Shown piece by piece: positions 1 through 64,000 of a stretch of 64,000 nt of DNA. This stretch comes from Desulfosudaceae bacterium (GTDB taxonomy: Bacteria; Desulfobacterota; Desulfobacteria; Desulfobacterales; Desulfosudaceae): contig CAXXDV010000001.1 in assembly GCA_963674745.2 (NCBI GenBank), forward strand, positions 2,400,001-2,464,000, read 5' to 3'. A program made the position numbers and the translations under genes. The notes beneath the pieces are model-generated. The model was given only the letters and a program-made list of their open reading frames with translations, made no database searches and was not told where the DNA came from. How positions within the stretch are numbered: the stretch's first letter is position 1; every line of letters starts with the position of its first letter.

Positions 1-1
1 C

Positions 2-409
2 ACACAGCGGGTGGCCGTGGCCTGCGGCAGAATTGCCATGAATCGTGAAACGCTGGAAAATATCCGCAGCAGCAATGTCAAAAAGGGGAATGTACTGGAA
101 ACGGCAAGGATTGCTGGCGTTATGGCGGCGAAACGCGCCCCGGATCTGATTCCCATGTGTCATCCCATTAACATTACCCATGCTCAGGTCGATTTTTCGG
201 CGGACACAGAGAATACTTGCATTGAGATCCGTGCCGAGGTGCGGACAGTCGGTCAGACGGGAGTGGAAATCGAGGCCATAACCGCTGTTGCGATAGCTGC
301 TACCACGATTTATGATATGTGCAAATCCTATGACCGGCAGATGGTGATTTCAGACATCCGTCTGGTCAGAAAAGAGGGCGGTAAAAGCGGTTTGTTTGTA
401 GCTGAATAA
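2..409 (+). CDS. moaC: Cyclic pyranopterin monophosphate synthase MoaC (5'-partial, begins before window)
   Basis: KKGNVLETARIAGVMAAK, LIPMCHP, TGVEIEA, TIYDMCK and K-x-GGKSG motifs; frame open to window edge. Confidence 0.95.
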   Translation, partial: TQRVAVACGRIAMNRETLENIRSSNVKKGNVLETARIAGVMAAKRAPDLIPMCHPINITHAQVDFSADTENTCIEIRAEVRTVGQTGVEIEAITAVAIAATTIYDMCKSYDRQMVISDIRLVRKEGGKSGLFVAE

Positions 410-432
410 AAGGTTAGAAACAGGGGGTAGAT

Positions 433-795
433 ATGTTTGGTATCGGCATGCCGGAACTGATTCTCATTCTGGCGGTGGCGTTGATCGTTCTTGGGCCGAA
501 GCGATTGCCTGAAATCGCCCGATCACTTGGCAAGGCCATGCGGGAATTTAAAAACGCCACCAATGAACTAAAGAGCGCCGTCAATGTGGAAGATGATATC
601 AAAGATATTAAGCATACGATCAATGATGTAAAAAGCGACGTGTGGAACATGGCGGAATTGCAGGTGGATAAAATGGAAACGGTGACCCCTGAAAAAGAGA
701 GCAAAAACAGCCAGGAGAGCACGGAAGACATCCCGGTAGAACCGGGCAGCCCGGTTGACGGTAAAACGGCTGATGAGGAACCCAAGGATGAATGA
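433..795 (+). CDS. tatB: Twin-arginine translocase subunit TatB (TatA/B family)
   Basis: [28 protein letters not shown]-terminus; directly upstream of tatC. Confidence 0.85.
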
Positions 796-1648
796 AGAGG
801 ACCGCCAACTTCCCCTGCTTGAACATCTGGAAGAGCTCCGCAAACGTCTGATCCGTTGCTTTATCGCCATTGGTGCGGGCTTCGGTATCGCGTACGGCTT
901 TAAGGAACAATTGTTTCAAATCCTGATTTATCCCCTTGTCCAGGTTATGGACACAAGCCGCGACAGCATGGTGTTCACCGGGTTGCCGGAAGCTTTTTTT
1001 ACTTATCTGAAAGTGTCTTTGCTGGCCGGCATTGTTGTCGCCCTGCCGGTGATATTCTATGAATTCTGGATGTTTGTCGCTCCGGGATTATACCGTAAAG
1101 AGCGGGTGGTGATTTTGCCGATTGTCATTATCTCCCTGTTTTTTTTTGCGGCCGGCGCGTTGTTTGCTTATTTTCTGGTATTCCCCTTTGGATTTAAATT
1201 CTTTCTGGGGTTTGCCTCGGAAACCATTCGTCCCCTGCCTTCAATGAAGGAATACCTCAGCTTTTCTTCCAAGATGCTGCTGGCCTTTGGTCTGGCCTTT
1301 GAGCTGCCGTTGGTACTTACCGGCATGGCCCGATTCGGACTGGTGGACGCCGCCTTTTTAAAGAAGAACCGGAAATATGCGCTGTTGCTTTTTTTTGTGG
1401 GCGCCGCGATCCTGACACCGCCGGATGTGGTCAGCCAGATCATGCTGGCCGTTCCCTTGATGGGCCTTTATGAACTGAGTATCGTGGGTGCCCGGGTATT
1501 CGGCCGCGATAAAATGTCGGCCGATGAAGCGGAAGAAAAACACAGCACAAAGAAACAGGAAAAAGAAAAGAAAAAGGCCGACAAACAACGGAAAAAAGAA
1601 GAGAAAAAACAGAAAAAGGCTCAAAAAAGGAATAAAAAGAGAGGCTGA
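788..1648 (+). CDS. tatC: Twin-arginine translocase subunit TatC with Lys-rich C-terminal tail
   Basis: [20 protein letters not shown] and LTPPD motifs; ATG at 788 overlaps the tatB end. Confidence 0.95.
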
Positions 1649-1774
1649 TTTTGTATTTTTATCATTGACAAAAAAACAGGAGAATTGTATTTTTTTTATT
1701 TGATGGTTTAATTGACAGGTTGATAGAAGGGAACTTCTGATAATAAAAATAATTTTTGAGGAGGAGTTGGCACA

Positions 1775-2257
1775 ATGAAAAAGGATATCAAACAAATATC
1801 AATGATGATTGGTTTTCCTGTATTACTGGCCCTGTTACTGGTCGGTCTGGCCGTGGCCGGGACTGAGTTTGCTGATGTGATTAAGATGCAAGACACGCAG
1901 GCCTATGATACCCATAAAAAGGGGATTGTCACATTTACCCATAAGAAACATCACGAGGAGTATAAAATTGCCTGTGGTGAGTGCCATCACGACAAAGACG
2001 CCAAACCCCTCGATCTTAAAATCGGGGACGATGTGCAACGCTGCCTGGAATGTCACCAGAAGGGCCAGGCCGACAAAGCCGCTCTCCGGGCCATGGCACC
2101 GGCTGACAAGAAAAAGGAAGAATTGAAGTATCACTACGGCGCCATTCACGAGAACTGCCAGGGCTGCCACGAAAAATTCAACACTGAAAAAGCGGGTGAC
2201 AAACGGAAAGGTCCGGCACCTGTTTCCTGTACCCAGTGCCATCCCAAGACCCAGTAG
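1775..2257 (+). CDS. Periplasmic tetraheme cytochrome c3 (class III)
   Basis: Signal peptide; VTFTHKKH; four CxxCH motifs (CGECH, CLECH, CQGCH, CTQCH); GAGGAG RBS. Confidence 0.92.
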   Translation: MKKDIKQISMMIGFPVLLALLLVGLAVAGTEFADVIKMQDTQAYDTHKKGIVTFTHKKHHEEYKIACGECHHDKDAKPLDLKIGDDVQRCLECHQKGQADKAALRAMAPADKKKEELKYHYGAIHENCQGCHEKFNTEKAGDKRKGPAPVSCTQCHPKTQ

Positions 2258-2279
2258 TTTTTTAAGAGATAAAGCATAC

Positions 2280-2317
2280 AAAAAGCAGGGTAGGCGAACG
2301 CCTATCCTGCTTTTTTG
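2280..2317. terminator. Intrinsic terminator, probably bidirectional
   Basis: AAAAAGCAGGGTAGGC-gaac-GCCTATCCTGCTTTTT hairpin with A and T tracts after the cytochrome c3 gene. Confidence 0.8.
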
Positions 2318-2489
2318 ATGGTGAAGCAAAGCGTTCAAATGCGGCCAAGCGGCCGGTTGCGGAGGACGGGCATCCTTCCAGAAAAAGGATTTAGCGTTTT
2401 AAAGTGTTAGGTTTTAGGTCCCTTTGCCGGCCAGTCATTCCAGACTTTCAGGCTGTGTCGTAATTTGTTATTTGGGGAAGCAGAACGGA

Positions 2490-2598
2490 AATGGGTGCCA
2501 CGGGCGAAGCGACAGCTTGCCCGTGTTTCCTGTAGTAGGGGCGACCGGCGGGTCGCCCTTATACACGGGCAACCTTCGGTTGGCCCGTGGCACCCATT
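2490..2598. repeat. Nested REP-like palindromic composite
   Basis: 16-bp outer IR AATGGGTGCCACGGGC/GCCCGTGGCACCCATT, inner IR TTGCCCGTGT/ACACGGGCAA, central GTAGGGGCGACC..GGTCGCCCT hairpin; related unit at 44664. Confidence 0.8.
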
Positions 2599-2622
2599 AA
2601 AGAAAAAACCCACTGTCCGGGG

Positions 2623-4029
2623 TTATTTTTTTGTCTGCCGGTAGGCCTGCGCGACGTTGACCATGGCCGGTGCCCAGGACGGGGTGCCCAGGGCGTGTAA
2701 GTGGGTGTATGCGGCCAGAACATTGCGGCTGCAAAGCCCGTCTCGTTTATTCTCAAACCCTTTACCCCGGACGGTCGAAAAGACCAGATCCGCGTCTTTC
2801 CCCCCCCAGGTCAGGATTTTAGAGTAGCGGAATTCATGGCCTTTTAATTCGGTCCCGATTTCAAAAAAAGGGTTGTCACTGTCAACCGTTGATATGGTAT
2901 ATCCGTGTCCGACCGGTTTCTCAGAGATGCCGAAGGAAACCGGGAAAATATCACACATGGGGTAGGCCGTATTGTCCATGATGATCTCTTTTCCAAGATA
3001 GATCAGGCCGCCGCATTCGGCATAAACAGGCAGGTATTGTTTCGCCAGTTGTGCGAGTTGCTGCCGGAAACCCTGATTGTCCGATAATTGACGGGCGTGG
3101 GTTTCCGGAAACCCGCCGCCGAGATAAAGGCCGTCAATATCATCCGGCAGTGTCGCGTCTTTTACAGGACTGACAAAAACCAGGTCCGCGCCGGCGGTTT
3201 CAAGGGCCTCCAGGTTATCAGGATAATAAAACTGGAAGGCCGAATCCCGGGCAACCGCAATCTTCGGACGGTTGCTGCCGGAATTAGCGGATATTGGCGG
3301 AAGAACAGTGTCCGGTGCGGTCCTTTCGGTTGCCCGGTTTGCTATATCCATTACGGCCTCAAGATCAATGTGCCGTTCGGCTATCTGCGCCGCGGCCGTA
3401 ATTGCCTCGTGGGCCCATCCATGTTCCGGGGTCGGTACCAGGCCCATATGACGTTCCGGAAAGTCACCGGCCGTCAGCTTGGGGATGGAACCAACGACCG
3501 GAATCCCGCAGTAATGCTCGATGGATTGACGCAGGATGGTCTCGTGGCGTTTGCCAGCGACACGATTTAATACGATCCCGCCAATGTTAATGCGTTGATC
3601 AAACGCCATGCAACCGCTGACAACCGCCGCGCAGGTGCGGGTGGTCTTGGTGCAGTCCAGACAAAGAATAACCGGCGCGCCCAGTGTGTGGGCGATATCG
3701 GCGGTGCTGGTTTTCCCCTCGATGTCGATACCGTCAAAAAGTCCACGGTTGCCTTCAATGACAGCAATATCGCAGATCCGCGTGTGATTAAAAAAAGAGG
3801 CGAGCAGAGGCTCGGTGGGGATGAAAAAGGTGTCGAGGTTGTAACAGGGAACGCCGGCCGCCAGAGAAAGCCAGCCGGCGTCAATATAGTCCGGCCCCTT
3901 TTTGAAAGGGGCGACTTGTTTTCTTTGATTCCGCAATGCCGCGGTTATACCAATGGCGACCGTACTCTTCCCTGCGCCGCCCCTTAAAGCTGAAACAATC
4001 AGCCGGGGGCAGGTGATATGCTCGTGCAT
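2623..4029 (-). CDS. dsrN: DsrN/CobB siroheme (cobyrinate) a,c-diamide synthase
   Basis: GKSTV P-loop, FKKGPDYID, ERHMGL, LGGGFPE, AECGG, GHEF; follows dsrABD. Confidence 0.9.
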   Translation of the reverse strand: MHEHITCPRLIVSALRGGAGKSTVAIGITAALRNQRKQVAPFKKGPDYIDAGWLSLAAGVPCYNLDTFFIPTEPLLASFFNHTRICDIAVIEGNRGLFDGIDIEGKTSTADIAHTLGAPVILCLDCTKTTRTCAAVVSGCMAFDQRINIGGIVLNRVAGKRHETILRQSIEHYCGIPVVGSIPKLTAGDFPERHMGLVPTPEHGWAHEAITAAAQIAERHIDLEAVMDIANRATERTAPDTVLPPISANSGSNRPKIAVARDSAFQFYYPDNLEALETAGADLVFVSPVKDATLPDDIDGLYLGGGFPETHARQLSDNQGFRQQLAQLAKQYLPVYAECGGLIYLGKEIIMDNTAYPMCDIFPVSFGISEKPVGHGYTISTVDSDNPFFEIGTELKGHEFRYSKILTWGGKDADLVFSTVRGKGFENKRDGLCSRNVLAAYTHLHALGTPSWAPAMVNVAQAYRQTKK

Positions 4030-4054
4030 TGGAAACTTTCAGCCACAAAGGGCT

Positions 4055-4100
4055 GATGGCTTCGTAAAAAGTTAACTTTTTACGTTGCCATCCAAATGTT
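4055..4100. repeat. Minimal palindromic copy of the GATGGCTTCGTAAAAAG repeat family
   Basis: GATGGCTTCGTAAAAAGTTAACTTTTTACGTTGCCATC; same ends as the element at 10341-10491. Confidence 0.75.
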
Positions 4101-4114
4101 TATTTGCGACAGGT

Positions 4115-4354
4115 TTAGTCTTCGTGCTCGGCGGCCGCCTGTTTGCCGGTTCCCGCCAGTCCGTACATGGTGGTGCTGCCGCTTGACCAGTATTCGAGAA
4201 CGCCTTCTTCAACGGCTTTATTGACATATTTTTTGGCTTCCCGCGGTTTCATGTCCAGCATCTTCTGAAGGTCGGAAAAGTAAAACTTTGATTTTACTTT
4301 CTGCTTTTTCATTAATTCATCAGTCAAGATTTTGTTGGCTTCTGCTTGCTCCAT
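4115..4354 (-). CDS. dsrD: Dissimilatory sulfite reductase protein DsrD
   Basis: KSKFYFSD and LEYWSSGSTTMYGL motifs; AAGGAG RBS 7 nt before ATG at 4354. Confidence 0.95.
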   Translation of the reverse strand: MEQAEANKILTDELMKKQKVKSKFYFSDLQKMLDMKPREAKKYVNKAVEEGVLEYWSSGSTTMYGLAGTGKQAAAEHED

Positions 4355-4367
4355 TGTCAAGCTCCTT

Positions 4368-4416
4368 AAAAAAAGCGGACGGGGAACAGGCGAAAGCCTG
4401 TCCCCCTTTTCTCCGC
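4368..4416 (-). terminator. Terminator-like hairpin between dsrB and dsrD
   Basis: GGGGACAGGC-TTTC-GCCTGTTCCCC stem inside a GCGGA/TCCGC outer stem, then T7 abutting the dsrD RBS. Confidence 0.6.
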
Positions 4417-4426
4417 AGGTTAGTAT

Positions 4427-5587
4427 TTATTTGATGGCGTTGGTGAACTTGAACTGGCTGGTTTGTCTCCAAGTATAGTACGCCGGATCACGGAAGTCAT
4501 CAATCAGGTGATGGCTAAATTCCAGATCACATTTCTCGAAGAATTTTTCCCAGCCGATTCTTTCGGCCCATTCACCAAGACGTTCGTATTTACGGGCGTC
4601 CTTGGCATAAACCTCGACAATGCGCTTGATACAGTCGGTCAGTTCCGGCCAACGGGGCACATTGTTGGGCAGAAAAGCCACGGCCACCTTGGAAAACATG
4701 GGCGGGCTGACCCGGTTGGATACCTTACCACCAACCATGACCACCACGCCGTCGCCTTCTTCATCTGCCAGCGGCATGGCCGGGCACATGGTGTAGCAGT
4801 TACCGCAGTACATGCAGCGATCAGCGTTGACCTCGACGCTCTTTACTTCCGTGCCGTCGACGTCGACCTTTTTGGGCTTGATGGCCGCGGTCGGGCAGGC
4901 GGCAACCGCCAGCGGAATTTCGCACATTTTATCCATGTACTCATGCTCCACGACCGGCGGTTTACGGTGATAACCCACAAAAGAGATATCCGAGCAGTGA
5001 ACCGCGCCGCACATGTTCAGGCAACAGGCCATGGAAACCCGGACATGGGCCGGCAGGGTCATGCTCTGGAAATACTCGAACAGTTCATCCATGCAGGCCT
5101 TGACCGGACCGGAAGCGTCGGTCGCCGGGGTATGACAGTGAATCCAGCCCTGGGTGTGAATAATATTGGTAATACCGGCACCGGTACCGCCGACCGGAAA
5201 TTTCAGGCTGCCGCCGTCAAATTTTCTTTCGGCCAGGTCTTTTACCAGTGCTTCCATTTTTTCTTTGCTGTCGGTCATAAATTCCACGTTGTTTCGCGTG
5301 GTCCAACGCACATAACCGTCGCAGTATTTATCCGCGATATCACAAATTTCACGGATGTGGGTAACGCTCATCAGGCGGCAACCGCCGGCTCTGACGGTGT
5401 AGACCTTGTCACCGGACTCGGCCACATGGACCAGGACGCCGGGTTCCAGGATTTGATGATACTCCCACTTGCCCTTGTTTTTCGCAATGACAGGTGGATA
5501 AAAGTCTGCAAAGTTTTTCGGGCCGATATCGGTAATTCGATTTTCCATCGGCTTGTCTGGGTTGTATCCAGAAGATATAAAAGCCAT
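4427..5587 (-). CDS. dsrB: Dissimilatory sulfite reductase beta subunit
   Basis: [10 protein letters not shown] start, [37 protein letters not shown]. Confidence 0.99.
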
Positions 5588-5599
5588 AATTCTTCCCCC

Positions 5600-6919
5600 T
5601 TATCGTTTGTGTCGCTCTCTGTAGAGTTTAATGTCTTTGTCAAAACCGCCCGGAACCTCGTCTTCTTTCCAGAAGATGTACGGGTTGGTCCTTGGTTCCT
5701 GAACATGCTGCGGCATGGCCGGGATGTTTGTCGCTTCCAGCAGCTTCTGGAAGCCCTGGCGTTTCATCAGTTCGCCCAGCCGTTCGCGGTTTTTGCCTTC
5801 TTCCATCCACCAGTCCCAGATCGCTTCGATGACTTCTTTGATCTCATCGTAGGGTTCTTCAACCTTGACAAAGGGGACAAGCAGGGAACCCATCTGGGCA
5901 CCGTCGAGAATCGGCGCCTTGGCACCGGCCAGAATGGACAGACCTTTTTCCTTGCCGGGTTTCAAGGCTCTGGGCATGACATTGATGCAGTGCATACAGC
6001 GGGTGCAGTTGCTGTTGTCGATTTCCAGTGTGCCGTTTTCATACTTCATGCATTCGGTGGGGCAGATATCGATGACTTCTTTCTGAATATCAAAAGGACC
6101 CCAGTCGCCGCCGGCATGAGAGCCGCCGTTGGCCGGAAATTCGGGATCGCCGTCGACATAAGCTTTGACTGCGGCCTGGTCGATCTGGATGTCGTCTCTC
6201 CAGGTACCGATAAAGGAAAGGTCGGCCCGGGCGATGGAGGCCACACAGCAGTTGGGGCATCCGTCAAATTTGAATTTGAATTTATAGGGGAAAGCCGGGC
6301 GGTGAAGCTCGTCCTGGTATTCCATGGTCAGGTGCGTGCACAGTGCCTGGGTGTCGTAACAGGCGTACTCACAGCGGGCCTGGCCGATACAGTCGGCCGG
6401 TGTCCTCAGGTTGGAGCCGGAGCCGCCCAGATCCTGTTCGAAGTTGTGGGTCAGTTCAAAAAAGATTTCTTCCAGCTGAGGCGTGGTGGTGCCCAGGAAG
6501 ATGATGTCGCCGGTGGAGCCGTGCATGTTGGTAACGCCGCTGCCGCGGAATTCCCACAGATCGCAAAGCTTTCGCAGGTAGTCAGCCGTGTAAAAATGTC
6601 CTGACGGCTGGTTGACCCGCATGGTGTGGAAATGGGCCACGCCCGGAAACATTTCCGGCTGATCACAGTACCGGCCGATAACGCCGCCGCCGTAACCGAA
6701 TACGCCCACGATGCCGCCGTGTTTCCAGTGAGTTTCCTTGTCCTTGTAGGAAAGTTCAAGAACGCCCAGCAGGTCATCGACCGCATCAACAGGGACCTGA
6801 AACTCGACATTGTTTTCGTTTTTCGCTCTTGACTCTGCCTCCTGCTTCAGGTCGGACACAAAGCTCGGCCATGGTCCGGACTCAAGCTCATCCAGCATAG
6901 GAGTCTGGTGTTTTGCCAT
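5600..6919 (-). CDS. dsrA: Dissimilatory sulfite reductase alpha subunit
   Basis: THWKHGGIVGVFGYGGGVIGRY, CIGQARC, FPYKFKFKFDGCPNCC, CTRCMHCIN. Confidence 0.99.
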   Translation of the reverse strand: MAKHQTPMLDELESGPWPSFVSDLKQEAESRAKNENNVEFQVPVDAVDDLLGVLELSYKDKETHWKHGGIVGVFGYGGGVIGRYCDQPEMFPGVAHFHTMRVNQPSGHFYTADYLRKLCDLWEFRGSGVTNMHGSTGDIIFLGTTTPQLEEIFFELTHNFEQDLGGSGSNLRTPADCIGQARCEYACYDTQALCTHLTMEYQDELHRPAFPYKFKFKFDGCPNCCVASIARADLSFIGTWRDDIQIDQAAVKAYVDGDPEFPANGGSHAGGDWGPFDIQKEVIDICPTECMKYENGTLEIDNSNCTRCMHCINVMPRALKPGKEKGLSILAGAKAPILDGAQMGSLLVPFVKVEEPYDEIKEVIEAIWDWWMEEGKNRERLGELMKRQGFQKLLEATNIPAMPQHVQEPRTNPYIFWKEDEVPGGFDKDIKLYRERHKR

Positions 6920-7061
6920 TGTTTACCTCCATTTAAGAATAATAATTACATTTTGCCACTTGCGGCAATTAAAAGAAAATCTGCCGACTATACGCTATTC
7001 AAAATATATAAACTCCGGAATCTTATTGCTATTCGGGAGAGGTTAAGATTCTTATTTTAAA

Positions 7062-7676
7062 TCATGACTTTTTGTTAATTTCGTCCTTTATTTCAGGCGC
7101 GACCGCGTAACCCATGGATTCCGCCTGCTCGCAATGTTCACGCGCTTTGGCCGGATCGCCTTTTTGCAGATAGGCGATGGCCAGGTTGTTGTGGGCGACC
7201 GCGAAAGTGGGTGCCATTTCAAGCACCTTCTGGTTGACCTCAATACTTTTATCGATCATCCCCTTCATCAGGTAGGCATTACCCAGGTTGGTGTGGGCCT
7301 GCAGGAATTTGGGGTTGAAATTGACGGCTTTTTCCAGGGCCGTGATGGCTTTGTCGATATCGCCCTGTTGAAGATGGATAAATCCGATATTGCCGTAGCC
7401 TTCCGCAAACCTGGGACGAACCTGGGTGGCCTGCTGGTTGCATTTGAGACAACCCTCCAGATCATTACGCTGCAGACAGATGCCGCCCATCAGGACATAG
7501 GCTTCGGCCAGGGTGGGGCTGCATCCGACAGCCTGTCGCAATTGTGCTTCGGCCTCGTCGAATTTGTTCTGCGCCATCAGGGCGACGGCATAATTATATC
7601 GGCTCATGCCGCATTCGGGGTTGGCCGCAATTTGTTTTTCATACGTCTGTAAGTAGTCCTGCGGGTCTTGTGTCAT
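7062..7676 (-). CDS. Tetratricopeptide repeat protein
   Basis: About five 34-aa TPR units (AEAYVLMG, AEGYGNIG, QAHTNLG, AVAHNNLA). Confidence 0.9.
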   Translation of the reverse strand: MTQDPQDYLQTYEKQIAANPECGMSRYNYAVALMAQNKFDEAEAQLRQAVGCSPTLAEAYVLMGGICLQRNDLEGCLKCNQQATQVRPRFAEGYGNIGFIHLQQGDIDKAITALEKAVNFNPKFLQAHTNLGNAYLMKGMIDKSIEVNQKVLEMAPTFAVAHNNLAIAYLQKGDPAKAREHCEQAESMGYAVAPEIKDEINKKS

Positions 7677-7745
7677 TTTTATATTATCATTTCAATTTAT
7701 TAGAGCATTTAGCAAAAAAAATTACGCACGGTTAATAAAATCGAT

Positions 7746-7776
7746 ATTATAGCTTGAAAGTGACCAATATTGTCAA
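7746..7776 (-). promoter_or_regulatory. Candidate sigma-70 promoter upstream of the TPR gene
   Basis: TTGACA-N19-TATAAT on the minus strand; near-palindrome TGACAATATTGGTCA over the -35. Confidence 0.45.
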
Positions 7777-7815
7777 GGAAAATTTTAAACTAATAAAGTA
7801 TGGATTATTATAAGT

Positions 7816-9129
7816 TCAGCCTGGAAAGAATGTTTTCATTACGTTTTTAAAATTTTCGCCTTTCCAGGCTGTTATGGGACTTGTTTTGGGGTTGGACAGG
7901 ATATCCGGGGGCAGGTAGTGTAAAAAATCCGAAATTCCGGGAATAATCACTCTGACAACGGGGAATTGAATGATCGGGTGCGTCAGGTCGATCAGGATAC
8001 AGTCGGTTGACAGGGCTTTGGCGATCTGTTTCAGCCCCGCGATTTCTTCTGCAATATCTTTTTTTTGCCAGCGGGGAAAACGAACGGTCTCCCCCTGGTG
8101 TAAAAACGAGATGTCTTTGGGTGAGACGCCGCACTTCATCAGTGAATAATAATCTTTGACCTGGCGGGCGGGAATGACCGGCCGGTCGAAGGCCTTTCGC
8201 GGCGCGGTCAGGGCCTTTTTGCCCTGGATGCCTTCAGTAAAACACCGGGTCAGGGCTTCTTCCGGGTTAAATGAAGCACCGGCGATCAGCGTGTTGTATT
8301 CCATGCTGTCCGGTGCCAGGTTGCGGTTGGTGAACAACACCCCGACCACCGGCAGGGTGCCTTTGCCGGAAAGATCTTTGATGGTTACCTGGACGTTGGC
8401 ACGGTTGTAGAAATCGATCATTTCCCGGATCAACGGCATGTCGATGCTGTCCGGATCGATGGTGGGGACAATGGTTTCGTTTTTGACGATATCAATCTGA
8501 GCATGACGTTCCAGCACTTCGGCGCTGGCCTGGAGCATGGCTTCTTCGATGGTATTACCGGCGGCAACACCGTTGGAACCGTGAATGTAAGCCGCGAATT
8601 TGATCGGCACCTTGATGGCTTTGTCCTGGAGAAGGGAGTACCCATCCACCCAGTGGCCGGCCATTTCGCAGTTTTTGATATCATCAATCGTTTTTTGTGT
8701 CAGCTGTTGTTGTCTTTCCAGCAGCGTTTCAATGGTCAGCGCGGGGTCAATTTTATCCTGCCGGTCGTTGATATAACCGGGCAGCCAGGTGTAGTTCAGA
8801 AAATCGTTGGTGCGTTTGCCGTATATGGCCGGCAGGTGAAACCGGACCTGCTCTTCAAAAACCGGGTAATAGAGCCCGGCACTGAACCGTTCGGCCAGTT
8901 CGGCATGAGCGCTGGCCTCAGCCAGTCGGGCTGAAATCCCTTTACCCTCACAGATAATTTTCAGTTCCTCGATCCATATCCGACCCCAGAAAAGATTGTC
9001 CGTAACCGTGACCGGTGCCCACGTCGGCTGGAAACCAATGGTTTTAAAGCCGGATTTAATCCGTTCCAGGGTGTTGTCAGGTGTATCGCATTTGTTGAAC
9101 GCGTTTCTGACGGCATTTTTAAATTTCAT
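7816..9129 (-). CDS. YcaO-family ATP-dependent peptide backbone-modifying enzyme (stand-alone)
   Basis: GKG, SAHAELAER, SNGVAAG, EVLERHA, FTEGIQ and PVVRVIIPG motifs. Confidence 0.88.
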   Translation of the reverse strand: MKFKNAVRNAFNKCDTPDNTLERIKSGFKTIGFQPTWAPVTVTDNLFWGRIWIEELKIICEGKGISARLAEASAHAELAERFSAGLYYPVFEEQVRFHLPAIYGKRTNDFLNYTWLPGYINDRQDKIDPALTIETLLERQQQLTQKTIDDIKNCEMAGHWVDGYSLLQDKAIKVPIKFAAYIHGSNGVAAGNTIEEAMLQASAEVLERHAQIDIVKNETIVPTIDPDSIDMPLIREMIDFYNRANVQVTIKDLSGKGTLPVVGVLFTNRNLAPDSMEYNTLIAGASFNPEEALTRCFTEGIQGKKALTAPRKAFDRPVIPARQVKDYYSLMKCGVSPKDISFLHQGETVRFPRWQKKDIAEEIAGLKQIAKALSTDCILIDLTHPIIQFPVVRVIIPGISDFLHYLPPDILSNPKTSPITAWKGENFKNVMKTFFPG

Positions 9130-9294
9130 ATGTCGTGCTTTTTGGCTTATGTTTTTTGAATCCGGCTGTTGTGCTTGTTATCCTAAAATGGATCAATTAA
9201 CAATCTTTATGGTGCGGATTTTTGGTTGTTATTCCAAGTCAGGTATGGTAACACCAGAAAATCTCTCAAGACAATGTTTTTCTGGAGGATAATT

Positions 9295-10329
9295 ATGGAG
9301 TCCGGCTGTTATACGGCGCTGATAACGCCGTTTATAGATGACAAAGTGGATGCGGAAGGGCTGGAACGGCTTGTCGAATTCCAGATGCTAAACGGTATTT
9401 CCGGAATCGTGGCGGTGGGAACAACCGGTGAAAGCCCGACTCTCGGCTGGGAAGAGCATAACCAGGTAACGGAGCGTATCGCCCGGATGATCAAAGGCAA
9501 AGGCCTGTGTATTGCCGGTACCGGAAGTAATAATACCGCCGAAACCCTGGAGGGGACCGCCCATTCCGTCAAGGCCGGCGCCCAGGCCGTGCTGCTGGTT
9601 GATCCGTACTATAACGGACCCAGTTCGCTCGAGATTAGAAAAGAGTATATTGAACCGGTGGCCCGGGAATTTCCGGACACAACCGTTATCCCTTACGTCG
9701 TGCCGGGCCGGACCGGCGCGCAGATCCTGCCCGAGGACCTGGCCCTGGCCGGCGAGCGCTTTCCTAATGTCTGCGCGGTCAAGGACGCCACGGGAAATCT
9801 GGATAACATGCGGCGGACCCGTCAGTGCTGCGGCGAAAATTTTTCTATTCTGTCCGGGGACGATAACCTGACCTGCCTGATGATGGCCGATCCGTTGATC
9901 CGGGCCGGCGGGGTTATTTCCGTGTATGCCAATATTTTCCCCGGGGCCATGTCGGAGATGGTTACCGCGGCGGCCCGGGATGAACGTGAAGTCGCCGGTC
10001 GCCTGGAAAAACAACTGGGGCCGTTACTGGAACTGGTAACGGTGACCACCACGGAATCAACGCCTCATGGCCCGGTCGCCTGCCGGGCCAGAAATCCCCT
10101 GCCGGTCAAGACCCTGATGGCGGTTCTGGGTATGCCTTCAGGCGGATGCCGCCGGCCGTTGGGCAGAATGACCGCCACCGGTCTGGACAAGCTGTTGACG
10201 GCAGCCAGGGAAATGCTTGCCGAGTCGCCTGAACTGTTTACGCCCATTGCGGATTTCTTCGGGATTGATGTGGAAGCCCGTTTGAATGACCCCGATGCGA
10301 TCAAGCAACTGGTCTACGACGCCTATTAG
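9295..10329 (+). CDS. dapA: 4-hydroxy-tetrahydrodipicolinate synthase
   Basis: TALITPF, GTTGES, GTGSN, PYYN, VKDATG, LSGDD; GGAGG RBS before ATG 9295. Confidence 0.93.
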   Translation: MESGCYTALITPFIDDKVDAEGLERLVEFQMLNGISGIVAVGTTGESPTLGWEEHNQVTERIARMIKGKGLCIAGTGSNNTAETLEGTAHSVKAGAQAVLLVDPYYNGPSSLEIRKEYIEPVAREFPDTTVIPYVVPGRTGAQILPEDLALAGERFPNVCAVKDATGNLDNMRRTRQCCGENFSILSGDDNLTCLMMADPLIRAGGVISVYANIFPGAMSEMVTAAARDEREVAGRLEKQLGPLLELVTVTTTESTPHGPVACRARNPLPVKTLMAVLGMPSGGCRRPLGRMTATGLDKLLTAAREMLAESPELFTPIADFFGIDVEARLNDPDAIKQLVYDAY

Positions 10330-10340
10330 CCATCAAGCCT

Positions 10341-10491
10341 GATGGATTCGTAAAAAGTCAACACTTGGATGGCAAAGTAAAAAGTTCAAGATCAAGGCGC
10401 GCAAATTCTGAGGAATACAGCGTACGCAGAAATACGTGAAATTCCGAAGAATGCAGCGCAACGCAGATATTGAGCTTTTTACGAAGCCATC
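10341..10491. mobile_element. MITE-like element of about 150 bp with terminal inverted repeats
   Basis: GATGGATTCGTAAAAAG...CTTTTTACGAAGCCATC ends, flanked on both sides by AAGCCT; internal partial third end at 10368-10384. Confidence 0.65.
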
Positions 10492-11278
10492 AAGCCTGGG
10501 GCGCGGCTTCGCCTTTAAACAGAATGGATTTGAGCCAGCGGAAACCGAATTTCAGCAGTTCGACTTCATCGTTTTCAATGGCCTGTCGGGTTTTTTCATC
10601 TGGTGGAAATCGTTCCAGGAACGTACTCTCGAATACGAACCGCCGAAAACGATCTATATCGTAAGATACCATGAAAAACATTTTTTTGGCCTCTTCCGTC
10701 AGTTTGATGTTTGAGGGAAATGACCGCTTGCGGACAACCAGATCCGTCCATTCGGCATTAATATCGTCATGAATGTCCACGCCCTGGTCCTTTCGCCAGG
10801 ATGCCACCGTCCATTCGTCAGGCTCTTCAAAACCCCGGCAATGGGGTTCATTGACGAAAAAATAAAATCCGTCCTCATCTGTCGGCAGGTTCCCTTCTTT
10901 GTGACTTAACGAGGCCACGCCCAAAGGATAATAACGACAGGTGGTGGGCCGGTCTTCATATACTATGCAACCGTCTTCGCGGACAAAGGGGCAGGATTGC
11001 CGGTCATCGTCCAGTAACTTCAAGGTAACCACCGGCAGATCGGTTTTTTCCAGAATCTGCGGTTTGGTATAGATGGCCAGAAACTGATCCGAGGGCAGTT
11101 CCAGCCGGTTTTTCAAACGGACAATGTCATAAGGGGTCAGAATGATATTGATCCCCCGGCAGCACTCCGTGAAACAGGAAACGCCTTTATGACACCTGAA
11201 TTGAAACTTATCGTTCAGGCCGAATTTCACCGGCTGAACATTTGCCATTTTACCTGAGTTTTCGTTATGTGTATCCAT
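10490..11278 (-). CDS. YkgJ-family cysteine-cluster (zinc/iron-chelating) protein
   Basis: FRC..CFTECC, CPFV..GCIVYEDRPTTCRYYP motifs. Confidence 0.85.
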   Translation of the reverse strand: MDTHNENSGKMANVQPVKFGLNDKFQFRCHKGVSCFTECCRGINIILTPYDIVRLKNRLELPSDQFLAIYTKPQILEKTDLPVVTLKLLDDDRQSCPFVREDGCIVYEDRPTTCRYYPLGVASLSHKEGNLPTDEDGFYFFVNEPHCRGFEEPDEWTVASWRKDQGVDIHDDINAEWTDLVVRKRSFPSNIKLTEEAKKMFFMVSYDIDRFRRFVFESTFLERFPPDEKTRQAIENDEVELLKFGFRWLKSILFKGEAAPQA

Positions 11279-11454
11279 GGAATATATCTTTCATCCTTAA
11301 TGTTTTTAATTTGTCAAAGCTGATCTTCGGTGCCGGACTGTATCATAATGCGCGGTCAAAAAAAAATATTTTATGGCGCTTGATTTTCCATTTCAGCCGC
11401 TGTAGGTTAGGTTACTTGAAGCATTAACCTTATTTATTGTAATACGGGAATATC

Positions 11455-11907
11455 ATGGAAATGATGACCTGTCGAGAATATTCTGCAGGAAGGCGGTTCG
11501 TGGGCCGGCTGCCCCATGGCGGAGACCTGTCGGAAGCCCTGGAAACCTTTTGTTCCGGCAACAATGTGCGGACGGCCGTTTTTTCCCTGATCGGCGCGGT
11601 TTCAAAGGCGGTCCTGGGCACATATGATCAGTCGCAGCAGGTTTATGCCACGTTTACGACTGAAGGCGACCTGGAGATCCTTTCCTGCACCGGCAATGTT
11701 TCGATAAAAGACGATAAGCCGTTCGTGCACGCGCATGTGATTCTGGCCGAAGAGGGCGGGAAGACAATCGGCGGTCATCTTTTTCCCGGGACAATTATTT
11801 TTGCCGGGGAGGCCCATATCCTGGAACTGATCGGCCCGCCCCTGGCAAGGGAACATGATCCGGTCACCGGCTTGATGCTGTGGGGACCTGAAAATATCAG
11901 GGATTGA
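11455..11907 (+). CDS. PPC/DUF296-domain protein
   Basis: IGAV, LEILSCTGNVS, HAHVIL and GGHL motifs. Confidence 0.85.
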   Translation: MEMMTCREYSAGRRFVGRLPHGGDLSEALETFCSGNNVRTAVFSLIGAVSKAVLGTYDQSQQVYATFTTEGDLEILSCTGNVSIKDDKPFVHAHVILAEEGGKTIGGHLFPGTIIFAGEAHILELIGPPLAREHDPVTGLMLWGPENIRD

Positions 11908-11936
11908 TATGCCCTGATAAGATATACGGAGGAATT

Positions 11937-12998
11937 ATGGCTTTATCCATTACAAAGGCAACAACACTTAAAAGCCATCCCAAAGATGACGGGTTGGCGT
12001 TCGGCAATGTTTTTACGGATCATATGTTCAATATGGACTACAGCCGCAAAGCCGGCTGGCATAATCCCCGGATAGAACCTTATAGCGATTTTGTGCTTTC
12101 GCCGGCGGCCATGGTGTTACATTACGGGCAGGCGATTTTTGAGGGGCTTAAGGCCTATCGTACCGATTCAGGAGCGATTCAGTTGTTCCGGCCCGGGGAG
12201 AATATGCGCCGGTTGAATGCTTCGGCCAGGCGCCTGTGCATTCCCGCTTTTGATGAAACCGAGGTGATGTCATACCTCCTCGAGTTGATCCGGCTGGAAA
12301 AGGCCTGGGTGCCGGCAGCAAATGGAACGTCTCTGTATATTCGCCCGTTTATTATTGCCACTGATCCGTATATCGGCCTGAAAACGTCCGATACCTATCG
12401 TTTTTCCATTATCCTCTGCCCGGTGGGGGCATACTATCCCGAGGGATTTGATCCGGTTAAAATATGGGTTTCGAAAGACTATGTGCGGGCAATCCGCGGC
12501 GGGGTGGGTGATGTCAAGACAGCCGGAAACTACGCGGCCAGTCTCTTTGCCACCGAGGTGGCCCATGAGGAAGGGTTTACCCAGGTGCTGTGGCTGGACG
12601 GCGTAGACCGGAAGTATGTCGAAGAAGTCGGCTCGATGAACATCTTTTTCATGATCGGCGACGAAATCATCACACCGGCCATAAACGGCAGTATTCTGCC
12701 GGGCATTACCCGGGATTCGGTGATTCATCTGGCCCGGTCCTGGGGATATAAGGTGTCCGATCGGCGGATCAGCATTGACGAGCTCATTGCCGCTCATCAG
12801 CAGGGCGAATTAAAAGAAGTCTTCGGTTCCGGTACGGCCGCTGTCATCTCTCCGGTAGGCGTCATGAAATATGGAGATGAGGTGTTCACTATCGGTGACG
12901 GCAATGCCGGTGCTTTTTCACGAAAAATGTTTGATGCCCTGACCGACATCCAGTACGGTCGGGCGCCGGCGCCGGACGGCTGGATTCAGCCGGTTTAG
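11937..12998 (+). CDS. ilvE: Branched-chain amino acid aminotransferase
   Basis: FTDHM, LHYGQAIFEGLKAY, YIRP, KTAGNYA, EEVGSMN, ILPGITR; GGAGG RBS. Confidence 0.95.
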   Translation: MALSITKATTLKSHPKDDGLAFGNVFTDHMFNMDYSRKAGWHNPRIEPYSDFVLSPAAMVLHYGQAIFEGLKAYRTDSGAIQLFRPGENMRRLNASARRLCIPAFDETEVMSYLLELIRLEKAWVPAANGTSLYIRPFIIATDPYIGLKTSDTYRFSIILCPVGAYYPEGFDPVKIWVSKDYVRAIRGGVGDVKTAGNYAASLFATEVAHEEGFTQVLWLDGVDRKYVEEVGSMNIFFMIGDEIITPAINGSILPGITRDSVIHLARSWGYKVSDRRISIDELIAAHQQGELKEVFGSGTAAVISPVGVMKYGDEVFTIGDGNAGAFSRKMFDALTDIQYGRAPAPDGWIQPV

Positions 12999-13000
12999 AA

Positions 13001-13188
13001 AAGGGTTCAAGGATTCGAGGGGCCAAGGGTTTAAGGGGCCGGCTCTGGTCGCCCTTTAGAGCTTCTTTGGGTCTAAACTACGCTTCATAAGCCCATTTTT
13101 TTCTTTTGTTCACGATAGCTTAACCCGTGAGATACAGCTTTTGTGACGCGTCACTTGACCCCTTGACCCCTCGAATCCTTGAACCCTT
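13001..13188. repeat. Inverted arms built from degenerate 8-nt units (GGTTCAAG/GATTCGAG/GGGTCAAG)
   Basis: 13001-13038 is the reverse complement of 13151-13188; between convergent genes; same family at 42375-42453. Confidence 0.75.
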
Positions 13189-14083
13189 AGAAGTCCGGTT
13201 TGTTCGCCACCAGGATATCGATGATTTTCGGGATGTAGTCGTCGGCCTTGTGGGCGGCAAAACTGCATGCCCCGGCGGCCGCATGGCCACCGCCTTCAAA
13301 TCGGGAAAGCATATCCCCGACATTTACATGACAGTTCCGGTTGAAGATACTGTGCCCCGCGCTGACCACGATCATGTCTTTCTTGTCCGAGGCGTATCGG
13401 ATTTTCAGGTTAACGACAGATTCCGGGAAAAGCGAATACACCAGAAAACGGTTGCCGGTGGGCGCTGTTTCAAGCGCCCTGAAATCGGTCACCGAGACGG
13501 GACCGGTCAAGGTGGTGAACTTTTCCAGGTAATTCTTATATTCCCGGTTTAATTGAACGGCCTGCTTGCATTTTTCGGCCACCGCTTCGTCCTTCATGAC
13601 GTCGCTTATACGGTCGTGTTTCCATAACAGATGTACGAGTTTTTCCCAGTAGGGCGCGTCGTTTTTATGATGGCTGATGATGGTCATGGAAAGAATGAGA
13701 TAGGGGTGGTTTTCCGGGGATAACACTTCATCATAGGTCAGGTCGGCAGAATCGATTTTGTCCGCCTGCTCGGCCAGTTCAGTAAAATCCCGGCTGAACT
13801 GTTTCCGGTAATACTCGAAAATCAGGCCGGCCGCGGAAGGGGCAACCCTGTAAAGGCCGTTGAACGGGATGTCGGTGCGGTTTGAGAAATGGTGGTCAAA
13901 CCACATCAGGCAACCCCGGGCGAAGGGCAGATTGGCAATAATATCATCTGCAGCGATGGTTACCATCTGCTTCTGTATTTCGTCCGGTTCAACCCATTTG
14001 ATGCCCCGGTCTATTTCCAGGGCGTCGTATAGTAATGTCGCGCAGGCAATACTGTCAAAATCCGCTCGGGTGACGATTCGCAT
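13187..14083 (-). CDS. DHH-family phosphoesterase (exopolyphosphatase/nanoRNase-like)
   Basis: TRADFD, FDHH and GGGHAAAG motifs. Confidence 0.85.
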   Translation of the reverse strand: MRIVTRADFDSIACATLLYDALEIDRGIKWVEPDEIQKQMVTIAADDIIANLPFARGCLMWFDHHFSNRTDIPFNGLYRVAPSAAGLIFEYYRKQFSRDFTELAEQADKIDSADLTYDEVLSPENHPYLILSMTIISHHKNDAPYWEKLVHLLWKHDRISDVMKDEAVAEKCKQAVQLNREYKNYLEKFTTLTGPVSVTDFRALETAPTGNRFLVYSLFPESVVNLKIRYASDKKDMIVVSAGHSIFNRNCHVNVGDMLSRFEGGGHAAAGACSFAAHKADDYIPKIIDILVANKPDF

Positions 14084-14274
14084 ATTCTTTCCCCCTCCTG
14101 TATGGCATAACGATCACTTCTGCCTGTTTGTATAACAATAATCGGTTGCAGGTTCAATCCACATTTTAAGGGTGTTTCTAAAAATTGCCTTATTTTTAAA
14201 GATTTCCCTTGACAGTTACCCGTCAAAAATTTTAAAAGGCTGAGTCTATAGTAAAATATAAGGAGGTGTGACTT

Positions 14275-14547
14275 ATGCTGTGTACAACAGTCAAGGAAAA
14301 TACAGAATGCCCGTTTATGACGGCAAAAGGCTGTTCTTATAAAGAAGGTGTCTGTCTGCAGGCCGTGGAAGCTTGTGAGGGTTGCAAGCGTCTGGTTGAG
14401 TATCCATCCGGTATTTACTGCTCCGCCTGTCCGGATCCGGCCTTAAAATGGAAAAACGGAAATTGCAATCTGGCCACACACGTGGTTACAGAAGTTGAAG
14501 TCAAGGCCAAAATCAATCCGATTAAAGCCTCAAAACGTCGCGGATAG
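14275..14547 (+). CDS. PxxKW-family small cysteine-rich protein
   Basis: Cys-rich; PALKW..GNCNLATH..KINPIKASKR; AGGAGG RBS. Confidence 0.85.
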   Translation: MLCTTVKENTECPFMTAKGCSYKEGVCLQAVEACEGCKRLVEYPSGIYCSACPDPALKWKNGNCNLATHVVTEVEVKAKINPIKASKRRG

Positions 14548-14566
14548 ACTGTCATTCTAAATAGTT

Positions 14567-14604
14567 GCATTAAAACCGGCCAAGGCCGGTTTTAATGCTT
14601 TTTT
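14567..14604 (+). terminator. Intrinsic terminator
   Basis: GCATTAAAACCGGCC-aa-GGCCGGTTTTAATGC followed by a T tract. Confidence 0.8.
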
Positions 14605-14767
14605 ATTGTCTTTTAACCTCGACATGTTTCTGCCATCCGCATTATACCCCGTTCCAAATCCGAAAATCTCATGAAATATCCGGACTAAAGCTGCCTTTGA
14701 TGATGTTCTGGTAAGATTGTCCTTAACTTATTATTAACGATGCAATAATATTGGACGGCGGAGTGCG

Positions 14768-15898
14768 TTGTTTTATGGTATATTTATAAATGTTCAACCA
14801 CCACCACTAATAGGACTGCTTTTGCCGCCTGCCAGCGAAAATAAAACCATACGGTTTGATCCACGGCCGCCCGGATCTTCGATACCGGGTATCTATATGC
14901 CCCGGGTACAGTTTGGCATTCGCATGCTTCTGGGCATATTGTCGGTAGTTTATTTCTTTGCCCTTCCGACGCCACCGTTTCTTTTAACCCGCCTCGGGGT
15001 GGGGGTGGTCATCGCCTGTTTTTTTATTTTTCATATTGCCTGGTGGTATTATTACCGAATCCGGGGTGCCGGTGACTGGAGTATCCGTCTGGCCGCCCTG
15101 GTCGATGTTCTGGCCGCCTTTACCGGTGTCCTGATCGATCCCTATGAAGTCCCGCCGACCGGGCTACTGGTGATGATAGCTGTGCTGGGAAACGGAATGC
15201 AGCATGGGTTGAAGATTTTTCTCGAGCAGTTTTTAATGATTCTGCTGTTCTGTGTACCGGTCTTTACTATTCGTCAGTTCCTGTTTTTTGGCCCGGCGTC
15301 ATATCAGCTGATTTTTGTTAACCTTTTTATCGCCATATGTATTTATTATGTTTTTCTGCTGCTGAAGCGAATTGAGCTGATGAAGAAAGAGGCGGAATTG
15401 ATGGCGCAGCAGGATCCGTTGACCAGGCTTTACAACCGGAACGCTTTTATTCAGGCGGTGCCCCACCTGCTTTCCCTTCATGAAAGAAAACAGATACCCC
15501 TGGTATTGATGTTCGCGGATCTGGATGACTTTAAACAGGTGAATGATCGGTTGGGGCATGCTTTTGGAGACAAGGTGTTGCGGTTTTTTGCCCGCCTGAC
15601 CGGAGAACTACTGAGAAAATCAGATCTTGTCGCCCGCTATGGAGGGGATGAATTCGTGTTTATGCTGGTCGATATGACGGTCAGTGAAGCCGAACAGGTG
15701 GCCCTTCGCCTGCAACGCGAATTTCTCCAATGGGCGGAAGAGCATGACGTGGGGGTGGGGGTCAGTTTTGGTGTTGCGGCTGTTCCTGAAAAAGATGTCG
15801 GCCTGGAGCGGATGCTCAGGCATGCTGATGAGGCGTTGTATCAGGCCAAAGCCCACAAGGGCGCCCGGAAAATCGTGATCGCGCCGCCTATGGACTGA
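14768..15898 (+). CDS. Membrane-bound diguanylate cyclase (start uncertain, possibly 14897)
   Basis: Several TM helices; DPLTRLYNR, DLDDFK, RxxD I-site (RKSD) and RYGGDEF. Confidence 0.88.
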   Translation: MFYGIFINVQPPPLIGLLLPPASENKTIRFDPRPPGSSIPGIYMPRVQFGIRMLLGILSVVYFFALPTPPFLLTRLGVGVVIACFFIFHIAWWYYYRIRGAGDWSIRLAALVDVLAAFTGVLIDPYEVPPTGLLVMIAVLGNGMQHGLKIFLEQFLMILLFCVPVFTIRQFLFFGPASYQLIFVNLFIAICIYYVFLLLKRIELMKKEAELMAQQDPLTRLYNRNAFIQAVPHLLSLHERKQIPLVLMFADLDDFKQVNDRLGHAFGDKVLRFFARLTGELLRKSDLVARYGGDEFVFMLVDMTVSEAEQVALRLQREFLQWAEEHDVGVGVSFGVAAVPEKDVGLERMLRHADEALYQAKAHKGARKIVIAPPMD

Positions 15899-16038
15899 AT
15901 TTCCCCTCTACCCGTCTGCTTTTTAAAAGTTCGTCATGTTTATTACAAAAAGACTTGAAAATCCGATCAGGAGTATGTTAGTTAATATTTTTTATTAATT
16001 TTGGCCTGATCCGGTTAATATAAATATGAGGTAGGTAG

Positions 16039-16623
16039 ATGATATCAAAAGAAAATGCGAAACTTGCAGTTGGCCTTGCGGGTGTTCTGTTGTTGGTTGG
16101 AATCGTCTGTTATGCGATCGGTGGACCGGAAATAAATTCTGATGATGGGCCGCTCAGGAAGGTCTTTATGGGGTTAGCCGGCGATGTCCTGTTCGATCAT
16201 CAGGCGCATATGGATTACGAGGGGGACTGTTTTGCCTGTCACCACCATGGCAGTGAGGATGAATTCCAGGCTTGTGATACCTGTCATTTGTCCGCGGTCC
16301 CGGCGACGGTCCCGGATGTTTGTAACGATTGCCATTCTTACGATGATGATGATTATATGGCGGATGTCCATTCCGAGCACCATGCCCTTCTAGAGAGCGA
16401 GCCTGACAATTATTCCTGCAAAACCTGTCATCAGGTCGCCGAAGGGGAGTCCATGCCCGCTGTCTGCGAAGACTGCCATGATCCGTCTGAAGTCGAAGAC
16501 CAGGTCAAAATCATGAACTACCAGAAGGCTGACGACGCCATGCATGGCCAGTGCATCGGCTGCCATGAAGATTATGGTGCCGGGCCGGTGGCATGCAATG
16601 AATGCCACGCCCAGAAAAAATGA
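16039..16623 (+). CDS. Acidic heptaheme cytochrome c, Rnf-associated (c3/DhcA-like)
   Basis: N-terminal hydrophobic anchor or signal; seven CxxCH motifs; first gene of the rnf operon. Confidence 0.88.
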   Translation: MISKENAKLAVGLAGVLLLVGIVCYAIGGPEINSDDGPLRKVFMGLAGDVLFDHQAHMDYEGDCFACHHHGSEDEFQACDTCHLSAVPATVPDVCNDCHSYDDDDYMADVHSEHHALLESEPDNYSCKTCHQVAEGESMPAVCEDCHDPSEVEDQVKIMNYQKADDAMHGQCIGCHEDYGAGPVACNECHAQKK

Positions 16624-16672
16624 TAACAGGCGGGTTTAAATAATTAACGCACACGAGGATAAAGGTAAGACG

Positions 16673-17950
16673 ATGATTAAACGATCGTTTTTCGGATTTG
16701 CAAAGCCCAACGTCCAGTATGAACGGGCGGATATTTTCCCGATGCGGCAGGAAATACCGGCCCCGGCGCAGGTGACGTTTTTGGCGGATGTACCTTATGA
16801 ACGGGCGGACCTGTTGACGATTCAGACCGGTGATGCGGTCGGCAGCGGACAGAAGATTCAACCGGTCAACGGCAACCCGGCCTATGTGACCGCTGCAGCC
16901 GGGGGAGTCATATCGTCGATTTCTTCCCACATCGGTAATTTCGGTAAAAAATATACCGCTATTACCATTGACGTGGATAAAGATGCGGTGGTTGATACGC
17001 AACTCCAGGAGGCCGGAAAAGAGCTCACCATGGGTACTATTGCGGACCTTCTGCGATGTGTTCCCGGCGGGCTGCCCGACGGGCTCTTTAATGGTTCGGA
17101 TGCTCTGGATACCATTGTCGTTCAGGGGGCGGATGAAGACCTGCTGGGCATTACCCAACCCTATATTGTCAAGCAGGAGATGTCCTCCCTAAAGCAGGGT
17201 GTTGCTCTTCTGCAGAAAGTTACCGGCGCCAAGCGGGTCGTGCTGACAGTGCCTTTTTCAATGGCTTCCGAAGGCGGTGCTTCCGGCGCTGAGGTCAAAA
17301 CCCTCAGCCCGAAATATCCGGCGGCCAATCCCCGGCTGATTGCCCGGGATTGTCTGGGTATTACCATACCGGCCGGATCAACATGCGAAGCCGCCGGCAT
17401 TTGTTTTATCTCAGCCGAAGCGGTGGCGGCATTGGGCAAGGCTTATGAAACCGGGACGATACCGAATCGTAAAATTATTACCGTGGTCAAAAGAAGCGGA
17501 GAGAAAATGCTTGTTTCCGCTGTTATTGGTACGCCTGCCGGAGATGTTCTGGCAGCCTGCTCCGAAACGCTTAACGCCAATGACCGGTTTGTTTTCGGCG
17601 GTCCCATGACCGGTTCGGCGGCGGTCTCGGAATCCGATCCGGTGGGCGTGGATACGGACATCATTATCGTACAGGATTCTGCCGCCCTTCCGGCAGTAGT
17701 TGACAGGAGCTGCATCAATTGTGGTGAGTGTGTCAGGATGTGTCCCGCCAATGTGCCGGTCAATATTCTGATCCGGTATCTGGCCGCCGGCGAATACAGT
17801 GACGCCGTTGACCAGTGCGATCTGCTTTCCTGCATTGAATGCGGCTTGTGCGCTTTTGTTTGTCCCGTAAATATCCCGATATTTCAGTATATAAAATTAG
17901 GAAAATATGAATTTGCCAGTCTTAACACAGCGGAGGCGGATGATGCATAG
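16673..17950 (+). CDS. rnfC: RnfC-like subunit (divergent; NADH/FMN motifs not recognisable)
   Basis: KYPAA, IGTP, GGPMTG, CINCGECVRMCP and CIECGLCAFVCP; operon position. Confidence 0.85.
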   Translation: MIKRSFFGFAKPNVQYERADIFPMRQEIPAPAQVTFLADVPYERADLLTIQTGDAVGSGQKIQPVNGNPAYVTAAAGGVISSISSHIGNFGKKYTAITIDVDKDAVVDTQLQEAGKELTMGTIADLLRCVPGGLPDGLFNGSDALDTIVVQGADEDLLGITQPYIVKQEMSSLKQGVALLQKVTGAKRVVLTVPFSMASEGGASGAEVKTLSPKYPAANPRLIARDCLGITIPAGSTCEAAGICFISAEAVAALGKAYETGTIPNRKIITVVKRSGEKMLVSAVIGTPAGDVLAACSETLNANDRFVFGGPMTGSAAVSESDPVGVDTDIIIVQDSAALPAVVDRSCINCGECVRMCPANVPVNILIRYLAAGEYSDAVDQCDLLSCIECGLCAFVCPVNIPIFQYIKLGKYEFASLNTAEADDA

Positions 17951-18902
17951 CGAGAAAAAACTTGTTGTTTCACATGCGCCGTTCTGGCATGACGGTGGGT
18001 CTATTTCCGCCAGGCATTATAATATCATGCTGGCGGCATTGATTCCTGTCATTGCCGGGTTTGTGACTTATGGTATTCCCGCGATCGGTGTTGTCGCCCT
18101 TTCGATTTCATGCGCCATTTTATGGGAACTCCTGATGAATAAAGTCATGCAACGGCCGGTTTCAATAGGTGACGGCAACGCGGCTTTAATTGGATTGTTA
18201 TTTGCCATGTTGCTGCCCGCCACCATGCCCTGGTGGGCGGTGGTTATCGGAACCTTTGTCGCGATTGTGATCGCCAAACAGATCTTCGGCGGTCTGGGCG
18301 CCAATCCCTTTAATCCGGCTGTGATCAGTATCGCCATTCTGATGGCAGCATGGCCCCAGTTTTTTAATTTTAATCACATGCTGGCCAATTACGACACCGG
18401 TTTTGCCATGGCTTATCCCCTTGGTCTGGCCAAGTATTTCGGTGCCTCATCGGTGACCGCCTTTACCCCGGGTGCGCTTCTTTTGGGCAAACAGTCCGGG
18501 GGGATCGGAACGACATTCGGCCTGGGGCTGATCATCGGCGGTGTTTACCTGATGCTTCGGGGGTATATCCGATGGGAAGTGGCTGTTTCGTTTTTAGTCG
18601 GTGTGTTTGTAACGGCCTTGTTGTTTAACAGGTTCGGCGGTGAGCAATACGCCGGTCCGGTTGTTCATCTGCTGGCCGGTTACACCCTGGTCGGTGCTTT
18701 TTTTCTGGCAACCGAGGATTCCACCTCTCCGGTAAACTTTGTGCCGATGATCATTTATGGCATCGCCGGTGGTGTGTTGACAGTGCTGATCAGAAACATC
18801 GGGAATTATGTTGACGGTGTCGTTTTTGCAATTTTGATTATCAACCTGGTCAATCCGCTGGTCGATAAAATTCGTCCAAAAGCATTGGGAAGGGCAGCAT
18901 AA
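17943..18902 (+). CDS. rnfD: RnfD membrane subunit
   Basis: SHAPF, KQIFGGLGANPFNPA, GAFFLATE..TSP motifs. Confidence 0.92.
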   Translation: MHSEKKLVVSHAPFWHDGGSISARHYNIMLAALIPVIAGFVTYGIPAIGVVALSISCAILWELLMNKVMQRPVSIGDGNAALIGLLFAMLLPATMPWWAVVIGTFVAIVIAKQIFGGLGANPFNPAVISIAILMAAWPQFFNFNHMLANYDTGFAMAYPLGLAKYFGASSVTAFTPGALLLGKQSGGIGTTFGLGLIIGGVYLMLRGYIRWEVAVSFLVGVFVTALLFNRFGGEQYAGPVVHLLAGYTLVGAFFLATEDSTSPVNFVPMIIYGIAGGVLTVLIRNIGNYVDGVVFAILIINLVNPLVDKIRPKALGRAA

Positions 18903-19489
18903 TGCGCGAATTAATAAAAATGGTGGTGGTGCTGACGGTTTTAACTGCGGTTTCCGGCGGACTTCTGGCCGGCGTGCGGTCAGCCACAAAAGACAAAATC
19001 GAATTTCAGGAACTGACCTTTGTCAAGGGGCCGGTTTTAAAGCAACTTTTTAAAAACGCGTCCAATGACATGATTGCCGACCGGTTTACCCTTGGAGAAG
19101 GCAAAGAGGCGGTCACCTTCTTCCCTGTCGCAGTCGACGGTAAAGTCAAATATGTGGCCCTAAGCGGCAGCGGTGCCGGTTTTGGCGGTGATATCGGACT
19201 GATGGTAGGGGTCGATGTAGAAACCGGAAACATTGCCGGTGTGGGTGTGACCACCCATAGTGAGACCCCGGGTATCGGGTCTCGGGCGAAAAGCGAGCCG
19301 GATCTGGCCAGTCGTTTTAAAGGGCTTCTGGTAGCAGAAACCTTCAAGGTCAAAAAAGACGGCGGTCAGATCGACGCCATTGGCGGTGCCACGGTTACCT
19401 CCCGTGGGGTTTGCGCGGCTGCCACCAATGCCGGTGAAATCTATGCCGGACTGGAATCTGAAATTAAAAGCAAGATACAGAGCTTATAA
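18902..19489 (+). CDS. rnfG: RnfG FMN-binding subunit
   Basis: N-terminal TM; GFGG, HSETPGIGS and DAIGGATVTS. Confidence 0.92.
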   Translation: MRELIKMVVVLTVLTAVSGGLLAGVRSATKDKIEFQELTFVKGPVLKQLFKNASNDMIADRFTLGEGKEAVTFFPVAVDGKVKYVALSGSGAGFGGDIGLMVGVDVETGNIAGVGVTTHSETPGIGSRAKSEPDLASRFKGLLVAETFKVKKDGGQIDAIGGATVTSRGVCAAATNAGEIYAGLESEIKSKIQSL

Positions 19490-19517
19490 AGCATTTTTTT
19501 AATAAGGGAGCTTGAAA

Positions 19518-20120
19518 ATGGCCAAGTCAATCACTCAGGAATTCACCAAGGGGTTGTGGGCGGAAATTCCCCCCTTCCGACTGGTGCTGGGGTTGTGTCC
19601 GGTTTTGGGCGTGACCACCGAAGTATGGAACGGCATCGGCATGGGACTGGCTACCACCTTTGTTCTGGTGGGGTCCAACATCCTGGTGTCTCTATTACGG
19701 AATATTATCCCATCCAAGGTCCGGATTGCCTGTTTTATCACGATTATCGCTACCTTTGTGACACTGGTGGAGCTGATCATGCAGGCCTATACCTATCCTT
19801 TGTATCAGCAGCTCGGCATGTTTATTCCCCTGATTGTTGTTAACTGTATTGTTCTGGGCCGGGCCGAGGCGTTTGCAAGCAAGAACTCAATCGTGCCGTC
19901 CATTGCCGATGGTCTGGGTATTGGTATCGGGTTTACCCTTTCTCTGGCTTCCATCGCACTCATACGGGAAGTCATCGGCGCCGGGACGATAAGTGTACTT
20001 GGTAATCATTACTCGCTGTTCGGAGATGCTTTTATGCCGTTTACGTTCATGGTTCAGGCGCCGGGCGCGTTTATCTGTCTTGGCCTCATGCTGTGTTTTA
20101 TGAATATGCTCGGCGAATAG
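19518..20120 (+). CDS. rnfE: RnfE membrane subunit
   Basis: LGLCPVL, FIPLIVVNCIVLGRAEAFA, PGAF. Confidence 0.93.
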   Translation: MAKSITQEFTKGLWAEIPPFRLVLGLCPVLGVTTEVWNGIGMGLATTFVLVGSNILVSLLRNIIPSKVRIACFITIIATFVTLVELIMQAYTYPLYQQLGMFIPLIVVNCIVLGRAEAFASKNSIVPSIADGLGIGIGFTLSLASIALIREVIGAGTISVLGNHYSLFGDAFMPFTFMVQAPGAFICLGLMLCFMNMLGE

Positions 20121-20130
20121 GAGAAGAACA

Positions 20131-20706
20131 ATGAGAGATATTATCCTGCTGGCAATAAGTTGTATCCTTATCAACAATATCCTGCTGGCACAGTTTCTGG
20201 GAAACTGCCCTTTTCTGGGTACGTCCAAGAAAATGGAAACCGCTACGGGTATGGCCATGGCGGTTATATTCGTTCTGGTCATGGCCGGTATGATCACCTG
20301 GTGTGTTGATGTTTATCTTCTGAAGAATTTTGAAATTGAATATTTACGAACGTTGTCGTTTATTCTGGTGATTGCCTCTTTGGTCCAGTTCGTTGAGATG
20401 TTTCTGAAAAAAAGCATTCCCGCACTGTATGCCGGATTGGGGATATTTCTCCCCCTGATTACCACCAACTGCGCTGTTATGGGTGCCTGTCTGATCAATA
20501 TCAAGGAGGAGTATACATTTATAGAAGCACTGGTGGCCTCCTTTTCTTATGCCGCCGGTTTCGGGCTGGCTTTGATTCTTTTTGCCGGTGTCAGGGAGCG
20601 GATCAATCTGAACCGGGTGCCGAAACCGCTTCAGGACACATCCATTGGTCTGGTTACAGCAGGTATGATCGCGCTGGCATTTTTTGCCTTTAAGGGAATG
20701 GTGTAA
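20131..20706 (+). CDS. rnfA: RnfA membrane subunit
   Basis: NN..L..FLGNCPFLG, LVQFVE, FLPLITTNCAVMG. Confidence 0.93.
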   Translation: MRDIILLAISCILINNILLAQFLGNCPFLGTSKKMETATGMAMAVIFVLVMAGMITWCVDVYLLKNFEIEYLRTLSFILVIASLVQFVEMFLKKSIPALYAGLGIFLPLITTNCAVMGACLINIKEEYTFIEALVASFSYAAGFGLALILFAGVRERINLNRVPKPLQDTSIGLVTAGMIALAFFAFKGMV

Positions 20707-20757
20707 GTTCCAGCCGGTTAAATTAACTTACGAAAAAACTACTATTATAAGGAGTAA

Positions 20758-22860
20758 ATGGTGACAGCAGCAGTTATCCTTTCAGCTGTTCTTCCAATGC
20801 TTGGCTTGGGATTGCTCAGCAGTGTGGTACTAGGCATTGCCGCAAGAGTATTTTATGTTTATGAAGATCCCATGATCGCCGAGGTGGAGGGCCTGCTTCC
20901 CGGCGCCAATTGCGGTGGGTGTGGATATGCCGGATGTTCTTCGGCTGCCGCCGCGATAGTTCGGGGCGAAGCCCAACCCGGTGTTTGTGTGGCTTCTGAC
21001 GCTGAAGCCGCAGTCGCTATTGCGAGCGTCATGGGCGTGGATCTGGGCAGTGCCGAAGCGGCAATATCCGCCAACTCATGTAATGGCGGTGACCGGGCCG
21101 AAGACAAATATGTTTACCAGGGGATTCAGTCATGTAAAGCTGCTTTTGCCCTGCATGGCGGCAGGCGTGTCTGTGAGATCGGCTGCCTGGGTTATGGTGA
21201 TTGCATCAAGGCCTGTGCGTTTGACGCCATTGACATGGGGCCGGATGGTTTTCCGGTGGTCAACGACCAAAAATGCGTGGGCTGCGGGGCCTGCGAAAAA
21301 GCCTGCCCCAGAAATATTATTTCCATCAAGACCATGTCCGAGCGGTTGCTGTCCATGAACACGGAAGACGGGGCGCACGCGCCCTGTGCCCAGACCTGCC
21401 CGGCGCAGATCGATATCCCCCGGTACATCGATCAGATTAAAAATGGTGATTATGAAGGGGCGGTGGCCACCATTCGTGAACGAAATCCGCTGTTGCTCGC
21501 CTGTGGCCGGGTTTGTCCCCATCCCTGTGAAGACCGCTGTCGACGGGGCATCGAGGATGAACCGGTTTCCATTAACCAGCTCAAGCGCTTTGTCGCCGAC
21601 TATGAGATGAATTCCGGCAAACGGTTTCCCATTCCCTGCGCGCCGAAAACAGGAAAGAAAGTGGCGGTTGTGGGTGGCGGACCGGCCGGTTTGAGCTGCG
21701 CGTTTTTTCTGCGGCGGGTGGGTCATGATGTGACCATTTTTGATGCCATGCCTGAACTGGGCGGTATGATCCGATACGGCATCCCGGAATACCGGCTGCC
21801 TAAAAAGACGCTGGCCTGGGAGACTCAGGGTATATTGAACCTGGGCATCGAGCACAGGCCGAACATGAAGCTGGGCCGGGATTTTGATCTCGGCAGCCTG
21901 GCGACTGCTTATGATGCGATTTTTCTGGGTATCGGTGCCTGGAAAGATTACAACCTCAAAATCGAAGGTAGTGATTTAAAAGGGGTATATACGGGTATCG
22001 ACTTTCTGACAAAATTTGCCGCTTATCAGCAGGGCAAAAGCAGTGAGCCGGTTCCTCTGGGAAAAAAATGCGCGGTGATCGGCGGCGGTAATACCGCCAT
22101 AGATTGCGTACGGACCCTGGTTCGGCTGGGGGCTGAAGAAGTTTCCATTGTCTATCGCCGAACAAGAAATGAAATGCCGGCCAACAAAGTGGAAATAGAC
22201 GCGGCCGAGGAAGAAGGAATCGCTTTAAAATATTTGTTTTCACCCAACCGGATTATCGGCGATGATGACGGGAATGTGACCGGGCTGGAAGTCCAGGAAA
22301 TGGAACTGGGCGAACCGGATGATAGTGGCCGTCGCCGGCCGGTTCCCAAAGAAGGCGCGGTGCAGGTCCTGGAAACCGACATGATTGTGCTGGCCATTGG
22401 CCAGGGCCCTGATATCGGATTCAAGGAAGCTGAAGCCGGAAGGCGAGGAGAAGATCTGCAAACCACGCGCTGGGATACCATTGATCAGGTCGATCCGGAT
22501 ACGCTGCAGACCAATATCCCTTATATCTTTACGGCCGGTGATGCCGCTACCGGTGCTTCTCTGGTCGTGGAGGGTATCGGCGGTGGGCGAAGGGCTGCCC
22601 GATCCATAGACCTTTTCCTCAAAGGCGAACCGGTTGAGCCGGTGAAAAAATCCCTGTTCGGTAAAACCATCGAAGGCAGCATTTTTGATGTGGTGGATGG
22701 GGTGACGCGTAAAAAACGGGTGGAGATGCCTGAACTTGAGGTCAGCGGGCGGATTAAAACCTTTGAAGAGGTTGACCAGGTCATTACCGAAGAAGATGCC
22801 CTTAAGGAAGCCGACCGGTGCCTCAACTGCTGCCGGATTTGCTACAATAAAGACGCGTAA
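20758..22860 (+). CDS. rnfB: RnfB fused to an NfnB/GltD-type Fe-S flavoprotein
   Basis: TM plus LPGANCGGCGYAGC and ferredoxin motifs; then CAQTCPA, CGRVCPHPCEDRC, GGGPAG, GGGNTAID, YRRTR. Confidence 0.9.
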   Translation: MVTAAVILSAVLPMLGLGLLSSVVLGIAARVFYVYEDPMIAEVEGLLPGANCGGCGYAGCSSAAAAIVRGEAQPGVCVASDAEAAVAIASVMGVDLGSAEAAISANSCNGGDRAEDKYVYQGIQSCKAAFALHGGRRVCEIGCLGYGDCIKACAFDAIDMGPDGFPVVNDQKCVGCGACEKACPRNIISIKTMSERLLSMNTEDGAHAPCAQTCPAQIDIPRYIDQIKNGDYEGAVATIRERNPLLLACGRVCPHPCEDRCRRGIEDEPVSINQLKRFVADYEMNSGKRFPIPCAPKTGKKVAVVGGGPAGLSCAFFLRRVGHDVTIFDAMPELGGMIRYGIPEYRLPKKTLAWETQGILNLGIEHRPNMKLGRDFDLGSLATAYDAIFLGIGAWKDYNLKIEGSDLKGVYTGIDFLTKFAAYQQGKSSEPVPLGKKCAVIGGGNTAIDCVRTLVRLGAEEVSIVYRRTRNEMPANKVEIDAAEEEGIALKYLFSPNRIIGDDDGNVTGLEVQEMELGEPDDSGRRRPVPKEGAVQVLETDMIVLAIGQGPDIGFKEAEAGRRGEDLQTTRWDTIDQVDPDTLQTNIPYIFTAGDAATGASLVVEGIGGGRRAARSIDLFLKGEPVEPVKKSLFGKTIEGSIFDVVDGVTRKKRVEMPELEVSGRIKTFEEVDQVITEEDALKEADRCLNCCRICYNKDA

Positions 22861-22891
22861 GTCTTTTTTTATTTATCGTTCGTCTGTATAA

Positions 22892-22920
22892 AGAGCTTCT
22901 GCCTGATGGGCGGGGGCTCT
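22892..22920. terminator. Hairpin between convergent rnfB and rluD
   Basis: AGAGCTTCTGCC..GGCGGGGGCTCT stem with G-U pairs. Confidence 0.45.
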
Positions 22921-23917
22921 TATTGTTTTATGCCCATTGTCGCATGGTTGATGTCCAGCAACAGCTGTTTCATATCTATCGGCAACGGGGCTCTGCATTT
23001 TATCTTTTGACCGGTCACAGGATGGATGAACTCCAGCTTCCAGGCATGAAGCATCTGCCGGCGCACACCTTTGAGCAGATTAAAAATCGTTTTGTTCTTA
23101 AATCGGACCGGTTGTTTTGTCCATCCGGCGTTGTTATAGGTATGATCTCCGACTACCGGTGTACCTGATTCTGCGCAATGTACTCTGATCTGGTGCGTCC
23201 GTCCGGTTTTAATGCCGACCTCCAACAGACTCGTTCCTTCAAATTGTTTCATTAATCGCCAGTGTGTCTCTGCCTGACGGGTTTTGGGGCTTTGGGTGGA
23301 CATTTTCTTCCGGTCGGTCATGTGTCTGCCGATGGGCAGGTGAATTGAGCCTCTTTCCCCTTCGGGTGCGCCAAAAACCAGGGCCAGATATACTTTGTTT
23401 ACTTTTCTTGAAGCAAACATCATGGTCAGTTGATCAAAAGCCGTTTGTGTCCGGGCGACAATGATCGCGCCTGAAGTGTCTTTGTCAAGCCGGTGCACGA
23501 TTCCCGGCCGGTCTCTGTCGACACCCGTGTTCAGAATGTCCGGGTATTTCGCCAGCAGGCCGTTGACAAGGGTTCCGGTGTCGTGCCCGGGCGCCGGGTG
23601 AACGACCAGGCCGGAGGTTTGTTGATAATAACCAGATGGTTATCTTCAAAAAGAAGGTTCAGGGGGATGGATTCCGGTAGCACCTGTCGGGCGGTTTCTT
23701 TCGGGATTGTGCCGGAGATGGTATCCCCGGCCTTTAATCGGTAAGCGGGTTTGGCCGTTCGTCCGTTAACAAGGATCCCCCCACGTTTAATCAAAGAAGC
23801 GGCCATGCTCCTGGAACAGGATTTGTTTTCGGAAAGGAACTGATCCAGTCGTATATCGATGTGATTGGTGTATGCAATCAGGGTAAAAGGGTTGGTATCA
23901 GAATTATTCGGCGGCAT
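22920..23917 (-). pseudogene. rluD: RluA/RluD-family pseudouridine synthase with a 1-nt frameshift at about 23611
   Basis: S4 domain and INKPP in one frame; LVVHPAPGH..RPGIVHRLDKDTSG and TGRTHQIRVH in another; adding one G restores the frame. Confidence 0.85.
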
Positions 23918-24470
23918 GCTGAGGTTGATGCGCGGGAAAAAAGGACTCTATTTCCGACATAACCGAGTTCTCTTTGGTCCCTTTGGCAATTGACAGTTCA
24001 GTGACCAGCAATCCCTGAGCGGTGTCAAGCAGTTTCCGCTCACCAAAAGAAAGGTCTTTGGTTTTTTTTAACAGAAAAAGGTCCCTGAAAACCTCCGCAA
24101 TTTCATATAAAGACCCGGTTCTTATTTTATCCATGTATTCTTTGTAGCGTCTGTTCCAGGTCTGATTGTCCGATGTCGCGCTGTCTTTTGCCTGATGTTG
24201 AATGATCTTATATATTTTGGGAACTTCTTTCTTGGGGATAACATCCCGGATGCCGACAGCCTTCAAGTTTTTTACAGGGATCATGATAACCATGTTGGTT
24301 TCAATGATTTTCATGATATAGAAATCCTCGATGGTTTCCCCGATACTTTTTGACTCAATGGCTTCGATGCGTCCGACGCCATGGGCCGGGTAAACAACCA
24401 AATCTCCAGGTTGAAATTTGTTGGTGTTATTCGCTTTTTTCGCTTTTTTTGTACCAGCTTTTGCAGCCAT
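23904..24470 (-). CDS. carD: CarD-family transcription regulator
   Basis: FQPGDLVVYPAHGVGRI, WNRRY, LSFGERKLL. Confidence 0.93.
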   Translation of the reverse strand: MAAKAGTKKAKKANNTNKFQPGDLVVYPAHGVGRIEAIESKSIGETIEDFYIMKIIETNMVIMIPVKNLKAVGIRDVIPKKEVPKIYKIIQHQAKDSATSDNQTWNRRYKEYMDKIRTGSLYEIAEVFRDLFLLKKTKDLSFGERKLLDTAQGLLVTELSIAKGTKENSVMSEIESFFPAHQPQHAAE

Positions 24471-24596
24471 TGTAGTGGTTACCGAAATAAAATCGTTAAT
24501 CTGAAAAACATTTATCTTCCGTCCATGGCGTATAGGTAAAATTTTACAATATAAAATAAGAATCTATTAATAACAAATATTATAAAAGAAATCAAT

Positions 24597-24631
24597 AAAA
24601 AAAGGGCCAGCGCCAAGCGCTGACCCTTTTT
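24597..24631. terminator. Intrinsic terminator downstream of hppA
   Basis: A tract, AGGGCCAGCGC-caa-GCGCTGACCCT, T tract. Confidence 0.75.
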
Positions 24632-24662
24632 ATATTATTCGCTGTAGTGTTTTATCACATGA

Positions 24663-26744
24663 CTACAGAAACAGCACCGGAACCATCAGCAGCGCCACGA
24701 CGTTGACGATCTTGATCATGGGGTTGATGGCAGGGCCGGCGGTATCCTTGTACGGATCGCCGACGGTGTCGCCGGTAACAGCTGCTTTGTGAGCGTCGCT
24801 GCCTTTTCCGCCAAGGTTGCCGTCTTCAATGTATTTTTTGGCATTATCCCAGGCGGCGCCGCCCGTGGTCATGGAAATGGCCAAAAAGATACCGGTCACG
24901 ATGCTACCGATCAGCAGACCGCCGACAGCATAAGGCCCACCGGTCTTACCAAACAGAACACCGACAATAATCGGCGCGACAACGGGAATCAAGGCCGGAA
25001 CCATCATCTCTTTTAAGGCGAACTTGGTGACCAGGTCAACACAGGCAGAGTAATCGGGTTTGGCTGTACCTTCCATAATGCCGGGGATTTCACGGAACTG
25101 ACGACGAACTTCGTCAACAACCGCGCCACCGGCACGTCCTACGGCCTGCATGGCAATAGAAGCGAACAGGAAGGGCAACAGGCCGCCGATGAACAGACCG
25201 ATCAGAACACGGACATCAGCCAGATCAAAGACCATTTGAACGGCTTTGGTGCCGTGAGCACCTTCATGGAGGTTGAATTCCATGACATAGGAAGCAAACA
25301 GAACCAGAGCGGCCAGGCCGGCTGATCCAATGGCATATCCTTTGGTTACGGCTTTGGTGGTGTTGCCGACAGCATCCAGGGGATCGGTTACGGCACGAAC
25401 GCTTTCGTCCATTTCGGCCATCTCGGCAATACCACCGGCATTATCCGTGATGGGGCCGTAAGCGTCAATGGCGATGACCATACCGGTCATGGACAGCATG
25501 GACATGGCGGCCATGGCAATCCCGTAAAGTGAACCCAGGCTGTGGGCAATATAAATAGACACGCAGATGGCCAGAACAGGCAGCGCGGTGGCCTGCATGC
25601 TGACGGCCAGGCCGGCAATAATGTTGGTGCCGTGACCGGTAGTAGACGCTTCCGCAATATCTTTTACAGGTTTGTAGATGCCGGTATAGTATTCGGTGAT
25701 GATAACGATGACGACGGTCAGAATAATACCGATCAACGAACAGTAGTAAATGTTCATGGCATCGATGCCTTCAACAGGGCCGAGCATTTTTTTGGCGACA
25801 AAGTAGAAGGCTATGCCCGAAATAATGGCGGCACCGAACATACCTTTGTAAAGAGCGCCCATGATGTAGTCGCTGCCTTCCCGTAGTTTGACAAAGAAGA
25901 TGGCGATGATGGACGCGATGATGGAAACCGCGCCGAGTACCAACGGAAAATTGATAGCCACGGTCTGCACTTCGGGTCCGTTTGCCTTGAAAACCAGCGC
26001 GCCCAGGAGCATAGCCGCTACCGCGGTGACGCCGTAAGTTTCAAACAGGTCGGCCGCCATGCCGGCACAGTCGCCGACATTGTCACCGACGTTGTCGGCG
26101 ATAGTGGCCGGGTTGCGGGGATCGTCTTCGGGAATGCCCGCTTCCACTTTACCGACCAGGTCAGCACCGACATCGGCGCCTTTGGTGAAGATACCGCCGC
26201 CCAGACGGGCAAAGATGGAAATCAAGCTGCCGCCGAAACCCAGGGCGACCAGCGGTACGACCGCCTCAACACCTGACAGTCCTTTGTGCAGCAGAAACGT
26301 GTAGTATCCGGCGACCGCGGTCAAAGCCAGGCCGGCAACAATCATACCGGTCACGGAACCGCCCCTGAAAGCCATGGCCAGGCCTTTGGAAAGGCCTCCT
26401 CTGGCTGCTTCGGCGGTTCTGACATTGGCGATAACGGAAACGCGCATGCCGATGTAACCCGCGAAGAAAGAAGCGATGGCGCCTACTGCGAATCCCATGG
26501 CGGTCAGTTGACCCATGGTAAACCAGATAATGGCACAGATGATGATACCGGTGATACCCATGCTTTTGGCCTGACGGTTCAGATAGGCGATGGCGCCCTC
26601 TTTAACAGCGTCAGCGATTTGGTTCATCTTTTCGTTGCCGGAAGGCGCGCTTTTGACGACGCCAGCCATGATCAGAGCGAAAAGGATGCCGACCACGCCG
26701 ACCAGCGTGCACAGCAGTGGCAAATTGCCTGTTAATTGTTCCAT
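24663..26744 (-). CDS. hppA: Membrane-bound pyrophosphatase, K+-independent H+-pumping type
   Basis: [40 protein letters not shown] has the Lys of K+-independent enzymes. Confidence 0.95.
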
Positions 26745-26794
26745 TTTTCCTCCTTAACTGATTTGTTGTTTACCTTCAATAATTATGTTATGCC

Positions 26795-27376
26795 TTACGG
26801 CCTTGATCCATGAAACAGGTTCATCGCCTCGCGGTTTCCTTTCTCCAAAACGATTATGACCGCTTCTCCCGCCCGTTTGATTAACGGGGCAAGATCTTCA
26901 GCCTCATCTTTTGAAAAAGTTCCCAGTACATGGTCGACAACACCATTTTTGTTTCCAGGATGGCCGATACCAACACGGATACGTGTAAAATCGTTTCTGC
27001 CAAAGGCTTCGATAGTGGACTTTATGCCGTTATGTCCGCCATGTCCGCCTTGTGTTTTTATTTTAATTTGTCCGAAAGCCAGGTCGATGTCGTCATGAAT
27101 AACAACCATCCGGTCATCTGCCGCGTTAAAGTAGCGCGCCAGTTTTAACAGCGAATAACCGCTGTTGTTCATATACGTCATCGGCTTGGCAAAAAGCAGT
27201 TTTTCTCCTTGTGTCTCAGCAGCACAAAATTCAACGTCGAATTTTTTTTTATCAATGGCCAGCGAAAGTTTTTCCAGCAGAAAATCAACGACCATGAAAC
27301 CGATGTTATGGCGGGTTTGCGCGTAGTCTTTGCCGGGATTTCCAAGTCCGGCCACCAGCCTTCGTTCCACTGCCAT
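26795..27376 (-). CDS. pth: Peptidyl-tRNA hydrolase
   Basis: GLGNPG, TRHNIGF, KPMTYMNNSG, GGHNG. Confidence 0.96.
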   Translation of the reverse strand: MAVERRLVAGLGNPGKDYAQTRHNIGFMVVDFLLEKLSLAIDKKKFDVEFCAAETQGEKLLFAKPMTYMNNSGYSLLKLARYFNAADDRMVVIHDDIDLAFGQIKIKTQGGHGGHNGIKSTIEAFGRNDFTRIRVGIGHPGNKNGVVDHVLGTFSKDEAEDLAPLIKRAGEAVIIVLEKGNREAMNLFHGSRP

Positions 27377-27436
27377 TGATTATACCCGATTGCTGTCATG
27401 CCGGTCCGCCGCCTGATCATCAGGCGTCCGGGTTGA

Positions 27437-28114
27437 CTACTCCGCTTCGTTATCTGCTTCCTGTTTTTCTTCTTCTTCCGGTGCACCTTCCGCCGCAGCC
27501 TCTTCAACGCCTTCTTCAAGCTCTTCTTCAGGCTCTTCTTCTACCGTCGGCGCGGCAATCGTAATCACGGTATAATCGGCTTCCTCAACCGAATCCCAAG
27601 TGAGCTTGACATCACCGGAGGTCACGATCTCGCTGATATGAATCGAGTCACCAATACCCAGGCCGGAGATGTCCACATCAATGGATTCCGGAATATTGCC
27701 CGGCAGACAGATGACCTCCAGACTTCTTCTGATGACCTGAAGTGTTCCGCCTTCTTCAACCCCCATGGACTTGCCGGTGACGTTGACCGGAACATTAATG
27801 TGGAGCTCTTTGGTCATGTCGACTTCATAAAAATCGGCGTGAATAAATTTGCGGGACACGGGATGACGCTGCATCTCTTTAATCATGACGGTTTTTGACG
27901 AGGTCGTATCGCCTTCGATATCAAGAGAAATGAGTGTCTGGTTGGTGATGTGATTTAACAGGTTTTTTAAATCATTCATATCAATAGCCAGCGTCAGGGG
28001 CGTTTTCCCCTGTCCGTAAACCACTGCCGGCATGAGCCCGTTTTTTCTTAAGACGTTCGGGGTCGGCCCACCTTCCGTCAGCCTGGTTTTTGCTTTTAAT
28101 AAGTTGGTTTCCAT
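27437..28114 (-). CDS. rplY: 50S ribosomal protein L25/Ctc
   Basis: PAVVYG, QRHPV, HADF; acidic tail; between prs and pth. Confidence 0.93.
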   Translation of the reverse strand: METNLLKAKTRLTEGGPTPNVLRKNGLMPAVVYGQGKTPLTLAIDMNDLKNLLNHITNQTLISLDIEGDTTSSKTVMIKEMQRHPVSRKFIHADFYEVDMTKELHINVPVNVTGKSMGVEEGGTLQVIRRSLEVICLPGNIPESIDVDISGLGIGDSIHISEIVTSGDVKLTWDSVEEADYTVITIAAPTVEEEPEEELEEGVEEAAAEGAPEEEEKQEADNEAE

Positions 28115-28155
28115 AATATTTTTTCCTTCACAAAAGTTTTTCGTCCTGTCTGTTT

Positions 28156-29103
28156 TTATACAAACAGGGAAGTCACAGAGTCTCCGGTATAACTGCGGTG
28201 CATGGCTTCTCCAACCAAATCGGCGATGGATAAAACCTCGATGGTTTCACACGCTTGCGCTTCTTCGCTTAACGGGATCGAGTCGGTCACAATAACATTT
28301 TTCAAAACAGATCCCTTGATTCGGTCTACCGCCGGTCCGGATAAGACCGGATGCACACAGCAGGCATCAACTTCCCTGGCACCTTGTCCTGCAAGGGCCG
28401 AAGCCGCTTCGATAAGCGTTCCGGCCGTATCGATCATATCGTCAAGAATGATCGCTGTTTTATCTTTGACGTCGCCGATAACAGCCATGGCCTTGGCTTT
28501 ATTCGGCGCCGAACGTCTTTTGTCGATAATCGCCAGACCGGCGTCCAGGCGTTTGGCAAAGGCCCGGGCACGCTCTACGCCGCCGGCATCCGGAGAAACA
28601 ATGACGACATCGTCGTTGTTATATTTTGACTGGATATGTTTTATGATAACCGGCGCTGCGAAAAGGTTGTCCACGGAGATACTGAAAAAACCCTGGATTT
28701 GCCCGGCGTGCAGATCCAGCGTGATTACTTTTTCGACACCGGCCTGAGTCAACAGGTCTGCTACCAGTTTGGCGCTGATCGGTACCCGCGGCGCCACTTT
28801 TTTGTCCTGACGGGCATATCCGAAATAGGGCATCACGGCTATTATCCGGGTGGCCGCCGAACGCTTCAATGCGTCGACCATTAAAAGCAGTTCCATCAGG
28901 TTGTCATTGACGGGAGCGCAGGTGGGCTGGATGATAAAGACGTCTCTTCGTCTGACGTTCTCAAGAATTTCAACCTGGATCTCTCCGTCGCTGAATTTGG
29001 TCACCTTGGCTTCACCGATGGGCTGCCCTAAATAGGCGCAGATCTTTTCAGCCAACATCGGACTCGCATTACCGGTAAAAATTTTATAACTGTTGTTTTC
29101 CAT
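28156..29103 (-). CDS. prs: Ribose-phosphate pyrophosphokinase
   Basis: [37 protein letters not shown]; start 29103 because the longer ORF overlaps the tRNA. Confidence 0.96.
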
Positions 29104-29162
29104 CAAGCCGACTCTCTGGTTATTTTTACAAACATCACCCGCAGGTACTGTTTGCGCCTGAT

Positions 29163-29238
29163 TGGCTGGGGCGGGAGGATTCGAACCTCCGAATGCAGGA
29201 ATCAAAATCCTGTGTCTTTACCACTTGACGACGCCCCA
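29163..29238 (-). tRNA. tRNA-Gln(TTG)
   Basis: TGGGGCG acceptor stem, CAGGA-TT-TTG-AT-TCCTG anticodon arm, GGTTCGAATCC T-loop, encoded CCA; usual ispE-tRNA-Gln-prs position. Confidence 0.97.
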
Positions 29239-29262
29239 GTAGTATAAATTCGGAAAGTTCCT

Positions 29263-30129
29263 TTATTCCTTTGCCGCATCGTCCCCAGTCAAAAGCTTCG
29301 TTAAAAAGACGCTTTCATCTCGGCTTTTACAAAGTTTTCTGTATGCCTGTTCAGCGGCTTGTGTATCGGCAAATAAACCGAATACAGACGGACCGCTTCC
29401 GGACATCAACGCACCTGTCGCACCGTGCTCGAGAAGCTTTTGCCTGATGCGGTATATCTCCGGATACCGCGCGGCGGTAACTTCCTCCAGATCATTCATC
29501 AGGTGGACATGCGCGTCAAACACAGTCTTCTCTGTAAAAGAATCATATTTAATCGGTTTTTTTTCGTTTGTCAATCCAAAACTATAACTTTTATATACCG
29601 CTGCGGTAGACACAGGGAAAGATGGATTTATTATAATAACAGGCAGTTGTTTTAGCAGGGGGTAGGGGGTCAGAATGTCGCCGATACCTGTGGCCAGGGC
29701 CGGTGTCTGGTCGAGGAAAAAGGGGACATCCGCACCGATACGCACGGCTAACCTGTGTAACCTTTCTTGAGAAAGCGGACTGTCGAAGTGGTGGTTTAAC
29801 GCCTTTAGTACAGATGCGGCATTGCTGCTGCCGCCGCCCAACCCCCCGGCAACCGGTATTTTTTTTTCGATGACAATGGCAACTCCCGGGGCAAGGCCGG
29901 TTTGATCAAAAAAGGCCGACGCCGCCCGGAAGGCAAGATTGGTTTCATCACCGGGGACGTCTTTGTGGTCACAATGGACAGATATATGCCCGGTATCAAA
30001 ATCCAGCAGGATGGTGTCCGCCAGACCGACGCAACTCATCAGAGAGAACAGTTCATGGTACCCGTCATCCCGTTTGCCCCTGATGTGGAGAAAGAGGTTG
30101 ATTTTGGCTGGTGAGTATATCCGCATCAT
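29263..30129 (-). CDS. ispE: 4-diphosphocytidyl-2-C-methyl-D-erythritol kinase
   Basis: PAKINLFL, KKIPVAGGLGGGSSNAA, GADVPFF, MSGSG. Confidence 0.96.
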   Translation of the reverse strand: MMRIYSPAKINLFLHIRGKRDDGYHELFSLMSCVGLADTILLDFDTGHISVHCDHKDVPGDETNLAFRAASAFFDQTGLAPGVAIVIEKKIPVAGGLGGGSSNAASVLKALNHHFDSPLSQERLHRLAVRIGADVPFFLDQTPALATGIGDILTPYPLLKQLPVIIINPSFPVSTAAVYKSYSFGLTNEKKPIKYDSFTEKTVFDAHVHLMNDLEEVTAARYPEIYRIRQKLLEHGATGALMSGSGPSVFGLFADTQAAEQAYRKLCKSRDESVFLTKLLTGDDAAKE

Positions 30130-30189
30130 TCAAAATTGCTGGTTGCCTGATATGTGGTGCTGTCAGGGGAACCATTCTTGAAAATAAAA

Positions 30190-31629
30190 CTATCTGGTCA
30201 TGGTTACGATCAGGAGCGTGCCGTTACTTTTTCTGATGACCATCTGCAGCGGATCATCCTCGTCGAGATCGTCTAAAATGTCCTTGAATGTTTTTACATT
30301 ACGGACTTTTTTATGGTTGATTTCAAAGATCACGTCCCCGGCATTAAGGCCGGCCATGTCACCTTTGCTTCCGCGGACGACATCTGAGATAACGACGCCT
30401 TCTTTTGTGTTGATTTCAAGCCGTTGAGCAATGTCGTCAGTTATGTCGGCAACGGTTATGCCCAGGGATGTCTCTTCCGGCTGTTCGGTTTTTCCCTGGC
30501 GGCTGATTTGCGAATCATCCCGTTTGACAATGGTAACCGATACCGTTTTTCTTTTCCCATCCCGCAAAAATTCGACAGAAATTTTTTCACCCACGGGTAT
30601 ATCGGCGATAATGGCGGTCAAATCGTGGCTGTCCGTTATATCGGTACCATCAATTGAAAGGATAATATCCTGCGGCTTTATGCCGGCTTCATCCGCCGGA
30701 TCCCCGGGAAAAACTTCCGTTACCAGGGCACCCCGGCTGTCTTTGAGGTGGAAATAATCGGCCATTTCCTGGCTGACCGGTTGAATGGCGACACCCAGCC
30801 ATCCCCGGGTTACAGACCCGGTTTTTTTGAGCTGGGTAATTATGTTTCTTGCCATATTGGCCGGAATGGCGAATCCGATACCCTGCCCGCTGGCGATTAT
30901 AGCCGTATTGATACCAACTACCTGCCCTTTCAGATTAAGAAGGGGACCGCCGCTGTTACCCGGGTTGATAGACGCATCGGTTTGAATGAAATTATCGTAA
31001 GGGCCGGCACCGATGACCCGGCCTTTAGCGCTGACAATACCGGCTGTTACAGTCTGTTCAAGGCCGAAAGGACTGCCGATGGCGACCACCCATTCCCCGA
31101 CTTTCAGCGTGTCCGAGTCCCCAATTTCAAGAAAGGGCAGCTTATGGTCGGTTTGAATTTTCAGCAGTGCCAGGTCGGTTTTGGGATCCTTGCCGACCAC
31201 ATCGGCGGAGAATTCTTTTTTGTTTTTCAGCTTTACGCTTATTTTGTCTGCATTTTCAACAACGTGGTTGTTGGTGACGATATAGCCGGCATCGTCGATA
31301 ATGAATCCGGATCCCAGGCTTCGTTGTTTGTATTCCCGGCCGTGGGGGGAATTGAAGAAACGCTCGAAAAAATCATTAAACGGATCATTTTGCCCGAACG
31401 GATGATTGAAAAAATGAGGATAACTCCTGTTGTTATCAGGGGCGGTATTGGTTTCCGTTCTAATATTGACGACTGCCGGGCTGACCGATTCCGCCAGGTT
31501 GCTGAAAGATTCCGGAACCAGTTTGATGTTTTGTGATACTGCGGACCGGGCGGTGGTGGGAACGAGCAGCACAAGCATGATTAAGATTGATGGTAAAAAG
31601 GCGCTGTGCCTGTACTTGCTGTTTATCAT
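30190..31629 (-). CDS. HtrA/DegP-DegQ (Do) serine protease with two PDZ domains
   Basis: Signal peptide; GSGFII, TNNHV, DLALL, INPGNSGGPL; AAGGAGG RBS before 31629. Confidence 0.93.
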   Translation of the reverse strand: MINSKYRHSAFLPSILIMLVLLVPTTARSAVSQNIKLVPESFSNLAESVSPAVVNIRTETNTAPDNNRSYPHFFNHPFGQNDPFNDFFERFFNSPHGREYKQRSLGSGFIIDDAGYIVTNNHVVENADKISVKLKNKKEFSADVVGKDPKTDLALLKIQTDHKLPFLEIGDSDTLKVGEWVVAIGSPFGLEQTVTAGIVSAKGRVIGAGPYDNFIQTDASINPGNSGGPLLNLKGQVVGINTAIIASGQGIGFAIPANMARNIITQLKKTGSVTRGWLGVAIQPVSQEMADYFHLKDSRGALVTEVFPGDPADEAGIKPQDIILSIDGTDITDSHDLTAIIADIPVGEKISVEFLRDGKRKTVSVTIVKRDDSQISRQGKTEQPEETSLGITVADITDDIAQRLEINTKEGVVISDVVRGSKGDMAGLNAGDVIFEINHKKVRNVKTFKDILDDLDEDDPLQMVIRKSNGTLLIVTMTR

Positions 31630-31642
31630 ACCAGGTACCTCC

Positions 31643-31963
31643 TTATTGGCGATTTTTTTCCTGCACGAATTTGATCCGCAGGTCATGAAGAATGTGGGCC
31701 AGTAATTTTTGTTCGTCGTCGGTTAAGTTGCCCCTGGTCTTTTCTTCCAGCATGGCCAGGATATCAATTGTCTGTTTGGCAATAACCAGTTCTTTTTGAA
31801 TGTTTCCGGTCGTGGGATCCGCGATGGCGCCCAGGTGGACCAGTGCCGAGGAATTGAGCGAAAAGATAAAAGTTGAGAAGTTGATGGCCGGCAGATCCTG
31901 TTTTTGTCGGGCCGCTTTCTCCGCGTCGTCTTTTAAAATAAAATCCTGATCATTTGAAGTCAT
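31643..31963 (-). CDS. DUF1844-like protein
   Basis: FSTFIFSL..AL.HLG..AKQTIDIL.ML.EKTRGNLT pattern. Confidence 0.8.
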   Translation of the reverse strand: MTSNDQDFILKDDAEKAARQKQDLPAINFSTFIFSLNSSALVHLGAIADPTTGNIQKELVIAKQTIDILAMLEEKTRGNLTDDEQKLLAHILHDLRIKFVQEKNRQ

Positions 31964-32097
31964 TGTTTTCTCCGACTTTGTTTATGCCCATTGAAAAAAA
32001 TGAATCGTGTATGAACTGCCCGGAGCGCACCGGATATTTTAATCAGCTGTAATTTATGTAAAACACAGGCCGATAAAAAAATATGGTATGTCCGGCG

Positions 32098-33690
32098 TTA
32101 ATCGGTCAGTTCGAATACCGTCACATCTTTGACTACGGGAAGGTTTTTCAGGTCGGAAAGGACAGCACCGGAAATCTTTTTGTCGGTTCTTAGAAATATC
32201 ACGTTGCGCTGGTTATCGCCTTTTTGTCCCACCTGCATTCTTTCGATATTGATTCCGTGCTCACCCATCAGTTGACCGATGCTGCCGATGGCGCCGGGCT
32301 GATCAAGGTTATGAATGATGGCGAAATTGCCCGTGGTGGGAATCATTTCCAGGCGAAAATCATTGATGCGGATAATCCGGGGTTCTTTTTTTCCGAAAAT
32401 TGTTCCCGCGATTGTATTGATAGCGTTACTGGCCGTCAGGCTGATTGTGATCAGACTGATAAAGTCCGTGGCGGCTTGATCAACCCGGGTCGTAATTTTC
32501 AGGCCCCTGTCTGCCGCAAAAGAAGCGGCATTGACGAAGTTAATCGTGTGCTGGACAAAAGGCGTCAGAATGCCTTTTAAAGCGGCGGTTGTAACCGGTT
32601 CCAGGTCAAGATTCTGGAAGTCACCGGTATATTCAATGGTCACTTCCTGTAAGTGTCCGTCGGCGAATTGGGCAATTGTTGCCCCGATCCGTTCGGCCAG
32701 GGTCATAAAGGGTGCCAGTTTCGTCAGCAACTCTCCGGATACGGCCGGCACATTTACCGCATTGATAATGGTGTCGTTTTTGAGGTATTCGATAATCTGC
32801 CGGGCGGCGGCTTCGGCCACGTTGACCTGAGCTTCCTTGGTGGACGCACCCAGATGCGGTGTGGCGATGACGTTCGGCAGTTTAAACAGTGGAGAGTCTC
32901 CAGGCGGCTCGGTCTCGAACACATCCAGCGCGGCGCCGGCCACTTTACCGGATTCAAGGGCGTCGTAAAGGTCGGCCTCATTGATGATCCCCCCCCGGGC
33001 GCAGTTGAGGACCATGACCCCGTCTTTCATTTTGGCAAAAGCGTCCTTGTTTAACAAGCCGGTGGTCTGGGGCATTTTCGGCACATGGACGGTAATGAAA
33101 TCAGACCGGGATAACAGTTCGTCCATGGTGACGGCCTCATGGCCTTCGTTCTCAATGGTTGCCGGGGAGATGTTGGGATCGGCGACAATCACCTTCATTT
33201 TAAACTGCCGTGCCCGATCGGCTACGATGCAGCCGATTTTCCCAAAACCAATGATACCAATGGTTTTATTAAAAATTTCAACCCCTTGAAGCTTTTTTTT
33301 GTTCCACTGGCCGGCCTTCAATGACGATGTCCCCTGGGGAATGTTACGGGCCAGGGCCAGCATCATGGACAGCGTATGCTCGGCCGTGGTGACCGTGTTC
33401 CCCTGCGGGGTGTTCATGACGGCGATGCCGTGCCTGGTGGCGGCTGGAATATCAACATTATCAAGGCCGATACCCGCCCGGGCCACGACTTTCAAGCGGG
33501 GCGTCCCGGCCTGGGCGATGTCTTCGGTGACCTTGGTGGCGCTTCTGATAATCATGCCGTCGTAATCACCGATAATTTTTTTCAGTTCATCAGCCGGCAG
33601 CCCTGTTTTGACATCAGCTTCAAAATCAGGCTCGGCGTTGATCAGCTGGATACCGATATCATCTATATTATCTGCTATTAAAATTTTCAT
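32098..33690 (-). CDS. serA: D-3-phosphoglycerate dehydrogenase with ACT domain
   Basis: RAGIGLDNVD, GFGKIG, NCARGG, TPHLGAST; C-terminal DQPGAIG ACT domain. Confidence 0.95.
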   Translation of the reverse strand: MKILIADNIDDIGIQLINAEPDFEADVKTGLPADELKKIIGDYDGMIIRSATKVTEDIAQAGTPRLKVVARAGIGLDNVDIPAATRHGIAVMNTPQGNTVTTAEHTLSMMLALARNIPQGTSSLKAGQWNKKKLQGVEIFNKTIGIIGFGKIGCIVADRARQFKMKVIVADPNISPATIENEGHEAVTMDELLSRSDFITVHVPKMPQTTGLLNKDAFAKMKDGVMVLNCARGGIINEADLYDALESGKVAGAALDVFETEPPGDSPLFKLPNVIATPHLGASTKEAQVNVAEAAARQIIEYLKNDTIINAVNVPAVSGELLTKLAPFMTLAERIGATIAQFADGHLQEVTIEYTGDFQNLDLEPVTTAALKGILTPFVQHTINFVNAASFAADRGLKITTRVDQAATDFISLITISLTASNAINTIAGTIFGKKEPRIIRINDFRLEMIPTTGNFAIIHNLDQPGAIGSIGQLMGEHGINIERMQVGQKGDNQRNVIFLRTDKKISGAVLSDLKNLPVVKDVTVFELTD

Positions 33691-33838
33691 AACGGGAAAA
33701 TATATGATGTACTTTAAAAATTCAAGACAAAAATGTATTTGAAACGAAGATAAAATTAGGATAGGAATGAGGGATAATAAAGGAATTTAGCCCGGGAAAA
33801 AGAGGCGTCTGAGGAGGGAACGGAACAAAGGGGGCGCA

Positions 33839-35323
33839 ATGCGAAACGAACAGGAAAAAGAGCTGTTGATCAGTGCCATAGACGGGGCACAGAGAAAGTT
33901 TTTTATCATTTCTTCTGATTATGAGCTTCTGGCGGTCAACGATTACACACGGCAGCTTGCCGGTGGCGGTGATGTCAAGGGACGGCACTGCTATGAAGTG
34001 TTCTATGACCGCCAGTCACCCTGCGAGGACTGCACGGCCGCGCGAGTTATGTCAACCGGAAAGCAGGCCCTGGCAAGTGTTGGAAAAGAAATGCTGGAAA
34101 CAAACATCGCTTCCTGTTTTTATTCATACCCGGTTTTCAACGGGGATGATATAGAAGCCGTGGTGACGATCGATTTTGATCTGGACGCCGTGGGAGAAAT
34201 GCTGGGACGGATCGACCGGTCCAACGCGTTTTTGCGGAATCTGATTTTAAGTTCGGTGGATGGGGTTATCGCGGCTGATATGACCGGAAAAGTGATCGTG
34301 TTTAATGAGGCTGCCGCCGAGATTTCCGGCTATAGTATTGAAGAAGCACTGAACCATCTGGATATCAGAGACGTTTATCCGGATGGCGGGGCCCGTGAAG
34401 TCATGAAAATGCTTCGCAGTGAAGAGTACGGCGGAAAAGGCAAGGTCAAGTCATATGAAGTGCAAACCAAAAGAAAAGACGGTAATGTCATGCCGATCCG
34501 GTTAAATGCCGCCATTGTTTATGAGGGCGACAAGGAAATTGCCTCGATCGGCTTTTTTCATGATATGACAGAAGAATTGAAGATGAAGGCCAACCTTGAG
34601 AAAACCCAGACGCAGCTTCTTCAGGCGGAGAAGATGTCGTCCCTGGGAAAACTGGCGGCCGGTGTGGCGCATCAGTTGAACAATCCCCTGGGAGGAATAA
34701 CGCTGTATGCCAAGCTGCTGCTCGAGGATTACGATCTCAGTGAGGAGGCTGTTGAGGATGTTAATCGCATTATCCGGGACGCCCAGAGAGGCAGTGAAAC
34801 CGTCAAGGAGTTGCTGGAATTCGCCCGGCAGACCCGGTTAAAGCGGGTTCAAGTTGACGTCAACCAGGCGGTTTCCCGGACATTGTTTTTGCTTGAAAAC
34901 CAAACTTTATTTCATGACATTGAAATTAAGAAAGATTTTTATGAAAAATCGCTTTTTATCAGCGCCGATATTCAGCAGCTTAATCATGTGTTTATGAATA
35001 TCATCCTTAATGCGGCCCAGGCCATGGAGGGAAAAGGCCGGCTGGAGATAGAAACCGGTCTGGATGTTTCCCGGAACCTGGTTAAGGTCAGAATCGCTGA
35101 CAGCGGTCCGGGAATACCCGACGATATCATTCCCCATATTTTCGAACCTTTTTATACCACCAAGGAAGAGGGAAAAGGCACGGGACTGGGGCTGAGTCTT
35201 GTTTACAGTATTATTGACGAGCATGGCGGTCATATCTCAGCCAACAACCAACCGGGCGGTGGTGCTGTGTTTAAGATTGAACTTCCTGTGCAATCGGAGA
35301 AAGGAGAGGAAGAGAGTGGATGA
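33839..35323 (+). CDS. PAS-PAS sensor histidine kinase (copy 1)
   Basis: EKMSSLGKLAAGVAHQLNNP H-box; NAAQA, DSGPG, GTGLGL; Cys-rich first PAS. Confidence 0.92.
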   Translation: MRNEQEKELLISAIDGAQRKFFIISSDYELLAVNDYTRQLAGGGDVKGRHCYEVFYDRQSPCEDCTAARVMSTGKQALASVGKEMLETNIASCFYSYPVFNGDDIEAVVTIDFDLDAVGEMLGRIDRSNAFLRNLILSSVDGVIAADMTGKVIVFNEAAAEISGYSIEEALNHLDIRDVYPDGGAREVMKMLRSEEYGGKGKVKSYEVQTKRKDGNVMPIRLNAAIVYEGDKEIASIGFFHDMTEELKMKANLEKTQTQLLQAEKMSSLGKLAAGVAHQLNNPLGGITLYAKLLLEDYDLSEEAVEDVNRIIRDAQRGSETVKELLEFARQTRLKRVQVDVNQAVSRTLFLLENQTLFHDIEIKKDFYEKSLFISADIQQLNHVFMNIILNAAQAMEGKGRLEIETGLDVSRNLVKVRIADSGPGIPDDIIPHIFEPFYTTKEEGKGTGLGLSLVYSIIDEHGGHISANNQPGGGAVFKIELPVQSEKGEEESG

Positions 35324-36824
35324 CAGTCAAACGATGAAAATCCTTGTTATAGATGATGAACAGGATATCCGGGAAGGTTGCGTGCGCGTTCTCAAACGGA
35401 TAAAGGGGTGCGAAGTGTCTTCCGCCCCCAACGGGACCGAGGGCCTGGGTGTTCTGCAGAAAGAATTTTTTCCCGTTGTTTTGCTGGACCTGAAAATGCC
35501 CGGGCTTGACGGCATGGAGGTGCTGCAGGAAATCAAAAAGATGGAAGGCAGGGAGATCCTGGTCATCATCATCACCGGATTTGCCACCGTGGAAACAGCC
35601 ATTGAGGCCATGAAACACGGGGCATATGATTTTATTCCCAAGCCGTTCGATCCGACCCAGCTCAGGATCGTTGTCGAACGGGCCCTGGATAAAATACGCC
35701 TGACCAGGGAAGCGGAAATGCTTGAGTTGGAACGTCAGAAAACCCTGGCCGATCTTGACACGGAGAAAAGTCGTATCAGCGCCATTGTCAAGTCGCTTCC
35801 TATCGGGGTGGTGGTCACCAATAATGCCGGTCAGGTTGTGTTGATGAACCCCTCCTTTAAAAATCTTCTTGGACTGGATGCGGGCAGGGTGCCCGGGGAA
35901 GATATCTCGTCTTATGTCCCGGATCAGGGGTTCTGTGATCTGGTCAATGAAATTTCACGGTGTGATGTCATCGAAGACAGCGAGGAGTCGACCTATGAAC
36001 TGGTTCTGGACGGCAACAAGTTTCTCATGACCAGGGGGCGGCCCGTTCTGACTGAATCCGGGGATTGCCTTGGCGCTGTGGTTACTTTGGGTGATATTTC
36101 ATCCATCAGGATTCTGGATCAACTCAAATCCGAGTTTGTGGCCAAGGTGTCCCACGAACTCCGCTCTCCGCTTTCGACGATTCATGAACAGCTGGGCGTT
36201 GTGCTCAAAGATATGGGCGAGGATGTGGATGCACAGGAGGATCAGTATATTCTTTCACGTGCGAAAGAGAAAACCAGCGGTCTTATTTCGCTTATTGGAG
36301 ACCTTCTGGATTTGTCCCGTATCGAATCCGGCGGGTTGGCCCATAATATCCAGCGGGTACCACTGGATGAGCTGTTAAAAAGTATTGTTGACTTTTTGGG
36401 TGCCAGGGCCAAGGCAAAAGACCAGACCCTGTCTTTAAGCCTGGACGGGGATTCGTTTCCACCTTTGACGGCCGACCCCCTTGCCCTGGAAAGTGTTTTT
36501 GGGAATCTGGTCACCAATGCCATCAATTATACCGGTGAAGGCGGGCGCATTGAGGTGTCCATGAGCATGGAGAGCGGACTGTTGCGGGTTGCGGTCGCAG
36601 ACAACGGCTATGGAATTGAAGAGCGGCACCAGGCGAAGATTTTTGAAAAATTTTACCGGGTTAAGGATGAAAATACGCGTTTTATCACTGGCACCGGGTT
36701 GGGGTTACCGATCGTAAAAGGGCTTGTGGAGCAGTTGGGTGGTGAAATCCGTCTGGACAGTGCACCTGGAAAAGGAACGACATTTACGGTTTTACTGCCG
36801 GTAGAAAAACAACATGCCGTTTAA
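35316..36824 (+). CDS. Hybrid receiver-PAS-histidine kinase
   Basis: ILVIDDE, LLDLKMP, FIPKP; SHELRSPL, NAINY, GTGLGL; GTG start overlaps the upstream stop (alternative ATG 35334). Confidence 0.9.
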   Translation: MDDSQTMKILVIDDEQDIREGCVRVLKRIKGCEVSSAPNGTEGLGVLQKEFFPVVLLDLKMPGLDGMEVLQEIKKMEGREILVIIITGFATVETAIEAMKHGAYDFIPKPFDPTQLRIVVERALDKIRLTREAEMLELERQKTLADLDTEKSRISAIVKSLPIGVVVTNNAGQVVLMNPSFKNLLGLDAGRVPGEDISSYVPDQGFCDLVNEISRCDVIEDSEESTYELVLDGNKFLMTRGRPVLTESGDCLGAVVTLGDISSIRILDQLKSEFVAKVSHELRSPLSTIHEQLGVVLKDMGEDVDAQEDQYILSRAKEKTSGLISLIGDLLDLSRIESGGLAHNIQRVPLDELLKSIVDFLGARAKAKDQTLSLSLDGDSFPPLTADPLALESVFGNLVTNAINYTGEGGRIEVSMSMESGLLRVAVADNGYGIEERHQAKIFEKFYRVKDENTRFITGTGLGLPIVKGLVEQLGGEIRLDSAPGKGTTFTVLLPVEKQHAV

Positions 36825-36849
36825 TTTTGTTTTTAAGCGGTTTTTATTG

Positions 36850-36878
36850 AAGCGGGCCAAAATGGCCCGCTTATTTTT
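36850..36878. terminator. Hairpin between convergent genes
   Basis: AAGCGGGCC-aaaat-GGCCCGCTT followed by T-rich sequence. Confidence 0.65.
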
Positions 36879-37264
36879 TAATCCGCCAGGAGGCTTTTGA
36901 CGCTGTCACAGATATCTTCGGCAGAGGCCGGTTTTGGTAGATAATCATCCGCTTGCGTTGACATACCGTCAAAATGCGAATAACGGGTTGAACTGACATG
37001 ATCGGCCACGGCTGTCAGCAGCACAATGGGAATTTCTGAATATTTTTCATCTTTTTTCAGCTCAGCGCAGGTTTCATACCCGTCTTTTTCCGGCATCATC
37101 ACGTCCAGAACAATCGCGTCAGGGGGATTGGCGTGAACTTTTTCTATGGCTTCAACACCGTTATAGGCTGTCTCCACCTTAAATCCTTCGGCTTCCAGGT
37201 ATTTTTTTATAACCGCAACCAGATCCGGCTCGTCATCGACGACTAGCACTCTTTTTTCCGACAT
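36878..37264 (-). CDS. Single-domain response regulator (copy 1)
   Basis: VLVVDDE, LDVMMP, LLTA, LPKP. Confidence 0.92.
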   Translation of the reverse strand: MSEKRVLVVDDEPDLVAVIKKYLEAEGFKVETAYNGVEAIEKVHANPPDAIVLDVMMPEKDGYETCAELKKDEKYSEIPIVLLTAVADHVSSTRYSHFDGMSTQADDYLPKPASAEDICDSVKSLLAD

Positions 37265-37330
37265 TTGCAGATTCTCCTTTTTGTTGTGGTCTTTATTATT
37301 ATTCTAGATATTCAGTTAATTCAATTTTTT

Positions 37331-37445
37331 TTATTTTATCGCAGGCAGTGGTAAAAGGCCAGCACTTTTGACGCTTTCGGCAACTTTTTCTACTTCTTCG
37401 GCGGCCGTATTGCGGGCATCCGGGCGCCTTCAAAATTTTCCAATA
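37331..37445 (-). pseudogene. Decayed 3' remnant of metF
   Basis: Translates EVEKVAESVKSAGLLPLPAIK* against MetF C-terminus EEKVPEIVKSAGLFPRPEV*; stop or frameshift upstream; same position relative to the regulator as intact metF in copy 2. Confidence 0.75.
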
Positions 37446-37768
37446 TTCCGAACCGTTGAGCGGTTTTTCGTAGCAGGGGCACGGCAGGGGATATGCCTTT
37501 TATCTTGACTTTTGGTGGATTTTTATGTATTTTTTAACAAAGATACATAACAAGCCTTCATCTCGTCAAATCACAAATTCGGACTGCTGGTCATGTTCCG
37601 GGACAAATCATCCGAAAAAAGAATAATGTCGGAGCAGAATGGCTGCTGAATTTATAAGCGTTTCATAATCGTCGGTTATTTAAATAAGGTGTTTTTTGGG
37701 GAGACTTGATTCGTTATGCGAGAATTCTGTCTCATATAATTATATATCTGAGTTACTGCGAGGCTGTA

Positions 37769-40036
37769 ATGAGAGTGTTTGTTTATTTTTTTGTCGGTTT
37801 TTTCCTTTTTGTCGGTTGTGCTCTGGCGCAAAGCAAACCTACGGTTTCTTACCTTAACCGTTGGCCGATTAAAGCCCCCAATGTTATTACCAAGGTCGGT
37901 AATTACGTTTTCCATGGTGACGGCGACATAATCGCTGTTTATGACGCCGCCACTGATTCGGATTTAACCCTGGTAAAAACTGTTCCTGTCCGGTTGACCC
38001 CGGCAGCTGACCTGAAAGATCAGCAGGCGAGCGGGACGGAGGGTGTTACCGGTCTGTTTTATGACGGTGATTTGTTGTATGCCGCCTGTGGTAATGAGGG
38101 CCTTCAGATTTATGATGTTCCGGCGGACCCGGCTTCCTTTGCCCCAACTGACTGGAAAAGTACGTACATCGTTGAAAAGCAGAATGCCCGGGCCGTTGTC
38201 CGGGACGTTTCGGTGTCGGGCAGCTATGCTTATATCGGTTATTACCTGCTTTCAAATGCCGGTTATGACAGTGGTATCCAGGTCGTTAATATTACAGACC
38301 CAGCCAACCCCTTTTTGGCAGGGGAAGTTGAGTTCCCCCAGGCTGTCGTGGAACTGAAAAGAGTTCAGAGCGTTACGGTCGCCGGGAATTATCTCTATGC
38401 CACGGATATTTATAATGGATTGATCATTTTTGATCTGACAGATCCGAAGGCGCCTGAAGTAGAAGCCGCTTATTATATCTCTTCGGCCATGGATGTGGCT
38501 GTTTCCGGAAATTTTGCTTATGTGGCAGCTGTTTTTGGTGTGACCGTGGTTAATGTTGATCCGGCCAATTTTACGGATGAAATGGATGTTCTTCAAAGCA
38601 GCGCCACCTGTCAGTATGCCGGTGAAGAAACAAAAGCGGTTAGTTTGGAAGCAAATGGCGGTTACGCCTATGTCGGTGATGTGGATCTTGGGCTGGTTAT
38701 TATTGATACCTCGTCACCGGAAGACGTAAATGACGATAGTGTCATTGGAGGATATTCTCTTGATACCCAGGGCGCTTATAGCCTTTTTTTTGACGGCGCC
38801 AATTCGGATGTTTACCTGGGGGATTGCAGAAAAGGTTTGCAGAAGGTGGATGTCGAAGATCCTGCCGCTACGGCGTTGTTGGCTGACGTAAAAGATACGA
38901 GAACGCCGGCTGATGCTGATGCCGTGTTTGTCGATACGGATACCAGTTACGTGTTTTCTGTGGATGATGACGCTTCTTTTGGAAACATCAAGGAAGGCGT
39001 CCGGATTTTCTTTGCGGTTGTTTCGGAAGAGTATGTGACATTTCTTTCAAAAGGGATGCTTCCCACCGATGGGGAAGCGACGGACATCTATTTTTTTGAT
39101 GGCTATCTTTACATTGCCGACGGCAGCGGGGGCTTGAAGATTATTGATGCCGGTCTGCCCGAGGACACGGCCGGCCCTGTTAATCCGGTTCTGGTGAGCA
39201 GTGTACCGGTTTCCGGCGGTAACGCCACCGGTGTTTTTGTCAAACTGGACGATGATACCCGAACCTATGCCTATGTCGCTGCCGGAAGTGGTGGCTTGAA
39301 AGTGATCGATGTCTCTGATCCGGCATCGCCGACATTAATTGGGGAGATTTCCGGAACAGAGGTCTCTGATGCGAGAAAGGTTGATGTAAAGGGGAATTTT
39401 GCCTTTATTGCGGATGGCGACAACGGTCTAAAGATAGTTGATATTGCTGATAAGAGCGCCCCTTTCCTGACCGGTGTTTATTATGTGGGGGATAGTGACG
39501 ACCTGGATGATATCCCCGGCTGCGCCTATGACCTGAACATTGTCGGTACGCTGGCATATGTGGCTTTTTACAACGAAGGCTTGCATGTTGTAGGCGTCTC
39601 CAACCCCTATGAGCCAATTTGGGTGGCCCAATACAGTGCCGATCCCTATTACCAGGTCAAGGGCTTGTATGCCGCCCGGTCCAGTGATAACGAAGGTGTG
39701 GATTTGATCTGGATCGCCAACGGCACTGCTCAGGAAGAGAATATGTGCTTTTTTACCAGGCCTTCTACGGTTCCGCCGCAGCGTATCGGCGGGTATTATA
39801 CTGCCGGAGATGTAAAGGACGTGTATGTGGCTGCTGATTTTGCTTTTCTTGCCGACAGCGCCGGCGGTCTCCAAGCGTTAATCGTGAATGAATATGAATC
39901 AGAAGTTGAAAACAGCTATCTTGATGTTGTGGTGCCGGTTGACACGCATCGCAGTAAAGCCGGCGGCTGCTTTATCCAGACGGGGCTGACCGGTTTCTGG
40001 GACGGCCTTAGGCGACTGATTCTACCCGGACGATGA
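37769..40036 (+). CDS. Secreted acidic LVIVD-repeat beta-propeller protein with C-terminal GGCFI motif
   Basis: Signal peptide; many YAYVA..GL.IIDVSDP..P repeats; ends AGGCFIQT...RRLILPGR. Confidence 0.85.
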   Translation: MRVFVYFFVGFFLFVGCALAQSKPTVSYLNRWPIKAPNVITKVGNYVFHGDGDIIAVYDAATDSDLTLVKTVPVRLTPAADLKDQQASGTEGVTGLFYDGDLLYAACGNEGLQIYDVPADPASFAPTDWKSTYIVEKQNARAVVRDVSVSGSYAYIGYYLLSNAGYDSGIQVVNITDPANPFLAGEVEFPQAVVELKRVQSVTVAGNYLYATDIYNGLIIFDLTDPKAPEVEAAYYISSAMDVAVSGNFAYVAAVFGVTVVNVDPANFTDEMDVLQSSATCQYAGEETKAVSLEANGGYAYVGDVDLGLVIIDTSSPEDVNDDSVIGGYSLDTQGAYSLFFDGANSDVYLGDCRKGLQKVDVEDPAATALLADVKDTRTPADADAVFVDTDTSYVFSVDDDASFGNIKEGVRIFFAVVSEEYVTFLSKGMLPTDGEATDIYFFDGYLYIADGSGGLKIIDAGLPEDTAGPVNPVLVSSVPVSGGNATGVFVKLDDDTRTYAYVAAGSGGLKVIDVSDPASPTLIGEISGTEVSDARKVDVKGNFAFIADGDNGLKIVDIADKSAPFLTGVYYVGDSDDLDDIPGCAYDLNIVGTLAYVAFYNEGLHVVGVSNPYEPIWVAQYSADPYYQVKGLYAARSSDNEGVDLIWIANGTAQEENMCFFTRPSTVPPQRIGGYYTAGDVKDVYVAADFAFLADSAGGLQALIVNEYESEVENSYLDVVVPVDTHRSKAGGCFIQTGLTGFWDGLRRLILPGR

Positions 40037-40083
40037 GTTGTCATAAAAAACATTACCATTAGTGCTGGTTATGGCTGTTATGT

Positions 40084-40117
40084 AAGGCCCGCCTGAGGCG
40101 GGCCTTTTCTTTTTTTT
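40084..40117 (+). terminator. Intrinsic terminator
   Basis: AAGGCCCGCC-tga-GGCGGGCCTT followed by a T tract. Confidence 0.85.
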
Positions 40118-40220
40118 GACTTCTCATTTTTTTTTTGTTATGTAAACGGTTTAATCGGTTAAACGACTTTGCTGTCTGCGAGTTTGATTTTTTAAACATC
40201 CATAAAGATTGGGGGGGCTT

Positions 40221-40643
40221 ATGGCCGGTATTAATAAGGCGATCATTCTTGGAAGATTGGGACGGGATCCGGAAGTACGTTATACACAGGATGGAAGGGC
40301 GATTGCGAATTTCAGCGTGGCCACGTCAGAAGAGTGGAAAGACAAAGACTCCGGTGAAAAAAAAGAACGGACGGAATGGCATCGGATCGTTGCTTTTGGC
40401 CGCCTGGGTGAGATATGTGGCGAGTATTTATCCAAAGGCAGACAGGTTTATGTAGAAGGCCGCTTACAGACAAGGTCATGGGAGAAAGACGGCGTTACCC
40501 GGTACACAACTGAAATTGTTGCCGCCAACATGCAGATGCTGGATTCCAAGTCGGTGGCAGGCGGAAATAATGATTACATGCCGCCGATGGATGATGCCAT
40601 GCCTTCCGAAGTGGGTCCTGGTGATGATGATATCCCTTTTTAA
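40221..40643 (+). CDS. ssb: Single-stranded DNA-binding protein
   Basis: [37 protein letters not shown]-terminus. Confidence 0.97.
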
Positions 40644-40797
40644 TCCGGTCCTGATTAACTTGTAAAAACGACCTGTGGTGCAAAAAGCTTGACGTCCGAT
40701 TTAACAGCGGCACGAGAGATATCGGCTTGGAGCGGTTATCCATTCTGGCCGGTATGGCTGATGCAACAGGTCGCTACTTAGCCGCCCGCCCGGTTGA

Positions 40798-41004
40798 TTA
40801 CGGGGTATTATTGTCTTTATTCTCTTCGGCCTGATTGTCGTCGATTTTTTTCTGGTCGTCTTTATCCACTTTAGAAGTGGCATTCTTGAAATTACGTATC
40901 CCCTGGCCGATACCGGCACCAATATCGGGGAGCCTTTTGGCACCGAACACAATCAGAACGATAATCAGAATGATAATGAGTTCCGGCAAGCCGAGTCCAA
41001 ACAT
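40798..41004 (-). CDS. tatA: Twin-arginine translocase subunit TatA/E
   Basis: [33 protein letters not shown]. Confidence 0.9.
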
Positions 41005-41257
41005 ATTGCCCCCTTCCGCAGGATGTTGCGGGTAAGTCCTTTGTTGAACGTCAAGCAAAACGGGTTTCATGGCTTATGACACCCGTTTGAGAATGATCAT
41101 CAATATCATATCGGATTTTTAAATGTCAATCTTTGTTGGGATTTATGAACATTTCCAGCTGGTTTCTCCTGCCTGGTATCCGGCCGGAGAATTAATAAGG
41201 CCTTGTTGAATGGATTGAAATTTTATACATTATCAGGATGCAAAAGGATGGTGTTAC

Positions 41258-42334
41258 ATGAATGATAAAAAATGTTTTCCGGATTTGAGACCGGCGCTTA
41301 TCGGCAGCCTGCCCATGTCGGATCATGGGGCGGCTACCCGGCTGATGTTTGATTATGTGCCCGAGATCCCCTTGTGGGTCCAGTTGCCGGTATTTAAAGA
41401 AGAGGGCATGGTGCCCCAGTTTTTGCCCGGTTTTCCCGGTGTGAAAAATACCGGCGACAAGACGTTCATTGACAGCCGGGATGAAACTTTTGACGCAGAG
41501 GTGGTCCAATTTTACGAAGATTATCTGGCGGTATCTGAGAACAGGGCCGATCTTGTCACTTCTCGATTTTCCCTGGGAGAGGATACGGCCAGGGGGTTTT
41601 TTGAGTTCATGCGACAGACCCCGGCTCATGAAGATCAGCTTTTCGCGGTCAAAGGGCAGATTACAGGCCCTTTTACGTTCGCCACCAGCGTCGTGGATGC
41701 CGGTGACCGGGCTGTATTTTATGATGATCAACTGCGGGATATCGCGATCAAGCTGATCGCCATGAAAGCCCGTTGGCAGGCCCGCCGTCTGGCTGAGCTG
41801 GGCAAGCCGGTGATCATCTTTTTTGATGAACCGGGTCTGACGGCCTTCGGTTCTTCGGCCTTTATCAGTATCTCCCGGCAGGAGGTCATGGATTGTTTTA
41901 ACGAAGTCTTTGAGGCGGTTCATGCCGAAGGCGCTCTGGCCGGGGTGCATGTCTGCGCCAATGCCGAATGGTCGATCATTCTGGATTCAAAAGCTGATAT
42001 CGTCAGTTTTGACGCTTATTCGTTTTTTGACAAATTTATCCTGTATGCCGACTCTATCAGGTGTTTTCTGGAAGAAGGTCATCTCCTTGCCTGGGGGATC
42101 GTGCCCACGTCCAACTCCGAGATGATTCAGGGAGAAACGGTGGACTCCCTGACCGATCGCTGGATGGACCAGGTCAATCAAATCGAGCGGCTGGGGGTTG
42201 AACGCAAAAAGATCCTGGCCCAGTCCCTGATTACGCCCAGTTGCGGTACCGGTTCTCTGGATCTGGGCTCAGCCAGACGCGTTCTGGAACTGACGGCGGA
42301 GCTGTCTCGGAAGCTCCGGGCAGTGACATACTAA
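41258..42334 (+). CDS. Core (folate-domain-less) methionine synthase, MesB-like
   Basis: Single MetE-type catalytic barrel: IGSLP, KGQITGP, DEP, HVC, SFD, WGIVP, TPSCG (Zn ligands H-x-C, D, C). Confidence 0.7.
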   Translation: MNDKKCFPDLRPALIGSLPMSDHGAATRLMFDYVPEIPLWVQLPVFKEEGMVPQFLPGFPGVKNTGDKTFIDSRDETFDAEVVQFYEDYLAVSENRADLVTSRFSLGEDTARGFFEFMRQTPAHEDQLFAVKGQITGPFTFATSVVDAGDRAVFYDDQLRDIAIKLIAMKARWQARRLAELGKPVIIFFDEPGLTAFGSSAFISISRQEVMDCFNEVFEAVHAEGALAGVHVCANAEWSIILDSKADIVSFDAYSFFDKFILYADSIRCFLEEGHLLAWGIVPTSNSEMIQGETVDSLTDRWMDQVNQIERLGVERKKILAQSLITPSCGTGSLDLGSARRVLELTAELSRKLRAVTY

Positions 42335-42374
42335 TCTTGATGATTAAATTTGAATGGTTGTTTTTTTTAAGCCC

Positions 42375-42453
42375 AAAGGGGGCAAGGATTCGAGAGGCCG
42401 AGTGATTATTGATTTTAAAACATCCTTTGAACCCTCGCACCCTTGAACCCTTT
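42375..42453. repeat. Second copy of the octamer-unit inverted repeat
   Basis: GGGGCAAGGATTCGAGAGGCCGAGTGA ... TTGAACCCTCGCACCCTTGAACCC; matches 13001-13188. Confidence 0.65.
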
Positions 42454-42536
42454 GAACTTTAGGGTGTATTTGAAGGTTTAAAAAAACATGAAAAAGGTGT
42501 GGTTTTGAACAATATAATAAAAAACAGAGGTGAACA

Positions 42537-43379
42537 ATGAACAATGCACAATTTACGGGCGCGTCCCGATATGTCCTGGACAGCGAGCTGGCCAATATTG
42601 TCAATGTATCCATGACGCTGGAGATGCCCCTGCTGCTGAAAGGCGAACCCGGTACCGGCAAGACCATGCTGGCCTATGCCATTGCAGAAAGCCTGGGCAT
42701 GCCGCTGATCGTGCTGAACGTCAAATCAAGCATGAAACTGGTTGAAGCGCTTTACCAGTACGACACCCTGACCCGGCTCAACGATGCCCGGTTCGGCGAT
42801 TCTTCCCGTGATGTCAGCAATATTGAAGACTATATACGTATGGGCAAGATAGGCCAGGCGTTTACGGCAGAGGAGCGCACCATTTTGTTGATCGATGAGA
42901 TCGACAAGGCGGACAGCGATTTCCAGGATGATATGCTGGATGTATTGGACCAAATGACCTTTGATATCGTGGAAGTTGATCGCACCGTTGCCGCTCGTCA
43001 TCGCCCGGTCATCATCATTACCTCCAATGCCAAAAAAGACCTGTCCGATCCTTTTCTGGGCCGGTGTAATTTTCATCATATCGCCTTTCCGGATCCCAAA
43101 ATGATGCGCAAAATTATCGGCGTCCATTTTCCGGAAATCAGTGACGAGCTGATGAGAAATGCCGTGGAAACGTTTTACCGGCTCCGCAAACTGGAGTCCA
43201 TTGAGAAAAAACCGGCTACCCGTGAACTGATCAACTGGATCCGGGCCTTGAAGGTCGACCCGGACTTCAAACCCAAGCAGTTGGCCAAGGGGAATATCCC
43301 TTTTCTGGGTATTCTGTTCAAAAAGAGCAGGGATTATGAACGGGCCGCTCAAGCCGTGGACCGGGTGCGATCATACTAG
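42537..43379 (+). CDS. MoxR-family AAA+ ATPase
   Basis: GEPGTGKT Walker A, LLIDEIDKAD Walker B, ITSN. Confidence 0.9.
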   Translation: MNNAQFTGASRYVLDSELANIVNVSMTLEMPLLLKGEPGTGKTMLAYAIAESLGMPLIVLNVKSSMKLVEALYQYDTLTRLNDARFGDSSRDVSNIEDYIRMGKIGQAFTAEERTILLIDEIDKADSDFQDDMLDVLDQMTFDIVEVDRTVAARHRPVIIITSNAKKDLSDPFLGRCNFHHIAFPDPKMMRKIIGVHFPEISDELMRNAVETFYRLRKLESIEKKPATRELINWIRALKVDPDFKPKQLAKGNIPFLGILFKKSRDYERAAQAVDRVRSY

Positions 43380-43391
43380 GCAGGAACAGCC

Positions 43392-44582
43392 ATGTTTATT
43401 GATTTTTTCTACCGGCTAAAGGAAATCAATGTGCCGGTGACGCCAACGTCATTTATGACCCTTCATCGGGCTTTTGCCGCCGGTCTGGTCAATTCCCTGG
43501 ATGAATTTTACACCACCAGCCGGACCATTCTGGTCAAAAGCGAGCGGTATTTTGACCTGTTTGACCAGATGTTTGCCCACTTTTTTAAAGGTGCCGAGCT
43601 GCCTGAAGACGACGACTGGGAACTGGATGAGATCGTCCGAGGCCTTTTGGAAGAGTGGCTTAAAGATCCCAAAGAACTGGCCGATATGATGGGCATGAGC
43701 CCGGAGGAGCTGGCCAGAATGACACCGGATGAGGTGGTCGAATATTTCAAACAGCGGCTCAAAGATCAGACCGAGCGCCACGATGGCGGCAATCGCTGGA
43801 TTGGAACAGGCGGGACTTCGCCGGTCGGTCATTCCGGTCATTTTCCCGGCGGTATGCGCGTGGGCGGATCCTCCAGTGGCAAGTCCGCGGTCAAGGTCGC
43901 CATGGAACGCCGGTATAAGGATTATTCCCGCACCGGTCCCTTGACCCAGGCCCAGGTTGGGGAGGCCTTAAAGCGGCTGCGTAACATGATTCCCTCCGGC
44001 CCCATGGATCAGGTTAATGTGGACAAGAGCATTTATCAGACCGTTCGCAACGGCGGGGAAATCGAAATCGTGTTTGACCGTAGCTTAAAAGACCGCCTTA
44101 AGGTGATCCTGGCCATTGACAACGGCGGCTGGTCTATGGATCCGTATGTTGAGGTGGTGCAGACGCTGTTTGATTACGCCAAGGCCCAGTTCAAAGACGT
44201 AAAAACCTATTTTTTTCACAACACCATCTATGATAATTTGTGGAAGGATGCCACCCGCTACAAGGAACCCAGCAAAGTGGCCGACTTTGCCCGCCTTGAT
44301 CCGGAGACCCGCCTGGTTATTGTCGGTGATGCCAGCATGGCGCCCTATGAGCTCATGGCCCGGGACGGTTCCATTTATATGGATGTTAGAAGCCCGTTTT
44401 CCAGCATTGACCAGTTACAGTTTCTGGCCAATCTTTTCCCTCACCGGGCCTGGCTGAATCCCGTTCCCGGCCGCATGTGGAATTATACCCAGACCATCAA
44501 TATCATCCGCCAGGTGTTTCCCATGTTCGAGTTGTCGCTGGACGGGCTGGAAGAGGCGGTGACGCAATTAATGTCCAAGTAG
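43392..44582 (+). CDS. VWA-domain (CoxE-like) partner of MoxR
   Basis: WIGTGGTSP, D.GG.SM, FFHN, VGDASMAPYEL, WLNP. Confidence 0.85.
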   Translation: MFIDFFYRLKEINVPVTPTSFMTLHRAFAAGLVNSLDEFYTTSRTILVKSERYFDLFDQMFAHFFKGAELPEDDDWELDEIVRGLLEEWLKDPKELADMMGMSPEELARMTPDEVVEYFKQRLKDQTERHDGGNRWIGTGGTSPVGHSGHFPGGMRVGGSSSGKSAVKVAMERRYKDYSRTGPLTQAQVGEALKRLRNMIPSGPMDQVNVDKSIYQTVRNGGEIEIVFDRSLKDRLKVILAIDNGGWSMDPYVEVVQTLFDYAKAQFKDVKTYFFHNTIYDNLWKDATRYKEPSKVADFARLDPETRLVIVGDASMAPYELMARDGSIYMDVRSPFSSIDQLQFLANLFPHRAWLNPVPGRMWNYTQTINIIRQVFPMFELSLDGLEEAVTQLMSK

Positions 44583-44663
44583 CCTGCCGGCTCCTTCGAC
44601 ATATCAAATACGGCTGTTTCAGAATCGTGCTATCCGTCGATATCTTGTTCGACTATCCTTTAT

Positions 44664-44707
44664 TGGGTGCCACGGGCGAACCCCGTCGAAGACGGGGTTG
44701 CCCGTGT
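44664..44707. repeat. REP-like hairpin, GGGTGCCACGGGC family
   Basis: TGGGTGCCACGGGCG-AACCCCGTC-gaa-GACGGGGTT-GCCCGTGT; same head and tail as the units at 2490-2598. Confidence 0.75.
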
Positions 44708-44721
44708 TGGGTTTTCTTTAT

Positions 44722-44997
44722 AAGGAATTAAGCTATTTTTTATCATACTTTTCTTTGGCGCAAAGAAAAGTACGCAAAAGAAACATCGCCCGGCAGCTTG
44801 GCCTTCGGCTTCCCTCGCTTGGTCGCTTTTTTCGGCGCGTGCAGGAACTCGCTGGGAATTCTCATTGAAGTGCTTTTCTCAGCACCTGACGACACGTCTC
44901 TTTGTCGTGTTGTACCACCATGCGACCGCTCAAACAGCCTGCCCGCTTCCCCCGAAAAAACCGCCCGCGCTCGGCTGCGCTGCAACGGGCCGGGGGC
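44722..44997 (+). repeat. Structured repeat of about 275 bp, copy 1
   Basis: TACTTTTCTTTGGCGCAAAGAAAAGTA hairpin; CAGGAACTCGCT...CGCTCAAACAGCCTG; direct repeat of 45090-45364. Confidence 0.85.
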
Positions 44998-45089
44998 ATT
45001 TGCGTTTATCATTATTTTTGTGGCAGATTGTTATGTCGTTACGTAGTGTGGAAAAGCGACAGCGCATCCCCCAATTTGTGCTTTTTTAG

Positions 45090-45364
45090 AGGAATAATAT
45101 CTATTTTTTATCATACTTTTCTTTGACGCAAAGAAAAGTATGCAAAAGAAACATCGCCCGGCAGCTTGGCCTTCGGCTACCCTTGCACGGACGCTTTTTT
45201 CGGCGCGGACAGGAACTCGCTGGGGATTCCCATTGAAGCCGTTTTCTCGTATCTGCCTATTCTTCTCTTTGTTGTATGGCTCCAGCATGCGACCGCTCAA
45301 ACAGCCTGCCCGCTTGCCCCGAAAAACCGCCCGCGCTCGGCTGCGCTGCAACGGGCCGGGAGCA
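45090..45364 (+). repeat. Structured repeat of about 275 bp, copy 2
   Basis: Near-identical ends to copy 1 with a diverged middle. Confidence 0.85.
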
Positions 45365-45529
45365 AGTCCGATTATTTTTCAGTCTACCGCCAGGTCACAA
45401 GATTGACTTCATCAACCGGGTGCGTTAGATTTTTTTAGCTTTCAAGTTGAGGGGGAAGATGAAAATAAGCGGAAAGTTTTTATATTATTCTGTTGGCGGT
45501 CCATAAGACGTAATCCTAGCGAGATAATT

Positions 45530-45937
45530 ATGACAAAAAAAGAGATGGCAGCTCGAATCAGGGAACTTGAAGCCGAAAACAGAAGGCTAAGGCTTGAGTT
45601 AAACAAGCTAAAAAGAAAGAAAGAGGGCTATTATACACTTGCAGATCAGTTTGATAGCTCAGTCAATCTAGGTGAATTTACTAAAACCCTTCCTTCGGTT
45701 ATACCGGAGCATAAAAAATGGAGCGCCAGCGATTATCCGGTTGATTGGGAGCCCGAACAAAAAGCGTATGATTATTTGGTGACATTCTGGGAAAATTATC
45801 CTGTTTCACAAAGTTATTTTTCTAACGTTCGAGGGGGGCAGTCATTTTATAAGTATCTAAAACGAAACGATTTATTTAAGTTAATACCTGATTCGTTTCA
45901 GCTGGAACTAAAAAAACGTTTAGGCAAAATCAAATAG
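45530..45937 (+). CDS. Hypothetical protein with N-terminal coiled coil (AT-rich)
   Basis: 135-aa ORF in AT-rich DNA; RIRELEAENRRLRLEL heptads; no family recognised. Confidence 0.6.
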   Translation: MTKKEMAARIRELEAENRRLRLELNKLKRKKEGYYTLADQFDSSVNLGEFTKTLPSVIPEHKKWSASDYPVDWEPEQKAYDYLVTFWENYPVSQSYFSNVRGGQSFYKYLKRNDLFKLIPDSFQLELKKRLGKIK

Positions 45938-45950
45938 TTCATTTTTTCTC

Positions 45951-45978
45951 TTGACATTATGTACTTACTTAAGTACAT
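45951..45978 (+). promoter_or_regulatory. TTGACA -35 box followed by a palindromic operator
   Basis: TTGACA at 45951; ATGTACTTA-CT-TAAGTACAT perfect 9-bp IR at 45959-45978; -10 box not clear. Confidence 0.55.
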
Positions 45979-46033
45979 ATATCCCATGGCCTGTTTAAAA
46001 TGATTTTTAACTTTTTAGGGAAAGGAGATAAAA

Positions 46034-46276
46034 ATGAATGAAATTCAAAACAAAATATTGTTATTGATGAACGAGCGATCGAAAAAGGGTATAGAAAAAA
46101 TTGCACCGGTTGATTTGGGTAGAAAGCTCAAGATTCCACAGAGAAAAATTAGCGGTGAATACAATTCTTTAGTTGCTCAGCAAGAATTGGCCTACTGGAG
46201 TTCGGGAAGTTGTAATTATTTAATGCTGAAAAAGGACCATGATAAACAAATGCGACTTGATGAATCTGGTTGCTAA
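46034..46276 (+). CDS. Divergent DsrD-like winged-helix protein
   Basis: Ungapped 19/54 identity to the window's DsrD from NKIL to YWSSGS; AAGGAG RBS. Confidence 0.75.
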   Translation: MNEIQNKILLLMNERSKKGIEKIAPVDLGRKLKIPQRKISGEYNSLVAQQELAYWSSGSCNYLMLKKDHDKQMRLDESGC

Positions 46277-46356
46277 ATTACAGTTGGCCGGGCAGGGGTA
46301 AGTGATTACGACAGCGTTTTTTACCAGCCCGCCCTGAATTCTTCGTTACCCCTGCC

Positions 46357-46450
46357 CGAGGGAAGCCGGAGGCCAAGCTGCCGGGCGATGTTTCTTTTGT
46401 TTACTTTTCTTTGCGTCAAAGAAAAGTAAAATAAAAAAAGATTAATTCCT
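46357..46450 (-). repeat. Inverted partial third copy of the structured repeat
   Basis: Reverse complement of the first 90 or so nt of copies 1 and 2 (TACTTTTCTTTGACGCAAAGAAAAGTA..CATCGCCCGGCAGCTTGGCC). Confidence 0.85.
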
Positions 46451-46477
46451 CAAAAATCAAGAAGGATGAATCGTTAC

Positions 46478-46675
46478 CTATTCATCCTTCTTGATTTTTT
46501 CGTGGGCCGGTACGCCGTACACCTTCTTGTACGACCGGCAGGCCGGACACAACGTTTCCTCCAATTTTACGAAATTATAAAGTACGCCTTCGCCTTTTTC
46601 CCGCGCCCGGGTACAGACCGGGCATGTATCTTTGCAAAAATGGGCCAACTTCTTTGTTGTATTGCTGTGCGCCAT
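46478..46675 (-). CDS. Small cysteine-rich hypothetical protein, possibly metal-binding
   Basis: CKDTCPVC and CPAC; strong AGGAGG RBS. Confidence 0.7.
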   Translation of the reverse strand: MAHSNTTKKLAHFCKDTCPVCTRAREKGEGVLYNFVKLEETLCPACRSYKKVYGVPAHEKIKKDE

Positions 46676-46746
46676 TGGACACCTCCTGGATAAAACAGAT
46701 TATCTGGTTTTTAATGTATTTGATATTTCCGTAAAAATACTGTTTT

Positions 46747-47565
46747 TTAATCGTTGGTCCGAAACCCCCGCATTTTTTTGACATGCTGGCGGAACAGCCA
46801 CTGCACGATTCCCGGGCTGATTCGTTGTAACAGGTATAGAAATTTAGCCAGCAGGGTCACCACGATGACGGCTTTGTTTCGTTCCACGCCACGTATGATC
46901 TGCTCCGCACATCGTTCCGGCGGCATTCCCCTGGGAAGGGTTTTCAGAGCTTCGTCCCTGTCAAATCGGACGACCTTGCTTTTGGTATAAATGGGGGTTT
47001 CGATGATGCCCGGGCAGACCACGCTGGCTTTTACCCCCAGGGCTGCACCTTCGATTCTCAGTCCCATTGTCATGCCGACCACACCAAACTTGCTGGCCGT
47101 ATAGGATAATTCACCGGGAAAAGGTACCAGCCCGGCCAGGGAGGCGGTATTGACGATGTGCCCGAAGCCCTGCCGCGCCATGACGGGGTAGGCGGCACAG
47201 ACACCATGCACGACACCGTACAAATCGACATCGATTACTTTTTTCCAGTCGTCACAGGAAACGTCCCGGGCTTCGCCGCCGACGGCGATGCCGGCATTGT
47301 TGAACATGTAATCCAGCCGCCCATGTCCGGCAACGGTGTTGTCAACCAGTTCCCGGACGGCGTCTTCGTCGGTCACGTCCAGAGTTGTTCCCGTTGCCCG
47401 GCCATCGGTTTTGACGATTTGTTCGGCGACCTGGCTGACCTGTTGCCCGTTAATATCAGCCAGTACCAGTATGGCGCCTCTGGCTGCCAGTTTTTCCGCC
47501 AGGGCCCGACCGATACCGGAACCGGCACCGGTGATGATGGCGACTTTACCGTCAAACATATCCAT
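46747..47565 (-). CDS. SDR-family oxidoreductase
   Basis: TGAGSGIG, NNAG, NTAS, YTASK. Confidence 0.93.
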   Translation of the reverse strand: MDMFDGKVAIITGAGSGIGRALAEKLAARGAILVLADINGQQVSQVAEQIVKTDGRATGTTLDVTDEDAVRELVDNTVAGHGRLDYMFNNAGIAVGGEARDVSCDDWKKVIDVDLYGVVHGVCAAYPVMARQGFGHIVNTASLAGLVPFPGELSYTASKFGVVGMTMGLRIEGAALGVKASVVCPGIIETPIYTKSKVVRFDRDEALKTLPRGMPPERCAEQIIRGVERNKAVIVVTLLAKFLYLLQRISPGIVQWLFRQHVKKMRGFRTND

Positions 47566-47679
47566 GCTTCTTTCCCCGGGCTTGTTTTTGATTCATTAGA
47601 ACCTGAAATCCTTTACAGTTGAAAAGGCTTAAATGGCGCTCAAAAATTATATTTAAATATCATTGTACATGATTACCGT

Positions 47680-48225
47680 TTAAATGAACAGAGAATGCCG
47701 CTGTTTGTCGGCCAGGAGCAAACCGGTAATGGTTTTGGCATCCCGGATGTCACCATTGTCAATCATGGCCAGGGCATCGGCAAAAGAAATCTGTTTTACC
47801 TCCAGAACTTCATCCGGTTCCAGGTTCTGGACATCCGGTATCAGGTCATAAGCCAGAAAAAGGTGCAACCGCTCATCCGAATACCCGGGCGCCAGAAAAA
47901 TGTTGCCCATGGGGCAGAAGGTTTTGCCGCGGAAACCGGTCTCTTCGATCAGTTCCCTGCCGGCGCAATCCAGGGGCTTTTCTCCGGCATCAACCGTGCC
48001 GGCCGGAATCTCCCATATATAGCCGCCCAGGGCATGCCGGTACTGTCGAATCAGTATAATGGTAGCCTCGTCCAGAAAAGGGATAATGGCTACCGCGCCG
48101 GGGTGGCGAAGGACATGAAGGGTGGTGTCGACCCCGTTGTCAAGGGTGACGTTTTCGGTGTCGAGTCGAAATCGCCCGACATGAAATACCGTCTGGCTGC
48201 TGTTTATTTTTACGCTCATCAACAT
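47680..48225 (-). CDS. NUDIX hydrolase, ADP-ribose pyrophosphatase-like (start uncertain)
   Basis: HPGAV, RQYR, WEIPAG; Nudix box GTVDAGE..A.RELIEETG; DAKT. Confidence 0.9.
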   Translation of the reverse strand: MLMSVKINSSQTVFHVGRFRLDTENVTLDNGVDTTLHVLRHPGAVAIIPFLDEATIILIRQYRHALGGYIWEIPAGTVDAGEKPLDCAGRELIEETGFRGKTFCPMGNIFLAPGYSDERLHLFLAYDLIPDVQNLEPDEVLEVKQISFADALAMIDNGDIRDAKTITGLLLADKQRHSLFI

Positions 48226-48280
48226 TCCTGTTCGCTTATAGGTGTGATCCCGAGCCATGCCCGGCTATGACATAAGCCCC

Positions 48281-48395
48281 TGATCACTTAATCACATAAA
48301 CACTTAAAACTCTAAGACTTTAAAACCTTAAAACCTTAAAACCTTAACACTTCGACCATTTAATCCCATAACCACCTAATCACCTGATCACTTAA
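48281..48395. repeat. Degenerate tandem octamer array, 14 units
   Basis: Strict 8-nt period: TGATCACT TAATCACA TAAACACT TAAAACTC TAAGACTT (TAAAACCT)x3 ... TGATCACT. Confidence 0.85.
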
Positions 48396-48397
48396 AG

Positions 48398-49354
48398 CTA
48401 TCCCCACAAGGAACGGATAAAGCGCAGATCATTGACCCGTTCGATAAGGTCCTCGTCAGGTGCCGGATTCATATCGTCTGATGCGCTACAAATACTTTCA
48501 ATGGCGGTGTTGACGCAAGTCAGGTCGACCCATTGCGGCTGAACCGTCTGGCCGTTTCGGACCTGGCTGATGGCGGCCGTGGTGTATCCCGTCTGTTGTA
48601 CCGACAATGCTTTAATGGCCGCTTCATCTGTCGGGGGGCGCGGCATATGCCTGGCCAGGCGGTTGTTAAGGTAGATCATTAAGGCCAGCACCGCCTCCAG
48701 GATCAGGCAGCGCTCGACCAGGCCGTTGATCTTTAGCTCTTTGCGGATCATCGATGCTGACAGCGGCAGATGACAATGGCCGGGGATGGACTTGTTCTCC
48801 AGAACCAGCCGGCCATGGTTGGTTGTTCGCAGGGCCTTTAAGTCGAGTTTTTTTATCTTCCCGGGGGATATAACGCTCATGGGCAGCAGTAACAGTTGAG
48901 AAACTTTTTCATCACCCGGCTCCCGGGCGCTGACCAAAATAAAATCTGCCTGGTTACCGGCGGTGATGTATTTTTTAACACCGTTTAAGTGCAGTCCGTC
49001 GTTGTCAGTCGTCAGTATGACCGGTTTGTCATGGGGTTCGGAATGGGCCAGGGCGCCGCAGTCGGATTCTGTGATTGAGGCCAGCAATGACTTGAGTCCC
49101 GCTATGAGATCGGTCTGTTGATTGACCCGCTCCAGAATCGGCCGCACCAGGGCGGCCTGAACGATCCACAACAGGGCGCAGCCGAGATCGCCGCTTTCAC
49201 CGGCCAGGAGCACGCTGGGGCGTGTTTCCGGGAAGGCTTCCAGATCCGGCGGCAACACGGGTATGATCGTGCCGCGCCAGGCTTTTTTTTGCAGGTCCGG
49301 GTTGTCAGAACGTTTCAGATAAGTATCATGAATAATGGTCAACGCGGTTTTCAT
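48398..49354 (-). CDS. Divergent acyl-CoA dehydrogenase-like protein
   Basis: LNGVKKYITAG..ADFILVSAR and ALR...GRLVLEN resemble the ACAD middle domain; the rest is divergent. Confidence 0.55.
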   Translation of the reverse strand: MKTALTIIHDTYLKRSDNPDLQKKAWRGTIIPVLPPDLEAFPETRPSVLLAGESGDLGCALLWIVQAALVRPILERVNQQTDLIAGLKSLLASITESDCGALAHSEPHDKPVILTTDNDGLHLNGVKKYITAGNQADFILVSAREPGDEKVSQLLLLPMSVISPGKIKKLDLKALRTTNHGRLVLENKSIPGHCHLPLSASMIRKELKINGLVERCLILEAVLALMIYLNNRLARHMPRPPTDEAAIKALSVQQTGYTTAAISQVRNGQTVQPQWVDLTCVNTAIESICSASDDMNPAPDEDLIERVNDLRFIRSLWG

Positions 49355-49361
49355 TCTGTCC

Positions 49362-50810
49362 TCACAACACCAGATCCTCCACAAAAGCCCACAACTGGTT
49401 CAGGTTCCGGCAGGGACGGACTTCATGGCAGTATCTTCGAAACAGGCGCATATCGCTGTCTCCATTGTCCCAGGTGACCAGAGACTCGGGGTTGAGCCAG
49501 ATAATGCGCCGGCATTTTTTGCGCAATTCATTGAGCACATCGACCCGCGGATTCATATAATTGGAGCGGCCGTCGCCGATGATGATCATTGTTGTCCGTC
49601 GGGTCAGCTCATGTAAATGGGATTCTCGGAAACGCAGAAAAGTTTCCCCGTAATCCGTGGGCACCTCCGTGGAAAGTCGCTTGTCCGAAAAGATTCTTTC
49701 TATGGCGGTGTTGATGTCATGCTCCTGGAAAAGGTCGGAAACGTCAGCCACGCCCGCCACAAACACATAACTCTTTACACCGGAAAAGCAGTCCTGCAGG
49801 GCGTAAAGTACAGACAGCATGAATCGGGCGGTCGACCAGACGGATCCGGAAACATCGCACAGGGTAACAATTTTGCTTTTTCTGGGGGGATGGGTTTTAA
49901 ATGCCAGGGTCATGGGGATCCCCTGGGAGCGGTTGGCCCGGCGCAGGGTGGTGGCCACGTCCAGCGCGCCTCGGCGTCGGATGGCCTGGCGGCGTGAGGC
50001 CACGTCTTTTAATTTATTTACCAGGCGGTCGATGATGTCCCGGATGGATTCGATTTCCGCAGGAGACAGGTTGGCCAGGGGCGTTTCACCGATGGTCTGA
50101 AAACGCTGCTGGGTGGCATTGACCTCACGAAGTCCGACATTGTCGGGTTGGGGGTCATGCCGGAAGAGGTCATCGGCCCGGTCCAGAAGCGACAGGAAAT
50201 GGTTTTCAACGGCCCGCCGCGTCACCGGATCGTCAGCCAGTCGGGTTTCGGCCAGTTCCCTGGAGCGGGTCCGCATGTGATTGATTTTCAGCATGATGTC
50301 CAGCCGCTGGGACATCTCTCCCAGGTTGGATCTTAACGGTACCTGCCGGGCCTCTTCATCGGCATTATTGAGCTCCCGCAGAAAGTTCAGCCAGGGTTGG
50401 GGCCGGCCGCTCAAAAAGTCCAGCAGAGCCGCGCTGACCGGGTCTTCTTCACCTGAGCCGGCCTGCAGATTCCGGTGTTGATCCCGCAAATTGTTTAAAA
50501 TGTCCTTGGTGCCGGCTGCGGTTATGTCCGACAGAGAATTGTCATCACCCGATTCCATGGCCAGGTCGTGGAAAAAGAGCTGGTAAAGAGCTTCAAATTT
50601 GGGCTGATCGCGTTGGGCCTTGACAAAATTGGCGCCCAGCAGGGTTTTGAATTCTGATTCCGCCAGCGGATCGATCAGGCAGAGTTGATTAACCGTGTCA
50701 AGGATTTCAGCGGTGGAAACAAAAAGTTCCGAAGCCCGGCAGCAGTCGGCAAAACGCAGGACGGTATCAAGCAGATGATTCGTCTGCGGTTGGACGGCCA
50801 CATCAGCCAT
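49362..50810 (-). CDS. VWA-domain CoxE-like protein
   Basis: LCDVSGS MIDAS, TDYG, IIGDGRSN, IWLNPE. Confidence 0.85.
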   Translation of the reverse strand: MADVAVQPQTNHLLDTVLRFADCCRASELFVSTAEILDTVNQLCLIDPLAESEFKTLLGANFVKAQRDQPKFEALYQLFFHDLAMESGDDNSLSDITAAGTKDILNNLRDQHRNLQAGSGEEDPVSAALLDFLSGRPQPWLNFLRELNNADEEARQVPLRSNLGEMSQRLDIMLKINHMRTRSRELAETRLADDPVTRRAVENHFLSLLDRADDLFRHDPQPDNVGLREVNATQQRFQTIGETPLANLSPAEIESIRDIIDRLVNKLKDVASRRQAIRRRGALDVATTLRRANRSQGIPMTLAFKTHPPRKSKIVTLCDVSGSVWSTARFMLSVLYALQDCFSGVKSYVFVAGVADVSDLFQEHDINTAIERIFSDKRLSTEVPTDYGETFLRFRESHLHELTRRTTMIIIGDGRSNYMNPRVDVLNELRKKCRRIIWLNPESLVTWDNGDSDMRLFRRYCHEVRPCRNLNQLWAFVEDLVL

Positions 50811-51714
50811 TGACCACCTCATTGATGCAGGGGATGACACGGTCGGCATCGGCCTTGTTTTTACAGAGCACATCCAGGGTGGTTTCCAGCGCTGCCGGCG
50901 TGATCTCGTTAATGTCCAGGGCCATCAGGGCCCGGGCCCAGTCCAGTGTTTCGGAAATACAGGGCCGTTTTTTTAAATCCAGCCGGCGCAACCGGCCGAC
51001 GATATCGATCATTTTTGCCAGCAGAATTCGGTCGATTTCCGGTATTCTTTTTCTGACGATGGCCAGTTCGGTGTCCGGTTCCGGATAGTCGATATAAAGA
51101 TAAAGGCAGCGGCGTTTTAAGGCGTTGCTCATGTCGCGATAACTGTTTGACGTCAGAAAAACAGCCGGCCGGGTGGTGGCTGTCTTGGTGCCGATTTCAG
51201 GGATGGTGACCTGGAAATCGCTGAGCAGTTCCAGCAGAAAAGCTTCAAATTCCGGGTCGGCCTTGTCCACTTCGTCAATCAGCAGGACGACCGGCTGCTC
51301 TGATAAAATGGCCTGGAGCAGCGGCCGTGGCTGGATAAACCGTTCAGAAAAAAAGGCGTCTTCTTCAGCGGCGATTTTGTCCACGGCCTGGGCAATGGAA
51401 TCCGTGTCAGCCAGCAGGGAACCGATTTTCTCCCGGACCATCTGGGTATAGAGGAGTTGTTTGGCATATTCCCATTCGTACAGGGCCTTTGATTCGTCCA
51501 GTCCCTCGTAGCATTGAAGCCGAATCAGCCGGCGGCCGGTGGCGGTTGCCACTGCCCGGGCCAGTTCGGTTTTCCCGACGCCGGCCGGACCTTCCACCAG
51601 TATCGGTTTTTCCGTGGCCATGGCCAGAAAGACAACGGTGGCGATTTTGGGTGATGGAATATAACTGCTGGCCTGAAGCCGACGGGTGACATCATTAATG
51701 TCATTAAATATCAT
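50803..51714 (-). CDS. MoxR-family (CoxD-like) AAA+ ATPase
   Basis: GPAGVGKT, RLQCYEGLD, LLIDEVDK, LKRRCLY. Confidence 0.92.
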   Translation of the reverse strand: MIFNDINDVTRRLQASSYIPSPKIATVVFLAMATEKPILVEGPAGVGKTELARAVATATGRRLIRLQCYEGLDESKALYEWEYAKQLLYTQMVREKIGSLLADTDSIAQAVDKIAAEEDAFFSERFIQPRPLLQAILSEQPVVLLIDEVDKADPEFEAFLLELLSDFQVTIPEIGTKTATTRPAVFLTSNSYRDMSNALKRRCLYLYIDYPEPDTELAIVRKRIPEIDRILLAKMIDIVGRLRRLDLKKRPCISETLDWARALMALDINEITPAALETTLDVLCKNKADADRVIPCINEVVNG

Positions 51715-52021
51715 AAATACGTCTCCTGTTTTTTCGTACCGGGCAACCGGATGTGTTTAAAACCGACGCGAATTTTTTCGGCCCGGCGGCTATCCCGACG
51801 CGGGCCGATGATATATGATTGCCCTGAAAAACGCATCGTCTGGAGACCAAGATAAAAAAGATCAGGACAAAATACAAGAAGTTGATTTTAGACGAAGAAA
51901 TTAATTGCTCCGGGCGTCTGCCGGGTGTTCGGTGAATTGGGGCTTGCATGTTGGCCGGATATCCTGTACTTTTTTAACCCGTGAAATATGCCGGATACGA
52001 CTAAAAAGTTTGGAATACTTT

Positions 52022-52579
52022 ATGTTTTTTAAAAAAAAGCAGAAAACGACCTTTTCCGATTCGTCTCACCGAACCATGGACCGGCAGACACCGGGCCTGG
52101 TCCAGAGTATTCTTCTGGGCTACGGCATTGTTGTGCTGCATATTTCCCTTATCGCCATGGTCGGCCTGGTGGTATTGGTACTGAGCGGTATTGTTAATTA
52201 TTTTATCTGGCTGCTGCTGGGCGGCATAGCCCTGTTCGGCGGCGGGGTCTGGTATTTTTTAAGGAAAATGAAGGATGAACAGCAGGCCATCCGTCGTATT
52301 CTCGGGCTGCCGGAATTCCAGAATAAAACCGTGGAAATTTCCCTGTTCGGCGGCGCCGCTTCCCTCAAAGTCGGCAGCCGGACCGACGACATCATGGATG
52401 TCAAATCCATTGGCGCGTCATCAACACCCTTGCTGGACGACCCGGGCCGGACGCGTCTGGATGACCTGGGTGAATTAAGCCGTTTGTTCGACAACGGCAT
52501 GATTACCAGAGAAGAGTTTGAACAGTTAAAGATCGAACTCCTGTCCCAGGCCGTGAGCCGGGGCAGCCACTCCGCATAG
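52022..52579 (+). CDS. Two-TM membrane protein with C-terminal SHOCT domain
   Basis: Hydrophobic hairpin; L.EL..L...G.ITREEFEQLK..LL. Confidence 0.75.
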   Translation: MFFKKKQKTTFSDSSHRTMDRQTPGLVQSILLGYGIVVLHISLIAMVGLVVLVLSGIVNYFIWLLLGGIALFGGGVWYFLRKMKDEQQAIRRILGLPEFQNKTVEISLFGGAASLKVGSRTDDIMDVKSIGASSTPLLDDPGRTRLDDLGELSRLFDNGMITREEFEQLKIELLSQAVSRGSHSA

Positions 52580-52705
52580 CCGGTGTCTTTTTTTTCAGGT
52601 GGTGGTGTAAAAACGTGTGGTCGGGTAGGCCAGGTCAATGTCGGCTGTTTCGTTAAACGCATTAAGGATTGCTTCCCAAACTTGTTCTTCCTTTTATAAT
52701 ATTTG

Positions 52706-53524
52706 TTAAGCAATTTCAAGTGGTTCTTTATTGATATGAAACAGTCTGCAGGTATTGTCCCAGATGATGGGGGCCAGGATTTCAGGTGCCTGGTTGCGGA
52801 CTTCGGCCAGTTTCATGAACACGGTTTTGACAAAGGCGGGTTCATTGCGCTTGACCTTGTTACGATCCGGGGTGGGGGTAAGGTAAGGCGCATCGGTTTC
52901 AACCAGCAGCCGGTCGTCGGGGATGTGGTTGACCAGTTGTCGCAGCTCCTGCCCCCTGGTTTTAATGGTGACCACGCCGGTGACACCGACATAAAGACCC
53001 AAATCCAGGTAAGCGGACAGCTCCTGACGGTTGCCGCTGAAGCAGTGGACGACACCGGTCTGGCCGGGTGCCATTTCGGTTTTAAGTATTTCAAGAAAAC
53101 GACCTCCTGAATCCCTTTCATGAAATATCAGCGGCAGGTCGGCCTCTTTCGCTTCGGCGATTTGCCGACAGAGCCATTTTTCCTGTGCTTGTTTCGGTGA
53201 ATGCATGCGGTTAAAATCCAGGCCTGTTTCTCCCCAGGCACGGACATCCGGCGTAGATGCCGCCAGGTCTCGAAGGGCCTTTATGGCGTCTTCATCAGCC
53301 CGGGAAGCATCATGTGGATGGATCCCTACCGAGGCGTACACACCGTCATGCTGACCGGCAATCTCAACCGCTTTTCTGGAACTGGCCGGGGTAATGCCGA
53401 CGACCATGCAGGCCTGAACACCGGCCTGATGGGCCCGGGAAAGGACGGTGTCCAGGTCTTTGTTATAGGTTTTATCATCCAGGTGGCAATGGCTGTCAAA
53501 AAGTCGTATCGGAGGCAAGTTCAT
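52706..53524 (-). CDS. tatD: TatD-family hydrolase
   Basis: DSHCHL, GIHPH, GETGLD, HCFSG, ETDAPYL. Confidence 0.93.
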   Translation of the reverse strand: MNLPPIRLFDSHCHLDDKTYNKDLDTVLSRAHQAGVQACMVVGITPASSRKAVEIAGQHDGVYASVGIHPHDASRADEDAIKALRDLAASTPDVRAWGETGLDFNRMHSPKQAQEKWLCRQIAEAKEADLPLIFHERDSGGRFLEILKTEMAPGQTGVVHCFSGNRQELSAYLDLGLYVGVTGVVTIKTRGQELRQLVNHIPDDRLLVETDAPYLTPTPDRNKVKRNEPAFVKTVFMKLAEVRNQAPEILAPIIWDNTCRLFHINKEPLEIA

Positions 53525-53566
53525 GGCGCTTTCGTTTCAGTTTAGATTAACAGCAATGGTTTCGTA

Positions 53567-54970
53567 TTATTGCCGGGTTAAGGGTATATCCCATTTTTTC
53601 ATGTATTTCCAGATAGCGGCCCGGCTGTACCCGCTTTTTCTGGCCACTTCAGCCTTGTTCCAGTCACTTTCCGAAAGCAGTTGCAGCAAAACTGCGGGGG
53701 TAAGGGGCGTCCGTTCACGGGGCGGGCTTTTGTCCGTTGACTCAGGCGGGTGCATTGGCTGGCGATATTCCGTTTGCAGGATTTCAGCCGGAAGGTCAAA
53801 CACGTCGACGTATTTGGCGCTACAAAGCACAAAAGCATGCTCAACGGCGTTTTCCAGTTCGCGCACGTTGCCGGGCCAGTTGTAATCAAGAAGAATTCGT
53901 AAGGCCGGGTTGGTCACGCCGGCGATGGCTTTCCCGGTTTTTTCATTCTGGAGATTGATAAAATGGCTGATTAAAAGCGGAATGTCCTTTTTGCGGTTTC
54001 GCAACGGGGGCAGGTTGATGGGAAATACCTTGAGGCGGTAATAAAGGTCCTCCCTGAAAACACCATTTTGTACCAGTTCATAAAGGTGTTTGTTTGAGGC
54101 GGTGATGATCCGGATATTGATTCTTCGTTTTTTTGATTCGCCCACACGCTCTATCTCTCTTTCCTGGATGGCCCGAAGCAGCTTGACCTGGATAGCAGCG
54201 CTGATATCACCGATTTCATCTAAAAAAAGGGTGCCGCCGTCGGCTTCTTCAAAACGGCCTGCCCGGTCACTGACGGCACTGGTAAAGGCGCCTTTTACAT
54301 GGCCGAACAGTTCGCTTTCCAGAAGAGACTCCGAAAGGGCGCTGCAATTGACCGAGACAAACGGCATCTGCGAACGGCGGCTGTTGTAATGAACCGCGCC
54401 GGCCACCAGCTCTTTGCCGGTACCGCTTTCTCCCTGGATCAGAATGGTGGCGTCACTGTCCGCTGCCGCCCGAATGGCGGAAAAAACCTCCCGCATCAGT
54501 TTGCTTTCGCCGATGATATTTTCCAGCCGGTGAATATTGCCCAGTTTCAGGTTGGCGGTTTCCGCCTCGCGTCGTGTATTATAAAGTTCCGTCAGGTTGG
54601 TAACGGTTTCGACCACGCCGCGGCCCACGCCGGTCTGGTCTTTGAGGATGCGGGCGTTCTTTAGTACCGGGATGTCCCGACCGTTTTTATGTTTTAAAAA
54701 GCACTCCTTGGCTTCAATCCGGCCATGCCTGAATATGTCGCATTCACCGATGCCTGATGGGCAGGTTTTCCCGAAGCAGTTGTTAAATTGCATTAAGGCG
54801 CAGGTTTTACCGATGGCCTCTTCAGCCGTGTAGCCGGAAATCCTTTCCATGGCCGGGTTCCATGAGGTAATTTCACCGTTTTCGTCAACGGTGAAAACGC
54901 CTTCGGCCATGGACTCAAGCAGCAGTTTTTCGAATCCCAGCGCATGAAAGTCGGGAACATGATGGTTCAT
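53567..54970 (-). CDS. PAS-containing sigma-54-dependent transcriptional activator
   Basis: Cys-rich PAS; GESGTGKE, ESELFGH, GAFTSA, FLDEIG, WPGNVREL; C-terminal HTH. Confidence 0.93.
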   Translation of the reverse strand: MNHHVPDFHALGFEKLLLESMAEGVFTVDENGEITSWNPAMERISGYTAEEAIGKTCALMQFNNCFGKTCPSGIGECDIFRHGRIEAKECFLKHKNGRDIPVLKNARILKDQTGVGRGVVETVTNLTELYNTRREAETANLKLGNIHRLENIIGESKLMREVFSAIRAAADSDATILIQGESGTGKELVAGAVHYNSRRSQMPFVSVNCSALSESLLESELFGHVKGAFTSAVSDRAGRFEEADGGTLFLDEIGDISAAIQVKLLRAIQEREIERVGESKKRRINIRIITASNKHLYELVQNGVFREDLYYRLKVFPINLPPLRNRKKDIPLLISHFINLQNEKTGKAIAGVTNPALRILLDYNWPGNVRELENAVEHAFVLCSAKYVDVFDLPAEILQTEYRQPMHPPESTDKSPPRERTPLTPAVLLQLLSESDWNKAEVARKSGYSRAAIWKYMKKWDIPLTRQ

Positions 54971-55007
54971 AGCCAGCCTTTTTTGATGGGTTACGGTAAC
55001 GCTATGA

Positions 55008-55037
55008 TGGCGCCACTAGCATTCTATGTGGCGCCAC
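55008..55037. promoter_or_regulatory. Tandem palindromic sites, candidate enhancer
   Basis: TGGCGCCA at 55008 and 55029, 21 bp apart, in the activator/nfnA divergent region. Confidence 0.5.
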
Positions 55038-55122
55038 TTTTTGTGTCAAGTCGTTTTCTGGATCTATGGTATAAGCACTGATATTTTAAATATTTGAAAG
55101 TATATAGCGTTTTCCCCCTTTT

Positions 55123-55138
55123 TGGCATGTTCTTTGTT
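55123..55138 (+). promoter_or_regulatory. Candidate sigma-54 (-24/-12) promoter
   Basis: TGGCATGTTCTTTGTT; correct spacing but GT instead of GC at -12. Confidence 0.35.
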
Positions 55139-55432
55139 TATCAGTGGATTTTAAACAGTGAAAAACCGTTTTTTTAAAATATGATCATTGAATATAATCG
55201 TTTTGAAAGGACGGCATACCGGTTGATTTGGAAAAAAACGGTCCGCATCTCACAAACAGGATAAGACGTGATTTGCTACGGCCTTGATAATTTATACTGT
55301 TTTACTATGTTATTTGGACATTAATAAGATTTTGGACTATAATGCGTAAATATATTCAACTCAATTATGATTGTCCTGAATGCAATAAATAACACAAAGA
55401 CCCGGTAACGCTGTTCGGATAAAGGAGAGAAT

Positions 55433-56284
55433 ATGTTTAAAATTGTGAAACGACAGGAAATGGCCCGGGGCACCGTCGTACTCAACGAGGTCGAAGCGCC
55501 GCGGATTGCGGCCAAGGCCCGGCCGGGACAGTTTCTTATTTTAAAGGCTACCGAAGAGGGCGAACGAATTCCCCTGACCATGGCGGATACCAACCCGGAA
55601 AAAGGCACGGTTACCATTGTTTACATGGTGGTCGGCGAGAGCACGGCCCTGTTTTCCAGCCTCAAGGAAGGGGATGGCTACATGGATATGATCGGGCCTT
55701 TGGGGAACCCGACCCATATCGAGAAAGTGGGCAAGGTTGTCTGTGTCGGCGGCGGAACAGGCGTGGCGGTACTTCATCCCATAACCCGGGCGCTTAAGGA
55801 GGCCGGCAATACGGTTACCTGCATTATCGGCGCCCGAAACAAGGACCTGCTGATCCTGGAGAATCAAATGGCCGCTGCTTCTCATGATTTACGCATCTGC
55901 ACGGATGACGGTTCCTACGGGCATCACGGGTTTGTCACCGACGTGTTAAAACAGGTCCTTCAGGAAAATGCTGATATGAAGCTGGCCGTGGCCATCGGAC
56001 CGGTGCCCATGATGAAAGCCTGTTCGGCGGTGACGAAGGAATTCGGCGTCAAGACCATGGTCAGCGTGAACCCCATCATGGTGGATGGGACCGGCATGTG
56101 CGGCGGCTGCCGGGTGTCGGTGGGCGGAAAGACGAAATTCGCCTGCGTAGACGGCCCGGAGTTTGATGGCCATGAAGTGGATTACGATGAGTTGATGCTG
56201 AGGCTGAGGGCTTATGTTGATCAGGAAAAAGAAAGTCATAACTGTTTTCTAAATCAATCCATGCCCGGAGGTGATAATGGGTGA
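55433..56284 (+). CDS. nfnA: NfnA (NfnS) subunit of the electron-bifurcating transhydrogenase
   Basis: PGQF, GERIPLT, GPLG, GGGTG, MVDGTGMCGGCR, CVDGPEF. Confidence 0.92.
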   Translation: MFKIVKRQEMARGTVVLNEVEAPRIAAKARPGQFLILKATEEGERIPLTMADTNPEKGTVTIVYMVVGESTALFSSLKEGDGYMDMIGPLGNPTHIEKVGKVVCVGGGTGVAVLHPITRALKEAGNTVTCIIGARNKDLLILENQMAAASHDLRICTDDGSYGHHGFVTDVLKQVLQENADMKLAVAIGPVPMMKACSAVTKEFGVKTMVSVNPIMVDGTGMCGGCRVSVGGKTKFACVDGPEFDGHEVDYDELMLRLRAYVDQEKESHNCFLNQSMPGGDNG

Positions 56285-57686
56285 AAAAGATAAAAAGGAA
56301 AAGACGCCGAGGCAGGCCATGCCCGAGCAGCCGGCTGATGTAAGGGCCAGGAATTTTGATGAAGTCCCCCTGGGGTTGAGCCCTGAAGCAGCTGCCCTGG
56401 AAGCCGGGCGGTGCCTGCAATGCAAGAAACCGGCCTGCGTGGCGGGTTGCCCGGTCGGTGTTGACATACCGGGATTTATCGGCTTGATCCGGGATGGCGA
56501 TTTTACCGGTGCTATTCAGAAAATATGGGCGCGCAACGGTCTTCCCGCTGTCTGCGGCCGGGTCTGTCCCCAGGAACTGCAGTGCGAAGGTGCCTGTATC
56601 CTGGGAAAAAGGGATGAACCCGTGGCCATCGGCAATCTCGAGCGTTTTGCAGCTGATTATGAACGGGCCCATCGTAAGGCGGCCAAACCGGACAAGGCGC
56701 CGTCCACCGGGAAAAAGGTGGCGGTTGTCGGAGCCGGTCCGGCCGGCCTGACCGTGGCCGGTGATCTTATCTTAAAAGGCCATGACGTCAGTATTTTTGA
56801 AGCCTTTCATAAACCCGGCGGCGTGTTGGTGTACGGCATCCCCCAATTCCGGCTGCCCAAAGAGATTGTTTTTTCCGAAGTGGACGGTCTGGATGCGCTG
56901 GGGGTTAAAATCGAAGTTAATACGGTGGTCGGCCGCAGCGTGACCATTGAAGAGTTGTTCGAGGATGGTTATGACGCCATATTTATCGGTGTGGGCGCCG
57001 GTCTGCCCATGTTTCTGGGGGTTCCCGGCGAAAATTTTGCCGGTGTTTTTTCGGCCAATGAATACCTGACCCGTACCAACCTGATGAAGGCTTACCGGTT
57101 CCCTGAATATAACACACCGGTAATCAAGGGGAAAAACGTGGTGACCATCGGCGGCGGCAACGTGGCCATGGACGCCGCCCGGACGGCACTTCGCCTGGGT
57201 GCGGAAAATTCCTATATCGTGTACCGCCGGTCCAAAGCCGAATTGCCGGCTCGCGCCGCGGAAGTGCATCATGCCGAGGAAGAAGGGGTTATTTTTCGCC
57301 TGTTGACCAATCCCACCCGGTTTTTCGGTGACGAGAACGGCCGAGTAACCGGTATGGAGGCCCTGCAGATGGAACTGGGTGAACCCGATGATTCGGGCCG
57401 GAGGCGGCCCGTGCCGGTTGAAGGATCGGAGTTTACCATCGACTGCGACCTGGTGATTGTGGCCATCGGCGCCGGTGCCAATCCCCTCCTGACCCGATCA
57501 ACCGAAGGCCTGGCGCTGAATAAAAGGGGCTATATCGTTGCCGACGAAAAGACCGGTAAAACCAGCCGCAGAGGGGTCTGGGCCGGAGGTGATATCGTCA
57601 CCGGGTCGGCCACGGTTATTCTGGCCATGGGTGCCGGACGTGTCGCTGCAGATTCAATGCACGATTACTTGACTCTGGGGTGGTAG
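56277..57686 (+). CDS. nfnB: NfnB (NfnL/SudA, GltD-like) subunit
   Basis: RCLQCKK..CV.GCPV, CGRVCPQE.QCE, GAGPAG, GGGNVAMD, YRRS; paired with nfnA. Confidence 0.92.
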   Translation: MGEKDKKEKTPRQAMPEQPADVRARNFDEVPLGLSPEAAALEAGRCLQCKKPACVAGCPVGVDIPGFIGLIRDGDFTGAIQKIWARNGLPAVCGRVCPQELQCEGACILGKRDEPVAIGNLERFAADYERAHRKAAKPDKAPSTGKKVAVVGAGPAGLTVAGDLILKGHDVSIFEAFHKPGGVLVYGIPQFRLPKEIVFSEVDGLDALGVKIEVNTVVGRSVTIEELFEDGYDAIFIGVGAGLPMFLGVPGENFAGVFSANEYLTRTNLMKAYRFPEYNTPVIKGKNVVTIGGGNVAMDAARTALRLGAENSYIVYRRSKAELPARAAEVHHAEEEGVIFRLLTNPTRFFGDENGRVTGMEALQMELGEPDDSGRRRPVPVEGSEFTIDCDLVIVAIGAGANPLLTRSTEGLALNKRGYIVADEKTGKTSRRGVWAGGDIVTGSATVILAMGAGRVAADSMHDYLTLGW

Positions 57687-57833
57687 CTGGCGGCTTCAAT
57701 AACTTATATTATTGGCTGGACAGGTCGTGGTGGATTGTATATACTTTGTTTAATCATGTACATATGAAAGGATATGCAGGCGAATTGACTTGCTCGTTAT
57801 GAAGATTCTACAGCGAACACAGGCGGGAGAAGG

Positions 57834-58280
57834 ATGCGGTTAACGACAAAAAGCAGGTACGGGACCCGTCTGATGCTGGACCTCACGTTATACGGTGGAG
57901 AAAAGCCTGTTCCCTTGAATGTAATTTCCAAACGCCAGAACATCTCCATAAAGTACCTGGAACACCTTACCGCTAAACTCAAAAAAGACGGTCTTATTGT
58001 CAGCAGACGCGGGCCTTCCGGCGGACATAAGCTGGCCCGGCCGCCTGGAGAAATAACGATGGGTGATATCGTCAGAAGCCTGGAGGAAAAGACCGCTCTG
58101 ACGGAATGCTCGGAAACCAACGAAACATATTGCAGCACTTGTGACCGGGCGGGTGAATGCCTTACCCGCTGGGTCTGGGTTGAGGCAAGCAACGCCATGT
58201 TCAAACGCCTTGATCAGATTACACTGGAGAGCCTGGTAAACGACAAGCCCACATTAAAGCCGGAGCATAGCAGTGTTTAG
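57834..58280 (+). CDS. Rrf2-family transcriptional regulator, likely Fe-S binding
   Basis: MRLTTKSRYG, YLE, SRRGPSGG; Cys cluster CSET..YCSTC..GEC. Confidence 0.9.
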   Translation: MRLTTKSRYGTRLMLDLTLYGGEKPVPLNVISKRQNISIKYLEHLTAKLKKDGLIVSRRGPSGGHKLARPPGEITMGDIVRSLEEKTALTECSETNETYCSTCDRAGECLTRWVWVEASNAMFKRLDQITLESLVNDKPTLKPEHSSV

Positions 58281-58547
58281 CGATAAAAGTGATTAGCCAG
58301 GATCTTTCACGGGTTGAAAGACAGGAACCTGTTTCGGCGTAAGGTGTTTGCAAAAAGATGTCCGACTGTTTCTTTATGACCAGCAAAAAAATTTGTTATC
58401 TTTTTTGAAACACGTTGTTATTCATTGTTTTATTCCTTAATGCTTTTCATCTTAATCGAAGCCTTAATCGGGGTTGAGAAAATAAAGGGACAAGTCTTTC
58501 TGCCATAAAACGGCAGAGATCGCGAGCAGCAACGGACAGGGGGACCC

Positions 58548-60032
58548 ATGAGAACCGATCAGGAAAAAGAGCTGTTAATAAAAGCAATAGACGCCTCAAA
58601 GAGAAAATTTATCATTATCTCTCCTGATTACGTTCTTCTGGCGTTTAACGAATACACGCGGCAAATCGCCGATGGCGGTGACCTTAAGGGGCGGCATTGC
58701 TATGAAGCGTTTTACGATCGTCAGGCGCCCTGTGAGGGGTGTACGGCGACACGCGTTATGTTAACCGGAAAACAGTCACTGGAAAGCGCCAGGAAAGGAA
58801 TTTTTGAAATAACCAATACTTCCTGTTTCTATTCTTATCCGGTTTTTAACGGAGATGATATGGATGCTGTGGTGACGATTGATCTTGATCTGGATGCCGT
58901 TGGCGATATGCTGGGGCGCATTGACCGGTCTAATGCGTTTCTACGGAATCTTATTTTGAGTTCAGTGGACGGTGTTATTGCAGCCGACATGACCGGAAAA
59001 ATTATCATCTTTAATGAAGCTGCCGCGGAGATAATGGGGTATAGTGTTCAAGAGGCCTTGAACCATTTGGACATCAGAGATGTTTATCCCGGGGACGGTG
59101 CCCGGGAAGTCATGAAAAAGCTTCGCAGCGAGGAATATGGCGGTAAGGGCAAGGTCAAGTCATATGAAGTGAAAACACAGAAAAAAAATGGTGACCTGAC
59201 ACCGATCTGCTTGAATGCCGCCATTGTTTATGAGGGTGATAAAGCGATCGCCTCGATCGGTTTTTTCCACGATATGACCGAAGAGCTGAAAATGAAGGCC
59301 GACCTTCAGAAGACCCAGACGCAGCTTCTTCAGGCGGAAAAGATGTCATCGCTGGGTAAGCTGGCGGCCGGCGTGGCCCATCAATTGAACAATCCCCTGG
59401 GAGGAATAACGCTTTATGCCAAGCTGCTGCTTGAAGATTATGACCTTTGTGAGGAAGCCGTTGAAGATGTAAACCGTATTATCCGGGATGCGCAAAGAGG
59501 CACTGAAACCGTCAAGGAACTGCTGGAATTCGCAAGGCAGACCCGGTTAAAACGGGTTCGGGTCGACGTCAATCAGGCTGTTTCAAGAACGTTGTTTCTG
59601 CTCGAAAACCAGACACTGTTTCATGATATCCAGATCGAAAAAGATTTTTATGAAAAGTCCCTTGTTATCAGTGCCGATATTCAGCAGCTTAATCATGTTT
59701 TTATGAATATTATTCTTAATGCCGCCCAGGCCATGGAAGGAAAAGGCCGACTTGAGATACAAACCGGCCTGGATGCTTCCCGGGGCCTGGTTATGGTAAA
59801 AATATCAGATACCGGGCCGGGAATACCCGAGGACGTCATCCCGCATGTTTTCGAACCTTTTTATACCACCAAGGAAGAGGGCAAGGGCACGGGACTGGGA
59901 CTTAGTCTGGTTTACAGCATAATTGATGAACATGGCGGGCAAATTTCGGCTGACAATCAACCCGGCGGAGGAGGGGTGTTTACGTTTGAACTCCCTGTCC
60001 ATTCGGAGAAAGAAATCAATGACGATGGATGA
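58548..60032 (+). CDS. PAS-PAS sensor histidine kinase (copy 2)
   Basis: Same length (494 aa) and collinear with 33839-35323. Confidence 0.92.
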   Translation: MRTDQEKELLIKAIDASKRKFIIISPDYVLLAFNEYTRQIADGGDLKGRHCYEAFYDRQAPCEGCTATRVMLTGKQSLESARKGIFEITNTSCFYSYPVFNGDDMDAVVTIDLDLDAVGDMLGRIDRSNAFLRNLILSSVDGVIAADMTGKIIIFNEAAAEIMGYSVQEALNHLDIRDVYPGDGAREVMKKLRSEEYGGKGKVKSYEVKTQKKNGDLTPICLNAAIVYEGDKAIASIGFFHDMTEELKMKADLQKTQTQLLQAEKMSSLGKLAAGVAHQLNNPLGGITLYAKLLLEDYDLCEEAVEDVNRIIRDAQRGTETVKELLEFARQTRLKRVRVDVNQAVSRTLFLLENQTLFHDIQIEKDFYEKSLVISADIQQLNHVFMNIILNAAQAMEGKGRLEIQTGLDASRGLVMVKISDTGPGIPEDVIPHVFEPFYTTKEEGKGTGLGLSLVYSIIDEHGGQISADNQPGGGGVFTFELPVHSEKEINDDG

Positions 60033-60075
60033 CCGCCAGTCGATCAGGCCTCCCGCCGATAAACAGTTTCCCTGA
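60025..60075 (+). pseudogene. 5' stub of the deleted hybrid kinase
   Basis: MDDRQSI against (M)DDSQTM of 35316, same overlap with the upstream stop, then an early TGA. Confidence 0.45.
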
Positions 60076-60082
60076 TGCCCTA

Positions 60083-60114
60083 TCCGTTTCCGCAACAATT
60101 GATGCGGAAACGGA
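60083..60114. terminator. Hairpin between convergent genes
   Basis: TCCGTTTCCGCA-N8-TGCGGAAACGGA. Confidence 0.65.
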
Positions 60115-60128
60115 AACCGGTCCGTTCT

Positions 60129-60512
60129 TTATGAAATAAGACTTTTCACGCTTTCGCAGATATCTTCTGCGGAAGCCGGTTTGGGCAGATAGTCATCCGC
60201 TTGAGTGGACATGCCGTCAAAATGCGAATAGCGGGTTGAGCTGACATGGTCGGCCACGGCTGTCAGCAGAACAATCGGAATGTCCGAATATCTTTCGTCC
60301 TTTTTTAATTCCGCACAGGTTTCATAACCGTCTTTCTCGGGCATCATAACGTCCAGGACGATTGCGTCCGGGGGATTGGCTTGAACTTTTTCGATGGCTT
60401 CAACGCCGTTGTAGGCCGTCTCCACCTGAAATCCCGTATCTTCTAAATATTTTTTTATCATCATGACCAGATCCGGTTCGTCGTCAACGACGAGAATCCT
60501 TTTTTCAGACAT
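60129..60512 (-). CDS. Single-domain response regulator (copy 2)
   Basis: 12 differences in 127 aa from 36878-37264 by manual comparison. Confidence 0.92.
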   Translation of the reverse strand: MSEKRILVVDDEPDLVMMIKKYLEDTGFQVETAYNGVEAIEKVQANPPDAIVLDVMMPEKDGYETCAELKKDERYSDIPIVLLTAVADHVSSTRYSHFDGMSTQADDYLPKPASAEDICESVKSLIS

Positions 60513-60588
60513 GTGTGTTTAATCCTTATTTTTTAAAATGGTTTCTTTTATATTCTCAGGTGATCAGCGTCGAGATATAAAAAACAAA

Positions 60589-61518
60589 TCATACTTCCGG
60601 CCGCGGGAAAAGCCCCGCGCTTTTGACAATTTCAGGGACTTTTTCCTCCCATTCAATGGCCATGATATGAAATCCCCGCACACCCTCGACTTCTTTCAAC
60701 CGCTGGATGGATTCGATGCAGATTTTAATGCCTTCTTCCGCCTGTTTCTCTTTTGGCGTGTCCGACAGGCGTTTAACAATTTCATCGGGGACATCCATGC
60801 CGGGAACGCGGTTTTTCATGAATTTTGCCATGCCGGCTGATTTCATCGGTGTTATACCGGCCATGATATATACTTTTTCATGCAGGCCGCGGTCTCTGAC
60901 ACCCTTCATCCATTCTTCGAATTTATCCAGGTTATAAATGCACTGGGTCTGGATAAACTCGGCGCCGGCTGCGATTTTTTTCGCAAGCCTGGGGACGCGG
61001 ATTTCGAAAGGATCCGCAAACGGGTTGGCTGCGGCGCCGACAAACATGGCCGGCGGTCGGGATATCTCGTCTCCGCCCAGAAATTTGCCTTCATCCCTCA
61101 TCCAGCGGACCGTCTTCACCAGTTGCATGGAATCAAGATCATGGACATTCTGGCCTTTGGGGCTGTCTCCAAAACTTTGATGATCACCCGACAGGCAGAG
61201 GATATTATTAATATCATATGACGCCGCGCCCAGAATGTCACTTTGTATGGCAATCCGGTTTCGGTCCCGGGTCACCATCTGGAGGACCGGCTCCAGTCCC
61301 ATCTGCTTCAGCCGGATAGAGGCTGCCAGGCTGGACATACGGGCAACCGATGTCTGGTTATCCGTGACGTTCACCGCATCCACGCAACCTCTCAGCAGTT
61401 CCCCTTTTTTGATGATGACCTCCGGGTCACTTCCCCTGGGCGGACCGCATTCGGATGTCACGCCGATATGTCCCGCTGCCATAACCTTCTCAAGTCTGCT
61501 TGGTGTTTTTGCGCTCAT
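60589..61518 (-). CDS. metF: Methylenetetrahydrofolate reductase MetF
   Basis: ECGPP, NVTDNQ, RDRNR, LSGDH, KKIAAGAEFIQTQ; ATG 61518 overlaps the metV stop. Confidence 0.93.
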   Translation of the reverse strand: MSAKTPSRLEKVMAAGHIGVTSECGPPRGSDPEVIIKKGELLRGCVDAVNVTDNQTSVARMSSLAASIRLKQMGLEPVLQMVTRDRNRIAIQSDILGAASYDINNILCLSGDHQSFGDSPKGQNVHDLDSMQLVKTVRWMRDEGKFLGGDEISRPPAMFVGAAANPFADPFEIRVPRLAKKIAAGAEFIQTQCIYNLDKFEEWMKGVRDRGLHEKVYIMAGITPMKSAGMAKFMKNRVPGMDVPDEIVKRLSDTPKEKQAEEGIKICIESIQRLKEVEGVRGFHIMAIEWEEKVPEIVKSAGLFPRPEV

Positions 61519-62183
61519 TCCTGTAAATCCTCTCTGATTATTTTTCTGGGGCCACCGGCTCTGTCGGTGGACCAATCTTTTATATCAAACAGCTTTTCGT
61601 AATCATCCAGTCTGTCCATGGCTTTCAGGCGGTCGATAATCAGTTGCCAGGCGCAGTCCGTGTCCTTGCTTATTTCGCATTTCCCTTTTGTTGAGCCGCC
61701 ACAGGGGCCGTTCAGCACACGCTTGGCGCATCGGGACACCGGGCAGATCCCGCCGGTTAAAGCCAGAACGCATTGACCGCAGGCCTGGCAGCGTTCTCCC
61801 CAGATGCCTCTTTGCTCGGTGGCACCCAGAAAACAGGTGTTGACGCCGGGAAAAACCGGCATCGCCTGGTATTTTTCGGCGGTAAACTGAATGCCGACGC
61901 CGCAGGCCAGTGACAGGATGGCGTCGTAGCTGTCCACATTGTCCCGGATTTCTTCCAGGTACTCATGGTCGCATTGACGCTCCAGGGTTTTTTCGTCAAT
62001 GGTGATCTGTTTGCCTTCTTTCTGAAAATACATGCGCAAGGTTGAGGCCAGTATCTCCACTTCCTTTTTCCCGCCGGCTTCACACACCGTTACGCATTCA
62101 TTACATCCCAGAACAAGGAGGCGTGAATAGTCCTTGACGTAGTCAATGATTTCTTCAATCGGTTTCTTTTCTGCTACTATCAT
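61515..62183 (-). CDS. metV: MetV Fe-S subunit of MTHFR
   Basis: GCNECVTVC, RQCD, CQACGQC, GICPVSRCAK..LNGPCGG..KCE..CAW. Confidence 0.9.
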   Translation of the reverse strand: MIVAEKKPIEEIIDYVKDYSRLLVLGCNECVTVCEAGGKKEVEILASTLRMYFQKEGKQITIDEKTLERQCDHEYLEEIRDNVDSYDAILSLACGVGIQFTAEKYQAMPVFPGVNTCFLGATEQRGIWGERCQACGQCVLALTGGICPVSRCAKRVLNGPCGGSTKGKCEISKDTDCAWQLIIDRLKAMDRLDDYEKLFDIKDWSTDRAGGPRKIIREDLQE

Positions 62184-62225
62184 CTTTTATTCCTTGCTGT
62201 TTGCGATCAATGGTTATCCGCCGTC

Positions 62226-62666
62226 TTACGCGGCTTTCCCTTTAGCGGCTTTATGCCTGTTTACGGGACTGGGACCCAGCCCCATAATTTTTTCATACAT
62301 TTCCTGGGCATATTGGACGAAAAGGGGTGCTTCACCCGAAGATAGGTTATACATCTGCGCCCTTTCACCTTCGATACCGATGGATTCCAGGATATTCTGG
62401 GCCTGCCTGACACGCCGTTTGGCTTTCAGGTTGCCCTGAATATAGTGGCAATCGCCTTCCATGCACCCCACCAGGTAAACACCGTCGGCGCCTTTCTCAA
62501 AAGCCCTCAGAATATGGATGACATCCACCTTACCGGTGCAGGGGACACGAATAATCTTAATGTTGGTCGGGTATTGCAGTCGCATCGAACCTGCCAGGTC
62601 CGCGGCGGAATACCCTCAGTAATTGCAGCAGAATGCGATAATTACGGGTTCAAAAGGGTTTGTCAT
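62226..62666 (-). CDS. mvhD: MvhD/FlpD [2Fe-2S] protein containing selenocysteine (UGA at codon 17)
   Basis: MTNPFEPVIIAFCCNY(TGA)GYSAADLAGSMRLQYP..VPCTGKV..GC..GDCHY; ATG overlaps the hdrA stop; hairpin follows the TGA. Confidence 0.9.
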
Positions 62667-64000
62667 AAGCCTGTCTCCTCCAGCAGCGCGTCTATTTTAC
62701 TGATTATCTGGGCGTCTTCATACCAGTTCAGATGAATCGCCTTGGCAGGGCATTCCGAGGCGCACACACCGCAACCCTGGCATGAGGCCGGGTCAATCTC
62801 GCTGACGCCTTCTTCGTTTATCCTGGGGACATTGTAAGGGCAGTTCCGGACACAGATAAGACAGGATGCACAATTTTCCTGATCTACCTGGGCGATAACC
62901 GCCGACAAGGTCAGGTTGTTTTTTGATAACAGGGTCGTGGCCCTTGATGCCGCGGCCAGGGCCTGAGATACGGCTTCCGGGATAAGCCGGGGACTGTGGG
63001 CTGTACCACAGACATAGATACCTTCCGTGGCCATTTCCACCGGGCGCAGTTTCACGTGCGCTTCGATCATGTAGCCTTCCCGGTTCCGGCCGAGTTTCAT
63101 AATGGTCCCCAGCTCTTCGGTGTCCCGCGGCCGCATGCCGGCGCTCAAAGCCAGAAGATCGGGTGAAACGCTCAGGCGTCTGCCCAGGACATGGTCCCGA
63201 AAGGTTACCGAAAGGCCGTCCCCTTCTTTTTCAACCAGGGGCGGGTCGTCGGTGGTATACCGGAAGAATATGACGCCTTTTTTGCGGGCTTCGGTGAAGT
63301 AGTCTTCCAGAAAACCATAGGTTCGCATGTCACGATAAAGGACATACACGTCGGCGTCAGGCTTTAACTTTTTAATGGTCAGCGCGTTTTTTACCGCTGC
63401 CTGGCAACAGTATCGGGAACAGCTGGGGTGCTCGTCATTTCTTGATCCGACACATTGGATCATGACGACCTGTTCCAGGTCGTCGGCACCGTTTTCAGCA
63501 AGTCGCTGCGCCAGTTCCGTCTGGGTAACAACCGCCTCGCTTTCTCCATAAAGGTATTCCGTCGGTTCATATTCAGCCGCACCGGTGGCCAGAATGACAA
63601 CGCCGTGTTTTATTTTACGTTCATACATGGCCGGACCGATCAGCACTTCGGTCTCAAAATTTCCTTTAAACCCGGTAAAACCGACGATCAGCGAATTGGT
63701 CAACACCTGTATCCTGGGATGGTTGGTTACCTTTTCGATCAGTCCATTGAGATAAGCCCCGATATCCGCGCCCTCGATCGTTTTGACCAGATTTACGGCC
63801 ATGCCGCCAAGCTGTGCTTCCTGTTCCACCAGGAAGGTCTCAAACCCCTGATCAGCCAGTCCCAGTGCCGCGGTCATGCCCGAGATGCCGCCGCCGACCA
63901 CCAGACCGCTGTTGGTAACGGGAATCATTTTGTCGTGCAATGGATAGAGCGTACCGGCCCTGGCGACAGCCATACGGACCAGGTCAATGGCTTTTTTGGT
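62663..64000 (-). CDS. hdrA: HdrA-family heterodisulfide reductase flavoprotein (3' part; continues beyond window)
   Basis: KAIDLVRMAVA, GGGISG, IQCVGSR..CSRYCC, YRDMRTYG, EAHVKLRP, two ferredoxin motifs. Confidence 0.92.
   Translation of the reverse strand, partial: TKKAIDLVRMAVARAGTLYPLHDKMIPVTNSGLVVGGGISGMTAALGLADQGFETFLVEQEAQLGGMAVNLVKTIEGADIGAYLNGLIEKVTNHPRIQVLTNSLIVGFTGFKGNFETEVLIGPAMYERKIKHGVVILATGAAEYEPTEYLYGESEAVVTQTELAQRLAENGADDLEQVVMIQCVGSRNDEHPSCSRYCCQAAVKNALTIKKLKPDADVYVLYRDMRTYGFLEDYFTEARKKGVIFFRYTTDDPPLVEKEGDGLSVTFRDHVLGRRLSVSPDLLALSAGMRPRDTEELGTIMKLGRNREGYMIEAHVKLRPVEMATEGIYVCGTAHSPRLIPEAVSQALAAASRATTLLSKNNLTLSAVIAQVDQENCASCLICVRNCPYNVPRINEEGVSEIDPASCQGCGVCASECPAKAIHLNWYEDAQIISKIDALLEETGL

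Follow-up and report, generated by a model that had tools for sequence, protein, structure and literature searches.

How would electrons travel through an Rnf complex that lacks the FMN/NADH motifs of RnfC and the flavinylated Thr of RnfD, and that carries an added flavoprotein and an added multihaem cytochrome? This question is raised by a tightly packed seven-ORF operon (16039-22860, all on the + strand) of a Desulfosudaceae bacterium, located in a stretch of 64,000 nucleotides that was analysed as a whole and is referred to here as the window. The gene order is heptahaem cytochrome c, rnfC-D-G-E-A, and rnfB fused to an NfnL/GltD-type flavoprotein (Table 1). The first-pass annotation of this DNA had described a rewired Rnf operon, and all seven ORFs, together with the motifs and other features that it listed, were found in place. 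It had also allowed that such clusters might already be catalogued, and this proved right: in the Rnf passages of PMC5109826 and PMC11887813 the type is described as Rnf2, or 'Desulfobacula toluolica Tol2-type' Rnf, of sulfate-reducing Desulfobacteraceae (Woehlbrand et al. 2016, as summarised in PMC5109826). Contigs from two runs of one sample showed 0 differences from the window over 15900-23611, the RnfD Tyr codon included, so the operon features are not assembly errors; a real seven-gene Rnf2 locus is confirmed. The leader is the presumed promoter region, and a sigma-70 promoter search gave no convincing match (6 found vs 7.0 expected). The terminator-like hairpin begins 31 bases past the rnfB stop and probably marks where the operon ends.

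Table 1 Features of the Rnf2-type operon and its flanks (window coordinates)
Feature	Position (strand)	Size	Characteristics
Intergenic leader	15899..16038 (+)		AT-rich, with ribosome-binding site, 5' of the cytochrome gene; sequence read
Heptahaem cytochrome c	16039..16623 (+)	194 aa	membrane-anchored; seven CxxCH, N-terminal hydrophobic anchor
RnfC variant	16673..17950 (+)	425 aa	fold (predicted) and 2x[4Fe-4S] kept, FMN/NADH motifs lost
RnfD variant	17907..18902 (+)	331 aa	PF03116, 293.6 bits
RnfG	18902..19489 (+)	195 aa	DVU2794 type, FMN_bind domain
RnfE	19512..20120 (+)	202 aa	membrane subunit; Cys29 and Cys112; TIGR01948, 247.5 bits
RnfA	20131..20706 (+)	191 aa	membrane subunit; Cys26 and Cys114; TIGR01943, 244.5 bits
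RnfB part of fusion	20758..21366 (+)	residues 1-203	membrane helix, N-terminal Fe-S domain, ferredoxin-type dicluster domain
NfnL/GltD-type module of RnfB	21367..22860 (+)	residues 204-700	NADPH:FAD:2x[4Fe-4S]
Terminator-like hairpin	22891..22921 (+)	14 pairs	T-rich tail; consensus match only

Alignment of RnfC and RnfD with solved structures confirmed that the canonical RnfC motifs and the RnfD Thr are replaced. In RnfC, VPGGLPDG (17060-17083) stands in place of the G-x-GGA-x-FP of the solved chains and QGADED (17123-17140) in place of NGAECEP; Complex1_51K and SLBB gave no match at E<=0.01, and the score on TIGR01945 (139.6 bits) lies below the cut-off of 245.95. Two CxxCxxCxxxCP motifs are present, C347-C357 and C387-C397. 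Among 64 motif-less RnfC/NqrA-like sequences of 20-60% identity, all eight Fe-S cysteines were kept in 28/28 Rnf2-type and 36/36 other motif-less RnfC, and a check of the Cys columns of this alignment found no further conserved one. An AF2 model (pLDDT 91.1) was matched by Foldseek to chains 8ahx_C, 9eri_C and 7zc6_C at TM 0.79-0.81, which predicts retention of the complete RnfC fold.

The RnfD sequence A169-Y170-P171-L172 is encoded at 18411-18422, and Y170 occupies the alignment column of the Thr in the ..TATPL motif of 9eri_D and 7zc6_D. Residue roles were taken from the Clostridium tetanomorphum structure (PMC9588780), in which the RnfD FMN bridges the RnfG FMN and riboflavin, and columns were counted over 90 RnfD rows. 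The FMN-pocket residues Thr153, Arg130, Glu185 and Asn90 of C. tetanomorphum are all replaced in the window protein, whose pocket positions read L102, I142, Y170 and T202. Judged by these columns, the change is a dismantling of the covalent-FMN pocket as a whole, which extends the loss of a single Thr noted previously. The variant clade comprises 61 of the 90 rows, Desulfovibrio-type decahaem-cytochrome loci included, and retains Arg130 in 0/61, Glu185 in 4/61 and Thr153 in 8/61; the corresponding counts in the other 29 rows are 29/29, 28/29 and 29/29. Since Thr is found in 29/29 rows outside the clade and in 0/29 of the closest relatives, window included, the RnfD and RnfC features are not attributable to chance. 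The former pocket positions are bulky and hydrophobic (Tyr; Ile/Met/Tyr; Leu). The riboflavin-site residues of the window protein, N136 and E270, are retained, and the 29 closest rows have Asn124 in 29/29 and Glu or Asp at the Asp248 position in 29/29. The proposed loss of a return path via RnfD and RnfC therefore stands only in part: the RnfC motifs and the RnfD FMN pocket are gone, but RnfC keeps its eight cysteines and its predicted fold, and RnfD the residues of its riboflavin site. Both subunits, RnfD with riboflavin and RnfC with its two clusters, probably remain redox-active.

The other core subunits keep the residues ascribed to them. RnfG scores 250.4 bits on NF045876 RnfG_DVU2794 (cut-off 205) and carries the flavinylation motif ..GGAT, with T164 at 19391-19393; G162, A163 and T164 are invariant in 26/26 aligned RnfG, and the subunit is a predicted periplasmic FMN carrier. 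One ApbE gene is present in the genome. The Cys pairs of RnfA and RnfE are likewise intact.

The fused RnfB, 700 aa in total, bears the NADPH-type flavoprotein that had been recognized in it. Its first part matches PF04060 and Fer4, with RnfB NCBIfam models spanning residues 2-205, and contains C52, C55, C60 and C77 in the N-terminal Fe-S domain and C139-C183 in the dicluster domain; the Fe-S cysteines are all invariant across 34 fused RnfB. The second part matches Pyr_redox_2 (109.3 bits), Fer4_20 (96.8 bits) and PRK12771 (506.1 bits), and displays an FAD motif (306-311), GGGNTA (442-447), YRR (466-468) and a conserved C-terminal Cys motif (C688, C691, C695). Its best solved relatives, over residues 207-694, are 9bov_A (E 1e-131), 9n5u_A (1.8e-120) and 8oh5_C (8e-117). 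According to the NfnABC passages of PMC11829005, NADPH binds at the FAD of the NfnL-like domain and reduces it, and electrons exit singly via two clusters. Homology and the YRR motif suggest NADPH, over NADH, as the substrate of the window module. In 6/29 of the closest loci rnfB is absent after rnfA, though the sequence runs on.

The membrane-anchored multihaem cytochrome reported at the head of the operon was also verified. It matches Pfam Cytochrom_CIII (48.7 bits) and consists of a tetrahaem core common to its relatives plus three inserted haem motifs. In an alignment of 24 operon-linked cytochromes, the insert of the window protein carries the three extra CxxCH, and no variation is seen at Y25, P38, R40 or the core haem motifs; an invariant anchor-proximal segment is also common to the operon-linked proteins. 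Surveyed relatives mostly have four or five haems (range 3-8). A check of whether RnfD Thr loss, RnfC motif loss, RnfB fusion and the cytochrome occur together across genomes had been suggested previously. A cytochrome gene lies immediately upstream of rnfC in 43/90 rows, with a motif-less RnfC in 43/43, and directly upstream of rnfC in 0/24 canonical-RnfC rows. In six related loci, however, RnfB is fused and the RnfD Thr is missing, yet no cytochrome gene lies on the same strand within 7 kb; the design thus does not require a cytochrome as its output. The decahaem cytochrome of the Desulfovibrio alaskensis operon is dispensable for fitness in nearly all Rnf-requiring conditions (PMC4215793).

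The organism reduces sulfate/sulfite, carries dsrAB and has c3-type cytochromes; dsrAB lies in the window, 10 kb from the operon. The same genome carries a canonical Rnf (RnfC 507 bits) and Nqr, and the Rnf2 copy therefore need not do their jobs. We give about an even chance to the reading that the operon encodes an Rnf2-type complex acting as a reversible, ion-coupled NADPH (perhaps also ferredoxin):periplasmic cytochrome c oxidoreductase. Electrons from NADPH would enter the NfnL-like module at its FAD and two [4Fe-4S] clusters and pass from there to the RnfB clusters, to an intramembrane Fe-S centre held by the RnfA/RnfE Cys pairs, to the covalent FMN of periplasmic RnfG, and then through the haems of the heptahaem cytochrome to a periplasmic cytochrome pool serving sulfate-reduction complexes. 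What we infer here is the use of NADPH, the pairing of the cytochrome with RnfG, the pumping of ions and the direction of flow. The Methanosarcina acetivorans Rnf works without NAD, and its RnfG FMN is the proposed reductant of the cytochrome c encoded in the operon (PMC4023990). The earlier idea of a 'transmembrane wire' into the cytochrome pool is plausible and resembles these Methanosarcina proposals. Rnf2 proteins are constitutively formed in cultured Desulfobacteraceae, as stated in the Rnf2 passages of PMC5109826 and PMC11887813.

The kept RnfC clusters and fold and the RnfD riboflavin site argue for flow via RnfD and RnfC, outside this path. In an unlikely alternative, Rnf2 is still a ferredoxin:NAD(P)+ oxidoreductase, the role given to it by current metabolic models, with swapped sites: NAD(P)+ reduction would take place at the flavoprotein fused to RnfB, ferredoxin or a different carrier of low potential would dock on exposed RnfC clusters, and the cytochrome would be an accessory side branch. 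The Rnf2 passage of PMC11887813 puts the complex between the pools of ferredoxin and NAD(P), and invariant RnfC cysteines, retained riboflavin-site residues and fused-RnfB loci without a cytochrome are consistent with this. However, electrons would have to cross an RnfD that lacks FMN and whose pocket is dismantled, and a canonical Rnf is already in the genome. Exergonic transfer from ferredoxin to NADP+ would moreover run from RnfC to RnfB, which, judging from the published mechanism, goes with ion uptake in canonical Rnf; therefore no energy would be conserved.

It is more doubtful still that the semicircular path is complete without covalent RnfD FMN, with the RnfD site filled by the FMN tethered to RnfG or by a flavin that is not covalently bound. 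Electrons would then move from NADPH through RnfB, RnfA/E, RnfG, RnfD riboflavin and the RnfC clusters to a higher-potential cytoplasmic acceptor, such as a sulfite-reduction protein, with the cytochrome as second exit or entry. Conservation of the RnfC clusters, the fold and the riboflavin site, the existence of Thr-less, cytochrome-less loci and the nearby dsrAB agree with this, as do two-subunit Nqr/Rnf-like complexes, which also lack the RnfD Thr and in which an RnfG-like FMN was modelled to reach the membrane-subunit flavin site (PMC11334425). Yet the bulky hydrophobic residues resemble a filled pocket more than an open one, the operon has no candidate acceptor gene, and the RnfC sequence gives no hint of a new site. 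That RnfD and RnfC are purely structural relics, NqrA-like in the sense of Na+-NQR, with the 'wire' as the whole story, is very improbable: RnfC has lost its nucleotide site and RnfD its FMN pocket, and the NqrA analogy has been drawn (PMC4014512), but a relic would be expected to lose the cluster cysteines and the Asn124 and Asp248 positions, as Vibrio NqrA lost such residues (PMC4014512), and here they persist.

Comparison with known systems sets the favoured NADPH:cytochrome c reading in context. Canonical Rnf of Acetobacterium woodii, C. tetanomorphum and Azotobacter vinelandii (9eri, 7zc6, 8ahx) has six homologous subunits in identical order, the same RnfC fold (TM 0.79-0.81), the RnfG Thr and the RnfA/E cysteines; unlike it, the window complex has no RnfC FMN/NADH motifs or RnfD FMN pocket, and has an added flavoprotein and cytochrome. 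Na+-NQR shares the homologous membrane core, an NAD(P)H-oxidising flavoprotein on the RnfB/NqrF side and an RnfC homologue (NqrA) without a nucleotide site, and the two layouts are a case of parallel rewiring. Nonetheless, NqrF has no relation to the NfnL-like module, the flavinylated Thr is retained in NqrB, the acceptor is quinone, and the window subunits fall far short of the cut-offs of Nqr models. The NfnL-like domains of NfnA (NfnABC, 9bov/9n5u) and StnC (8oh5) share with it the motifs for FAD, NADPH and two clusters and have a related Cys motif at the C terminus, but feed soluble bifurcating enzymes, whereas the window module is fused to membrane-anchored RnfB. The two-subunit complexes, proposed to export electrons one-way from NAD(P)H (PMC11334425), differ by an NAD-binding domain fused to the RnfD-like protein and by the absence of RnfA, RnfE, RnfC, RnfB and cytochrome.

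The Desulfovibrio dhcA-rnfCDGEAB-apbE operon (PMC4215793, PMC4841214) has the same RnfG subtype, NF045876, and surveyed loci of this architecture have a motif-less RnfC and no RnfD Thr, inside the same 61-row clade; it differs in a short RnfB (~300 aa) without the flavoprotein module, a decahaem cytochrome and apbE inside the operon. In M. acetivorans, a cytochrome c gene (MmcA) likewise heads rnfCDGEAB (PMC4023990; PMC12174285), and independence of NAD and an RnfG FMN proposed as cytochrome donor are shared traits, but the window falls far below archaeal NCBIfam equivalog cut-offs (rnfC_Methano 87 bits vs 650), the acceptor there is methanophenazine, and the description names no NADPH module on RnfB. 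The closest match is published Rnf2, in whose descriptions (the relevant passages of PMC5109826 and PMC11887813) RnfB is ~700 aa long and includes a domain that binds NAD(P), the cluster contains a cytochrome gene, RnfC has neither the NADH-ubiquinone-oxidoreductase nor the SLBB domain, and the genome also holds a second Rnf, of A. woodii type; RnfD goes unmentioned in these passages. Seven haems distinguish the window cytochrome from those of most surveyed relatives. To the published Rnf2 picture the present analysis adds the loss of the RnfD pocket, the kept RnfC cysteines and predicted fold, the 61-row clade, and the canonical Rnf and Nqr in the same genome.

Seven open reading frames follow one another head to tail, and each Rnf subunit among them was named by both Pfam and NCBIfam. 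The six subunits RnfC, D, G, E, A and B are encoded together, as in canonical Rnf complexes; a cytochrome gene with an AT-rich leader of 140 bases on its 5' side ends 49 bases before rnfC, and a hairpin of 14 pairs with a T tail lies 3' of rnfB. RnfD, RnfG, RnfE and RnfA scored above their own TIGRFAM cut-offs, as did the RnfB part of the fusion protein (TIGR01944, 87.2 against 68.7). Across 15900-23611 the window is matched with zero differences by contigs from two public runs of a single sample, so the unusual residues of this operon are not assembly errors.

Features of the rnf2 operon and its surroundings in window coordinates
Feature	Position	Strand	Basis or location
tatC	755-1648		upstream of the operon
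c3-type cytochrome	1775-2257		upstream of the operon
CobB/DsrN-like amidase	2623-4029	-	upstream of the operon
dsrB	4427-5587	-	
dsrA	5600-6919	-	
DUF6811 family protein, Cys-rich, 90 aa	14275-14547	+	1.5 kb upstream of the operon
GGDEF gene	14768-15898		between the DUF6811 gene and the operon
Heptahaem cytochrome c, 194 aa	16039-16623	+	ORF
RnfC	16673-17950	+	ORF, Pfam/NCBIfam
RnfD	17907-18902	+	ORF, Pfam/NCBIfam
RnfG	18902-19489	+	ORF, Pfam/NCBIfam
RnfE	19512-20120	+	ORF, Pfam/NCBIfam
RnfA	20131-20706	+	ORF, Pfam/NCBIfam
RnfB fusion, 700 aa	20758-22860	+	ORF, Pfam/NCBIfam
Hairpin	22891-22921		3' of rnfB
RluD-like pseudouridine synthase	22920-23917	-	split into two ORFs
RluD-like, catalytic ORF	22920-23498	-	
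RluD-like, S4-domain ORF	23531-23917	-	
Membrane pyrophosphatase	24663-26744	-	just downstream of the operon

The dsrAB genes, the DsrN-like gene, the c3-type cytochrome gene and tatC, all 10-15 kb upstream, form with the pyrophosphatase gene a loose cluster of energy-metabolism genes. Where the contigs of the two runs cover the split RluD-like gene, both carry an extra G behind 23612, so the split probably reflects an error of one base in the assembly and not a pseudogene. RNA run X7 yielded only short fragments, mostly 85-95% alike and thus from relatives, along with one identical piece of 146 bases; these fragments give no support for expression of the operon in this organism. The shares in runs X3-X6 were small, and we read no habitat from them.

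RnfC carries two CxxCxxCxxxCP motifs, that is, the two [4Fe-4S] sites of canonical Rnf. When it was aligned with the structures 8ahx_C, 9eri_C and 7zc6_C, VPGGLPDG was found in place of the glycine-rich FMN loop (G-x-GGA-x-FP) and QGADED in place of NGAECEP; the NuoF-like FMN/NADH site of canonical RnfC is missing, as the first-pass annotation had described. A Pfam/NCBIfam profile scan of RnfC gave no match to Complex1_51K (PF01512) or SLBB (PF10531), and the protein reached 139.6 bits on TIGR01945, below the cut-off of 245.95. The eight cluster cysteines were invariant in 28/28 Rnf2-type, 36/36 other motif-less and 24/24 canonical RnfC proteins. An AlphaFold2 model built from a 37-row alignment (pLDDT 91.1, pTM 0.91) superposed on the full-length chains 8ahx_C, 9eri_C and 7zc6_C with TM scores of 0.81, 0.81 and 0.79. 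The invariant cysteines, together with the full RnfC fold predicted by the model, indicate that fold and clusters are under selection and that only the nucleotide/FMN site is gone. Conversion of RnfC into NqrA was considered and rejected because the model is closer to the RnfC chains than to NqrA (TM 0.65-0.69). Relatives of this RnfC form a large family, with 960 proteins at E<=1e-5 among 8000 candidates scored, mostly named "4Fe-4S dicluster domain-containing protein" by NCBI; identity is 57% to a Desulfosudis oleivorans protein and 45-83% to many proteins of Desulfobacterales MAGs.

In RnfD, Tyr170 (18414-18416) aligns with the threonine of ..TATPL in 9eri_D and 7zc6_D, which bears out the earlier claim that the flavinylation threonine is absent. 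We mapped the remaining pocket residues through the 7zc6_D alignment, counting that threonine as 153 in agreement with PMC9588780. In C. tetanomorphum RnfD, that source places FMN at Thr153 with the ring near Arg130 and Glu185, proposes an ion site made up of Asn90 and Glu185, and has riboflavin flanked by Asn124 and a strictly conserved Asp248. The canonical electron path set out there leads from RnfG FMN to RnfD FMN (<5 Å), riboflavin (7.7 Å) and RnfC cluster 2 (11.7 Å), and from that cluster to cluster 1, RnfC FMN and NAD+ (PMC9588780). At the four FMN-site positions the operon RnfD has Leu102, Ile142, Tyr170 and Thr202, so that Asn90, Arg130 and Glu185 are replaced as well as Thr153; Asn136 and Glu270 occupy the two positions of the riboflavin site. 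The change thus takes in the whole predicted FMN pocket and not a single residue. Among the 29 closest rows (RnfD at least 52% identical, window included), the Thr column reads Y in 21, N in 3, F in 2, A in 2 and E in 1; a covalent 8-alpha-O-tyrosyl flavin on Tyr170 was rejected because this column is not conserved. In the sulfate-reducer literature, partly covered here, we found no printed remark on the RnfD threonine or the RnfC site, and fig. S18 of PMC11887813 may show RnfD.

The other parts of the complex are as the first-pass annotation had them. RnfG keeps GGAT, with T164 as the flavinylation threonine, and RnfA and RnfE keep their Cys pairs, all as in canonical Rnf. In the cytochrome there are seven CxxCH motifs besides an N-terminal anchor. 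Common to the operon cytochromes are this anchor, a Tyr-Pro-Arg segment that is invariant, and a tetrahaem core; inserts bring the total to 3-8 haems, and the three extra haem motifs of the window protein make up one insert. RnfB contains Fer4_20, Pyr_redox_2, FeS and Fer4 domains with GGGNTA and YRR, and the NfnB/GltD-type assignment can be narrowed: residues 207-694 best match the NfnL-like domain in NfnA of NfnABC (9bov_A, E 1e-131; 9n5u_A, 1.8e-120), followed by StnC (8oh5_C, 8e-117) and, more weakly, by NfnSL large subunits (4ylf_B and 5jca_L, about 1e-99) and GltD (1e-65). In NfnABC, according to PMC11829005, NADPH binds beside the FAD of the NfnL-like domain and electrons exit singly via two clusters, the bifurcating site lying elsewhere. 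All Fe-S cysteines are invariant in 34 fused RnfB proteins, including the C-terminal C688/C691/C695 motif. This match, the chemistry of NfnABC and the invariant cysteines support the view that the module is a plain NADPH input/output unit, probably wired into the RnfB clusters.

The RnfD protein was searched in 401 genomes of the phylum, of which 165 gave a match at E<=1e-20; at E<=1e-100, 22 of the 400 other genomes still had one, and among the 13 listed genomes of the same order 11 did. We took 80 matched places, most of them according to rank but also some second copies and weaker matches, and added six loci from a separate related-locus search and the three loci of the genome itself; the resulting sample of 90 RnfD rows is non-random. 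Across 28 loci that share the architecture, RnfD identity is 52-65%. RnfC has both canonical motifs in 24 rows, all of which retain the RnfD threonine (24/24), none a fused RnfB (22 short, 2 unknown) and none an upstream cytochrome gene (23 none, 1 cut). The RnfC motifs are lost in 64 rows. RnfC is motif-less in 43/43 rows with an upstream cytochrome. A fused RnfB occurs in 34 rows; RnfC is motif-less in 33 of these, and in the last rnfC is cut by a contig end. A quick maximum-likelihood tree of RnfD groups 61 rows into a single clade (SH-aLRT 99), and each RnfC seen there lacks the motifs; within this clade, a 41-row subclade (SH-aLRT 99) has the cytochrome in 39 rows, none found in one and a cut locus in one.

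The pocket residues divide along the same clade. Arg130 is kept in 0/61 clade rows and in 29/29 outside, where the rows comprise canonical forms, three odd loci and Nqr; the corresponding counts are 4/61 and 28/29 for Glu185, and 8/61 (Ser in 5 more) and 29/29 for Thr153. At the riboflavin site, Asn124 is kept in 56/61 and 29/29, and the Asp248 position holds Asp or Glu in 61/61 and Asp in 29/29. In other groups of the clade the Thr column reads Asp where a decahaem cytochrome precedes rnfCDGEAB (RnfB of 300 aa) and apbE, Pro with a tetrahaem cytochrome and short RnfB, and Ser with a tetrahaem cytochrome and fused RnfB. Fused forms lacking the cytochrome have Pro in six rows and retain Thr in eight. 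Cross-genome co-occurrence of the traits, a check proposed earlier, thus emerged as a clade-wide pattern and no further: on the RnfD tree Thr absence changes 2 times, the RnfC motifs 3, the RnfB fusion 4 and the cytochrome 3, and an independent-pairs test had no power (p = 1). Because the traits change only 2-4 times, no statistical claim of co-evolution is possible, and their co-occurrence stands as the signature of a clade, not as a correlation that was tested.

Among the 29 closest loci, a fused rnfB is in place in 17, no rnfB follows rnfA in six, and the locus is cut by contig ends in six. In the six Rnf2-type loci ending after rnfA (L024, L033, L038, L039, L040 and L041), at least 4.2 kb of sequence follows, so the operon can lack the RnfB fusion. 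A separate GltD-like gene lies about 1.3 kb beyond this point in L040 and L041, and L024 has a short rnfB-like gene in divergent orientation upstream of the cytochrome gene. Outside the 61-row clade, three loci (L096, L097, L098) with a different gene order, rnfG-E-A lying upstream of rnfC in L097, encode an RnfC without FMN/NADH motifs and an RnfD that keeps Thr, Arg130 and Glu185; they represent an independent loss of the RnfC site. Five loci (L045, L046, L049, L050, L054; e.g. L050:3282-10113, - strand) have a Desulfovibrio alaskensis-type layout, a motif-less RnfC, and an RnfD with Asp at the Thr column and neither Arg130 nor Glu185. In L050, the one locus scanned, the DVU2794 model gave RnfG 282.9 bits, and RnfC reached 155.5 bits against the cut-off of 245.95. 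These decahaem loci, tied to named Desulfovibrio strains by architecture and model only, hint at the same losses in a complex that the literature takes for a ferredoxin:NADH oxidoreductase.

Besides rnf2, the genome (5.55 Mb, 3 contigs) encodes a canonical rnfCDGEAB, whose RnfC (507 bits; PF01512 at 176 bits) has both motifs and whose RnfD reads ..QATPM, as well as a complete nqrABCDEF and one apbE. With dsrAB, the organism is a sulfate/sulfite reducer, and canonical Rnf, Nqr and rnf2 give it three complexes of Rnf/Nqr type. The NqrA of its nqrABCDEF operon (L014:9159-10499, - strand, on C1 at about 1.386 Mb) keeps two full CxxCxxCxxxCP motifs and matches the RnfC Fe-S region (E 1.4e-23), and its NqrB retains the Thr. 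NqrA is listed as cofactor-free (PMC4014512); this one may represent a stage midway from RnfC to NqrA.

The sequence offers an NADPH-type flavoprotein on the RnfB clusters, intact RnfA/E cysteines, a flavinylatable RnfG and a haem protein in the same membrane, predicted to be co-transcribed, with no RnfD FMN pocket and no RnfC nucleotide site. By the simplest path, electrons would pass from NADPH through RnfB, RnfA/E and RnfG FMN to the cytochrome haems and the periplasmic cytochrome pool, reversibly and with ion coupling in the conserved core. The step from RnfG to the cytochrome agrees with a model proposed earlier for Methanosarcina Rnf (PMC4023990), and we give this NADPH-to-periplasmic-cytochrome reading of Rnf2 an even chance of being right. 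The NADPH-type module and the missing RnfC site could also belong to a site-swapped ferredoxin:NAD(P)+ enzyme, which we consider unlikely. Somewhat less likely still is a full loop, in which RnfG FMN would reach into an RnfD devoid of its own FMN pocket and electrons would go on, through the kept riboflavin site and RnfC clusters, to some cytoplasmic acceptor. The transmembrane wire put forward in the first-pass annotation survives in part, in that the NADPH module, RnfG and the cytochrome are present; its pure form, with RnfD and RnfC purely structural, is improbable, since the RnfC clusters and the riboflavin site are conserved, some fused forms lack the cytochrome, and D. alaskensis can dispense with DhcA (PMC4215793).

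Beyond the NADPH-to-cytochrome reading, it is conceivable, as a long shot, that the DVU2794-type clade (Rnf2, Desulfovibrio dhcA-rnf and the cytochrome-free fused forms) consists of non-NAD-linked, cytochrome-coupled three-terminal machines. In Rnf2, NADPH would then enter at the NfnL-like FAD and its electrons would split between periplasmic cytochrome c, by way of RnfA/E and RnfG, and a cytoplasmic branch over the riboflavin and RnfC clusters, making a membrane-bound, ion-coupled bifurcating/confurcating complex; if true, this would supply periplasmic electrons for Qrc, Tmc and Dsr of Desulfobacteraceae without hydrogen cycling. Rnf2 bears on how electrons travel, in complete-oxidising sulfate reducers, from cytoplasmic NAD(P)H/ferredoxin to the membrane and periplasmic sulfate-reduction complexes. 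The interest lies in residue-level predictions, namely loss of the RnfC nucleotide site and of the entire RnfD FMN pocket, retention of the RnfC clusters and riboflavin site, and an NADPH-type input on RnfB, and in the hint of the same losses in Desulfovibrio-type loci; for these loci and for Rnf2 alike, the routine label 'ferredoxin:NAD+ oxidoreductase' is questioned.

The operon belongs to a kind already in print, Rnf2 or Tol2-type Rnf; the whole-pocket change in RnfD, the survey of RnfD loci and the RnfC with intact fold and clusters are what this analysis adds. PMC5109826 describes an RnfB of about 700 aa with NAD+-binding sites and a cytochrome whose gene lies within the rnf2 cluster, with a mode of action unlike classical Rnf that "awaits experimental verification"; PMC11887813 places Rnf2 in the Desulfobacteraceae core genome as abundantly and constitutively formed. 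By the definition in PMC5109826, the operon has the large RnfB, here of 700 aa, that joins an NAD(P)-binding domain to Fe-S domains, and the cytochrome c gene, here heptahaem, and by domain scan and motif alignment its RnfC is of the Rnf2 kind. In contrast, the archaeal equivalog models for Methanosarcina Rnf with MmcA (RnfC, D, G, E, A, B) all fell far below cut-off (e.g. rnfC_Methano 87 against 650, rnfG_Methano 72.5 against 230). Na+-NQR offers a parallel in the placement of the NAD(P)H module (PMC4014512) and differs in that the operon has no NqrF-like gene and scores below the Nqr cut-offs, the true Nqr lying elsewhere in the genome.

Follow-up and report, generated by a model that had tools for sequence, protein, structure and literature searches.

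What is a second, divergent DsrD-like gene doing outside the dsrAB operon, behind a promoter and a palindrome of its own? DsrD/DsvD (PF08679; PDB 1ucr, 1wq2) is the allosteric activator of the dissimilatory sulfite reductase DsrAB, is generally seen as an operon gene present in one copy and having a single function, and serves as a marker for telling the reductive from the oxidative type of Dsr metabolism in genomic and metagenomic data. To our knowledge, it is known solely as a highly expressed allosteric activator that contacts DsrAB. A gene of this kind had been predicted in the window analyzed here (a stretch of 64,000 nt from a Desulfosudaceae bacterium) as an 80-aa ORF about 41 kb from dsrABD, and it exists as described, at a measured distance of 41.7 kb and on the opposite strand. 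The operon slot is held by the canonical dsrD, which lies downstream of both dsrA (5600..6919) and dsrB (4427..5587); its listed ORF begins at TTG, and its database form (P0022) has 79 aa and starts with MEQAE. The features considered are:

4115..4360, reverse strand: canonical dsrD of the window, for reference only, in the order dsrA-dsrB-dsrD-dsrN
44714..45375, forward strand: two tandem repeat copies (44714-45010 and 45082-45375) of about 295 nt each, 84-88% alike, forming the left border of the cassette described below
45403..45431, forward strand: promoter-like site TTGACT-17-TAGATT before up135 (consensus scan, 9 of 12 matches; weak evidence)
45530..45937, forward strand: up135, an ORF of 135 aa directly upstream of the DsrD-like gene
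45951..45956, forward strand: -35 hexamer TTGACA of the DsrD-like gene's promoter
45958..45979, no strand: perfect operator-like palindrome TATGTACTTA-CT-TAAGTACATA (10-2-10), filling the spacer and the -10
45974..45979, forward strand: candidate -10 TACATA, in the right arm of the palindrome
46022..46027, forward strand: ribosome-binding site AAGGAG
46034..46276, forward strand: DsrD-like gene, 80 aa, ATG start, encoding a winged helix followed by a C-terminal helix; its cysteines are Cys60 and Cys80
46289..46358, forward strand: 13-nt perfect inverted repeat, its arms 44 nt apart, right after the stop codon
46357..46456, reverse strand: inverted partial copy of the tandem repeat (82 nt, 93% complementary to 44736-44817), forming the right border of the cassette

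The protein proved to be a true DsrD homolog with a winged-helix fold, as had been proposed, according to Pfam, a PDB profile search, hhalign, and an AF2 model compared by Foldseek. BLASTP aligned it to the canonical DsrD of the window at E=8e-6; the claim that this alignment has no gaps held, while the identities are 19 over 56 positions and not over 54. The blocks NKIL, DL, R and L.YWSSGS are all present in the alignment, and relative to canonical DsrD the reported substitutions of KFYF by KIAP and of TTMYG by CNYLM were seen. Against Pfam DsrD the protein scores 24.1 bits (E=4.5e-5; match confined to residues 36-66) with a cutoff of 24.2, and the canonical DsrD of the window scores 94 bits; at E<=10 Pfam returned DsrD alone for the DsrD-like protein, and no DNA-binding wHTH family. 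All three of its close relatives are above the cutoff (29.1-33.9 bits) and already carried the PF08679 label in the protein database, and all 18 relatives scanned reach at least 24.2 bits. NCBIfam at E<=1 gave no match for the DsrD-like protein, and none for canonical DsrD either. A profile search of PDB matched DsvD (1ucr) at E=1e-11, and hhalign against 22 canonical DsrD sequences gave 96.3% (E=1.8e-9). The AF2 model (pLDDT 89.7) matches 1ucr_A/B with a TM of 0.74-0.80 and an rmsd of 2.0-2.3 Å over 74-76 columns, and its other Foldseek neighbors are dimeric operator-binding repressors (AdcR/MarR, CadC, SmtB, CzrA, HlyU and NolR) together with the centromere binder AspA. Among the relatives, P0017 lies above the Pfam HTH_24 cutoff (25.9 vs 21.9 bits), P0009 and P0011, which belong to the same clade as the window protein, have sub-threshold matches to DNA-binding wHTH families (HTH_45, HTH_24/HTH_11), and P0015, from outside the clade, has a sub-threshold match to the winged helix of TBPIP. 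The three relatives at 73-78% identity each have 80 aa, with 49 of the 80 columns invariant and no truncations. The ATG begins 6 nt downstream of the predicted ribosome-binding site, and the block AAAGGAGAT around this site is also kept at the corresponding locus of Desulfatibacillum alkenivorans (L001). Judged by its sequence and predicted structure, ORF 46034-46276 is a real gene whose product belongs, as a divergent and stand-alone member, to the DsrD winged-helix family.

The TTGACA upstream of this gene was likewise found as predicted. The inverted repeat said to follow it is indeed perfect, but each of its arms is one base longer than had been given. A half-site pattern for it would be ATGTACTTA-N2-TAAGTACAT. 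The -10 inferred in its right arm leaves a spacer of 17 nt in the window and of 16 nt in L001, and a consensus promoter scan made no sigma-70 call at the DsrD-like gene because this -10 (TACATA, with the 17-nt spacer) is weak. The palindrome occurs once in the window, even when three mismatches are permitted. Perfect inverted repeats with arms of at least 10 nt and loops of at most 4 nt number eight distinct cases in the window, versus a mean of 0.57 in 30 Markov-1 randomizations, and 0.175% of 20,000 random 96-nt draws at the composition of this intergenic region carry such a repeat. The 20-nt core ATGTACTTACTTAAGTACAT and the TTGACA are identical in L001 (core at 5922-5941; core match at 5923-5940), whereas the remainder of the intergenic region has diverged between the two genomes and the two DsrD-like proteins are only 43% identical; among the 36 loci examined, the core is present in L001 alone. 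By this conservation the palindrome is a real cis element within the gene's own promoter, in agreement with the original prediction. Since the core and the -35 are identical despite 43% protein identity, and since the core sits in a promoter position, we consider it a genuine operator candidate, with a putative binder. As the primary reading of the palindrome, a terminator or RNA element was rejected: its hairpin is weak (-8.2 kcal/mol, z -1.9), it has no U-run, and no terminator was called. In read-through transcripts it may still play such a part. Rfam searched over 44400-46900 at E<=1 gave sub-threshold matches only, the best of which (RsaD, 35 bits vs a cutoff of 50) was dismissed as a chance match. 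The 13-nt inverted repeat downstream of the gene (CGGGCAGGGGTAA / TTACCCCTGCCCG) may be a structure at the 3' end of the transcript; a terminator scan called none there.

Other DsrD-family genes also stand apart from dsrAB. We found eight further stand-alone loci (L002-L007, L011 and L022) with no dsrAB within 6 kb, and the order dsrA-dsrB-dsrD-dsrN at 26 of the 36 loci examined; at one locus (L023), a non-canonical DsrD gene of the stand-alone type lies immediately before dsrA, and none lies between dsrB and dsrN. A perfect TTGACA, a 16-17 nt spacer and a hexamer beginning with TA are located 63-119 nt upstream of all 10 stand-alone DsrD-family genes (that of the window counted), versus none of the 26 dsrAB-linked genes, and this promoter type is also absent at L023. 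The eight loci resemble the window gene in the perfect TTGACA with a 17-nt spacer and in a C-terminal helix segment ML-K-x-D-[FY]-[DE]. However, they keep YWSSGSTT (93-100%) and mostly Y24, their proteins range from acidic to neutral (median pI 5.7), neither a palindrome in the spacer of the promoter nor a neighboring up135 gene accompanies them, and they fall outside the clade of the window protein. Paralogs or second copies of DsrD are not described in the literature covered, including the passages covered of PMC8794893, PMC8477390, PMC10591310 and PMC10504309; DsrD-only Ca. Falkowbacteria are reported in the DiSCo paper (PMC8477390).

In the phylogenetic tree, the DsrD-like protein falls in a starred branch (99/95) holding 9 of the 67 rows, which is set apart from every dsrAB-linked DsrD and does not pair as sister with the dsrD of this genome. 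Sequence constraints have changed in this clade. Among the 56 dsrAB-linked DsrD sequences, F23 is conserved at 96-100% and Y24 at 100%, whereas the window protein has I23 and A24, which are also the commonest residues of the clade (I in 56%, A in 44%). The strand motif K-x-K-F-Y-[FI], which we infer from these alignments to define the DsrD that partners DsrAB, is missing from the DsrD-like protein. In the wing, YWSSGSTT reads YWSSGSCN in the window protein, and YWSSGS is kept exactly in its sub-clade; over the nine rows, W55 is kept in 78%, S56 in 44% and S57 in 56%, and T60 has become C in 44%, compared with 100% for each of W55, S56 and S57 in the 56 dsrAB-linked sequences, where position 60 is T in 62-100% and S in the remaining Syntrophales rows. 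At least one cysteine occurs in seven of the nine clade members, the window protein having C60 and C80, versus none of 30 sampled DsrD sequences of the Desulfobacterales type; DsrD is stated to have no Cys (PMC8794893). The clade is basic (median pI 9.2, net charge +4), the three other groups having a median pI of 5.7-7.9, and its charge could stem in part from AT-rich codon usage. The AF2 model and the alignment show an extra helix at the C terminus, where canonical DsrD has a Gly/Ala-rich acidic tail. The window protein, then, is like DsrD/DsvD in its homologous sequence, its winged-helix core, its size of about 80 aa and, in its sub-clade, the wing L.YWSSGS. It differs from the near-neutral DsrD/DsvD in being basic, in having lost F-Y and changed TT to CN, in its two cysteines and added helix, in belonging to a separate clade, and in being encoded outside the dsrAB operon behind its own promoter with an operator-like palindrome and next to the gene of an unrelated zipper protein. 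Two functions had been proposed originally, that of a DsrAB modulator and that of an autoregulated DNA binder. The loss or relaxation of motifs that dsrAB-linked DsrD keeps invariant, together with the basic charge of the clade, leans away from a role at DsrAB.

The neighboring zipper-protein gene, up135, forms with the DsrD-like gene a two-gene cassette, and the pair recurs in D. alkenivorans (DSM 16219) amid unrelated flanking genes. In the protein, a leucine-zipper-like helix at the N terminus (residues 3-29) is joined by a disordered linker to a C-terminal domain that is basic and conserved. With the product of the L001 gene immediately upstream of the DsrD-like gene there, up135 shares 84 of 127 positions (66%). 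Its family comprises 12 unnamed clusters, the chimera P0005 and the protein from the window counted among them, and the alignment has 48 invariant columns; the zipper spans three heptads with invariant L13, N17, L20 and L27, and on this sequence pattern up135 is predicted to dimerize. The pI is 9.1-9.9 in 11 database members and 6.76 in the 149-aa reading of the L001 protein, which has a long N-terminal extension. Pfam gave only weak coiled-coil matches in the family (DivIC in 11 of 12 members, bZIP_1 in 10 of 12), and the AF2 model (pLDDT 73) had no fold match in PDB or BFVD by Foldseek at E<=0.001. Searches of Pfam, NCBIfam, PHROGs, PADLOC, ESM Atlas, PDB and BFVD provided no usable lead to the function of up135. 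Its stretch SYFSNVRGGQSFYKYLKRN looks to us like a helix-turn-helix, a likeness that no tool supported. The promoter-like site at 45403..45431 is not conserved in L001.

The composition of the cassette is AT-rich (35-38% GC vs 50.7%; GC3 35% vs 57-64%), which makes it look foreign to this genome. Each tandem repeat copy at its left border opens with a perfect 12-bp hairpin, TACTTTTCTTTG-NNN-CAAAGAAAAGTA. No integrase or transposase was found in the 11 neighboring ORFs scanned, neither the window nor L001 has a dsr gene within 6 kb of the DsrD-like gene, and tblastn with both proteins against 72,556 plasmids and 50,697 phages found no match. The distribution is sparse, with 12 clusters for up135 and about 10 for the DsrD-like protein among billions of proteins, and a 4-sequence profile (patterns MNEIQ[ND]KI and M[NH][ED]RSKKG) run on genome contigs matched 42 stretches, none of them a relative. 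Our comparison of the cassette's DNA context and of the operator covers two genomes, that of the window and L001.

We tentatively favor, with somewhat less than even confidence, the reading that a dimer of the DsrD-like protein represses its own gene at the palindrome. The palindrome would then serve as operator for a repressor with two-fold symmetry, and the bound repressor would block RNA polymerase at the promoter of the DsrD-like gene. The likeliest binder would be the DsrD-like homodimer, which would result in negative autoregulation. The DsrD fold would have been converted here into a specific DNA-binding regulator, and the C-terminal helix would provide the dimer contacts, comparable to helix alpha-5 of ArsR/SmtB-type repressors. 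The location of the palindrome exactly between the -35 and -10 of the gene's own promoter, and the wHTH repressors among the fold neighbors, argue for autorepression. Repressors of the ArsR/SmtB and MarR types (CadC 1u2w, SmtB 1smt, CzrA 1r1u and AdcR 5jls; Foldseek E 3.6e-4 to 1e-2, TMq 0.6-0.7) share with our system a helix after the wing and a perfect inverted repeat with a 2-nt center that overlaps the gene's own promoter, the operators of ArsR/SmtB repressors being of the 12-2-12 form. However, there is no significant sequence match to these proteins, the rmsd is 7-10 Å for most of the matches, the N-terminal helix of ArsR/SmtB is missing from the window protein, and no metal-site motif was identified in it. 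The intact YWSSGS of the window's sub-clade also counts against autorepression, as does the DNA binding of canonical DsrD, reported from EMSA as non-specific only (Ferreira et al. 2022, PMC8794893). Furthermore, within the close clade no part of the protein varies more than the putative recognition helix (residues 36-48), where the window protein and that of L001 share 5 of 13 residues and R37 alone is near-invariant. A helix that reads a specific sequence would usually be better conserved, and since this one varies although the operator is identical in these two distant genomes, binding by the protein itself is weakened as an explanation. In the window sub-clade the wing LAYWSSGSCNYLML is invariant while helix 3 varies, the same pattern as in canonical DsrD.

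As up135 is the better conserved of the two proteins (66% vs 43%), is basic and is a predicted dimer, it is an equally good candidate binder, which counts against autorepression as well. If up135 or an unlinked factor bound the palindrome, the DsrD-like protein would be the regulated product and would act by protein contact, as an isoform for particular conditions, a competitor or an antagonist at DsrAB, or as an activator of another partner; we regard this as possible and somewhat less likely than autorepression. The higher conservation of up135 parallels that of the perfectly conserved operator, its three-heptad zipper makes a dimer plausible and its basic C-terminal domain is conserved, the placing of a separate strong promoter between the genes suits a regulator followed by its target, the fixed wing and variable helix 3 follow canonical DsrD, and the gene before dsrA at L023 indicates that variants of the stand-alone type can be dsr-linked. 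However, up135 matches no DNA-binding family or fold in the databases searched, the F-Y motif is missing, 4-5 of the nine clade members have lost the SS turn, and the foreign-looking cassette has no dsr gene within 6 kb in either genome. The layout also resembles MqsRA and HigBA, type II toxin-antitoxin modules in which the toxin gene comes first and the antitoxin is made from an internal promoter. They likewise consist of two small genes, sporadic and of foreign composition, in which the second encodes the putative DNA binder and has its own promoter and palindrome. A selfish unit of this sort, devoted to toxin-antitoxin-like addiction or the maintenance of a mobile element, in which up135 would be the harmful product or partner and the winged-helix protein, produced in excess from the internal promoter, would neutralize it and repress that promoter, is in our judgment improbable. 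The small AT-rich islet with inverted local repeat copies on both sides, its different flanking genes in the two genomes, its very sparse distribution and the internal promoter with a palindrome ahead of the putative DNA-binding partner are in keeping with it. However, neither protein matches a known toxin or antitoxin family or fold: PADLOC and PHROGs gave no match at E<=0.001 (PADLOC no family for either protein even at E<=1, PHROGs none for the DsrD-like protein, with the N-terminal coiled coil of up135 matching unknown-function families only, best E=0.0016), and Pfam gave DsrD for the 80-aa protein and a weak coiled coil for up135. Neither the plasmid and phage searches nor the scan of neighboring ORFs gave any sign of mobility, and a gap of 96 nt is long for a toxin-antitoxin pair. 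That the gene is a decaying or functionless dsrD duplicate beside a chance palindrome is very improbable: its Pfam score falls 0.1 bit below the cutoff and its DsrD signature motifs are eroded, yet each of the four close homologs is an intact protein of 80 aa, the substitutions cluster instead of being spread evenly, confidence in the fold model is high, the ribosome-binding site, -35 and palindrome are kept in a distant genome, the partner gene is conserved, and the dsrD of this genome is not the sister of the clade.

The position far from the dsr operon, in an AT-rich cassette of two genes with a conserved palindromic site, suggests that the DsrD fold has taken on another, probably regulatory, job here. 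A more specific proposal, to which we give limited credence, is that a lineage of the DsrD fold changed jobs altogether, its members having become either the DNA-reading or switchable part of a mobile two-gene regulatory cassette together with a zipper protein of new fold, or an operator-gated DsrD mimic that competes at DsrAB. For the family, our results indicate that stand-alone DsrD-family genes with independent promoters exist, and that one clade of them has lost the motifs that dsrAB-linked DsrD conserves, turned basic, and gained an operator-like site and a partner. The original prediction that such genes would confound dsrD as a marker is borne out by the close relatives, 3 of 3 of which pass the Pfam DsrD cutoff at 29-34 bits; calls of dsrD based on HMMs can therefore take in genes whose products probably do not activate DsrAB. 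The cassette, with its 20-bp perfectly conserved candidate operator, offers a tractable case of the fold of a small allosteric activator being re-used. If the DsrD-like protein still contacts DsrAB, there may be a regulatory connection with sulfite reduction, and, if it is a DsrD mimic that competes at DsrAB, the cassette would equip sulfate reducers with a transferable means of braking or switching this reaction.

We identified the predicted 80-aa open reading frame (ORF) at 46034-46276 (+), with an ATG start and an AAGGAG ribosome-binding site (RBS) 6 nt 5' of the ATG. Its product, the DsrD-like protein, aligns without gaps to the canonical DsrD of the window as originally claimed, with 19/56 identities by BLASTP (E=8e-6; 19/54 in the original prediction). 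The dsr operon of the window is organized as follows:

5600-6919 (-), dsrA
4427-5587 (-), dsrB
4115-4360 (-), canonical dsrD
2623-4029 (-), dsrN-like gene, following dsrD

A word-indexed search recovered only three relatives of the DsrD-like protein, each exactly 80 aa long, at 73-78% identity and with 49/80 invariant columns; when 1.84 billion representatives were searched exhaustively with a profile, 18 proteins were recovered at E<=1e-3. The DsrD-like protein scores 24.1 bits against Pfam DsrD (cut-off 24.2), all 18 relatives scanned score 24.7-60 bits, and the canonical DsrD of the window scores 94 bits. The profile of the relatives matches DsvD (1ucr) over residues 1-67 (E=1e-11), and hhalign of this family against 22 canonical DsrD sequences gave 96.3%. 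The AlphaFold2 model (pLDDT 89.7, 18-sequence alignment) has the predicted topology H3-17, short strand, H25-32, H36-48, hairpin 52-57/60-65, then an extra helix 66-78, and Foldseek places it on DsrD (TM 0.74-0.80, rmsd about 2 Å). Other Foldseek matches (E=3.6e-4 upward) are the dimeric winged-helix repressors AdcR/MarR, CadC, SmtB, CzrA, HlyU and NolR, and the centromere binder AspA. From these Pfam, profile, hhalign, AlphaFold2 and Foldseek results, DsrD homology and a winged-helix fold are established; the protein is a DsrD family member by both sequence and fold. Among the database relatives, the giant P0006 (2865 aa) is matched twice by the DsrD-like profile (E=5.6e-17), and P0021 (239 aa) is built of tandem ~50-aa repeats with ELCYWNGGACRF.

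Of the 36 loci obtained in a second genome scan, 26 are dsrA-dsrB-dsrD-dsrN operons (Syntrophales, Smithella, Desulfarculaceae), while nine (L001-L007, L011, L022) lack dsrAB within 6 kb. L001 is Desulfatibacillum alkenivorans DSM 16219, whose homologue is 43% identical to the DsrD-like protein over its full length. The other eight (match near 6000 in each) are stand-alone DsrD-family genes from eight further genomes, two labelled as Myxococcota metagenome-assembled genomes (MAGs) and the others unclassified MAGs; in their proteins YWSSGSTT is retained and the C-terminus is an ML-K-x-D-[YF]-[DE] helix. In the remaining locus, L023 (MGQK01000113.1, RBG_13_61_14), a stand-alone-type DsrD gene (5842-6111) lies 176 nt upstream of dsrA, and dsrN follows dsrB by 27 nt with no dsrD in between, which is an alternative operon position for DsrD function.

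We built a tree of 67 rows, comprising the window protein and its three close relatives, 12 representatives, the 36 loci (L029 cut to 75 aa), and P0022, the database form of the window's canonical DsrD, with 14 randomly chosen from 119 canonical hits; P0005, P0006, P0007, P0017 and P0021 were left out. Many forks are unresolved because the alignment has only 82 columns. The tree sets the DsrD-like gene apart from dsrAB-linked DsrD: one starred branch (99/95) groups nine rows, namely the window sub-clade (4), D. alkenivorans, P0020, P0008, P0009 and P0011, and on its other side lie every dsrAB-linked DsrD and all remaining stand-alone genes. Column statistics were computed for four groups (9 clade, 14 other stand-alone, 26 Syntrophales-type and 30 Desulfobacterales-type operon DsrD sequences) after dropping the near-duplicates L005 and L011. 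Operon DsrD has F23 (96-100%), Y24 (100%) and YWSSGS (100%). In the clade the commonest residues are I at 23 and A at 24, W55 occurs in 78%, S56 in 44% and S57 in 56%, and in the window sub-clade Thr60 is replaced by Cys. Residues D27, L46, L52, G58, M64, L65 and D68 are invariant in the clade, which is basic (median pI 9.2, net +4) relative to the other three groups (pI 5.7-7.9). Compared with the DsrD that partners DsrAB, the DsrD-like protein differs in operon position, in the F-Y motif and in having cysteines, whereas for the YWSSGSTT signature the comparison is ambiguous.

Directly upstream lies up135 (45530-45937, +), encoding a 135-aa leucine-zipper-like protein. The gene preceding the D. 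alkenivorans homologue encodes a product 66% identical (84/127) to up135, and no up135 homologue was found in the remaining 35 loci. From a third source, the 120-aa metagenomic protein P0005 fuses in frame the N-terminal ~74 residues of an up135 homologue with the C-terminal 45 of a DsrD-like protein. It arose either naturally, through an in-frame deletion spanning the intergenic operator, or as an assembly artefact or chimera, and on either origin the two genes are adjacent and oriented as in the window. The flanks differ between the two genomes: AAA ATPase and VWA-like protein on one side and SDR and NUDIX on the other in the window, and GTPase, outer-membrane-like protein, topA and dprA in D. 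alkenivorans. Two separate AAA ATPase (MoxR/CoxD-like) and neighbour gene pairs, at 42537-44582 (+) and 49362-51714 (-), flank the region; Pfam VWA_CoxE is matched only by the neighbour in the second pair, that in the first (43392-44579) having no Pfam match at E<=1e-5. GC content is 37.7% in up135, 27.1% in the intergenic region and 35.4% in the DsrD-like gene, against a window mean of 50.7% and 50-57% in flanking genes; the AT-rich islet 45501-46500 (36.6-38.0% in 500-nt windows, versus 47-59% either side) spans exactly both genes, whose GC3 of 35% compares with 57-64% for dsrD and the SDR gene, the two native genes for which it was measured. Repeats border the islet:

44714-45010 and 45082-45375, ~295-nt tandem repeats, left border, copies 84-88% alike
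46357-46456, inverted partial repeat copy, right border, 82 nt, 93% complementary

A perfect 12-bp hairpin, TACTTTTCTTTG-NNN-CAAAGAAAAGTA, is present in every copy. Elsewhere in the 64-kb window the repeat does not recur, and it matches no Rfam family; it could be a MITE- or REP-like element that marks an insertion site. Nearby, a 65-aa Cys-rich ORF, 46478-46675 (-), has the pattern C-x3-C-x2-C ... C-x2-C and no significant family match; its 3' end is overlapped by a perfect hairpin (46452-46499; 20-bp arms, 8-nt loop). The ORF may encode a small zinc-binding protein, and the hairpin may be a bidirectional terminator.

The TTGACA and the palindrome of the original prediction were both recovered, TTGACA at 45951-45956 and a perfect inverted repeat (10+10 nt, 2-nt centre) at 45958-45979 that is unique in the window with up to three mismatches allowed. 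Since perfect inverted repeats of such size occur at eight places in the window versus 0.57 expected, the palindrome by itself would be no more than suggestive; its conservation in D. alkenivorans takes it beyond chance. Perfect inverted repeats with arm >=10 and loop <=4 also lie at four other places, 4063-4084, 14571-14594, 36850-36872 and 40084-40106; the first, just 3' of the canonical dsrD stop, may be a dsrD terminator or regulatory site. Only three blocks are conserved between the two intergenic regions: TTGACA, the identical 21-nt ATGTACTTACTTAAGTACATA beginning 1-2 nt after it, and the RBS block AAAGGAGAT. At 10/10 stand-alone family genes (window included) and 0/26 operon dsrD genes, a perfect TTGACA with a 16-17 nt spacer and a hexamer beginning TA is found 63-119 nt upstream. 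The -35 is thus a real promoter element; the eight other stand-alone loci each have TTGACA-17-TAnnnn, with ordinary spacers and no such palindrome. In the window and D. alkenivorans both the spacer and the candidate -10 (TACATA) are occupied by the palindrome, an arrangement classic for operators that compete with RNA polymerase. As RNA the palindrome would form a weak hairpin, with no U-tract.

We tentatively infer, at somewhat less than even confidence, that the gene is an operator-controlled, autorepressing DNA-binding offshoot of DsrD, whose product would bind its own palindrome and repress its own promoter. The layout is similar to that of the ArsR/SmtB and MarR autorepressors, although there is no sequence membership in those families. 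The winged-helix fold with a post-wing helix, the clade's shift to basic charge, its loss of motifs conserved in dsrAB-linked DsrD, and the co-occurrence of operator and clade favour self-binding, as do weak Pfam matches of clade members P0009 and P0011 to DNA-binding wHTH families and a score above the HTH_24 cut-off for the fragment P0017, a relative outside the tree. On the other hand, helix 3, the expected base reader, varies more than any other segment across the four close homologues and is common to the window and D. alkenivorans proteins at just 5/13 residues although the operator is identical, and canonical DsrD bound DNA only non-specifically (PMC8794893).

The obvious alternative binder is up135, which is basic, better conserved than the DsrD-like protein, and has a three-heptad zipper (invariant L13, N17, L20, L27) and a conserved C-terminal domain, but that domain matched no known DNA-binding or other fold with any of the tools used. 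The DsrD-like protein would then be cargo regulated by the zipper protein and act by protein contact on DsrAB or elsewhere, a reading we regard as rather unlikely. An unlinked binding factor at the palindrome, or some other role, seems improbable, and that the AT-rich, repeat-bordered pair is a selfish, toxin-antitoxin-like cassette is quite improbable. No signs of neutral decay were found, and a dead duplicate of dsrD is scarcely credible. An autorepressing offshoot of DsrD is the reading we retain.

In the literature searches and the article passages covered, second or stand-alone dsrD paralogues are nowhere described; the sole related remark there concerns Ca. Falkowbacteria, which have DsrD alone (PMC8477390). 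The distribution of the cassette is narrow and its function is proposed by inference. The gene bears on the use of dsrD as a marker, and its operator is an unusually clean experimental handle.
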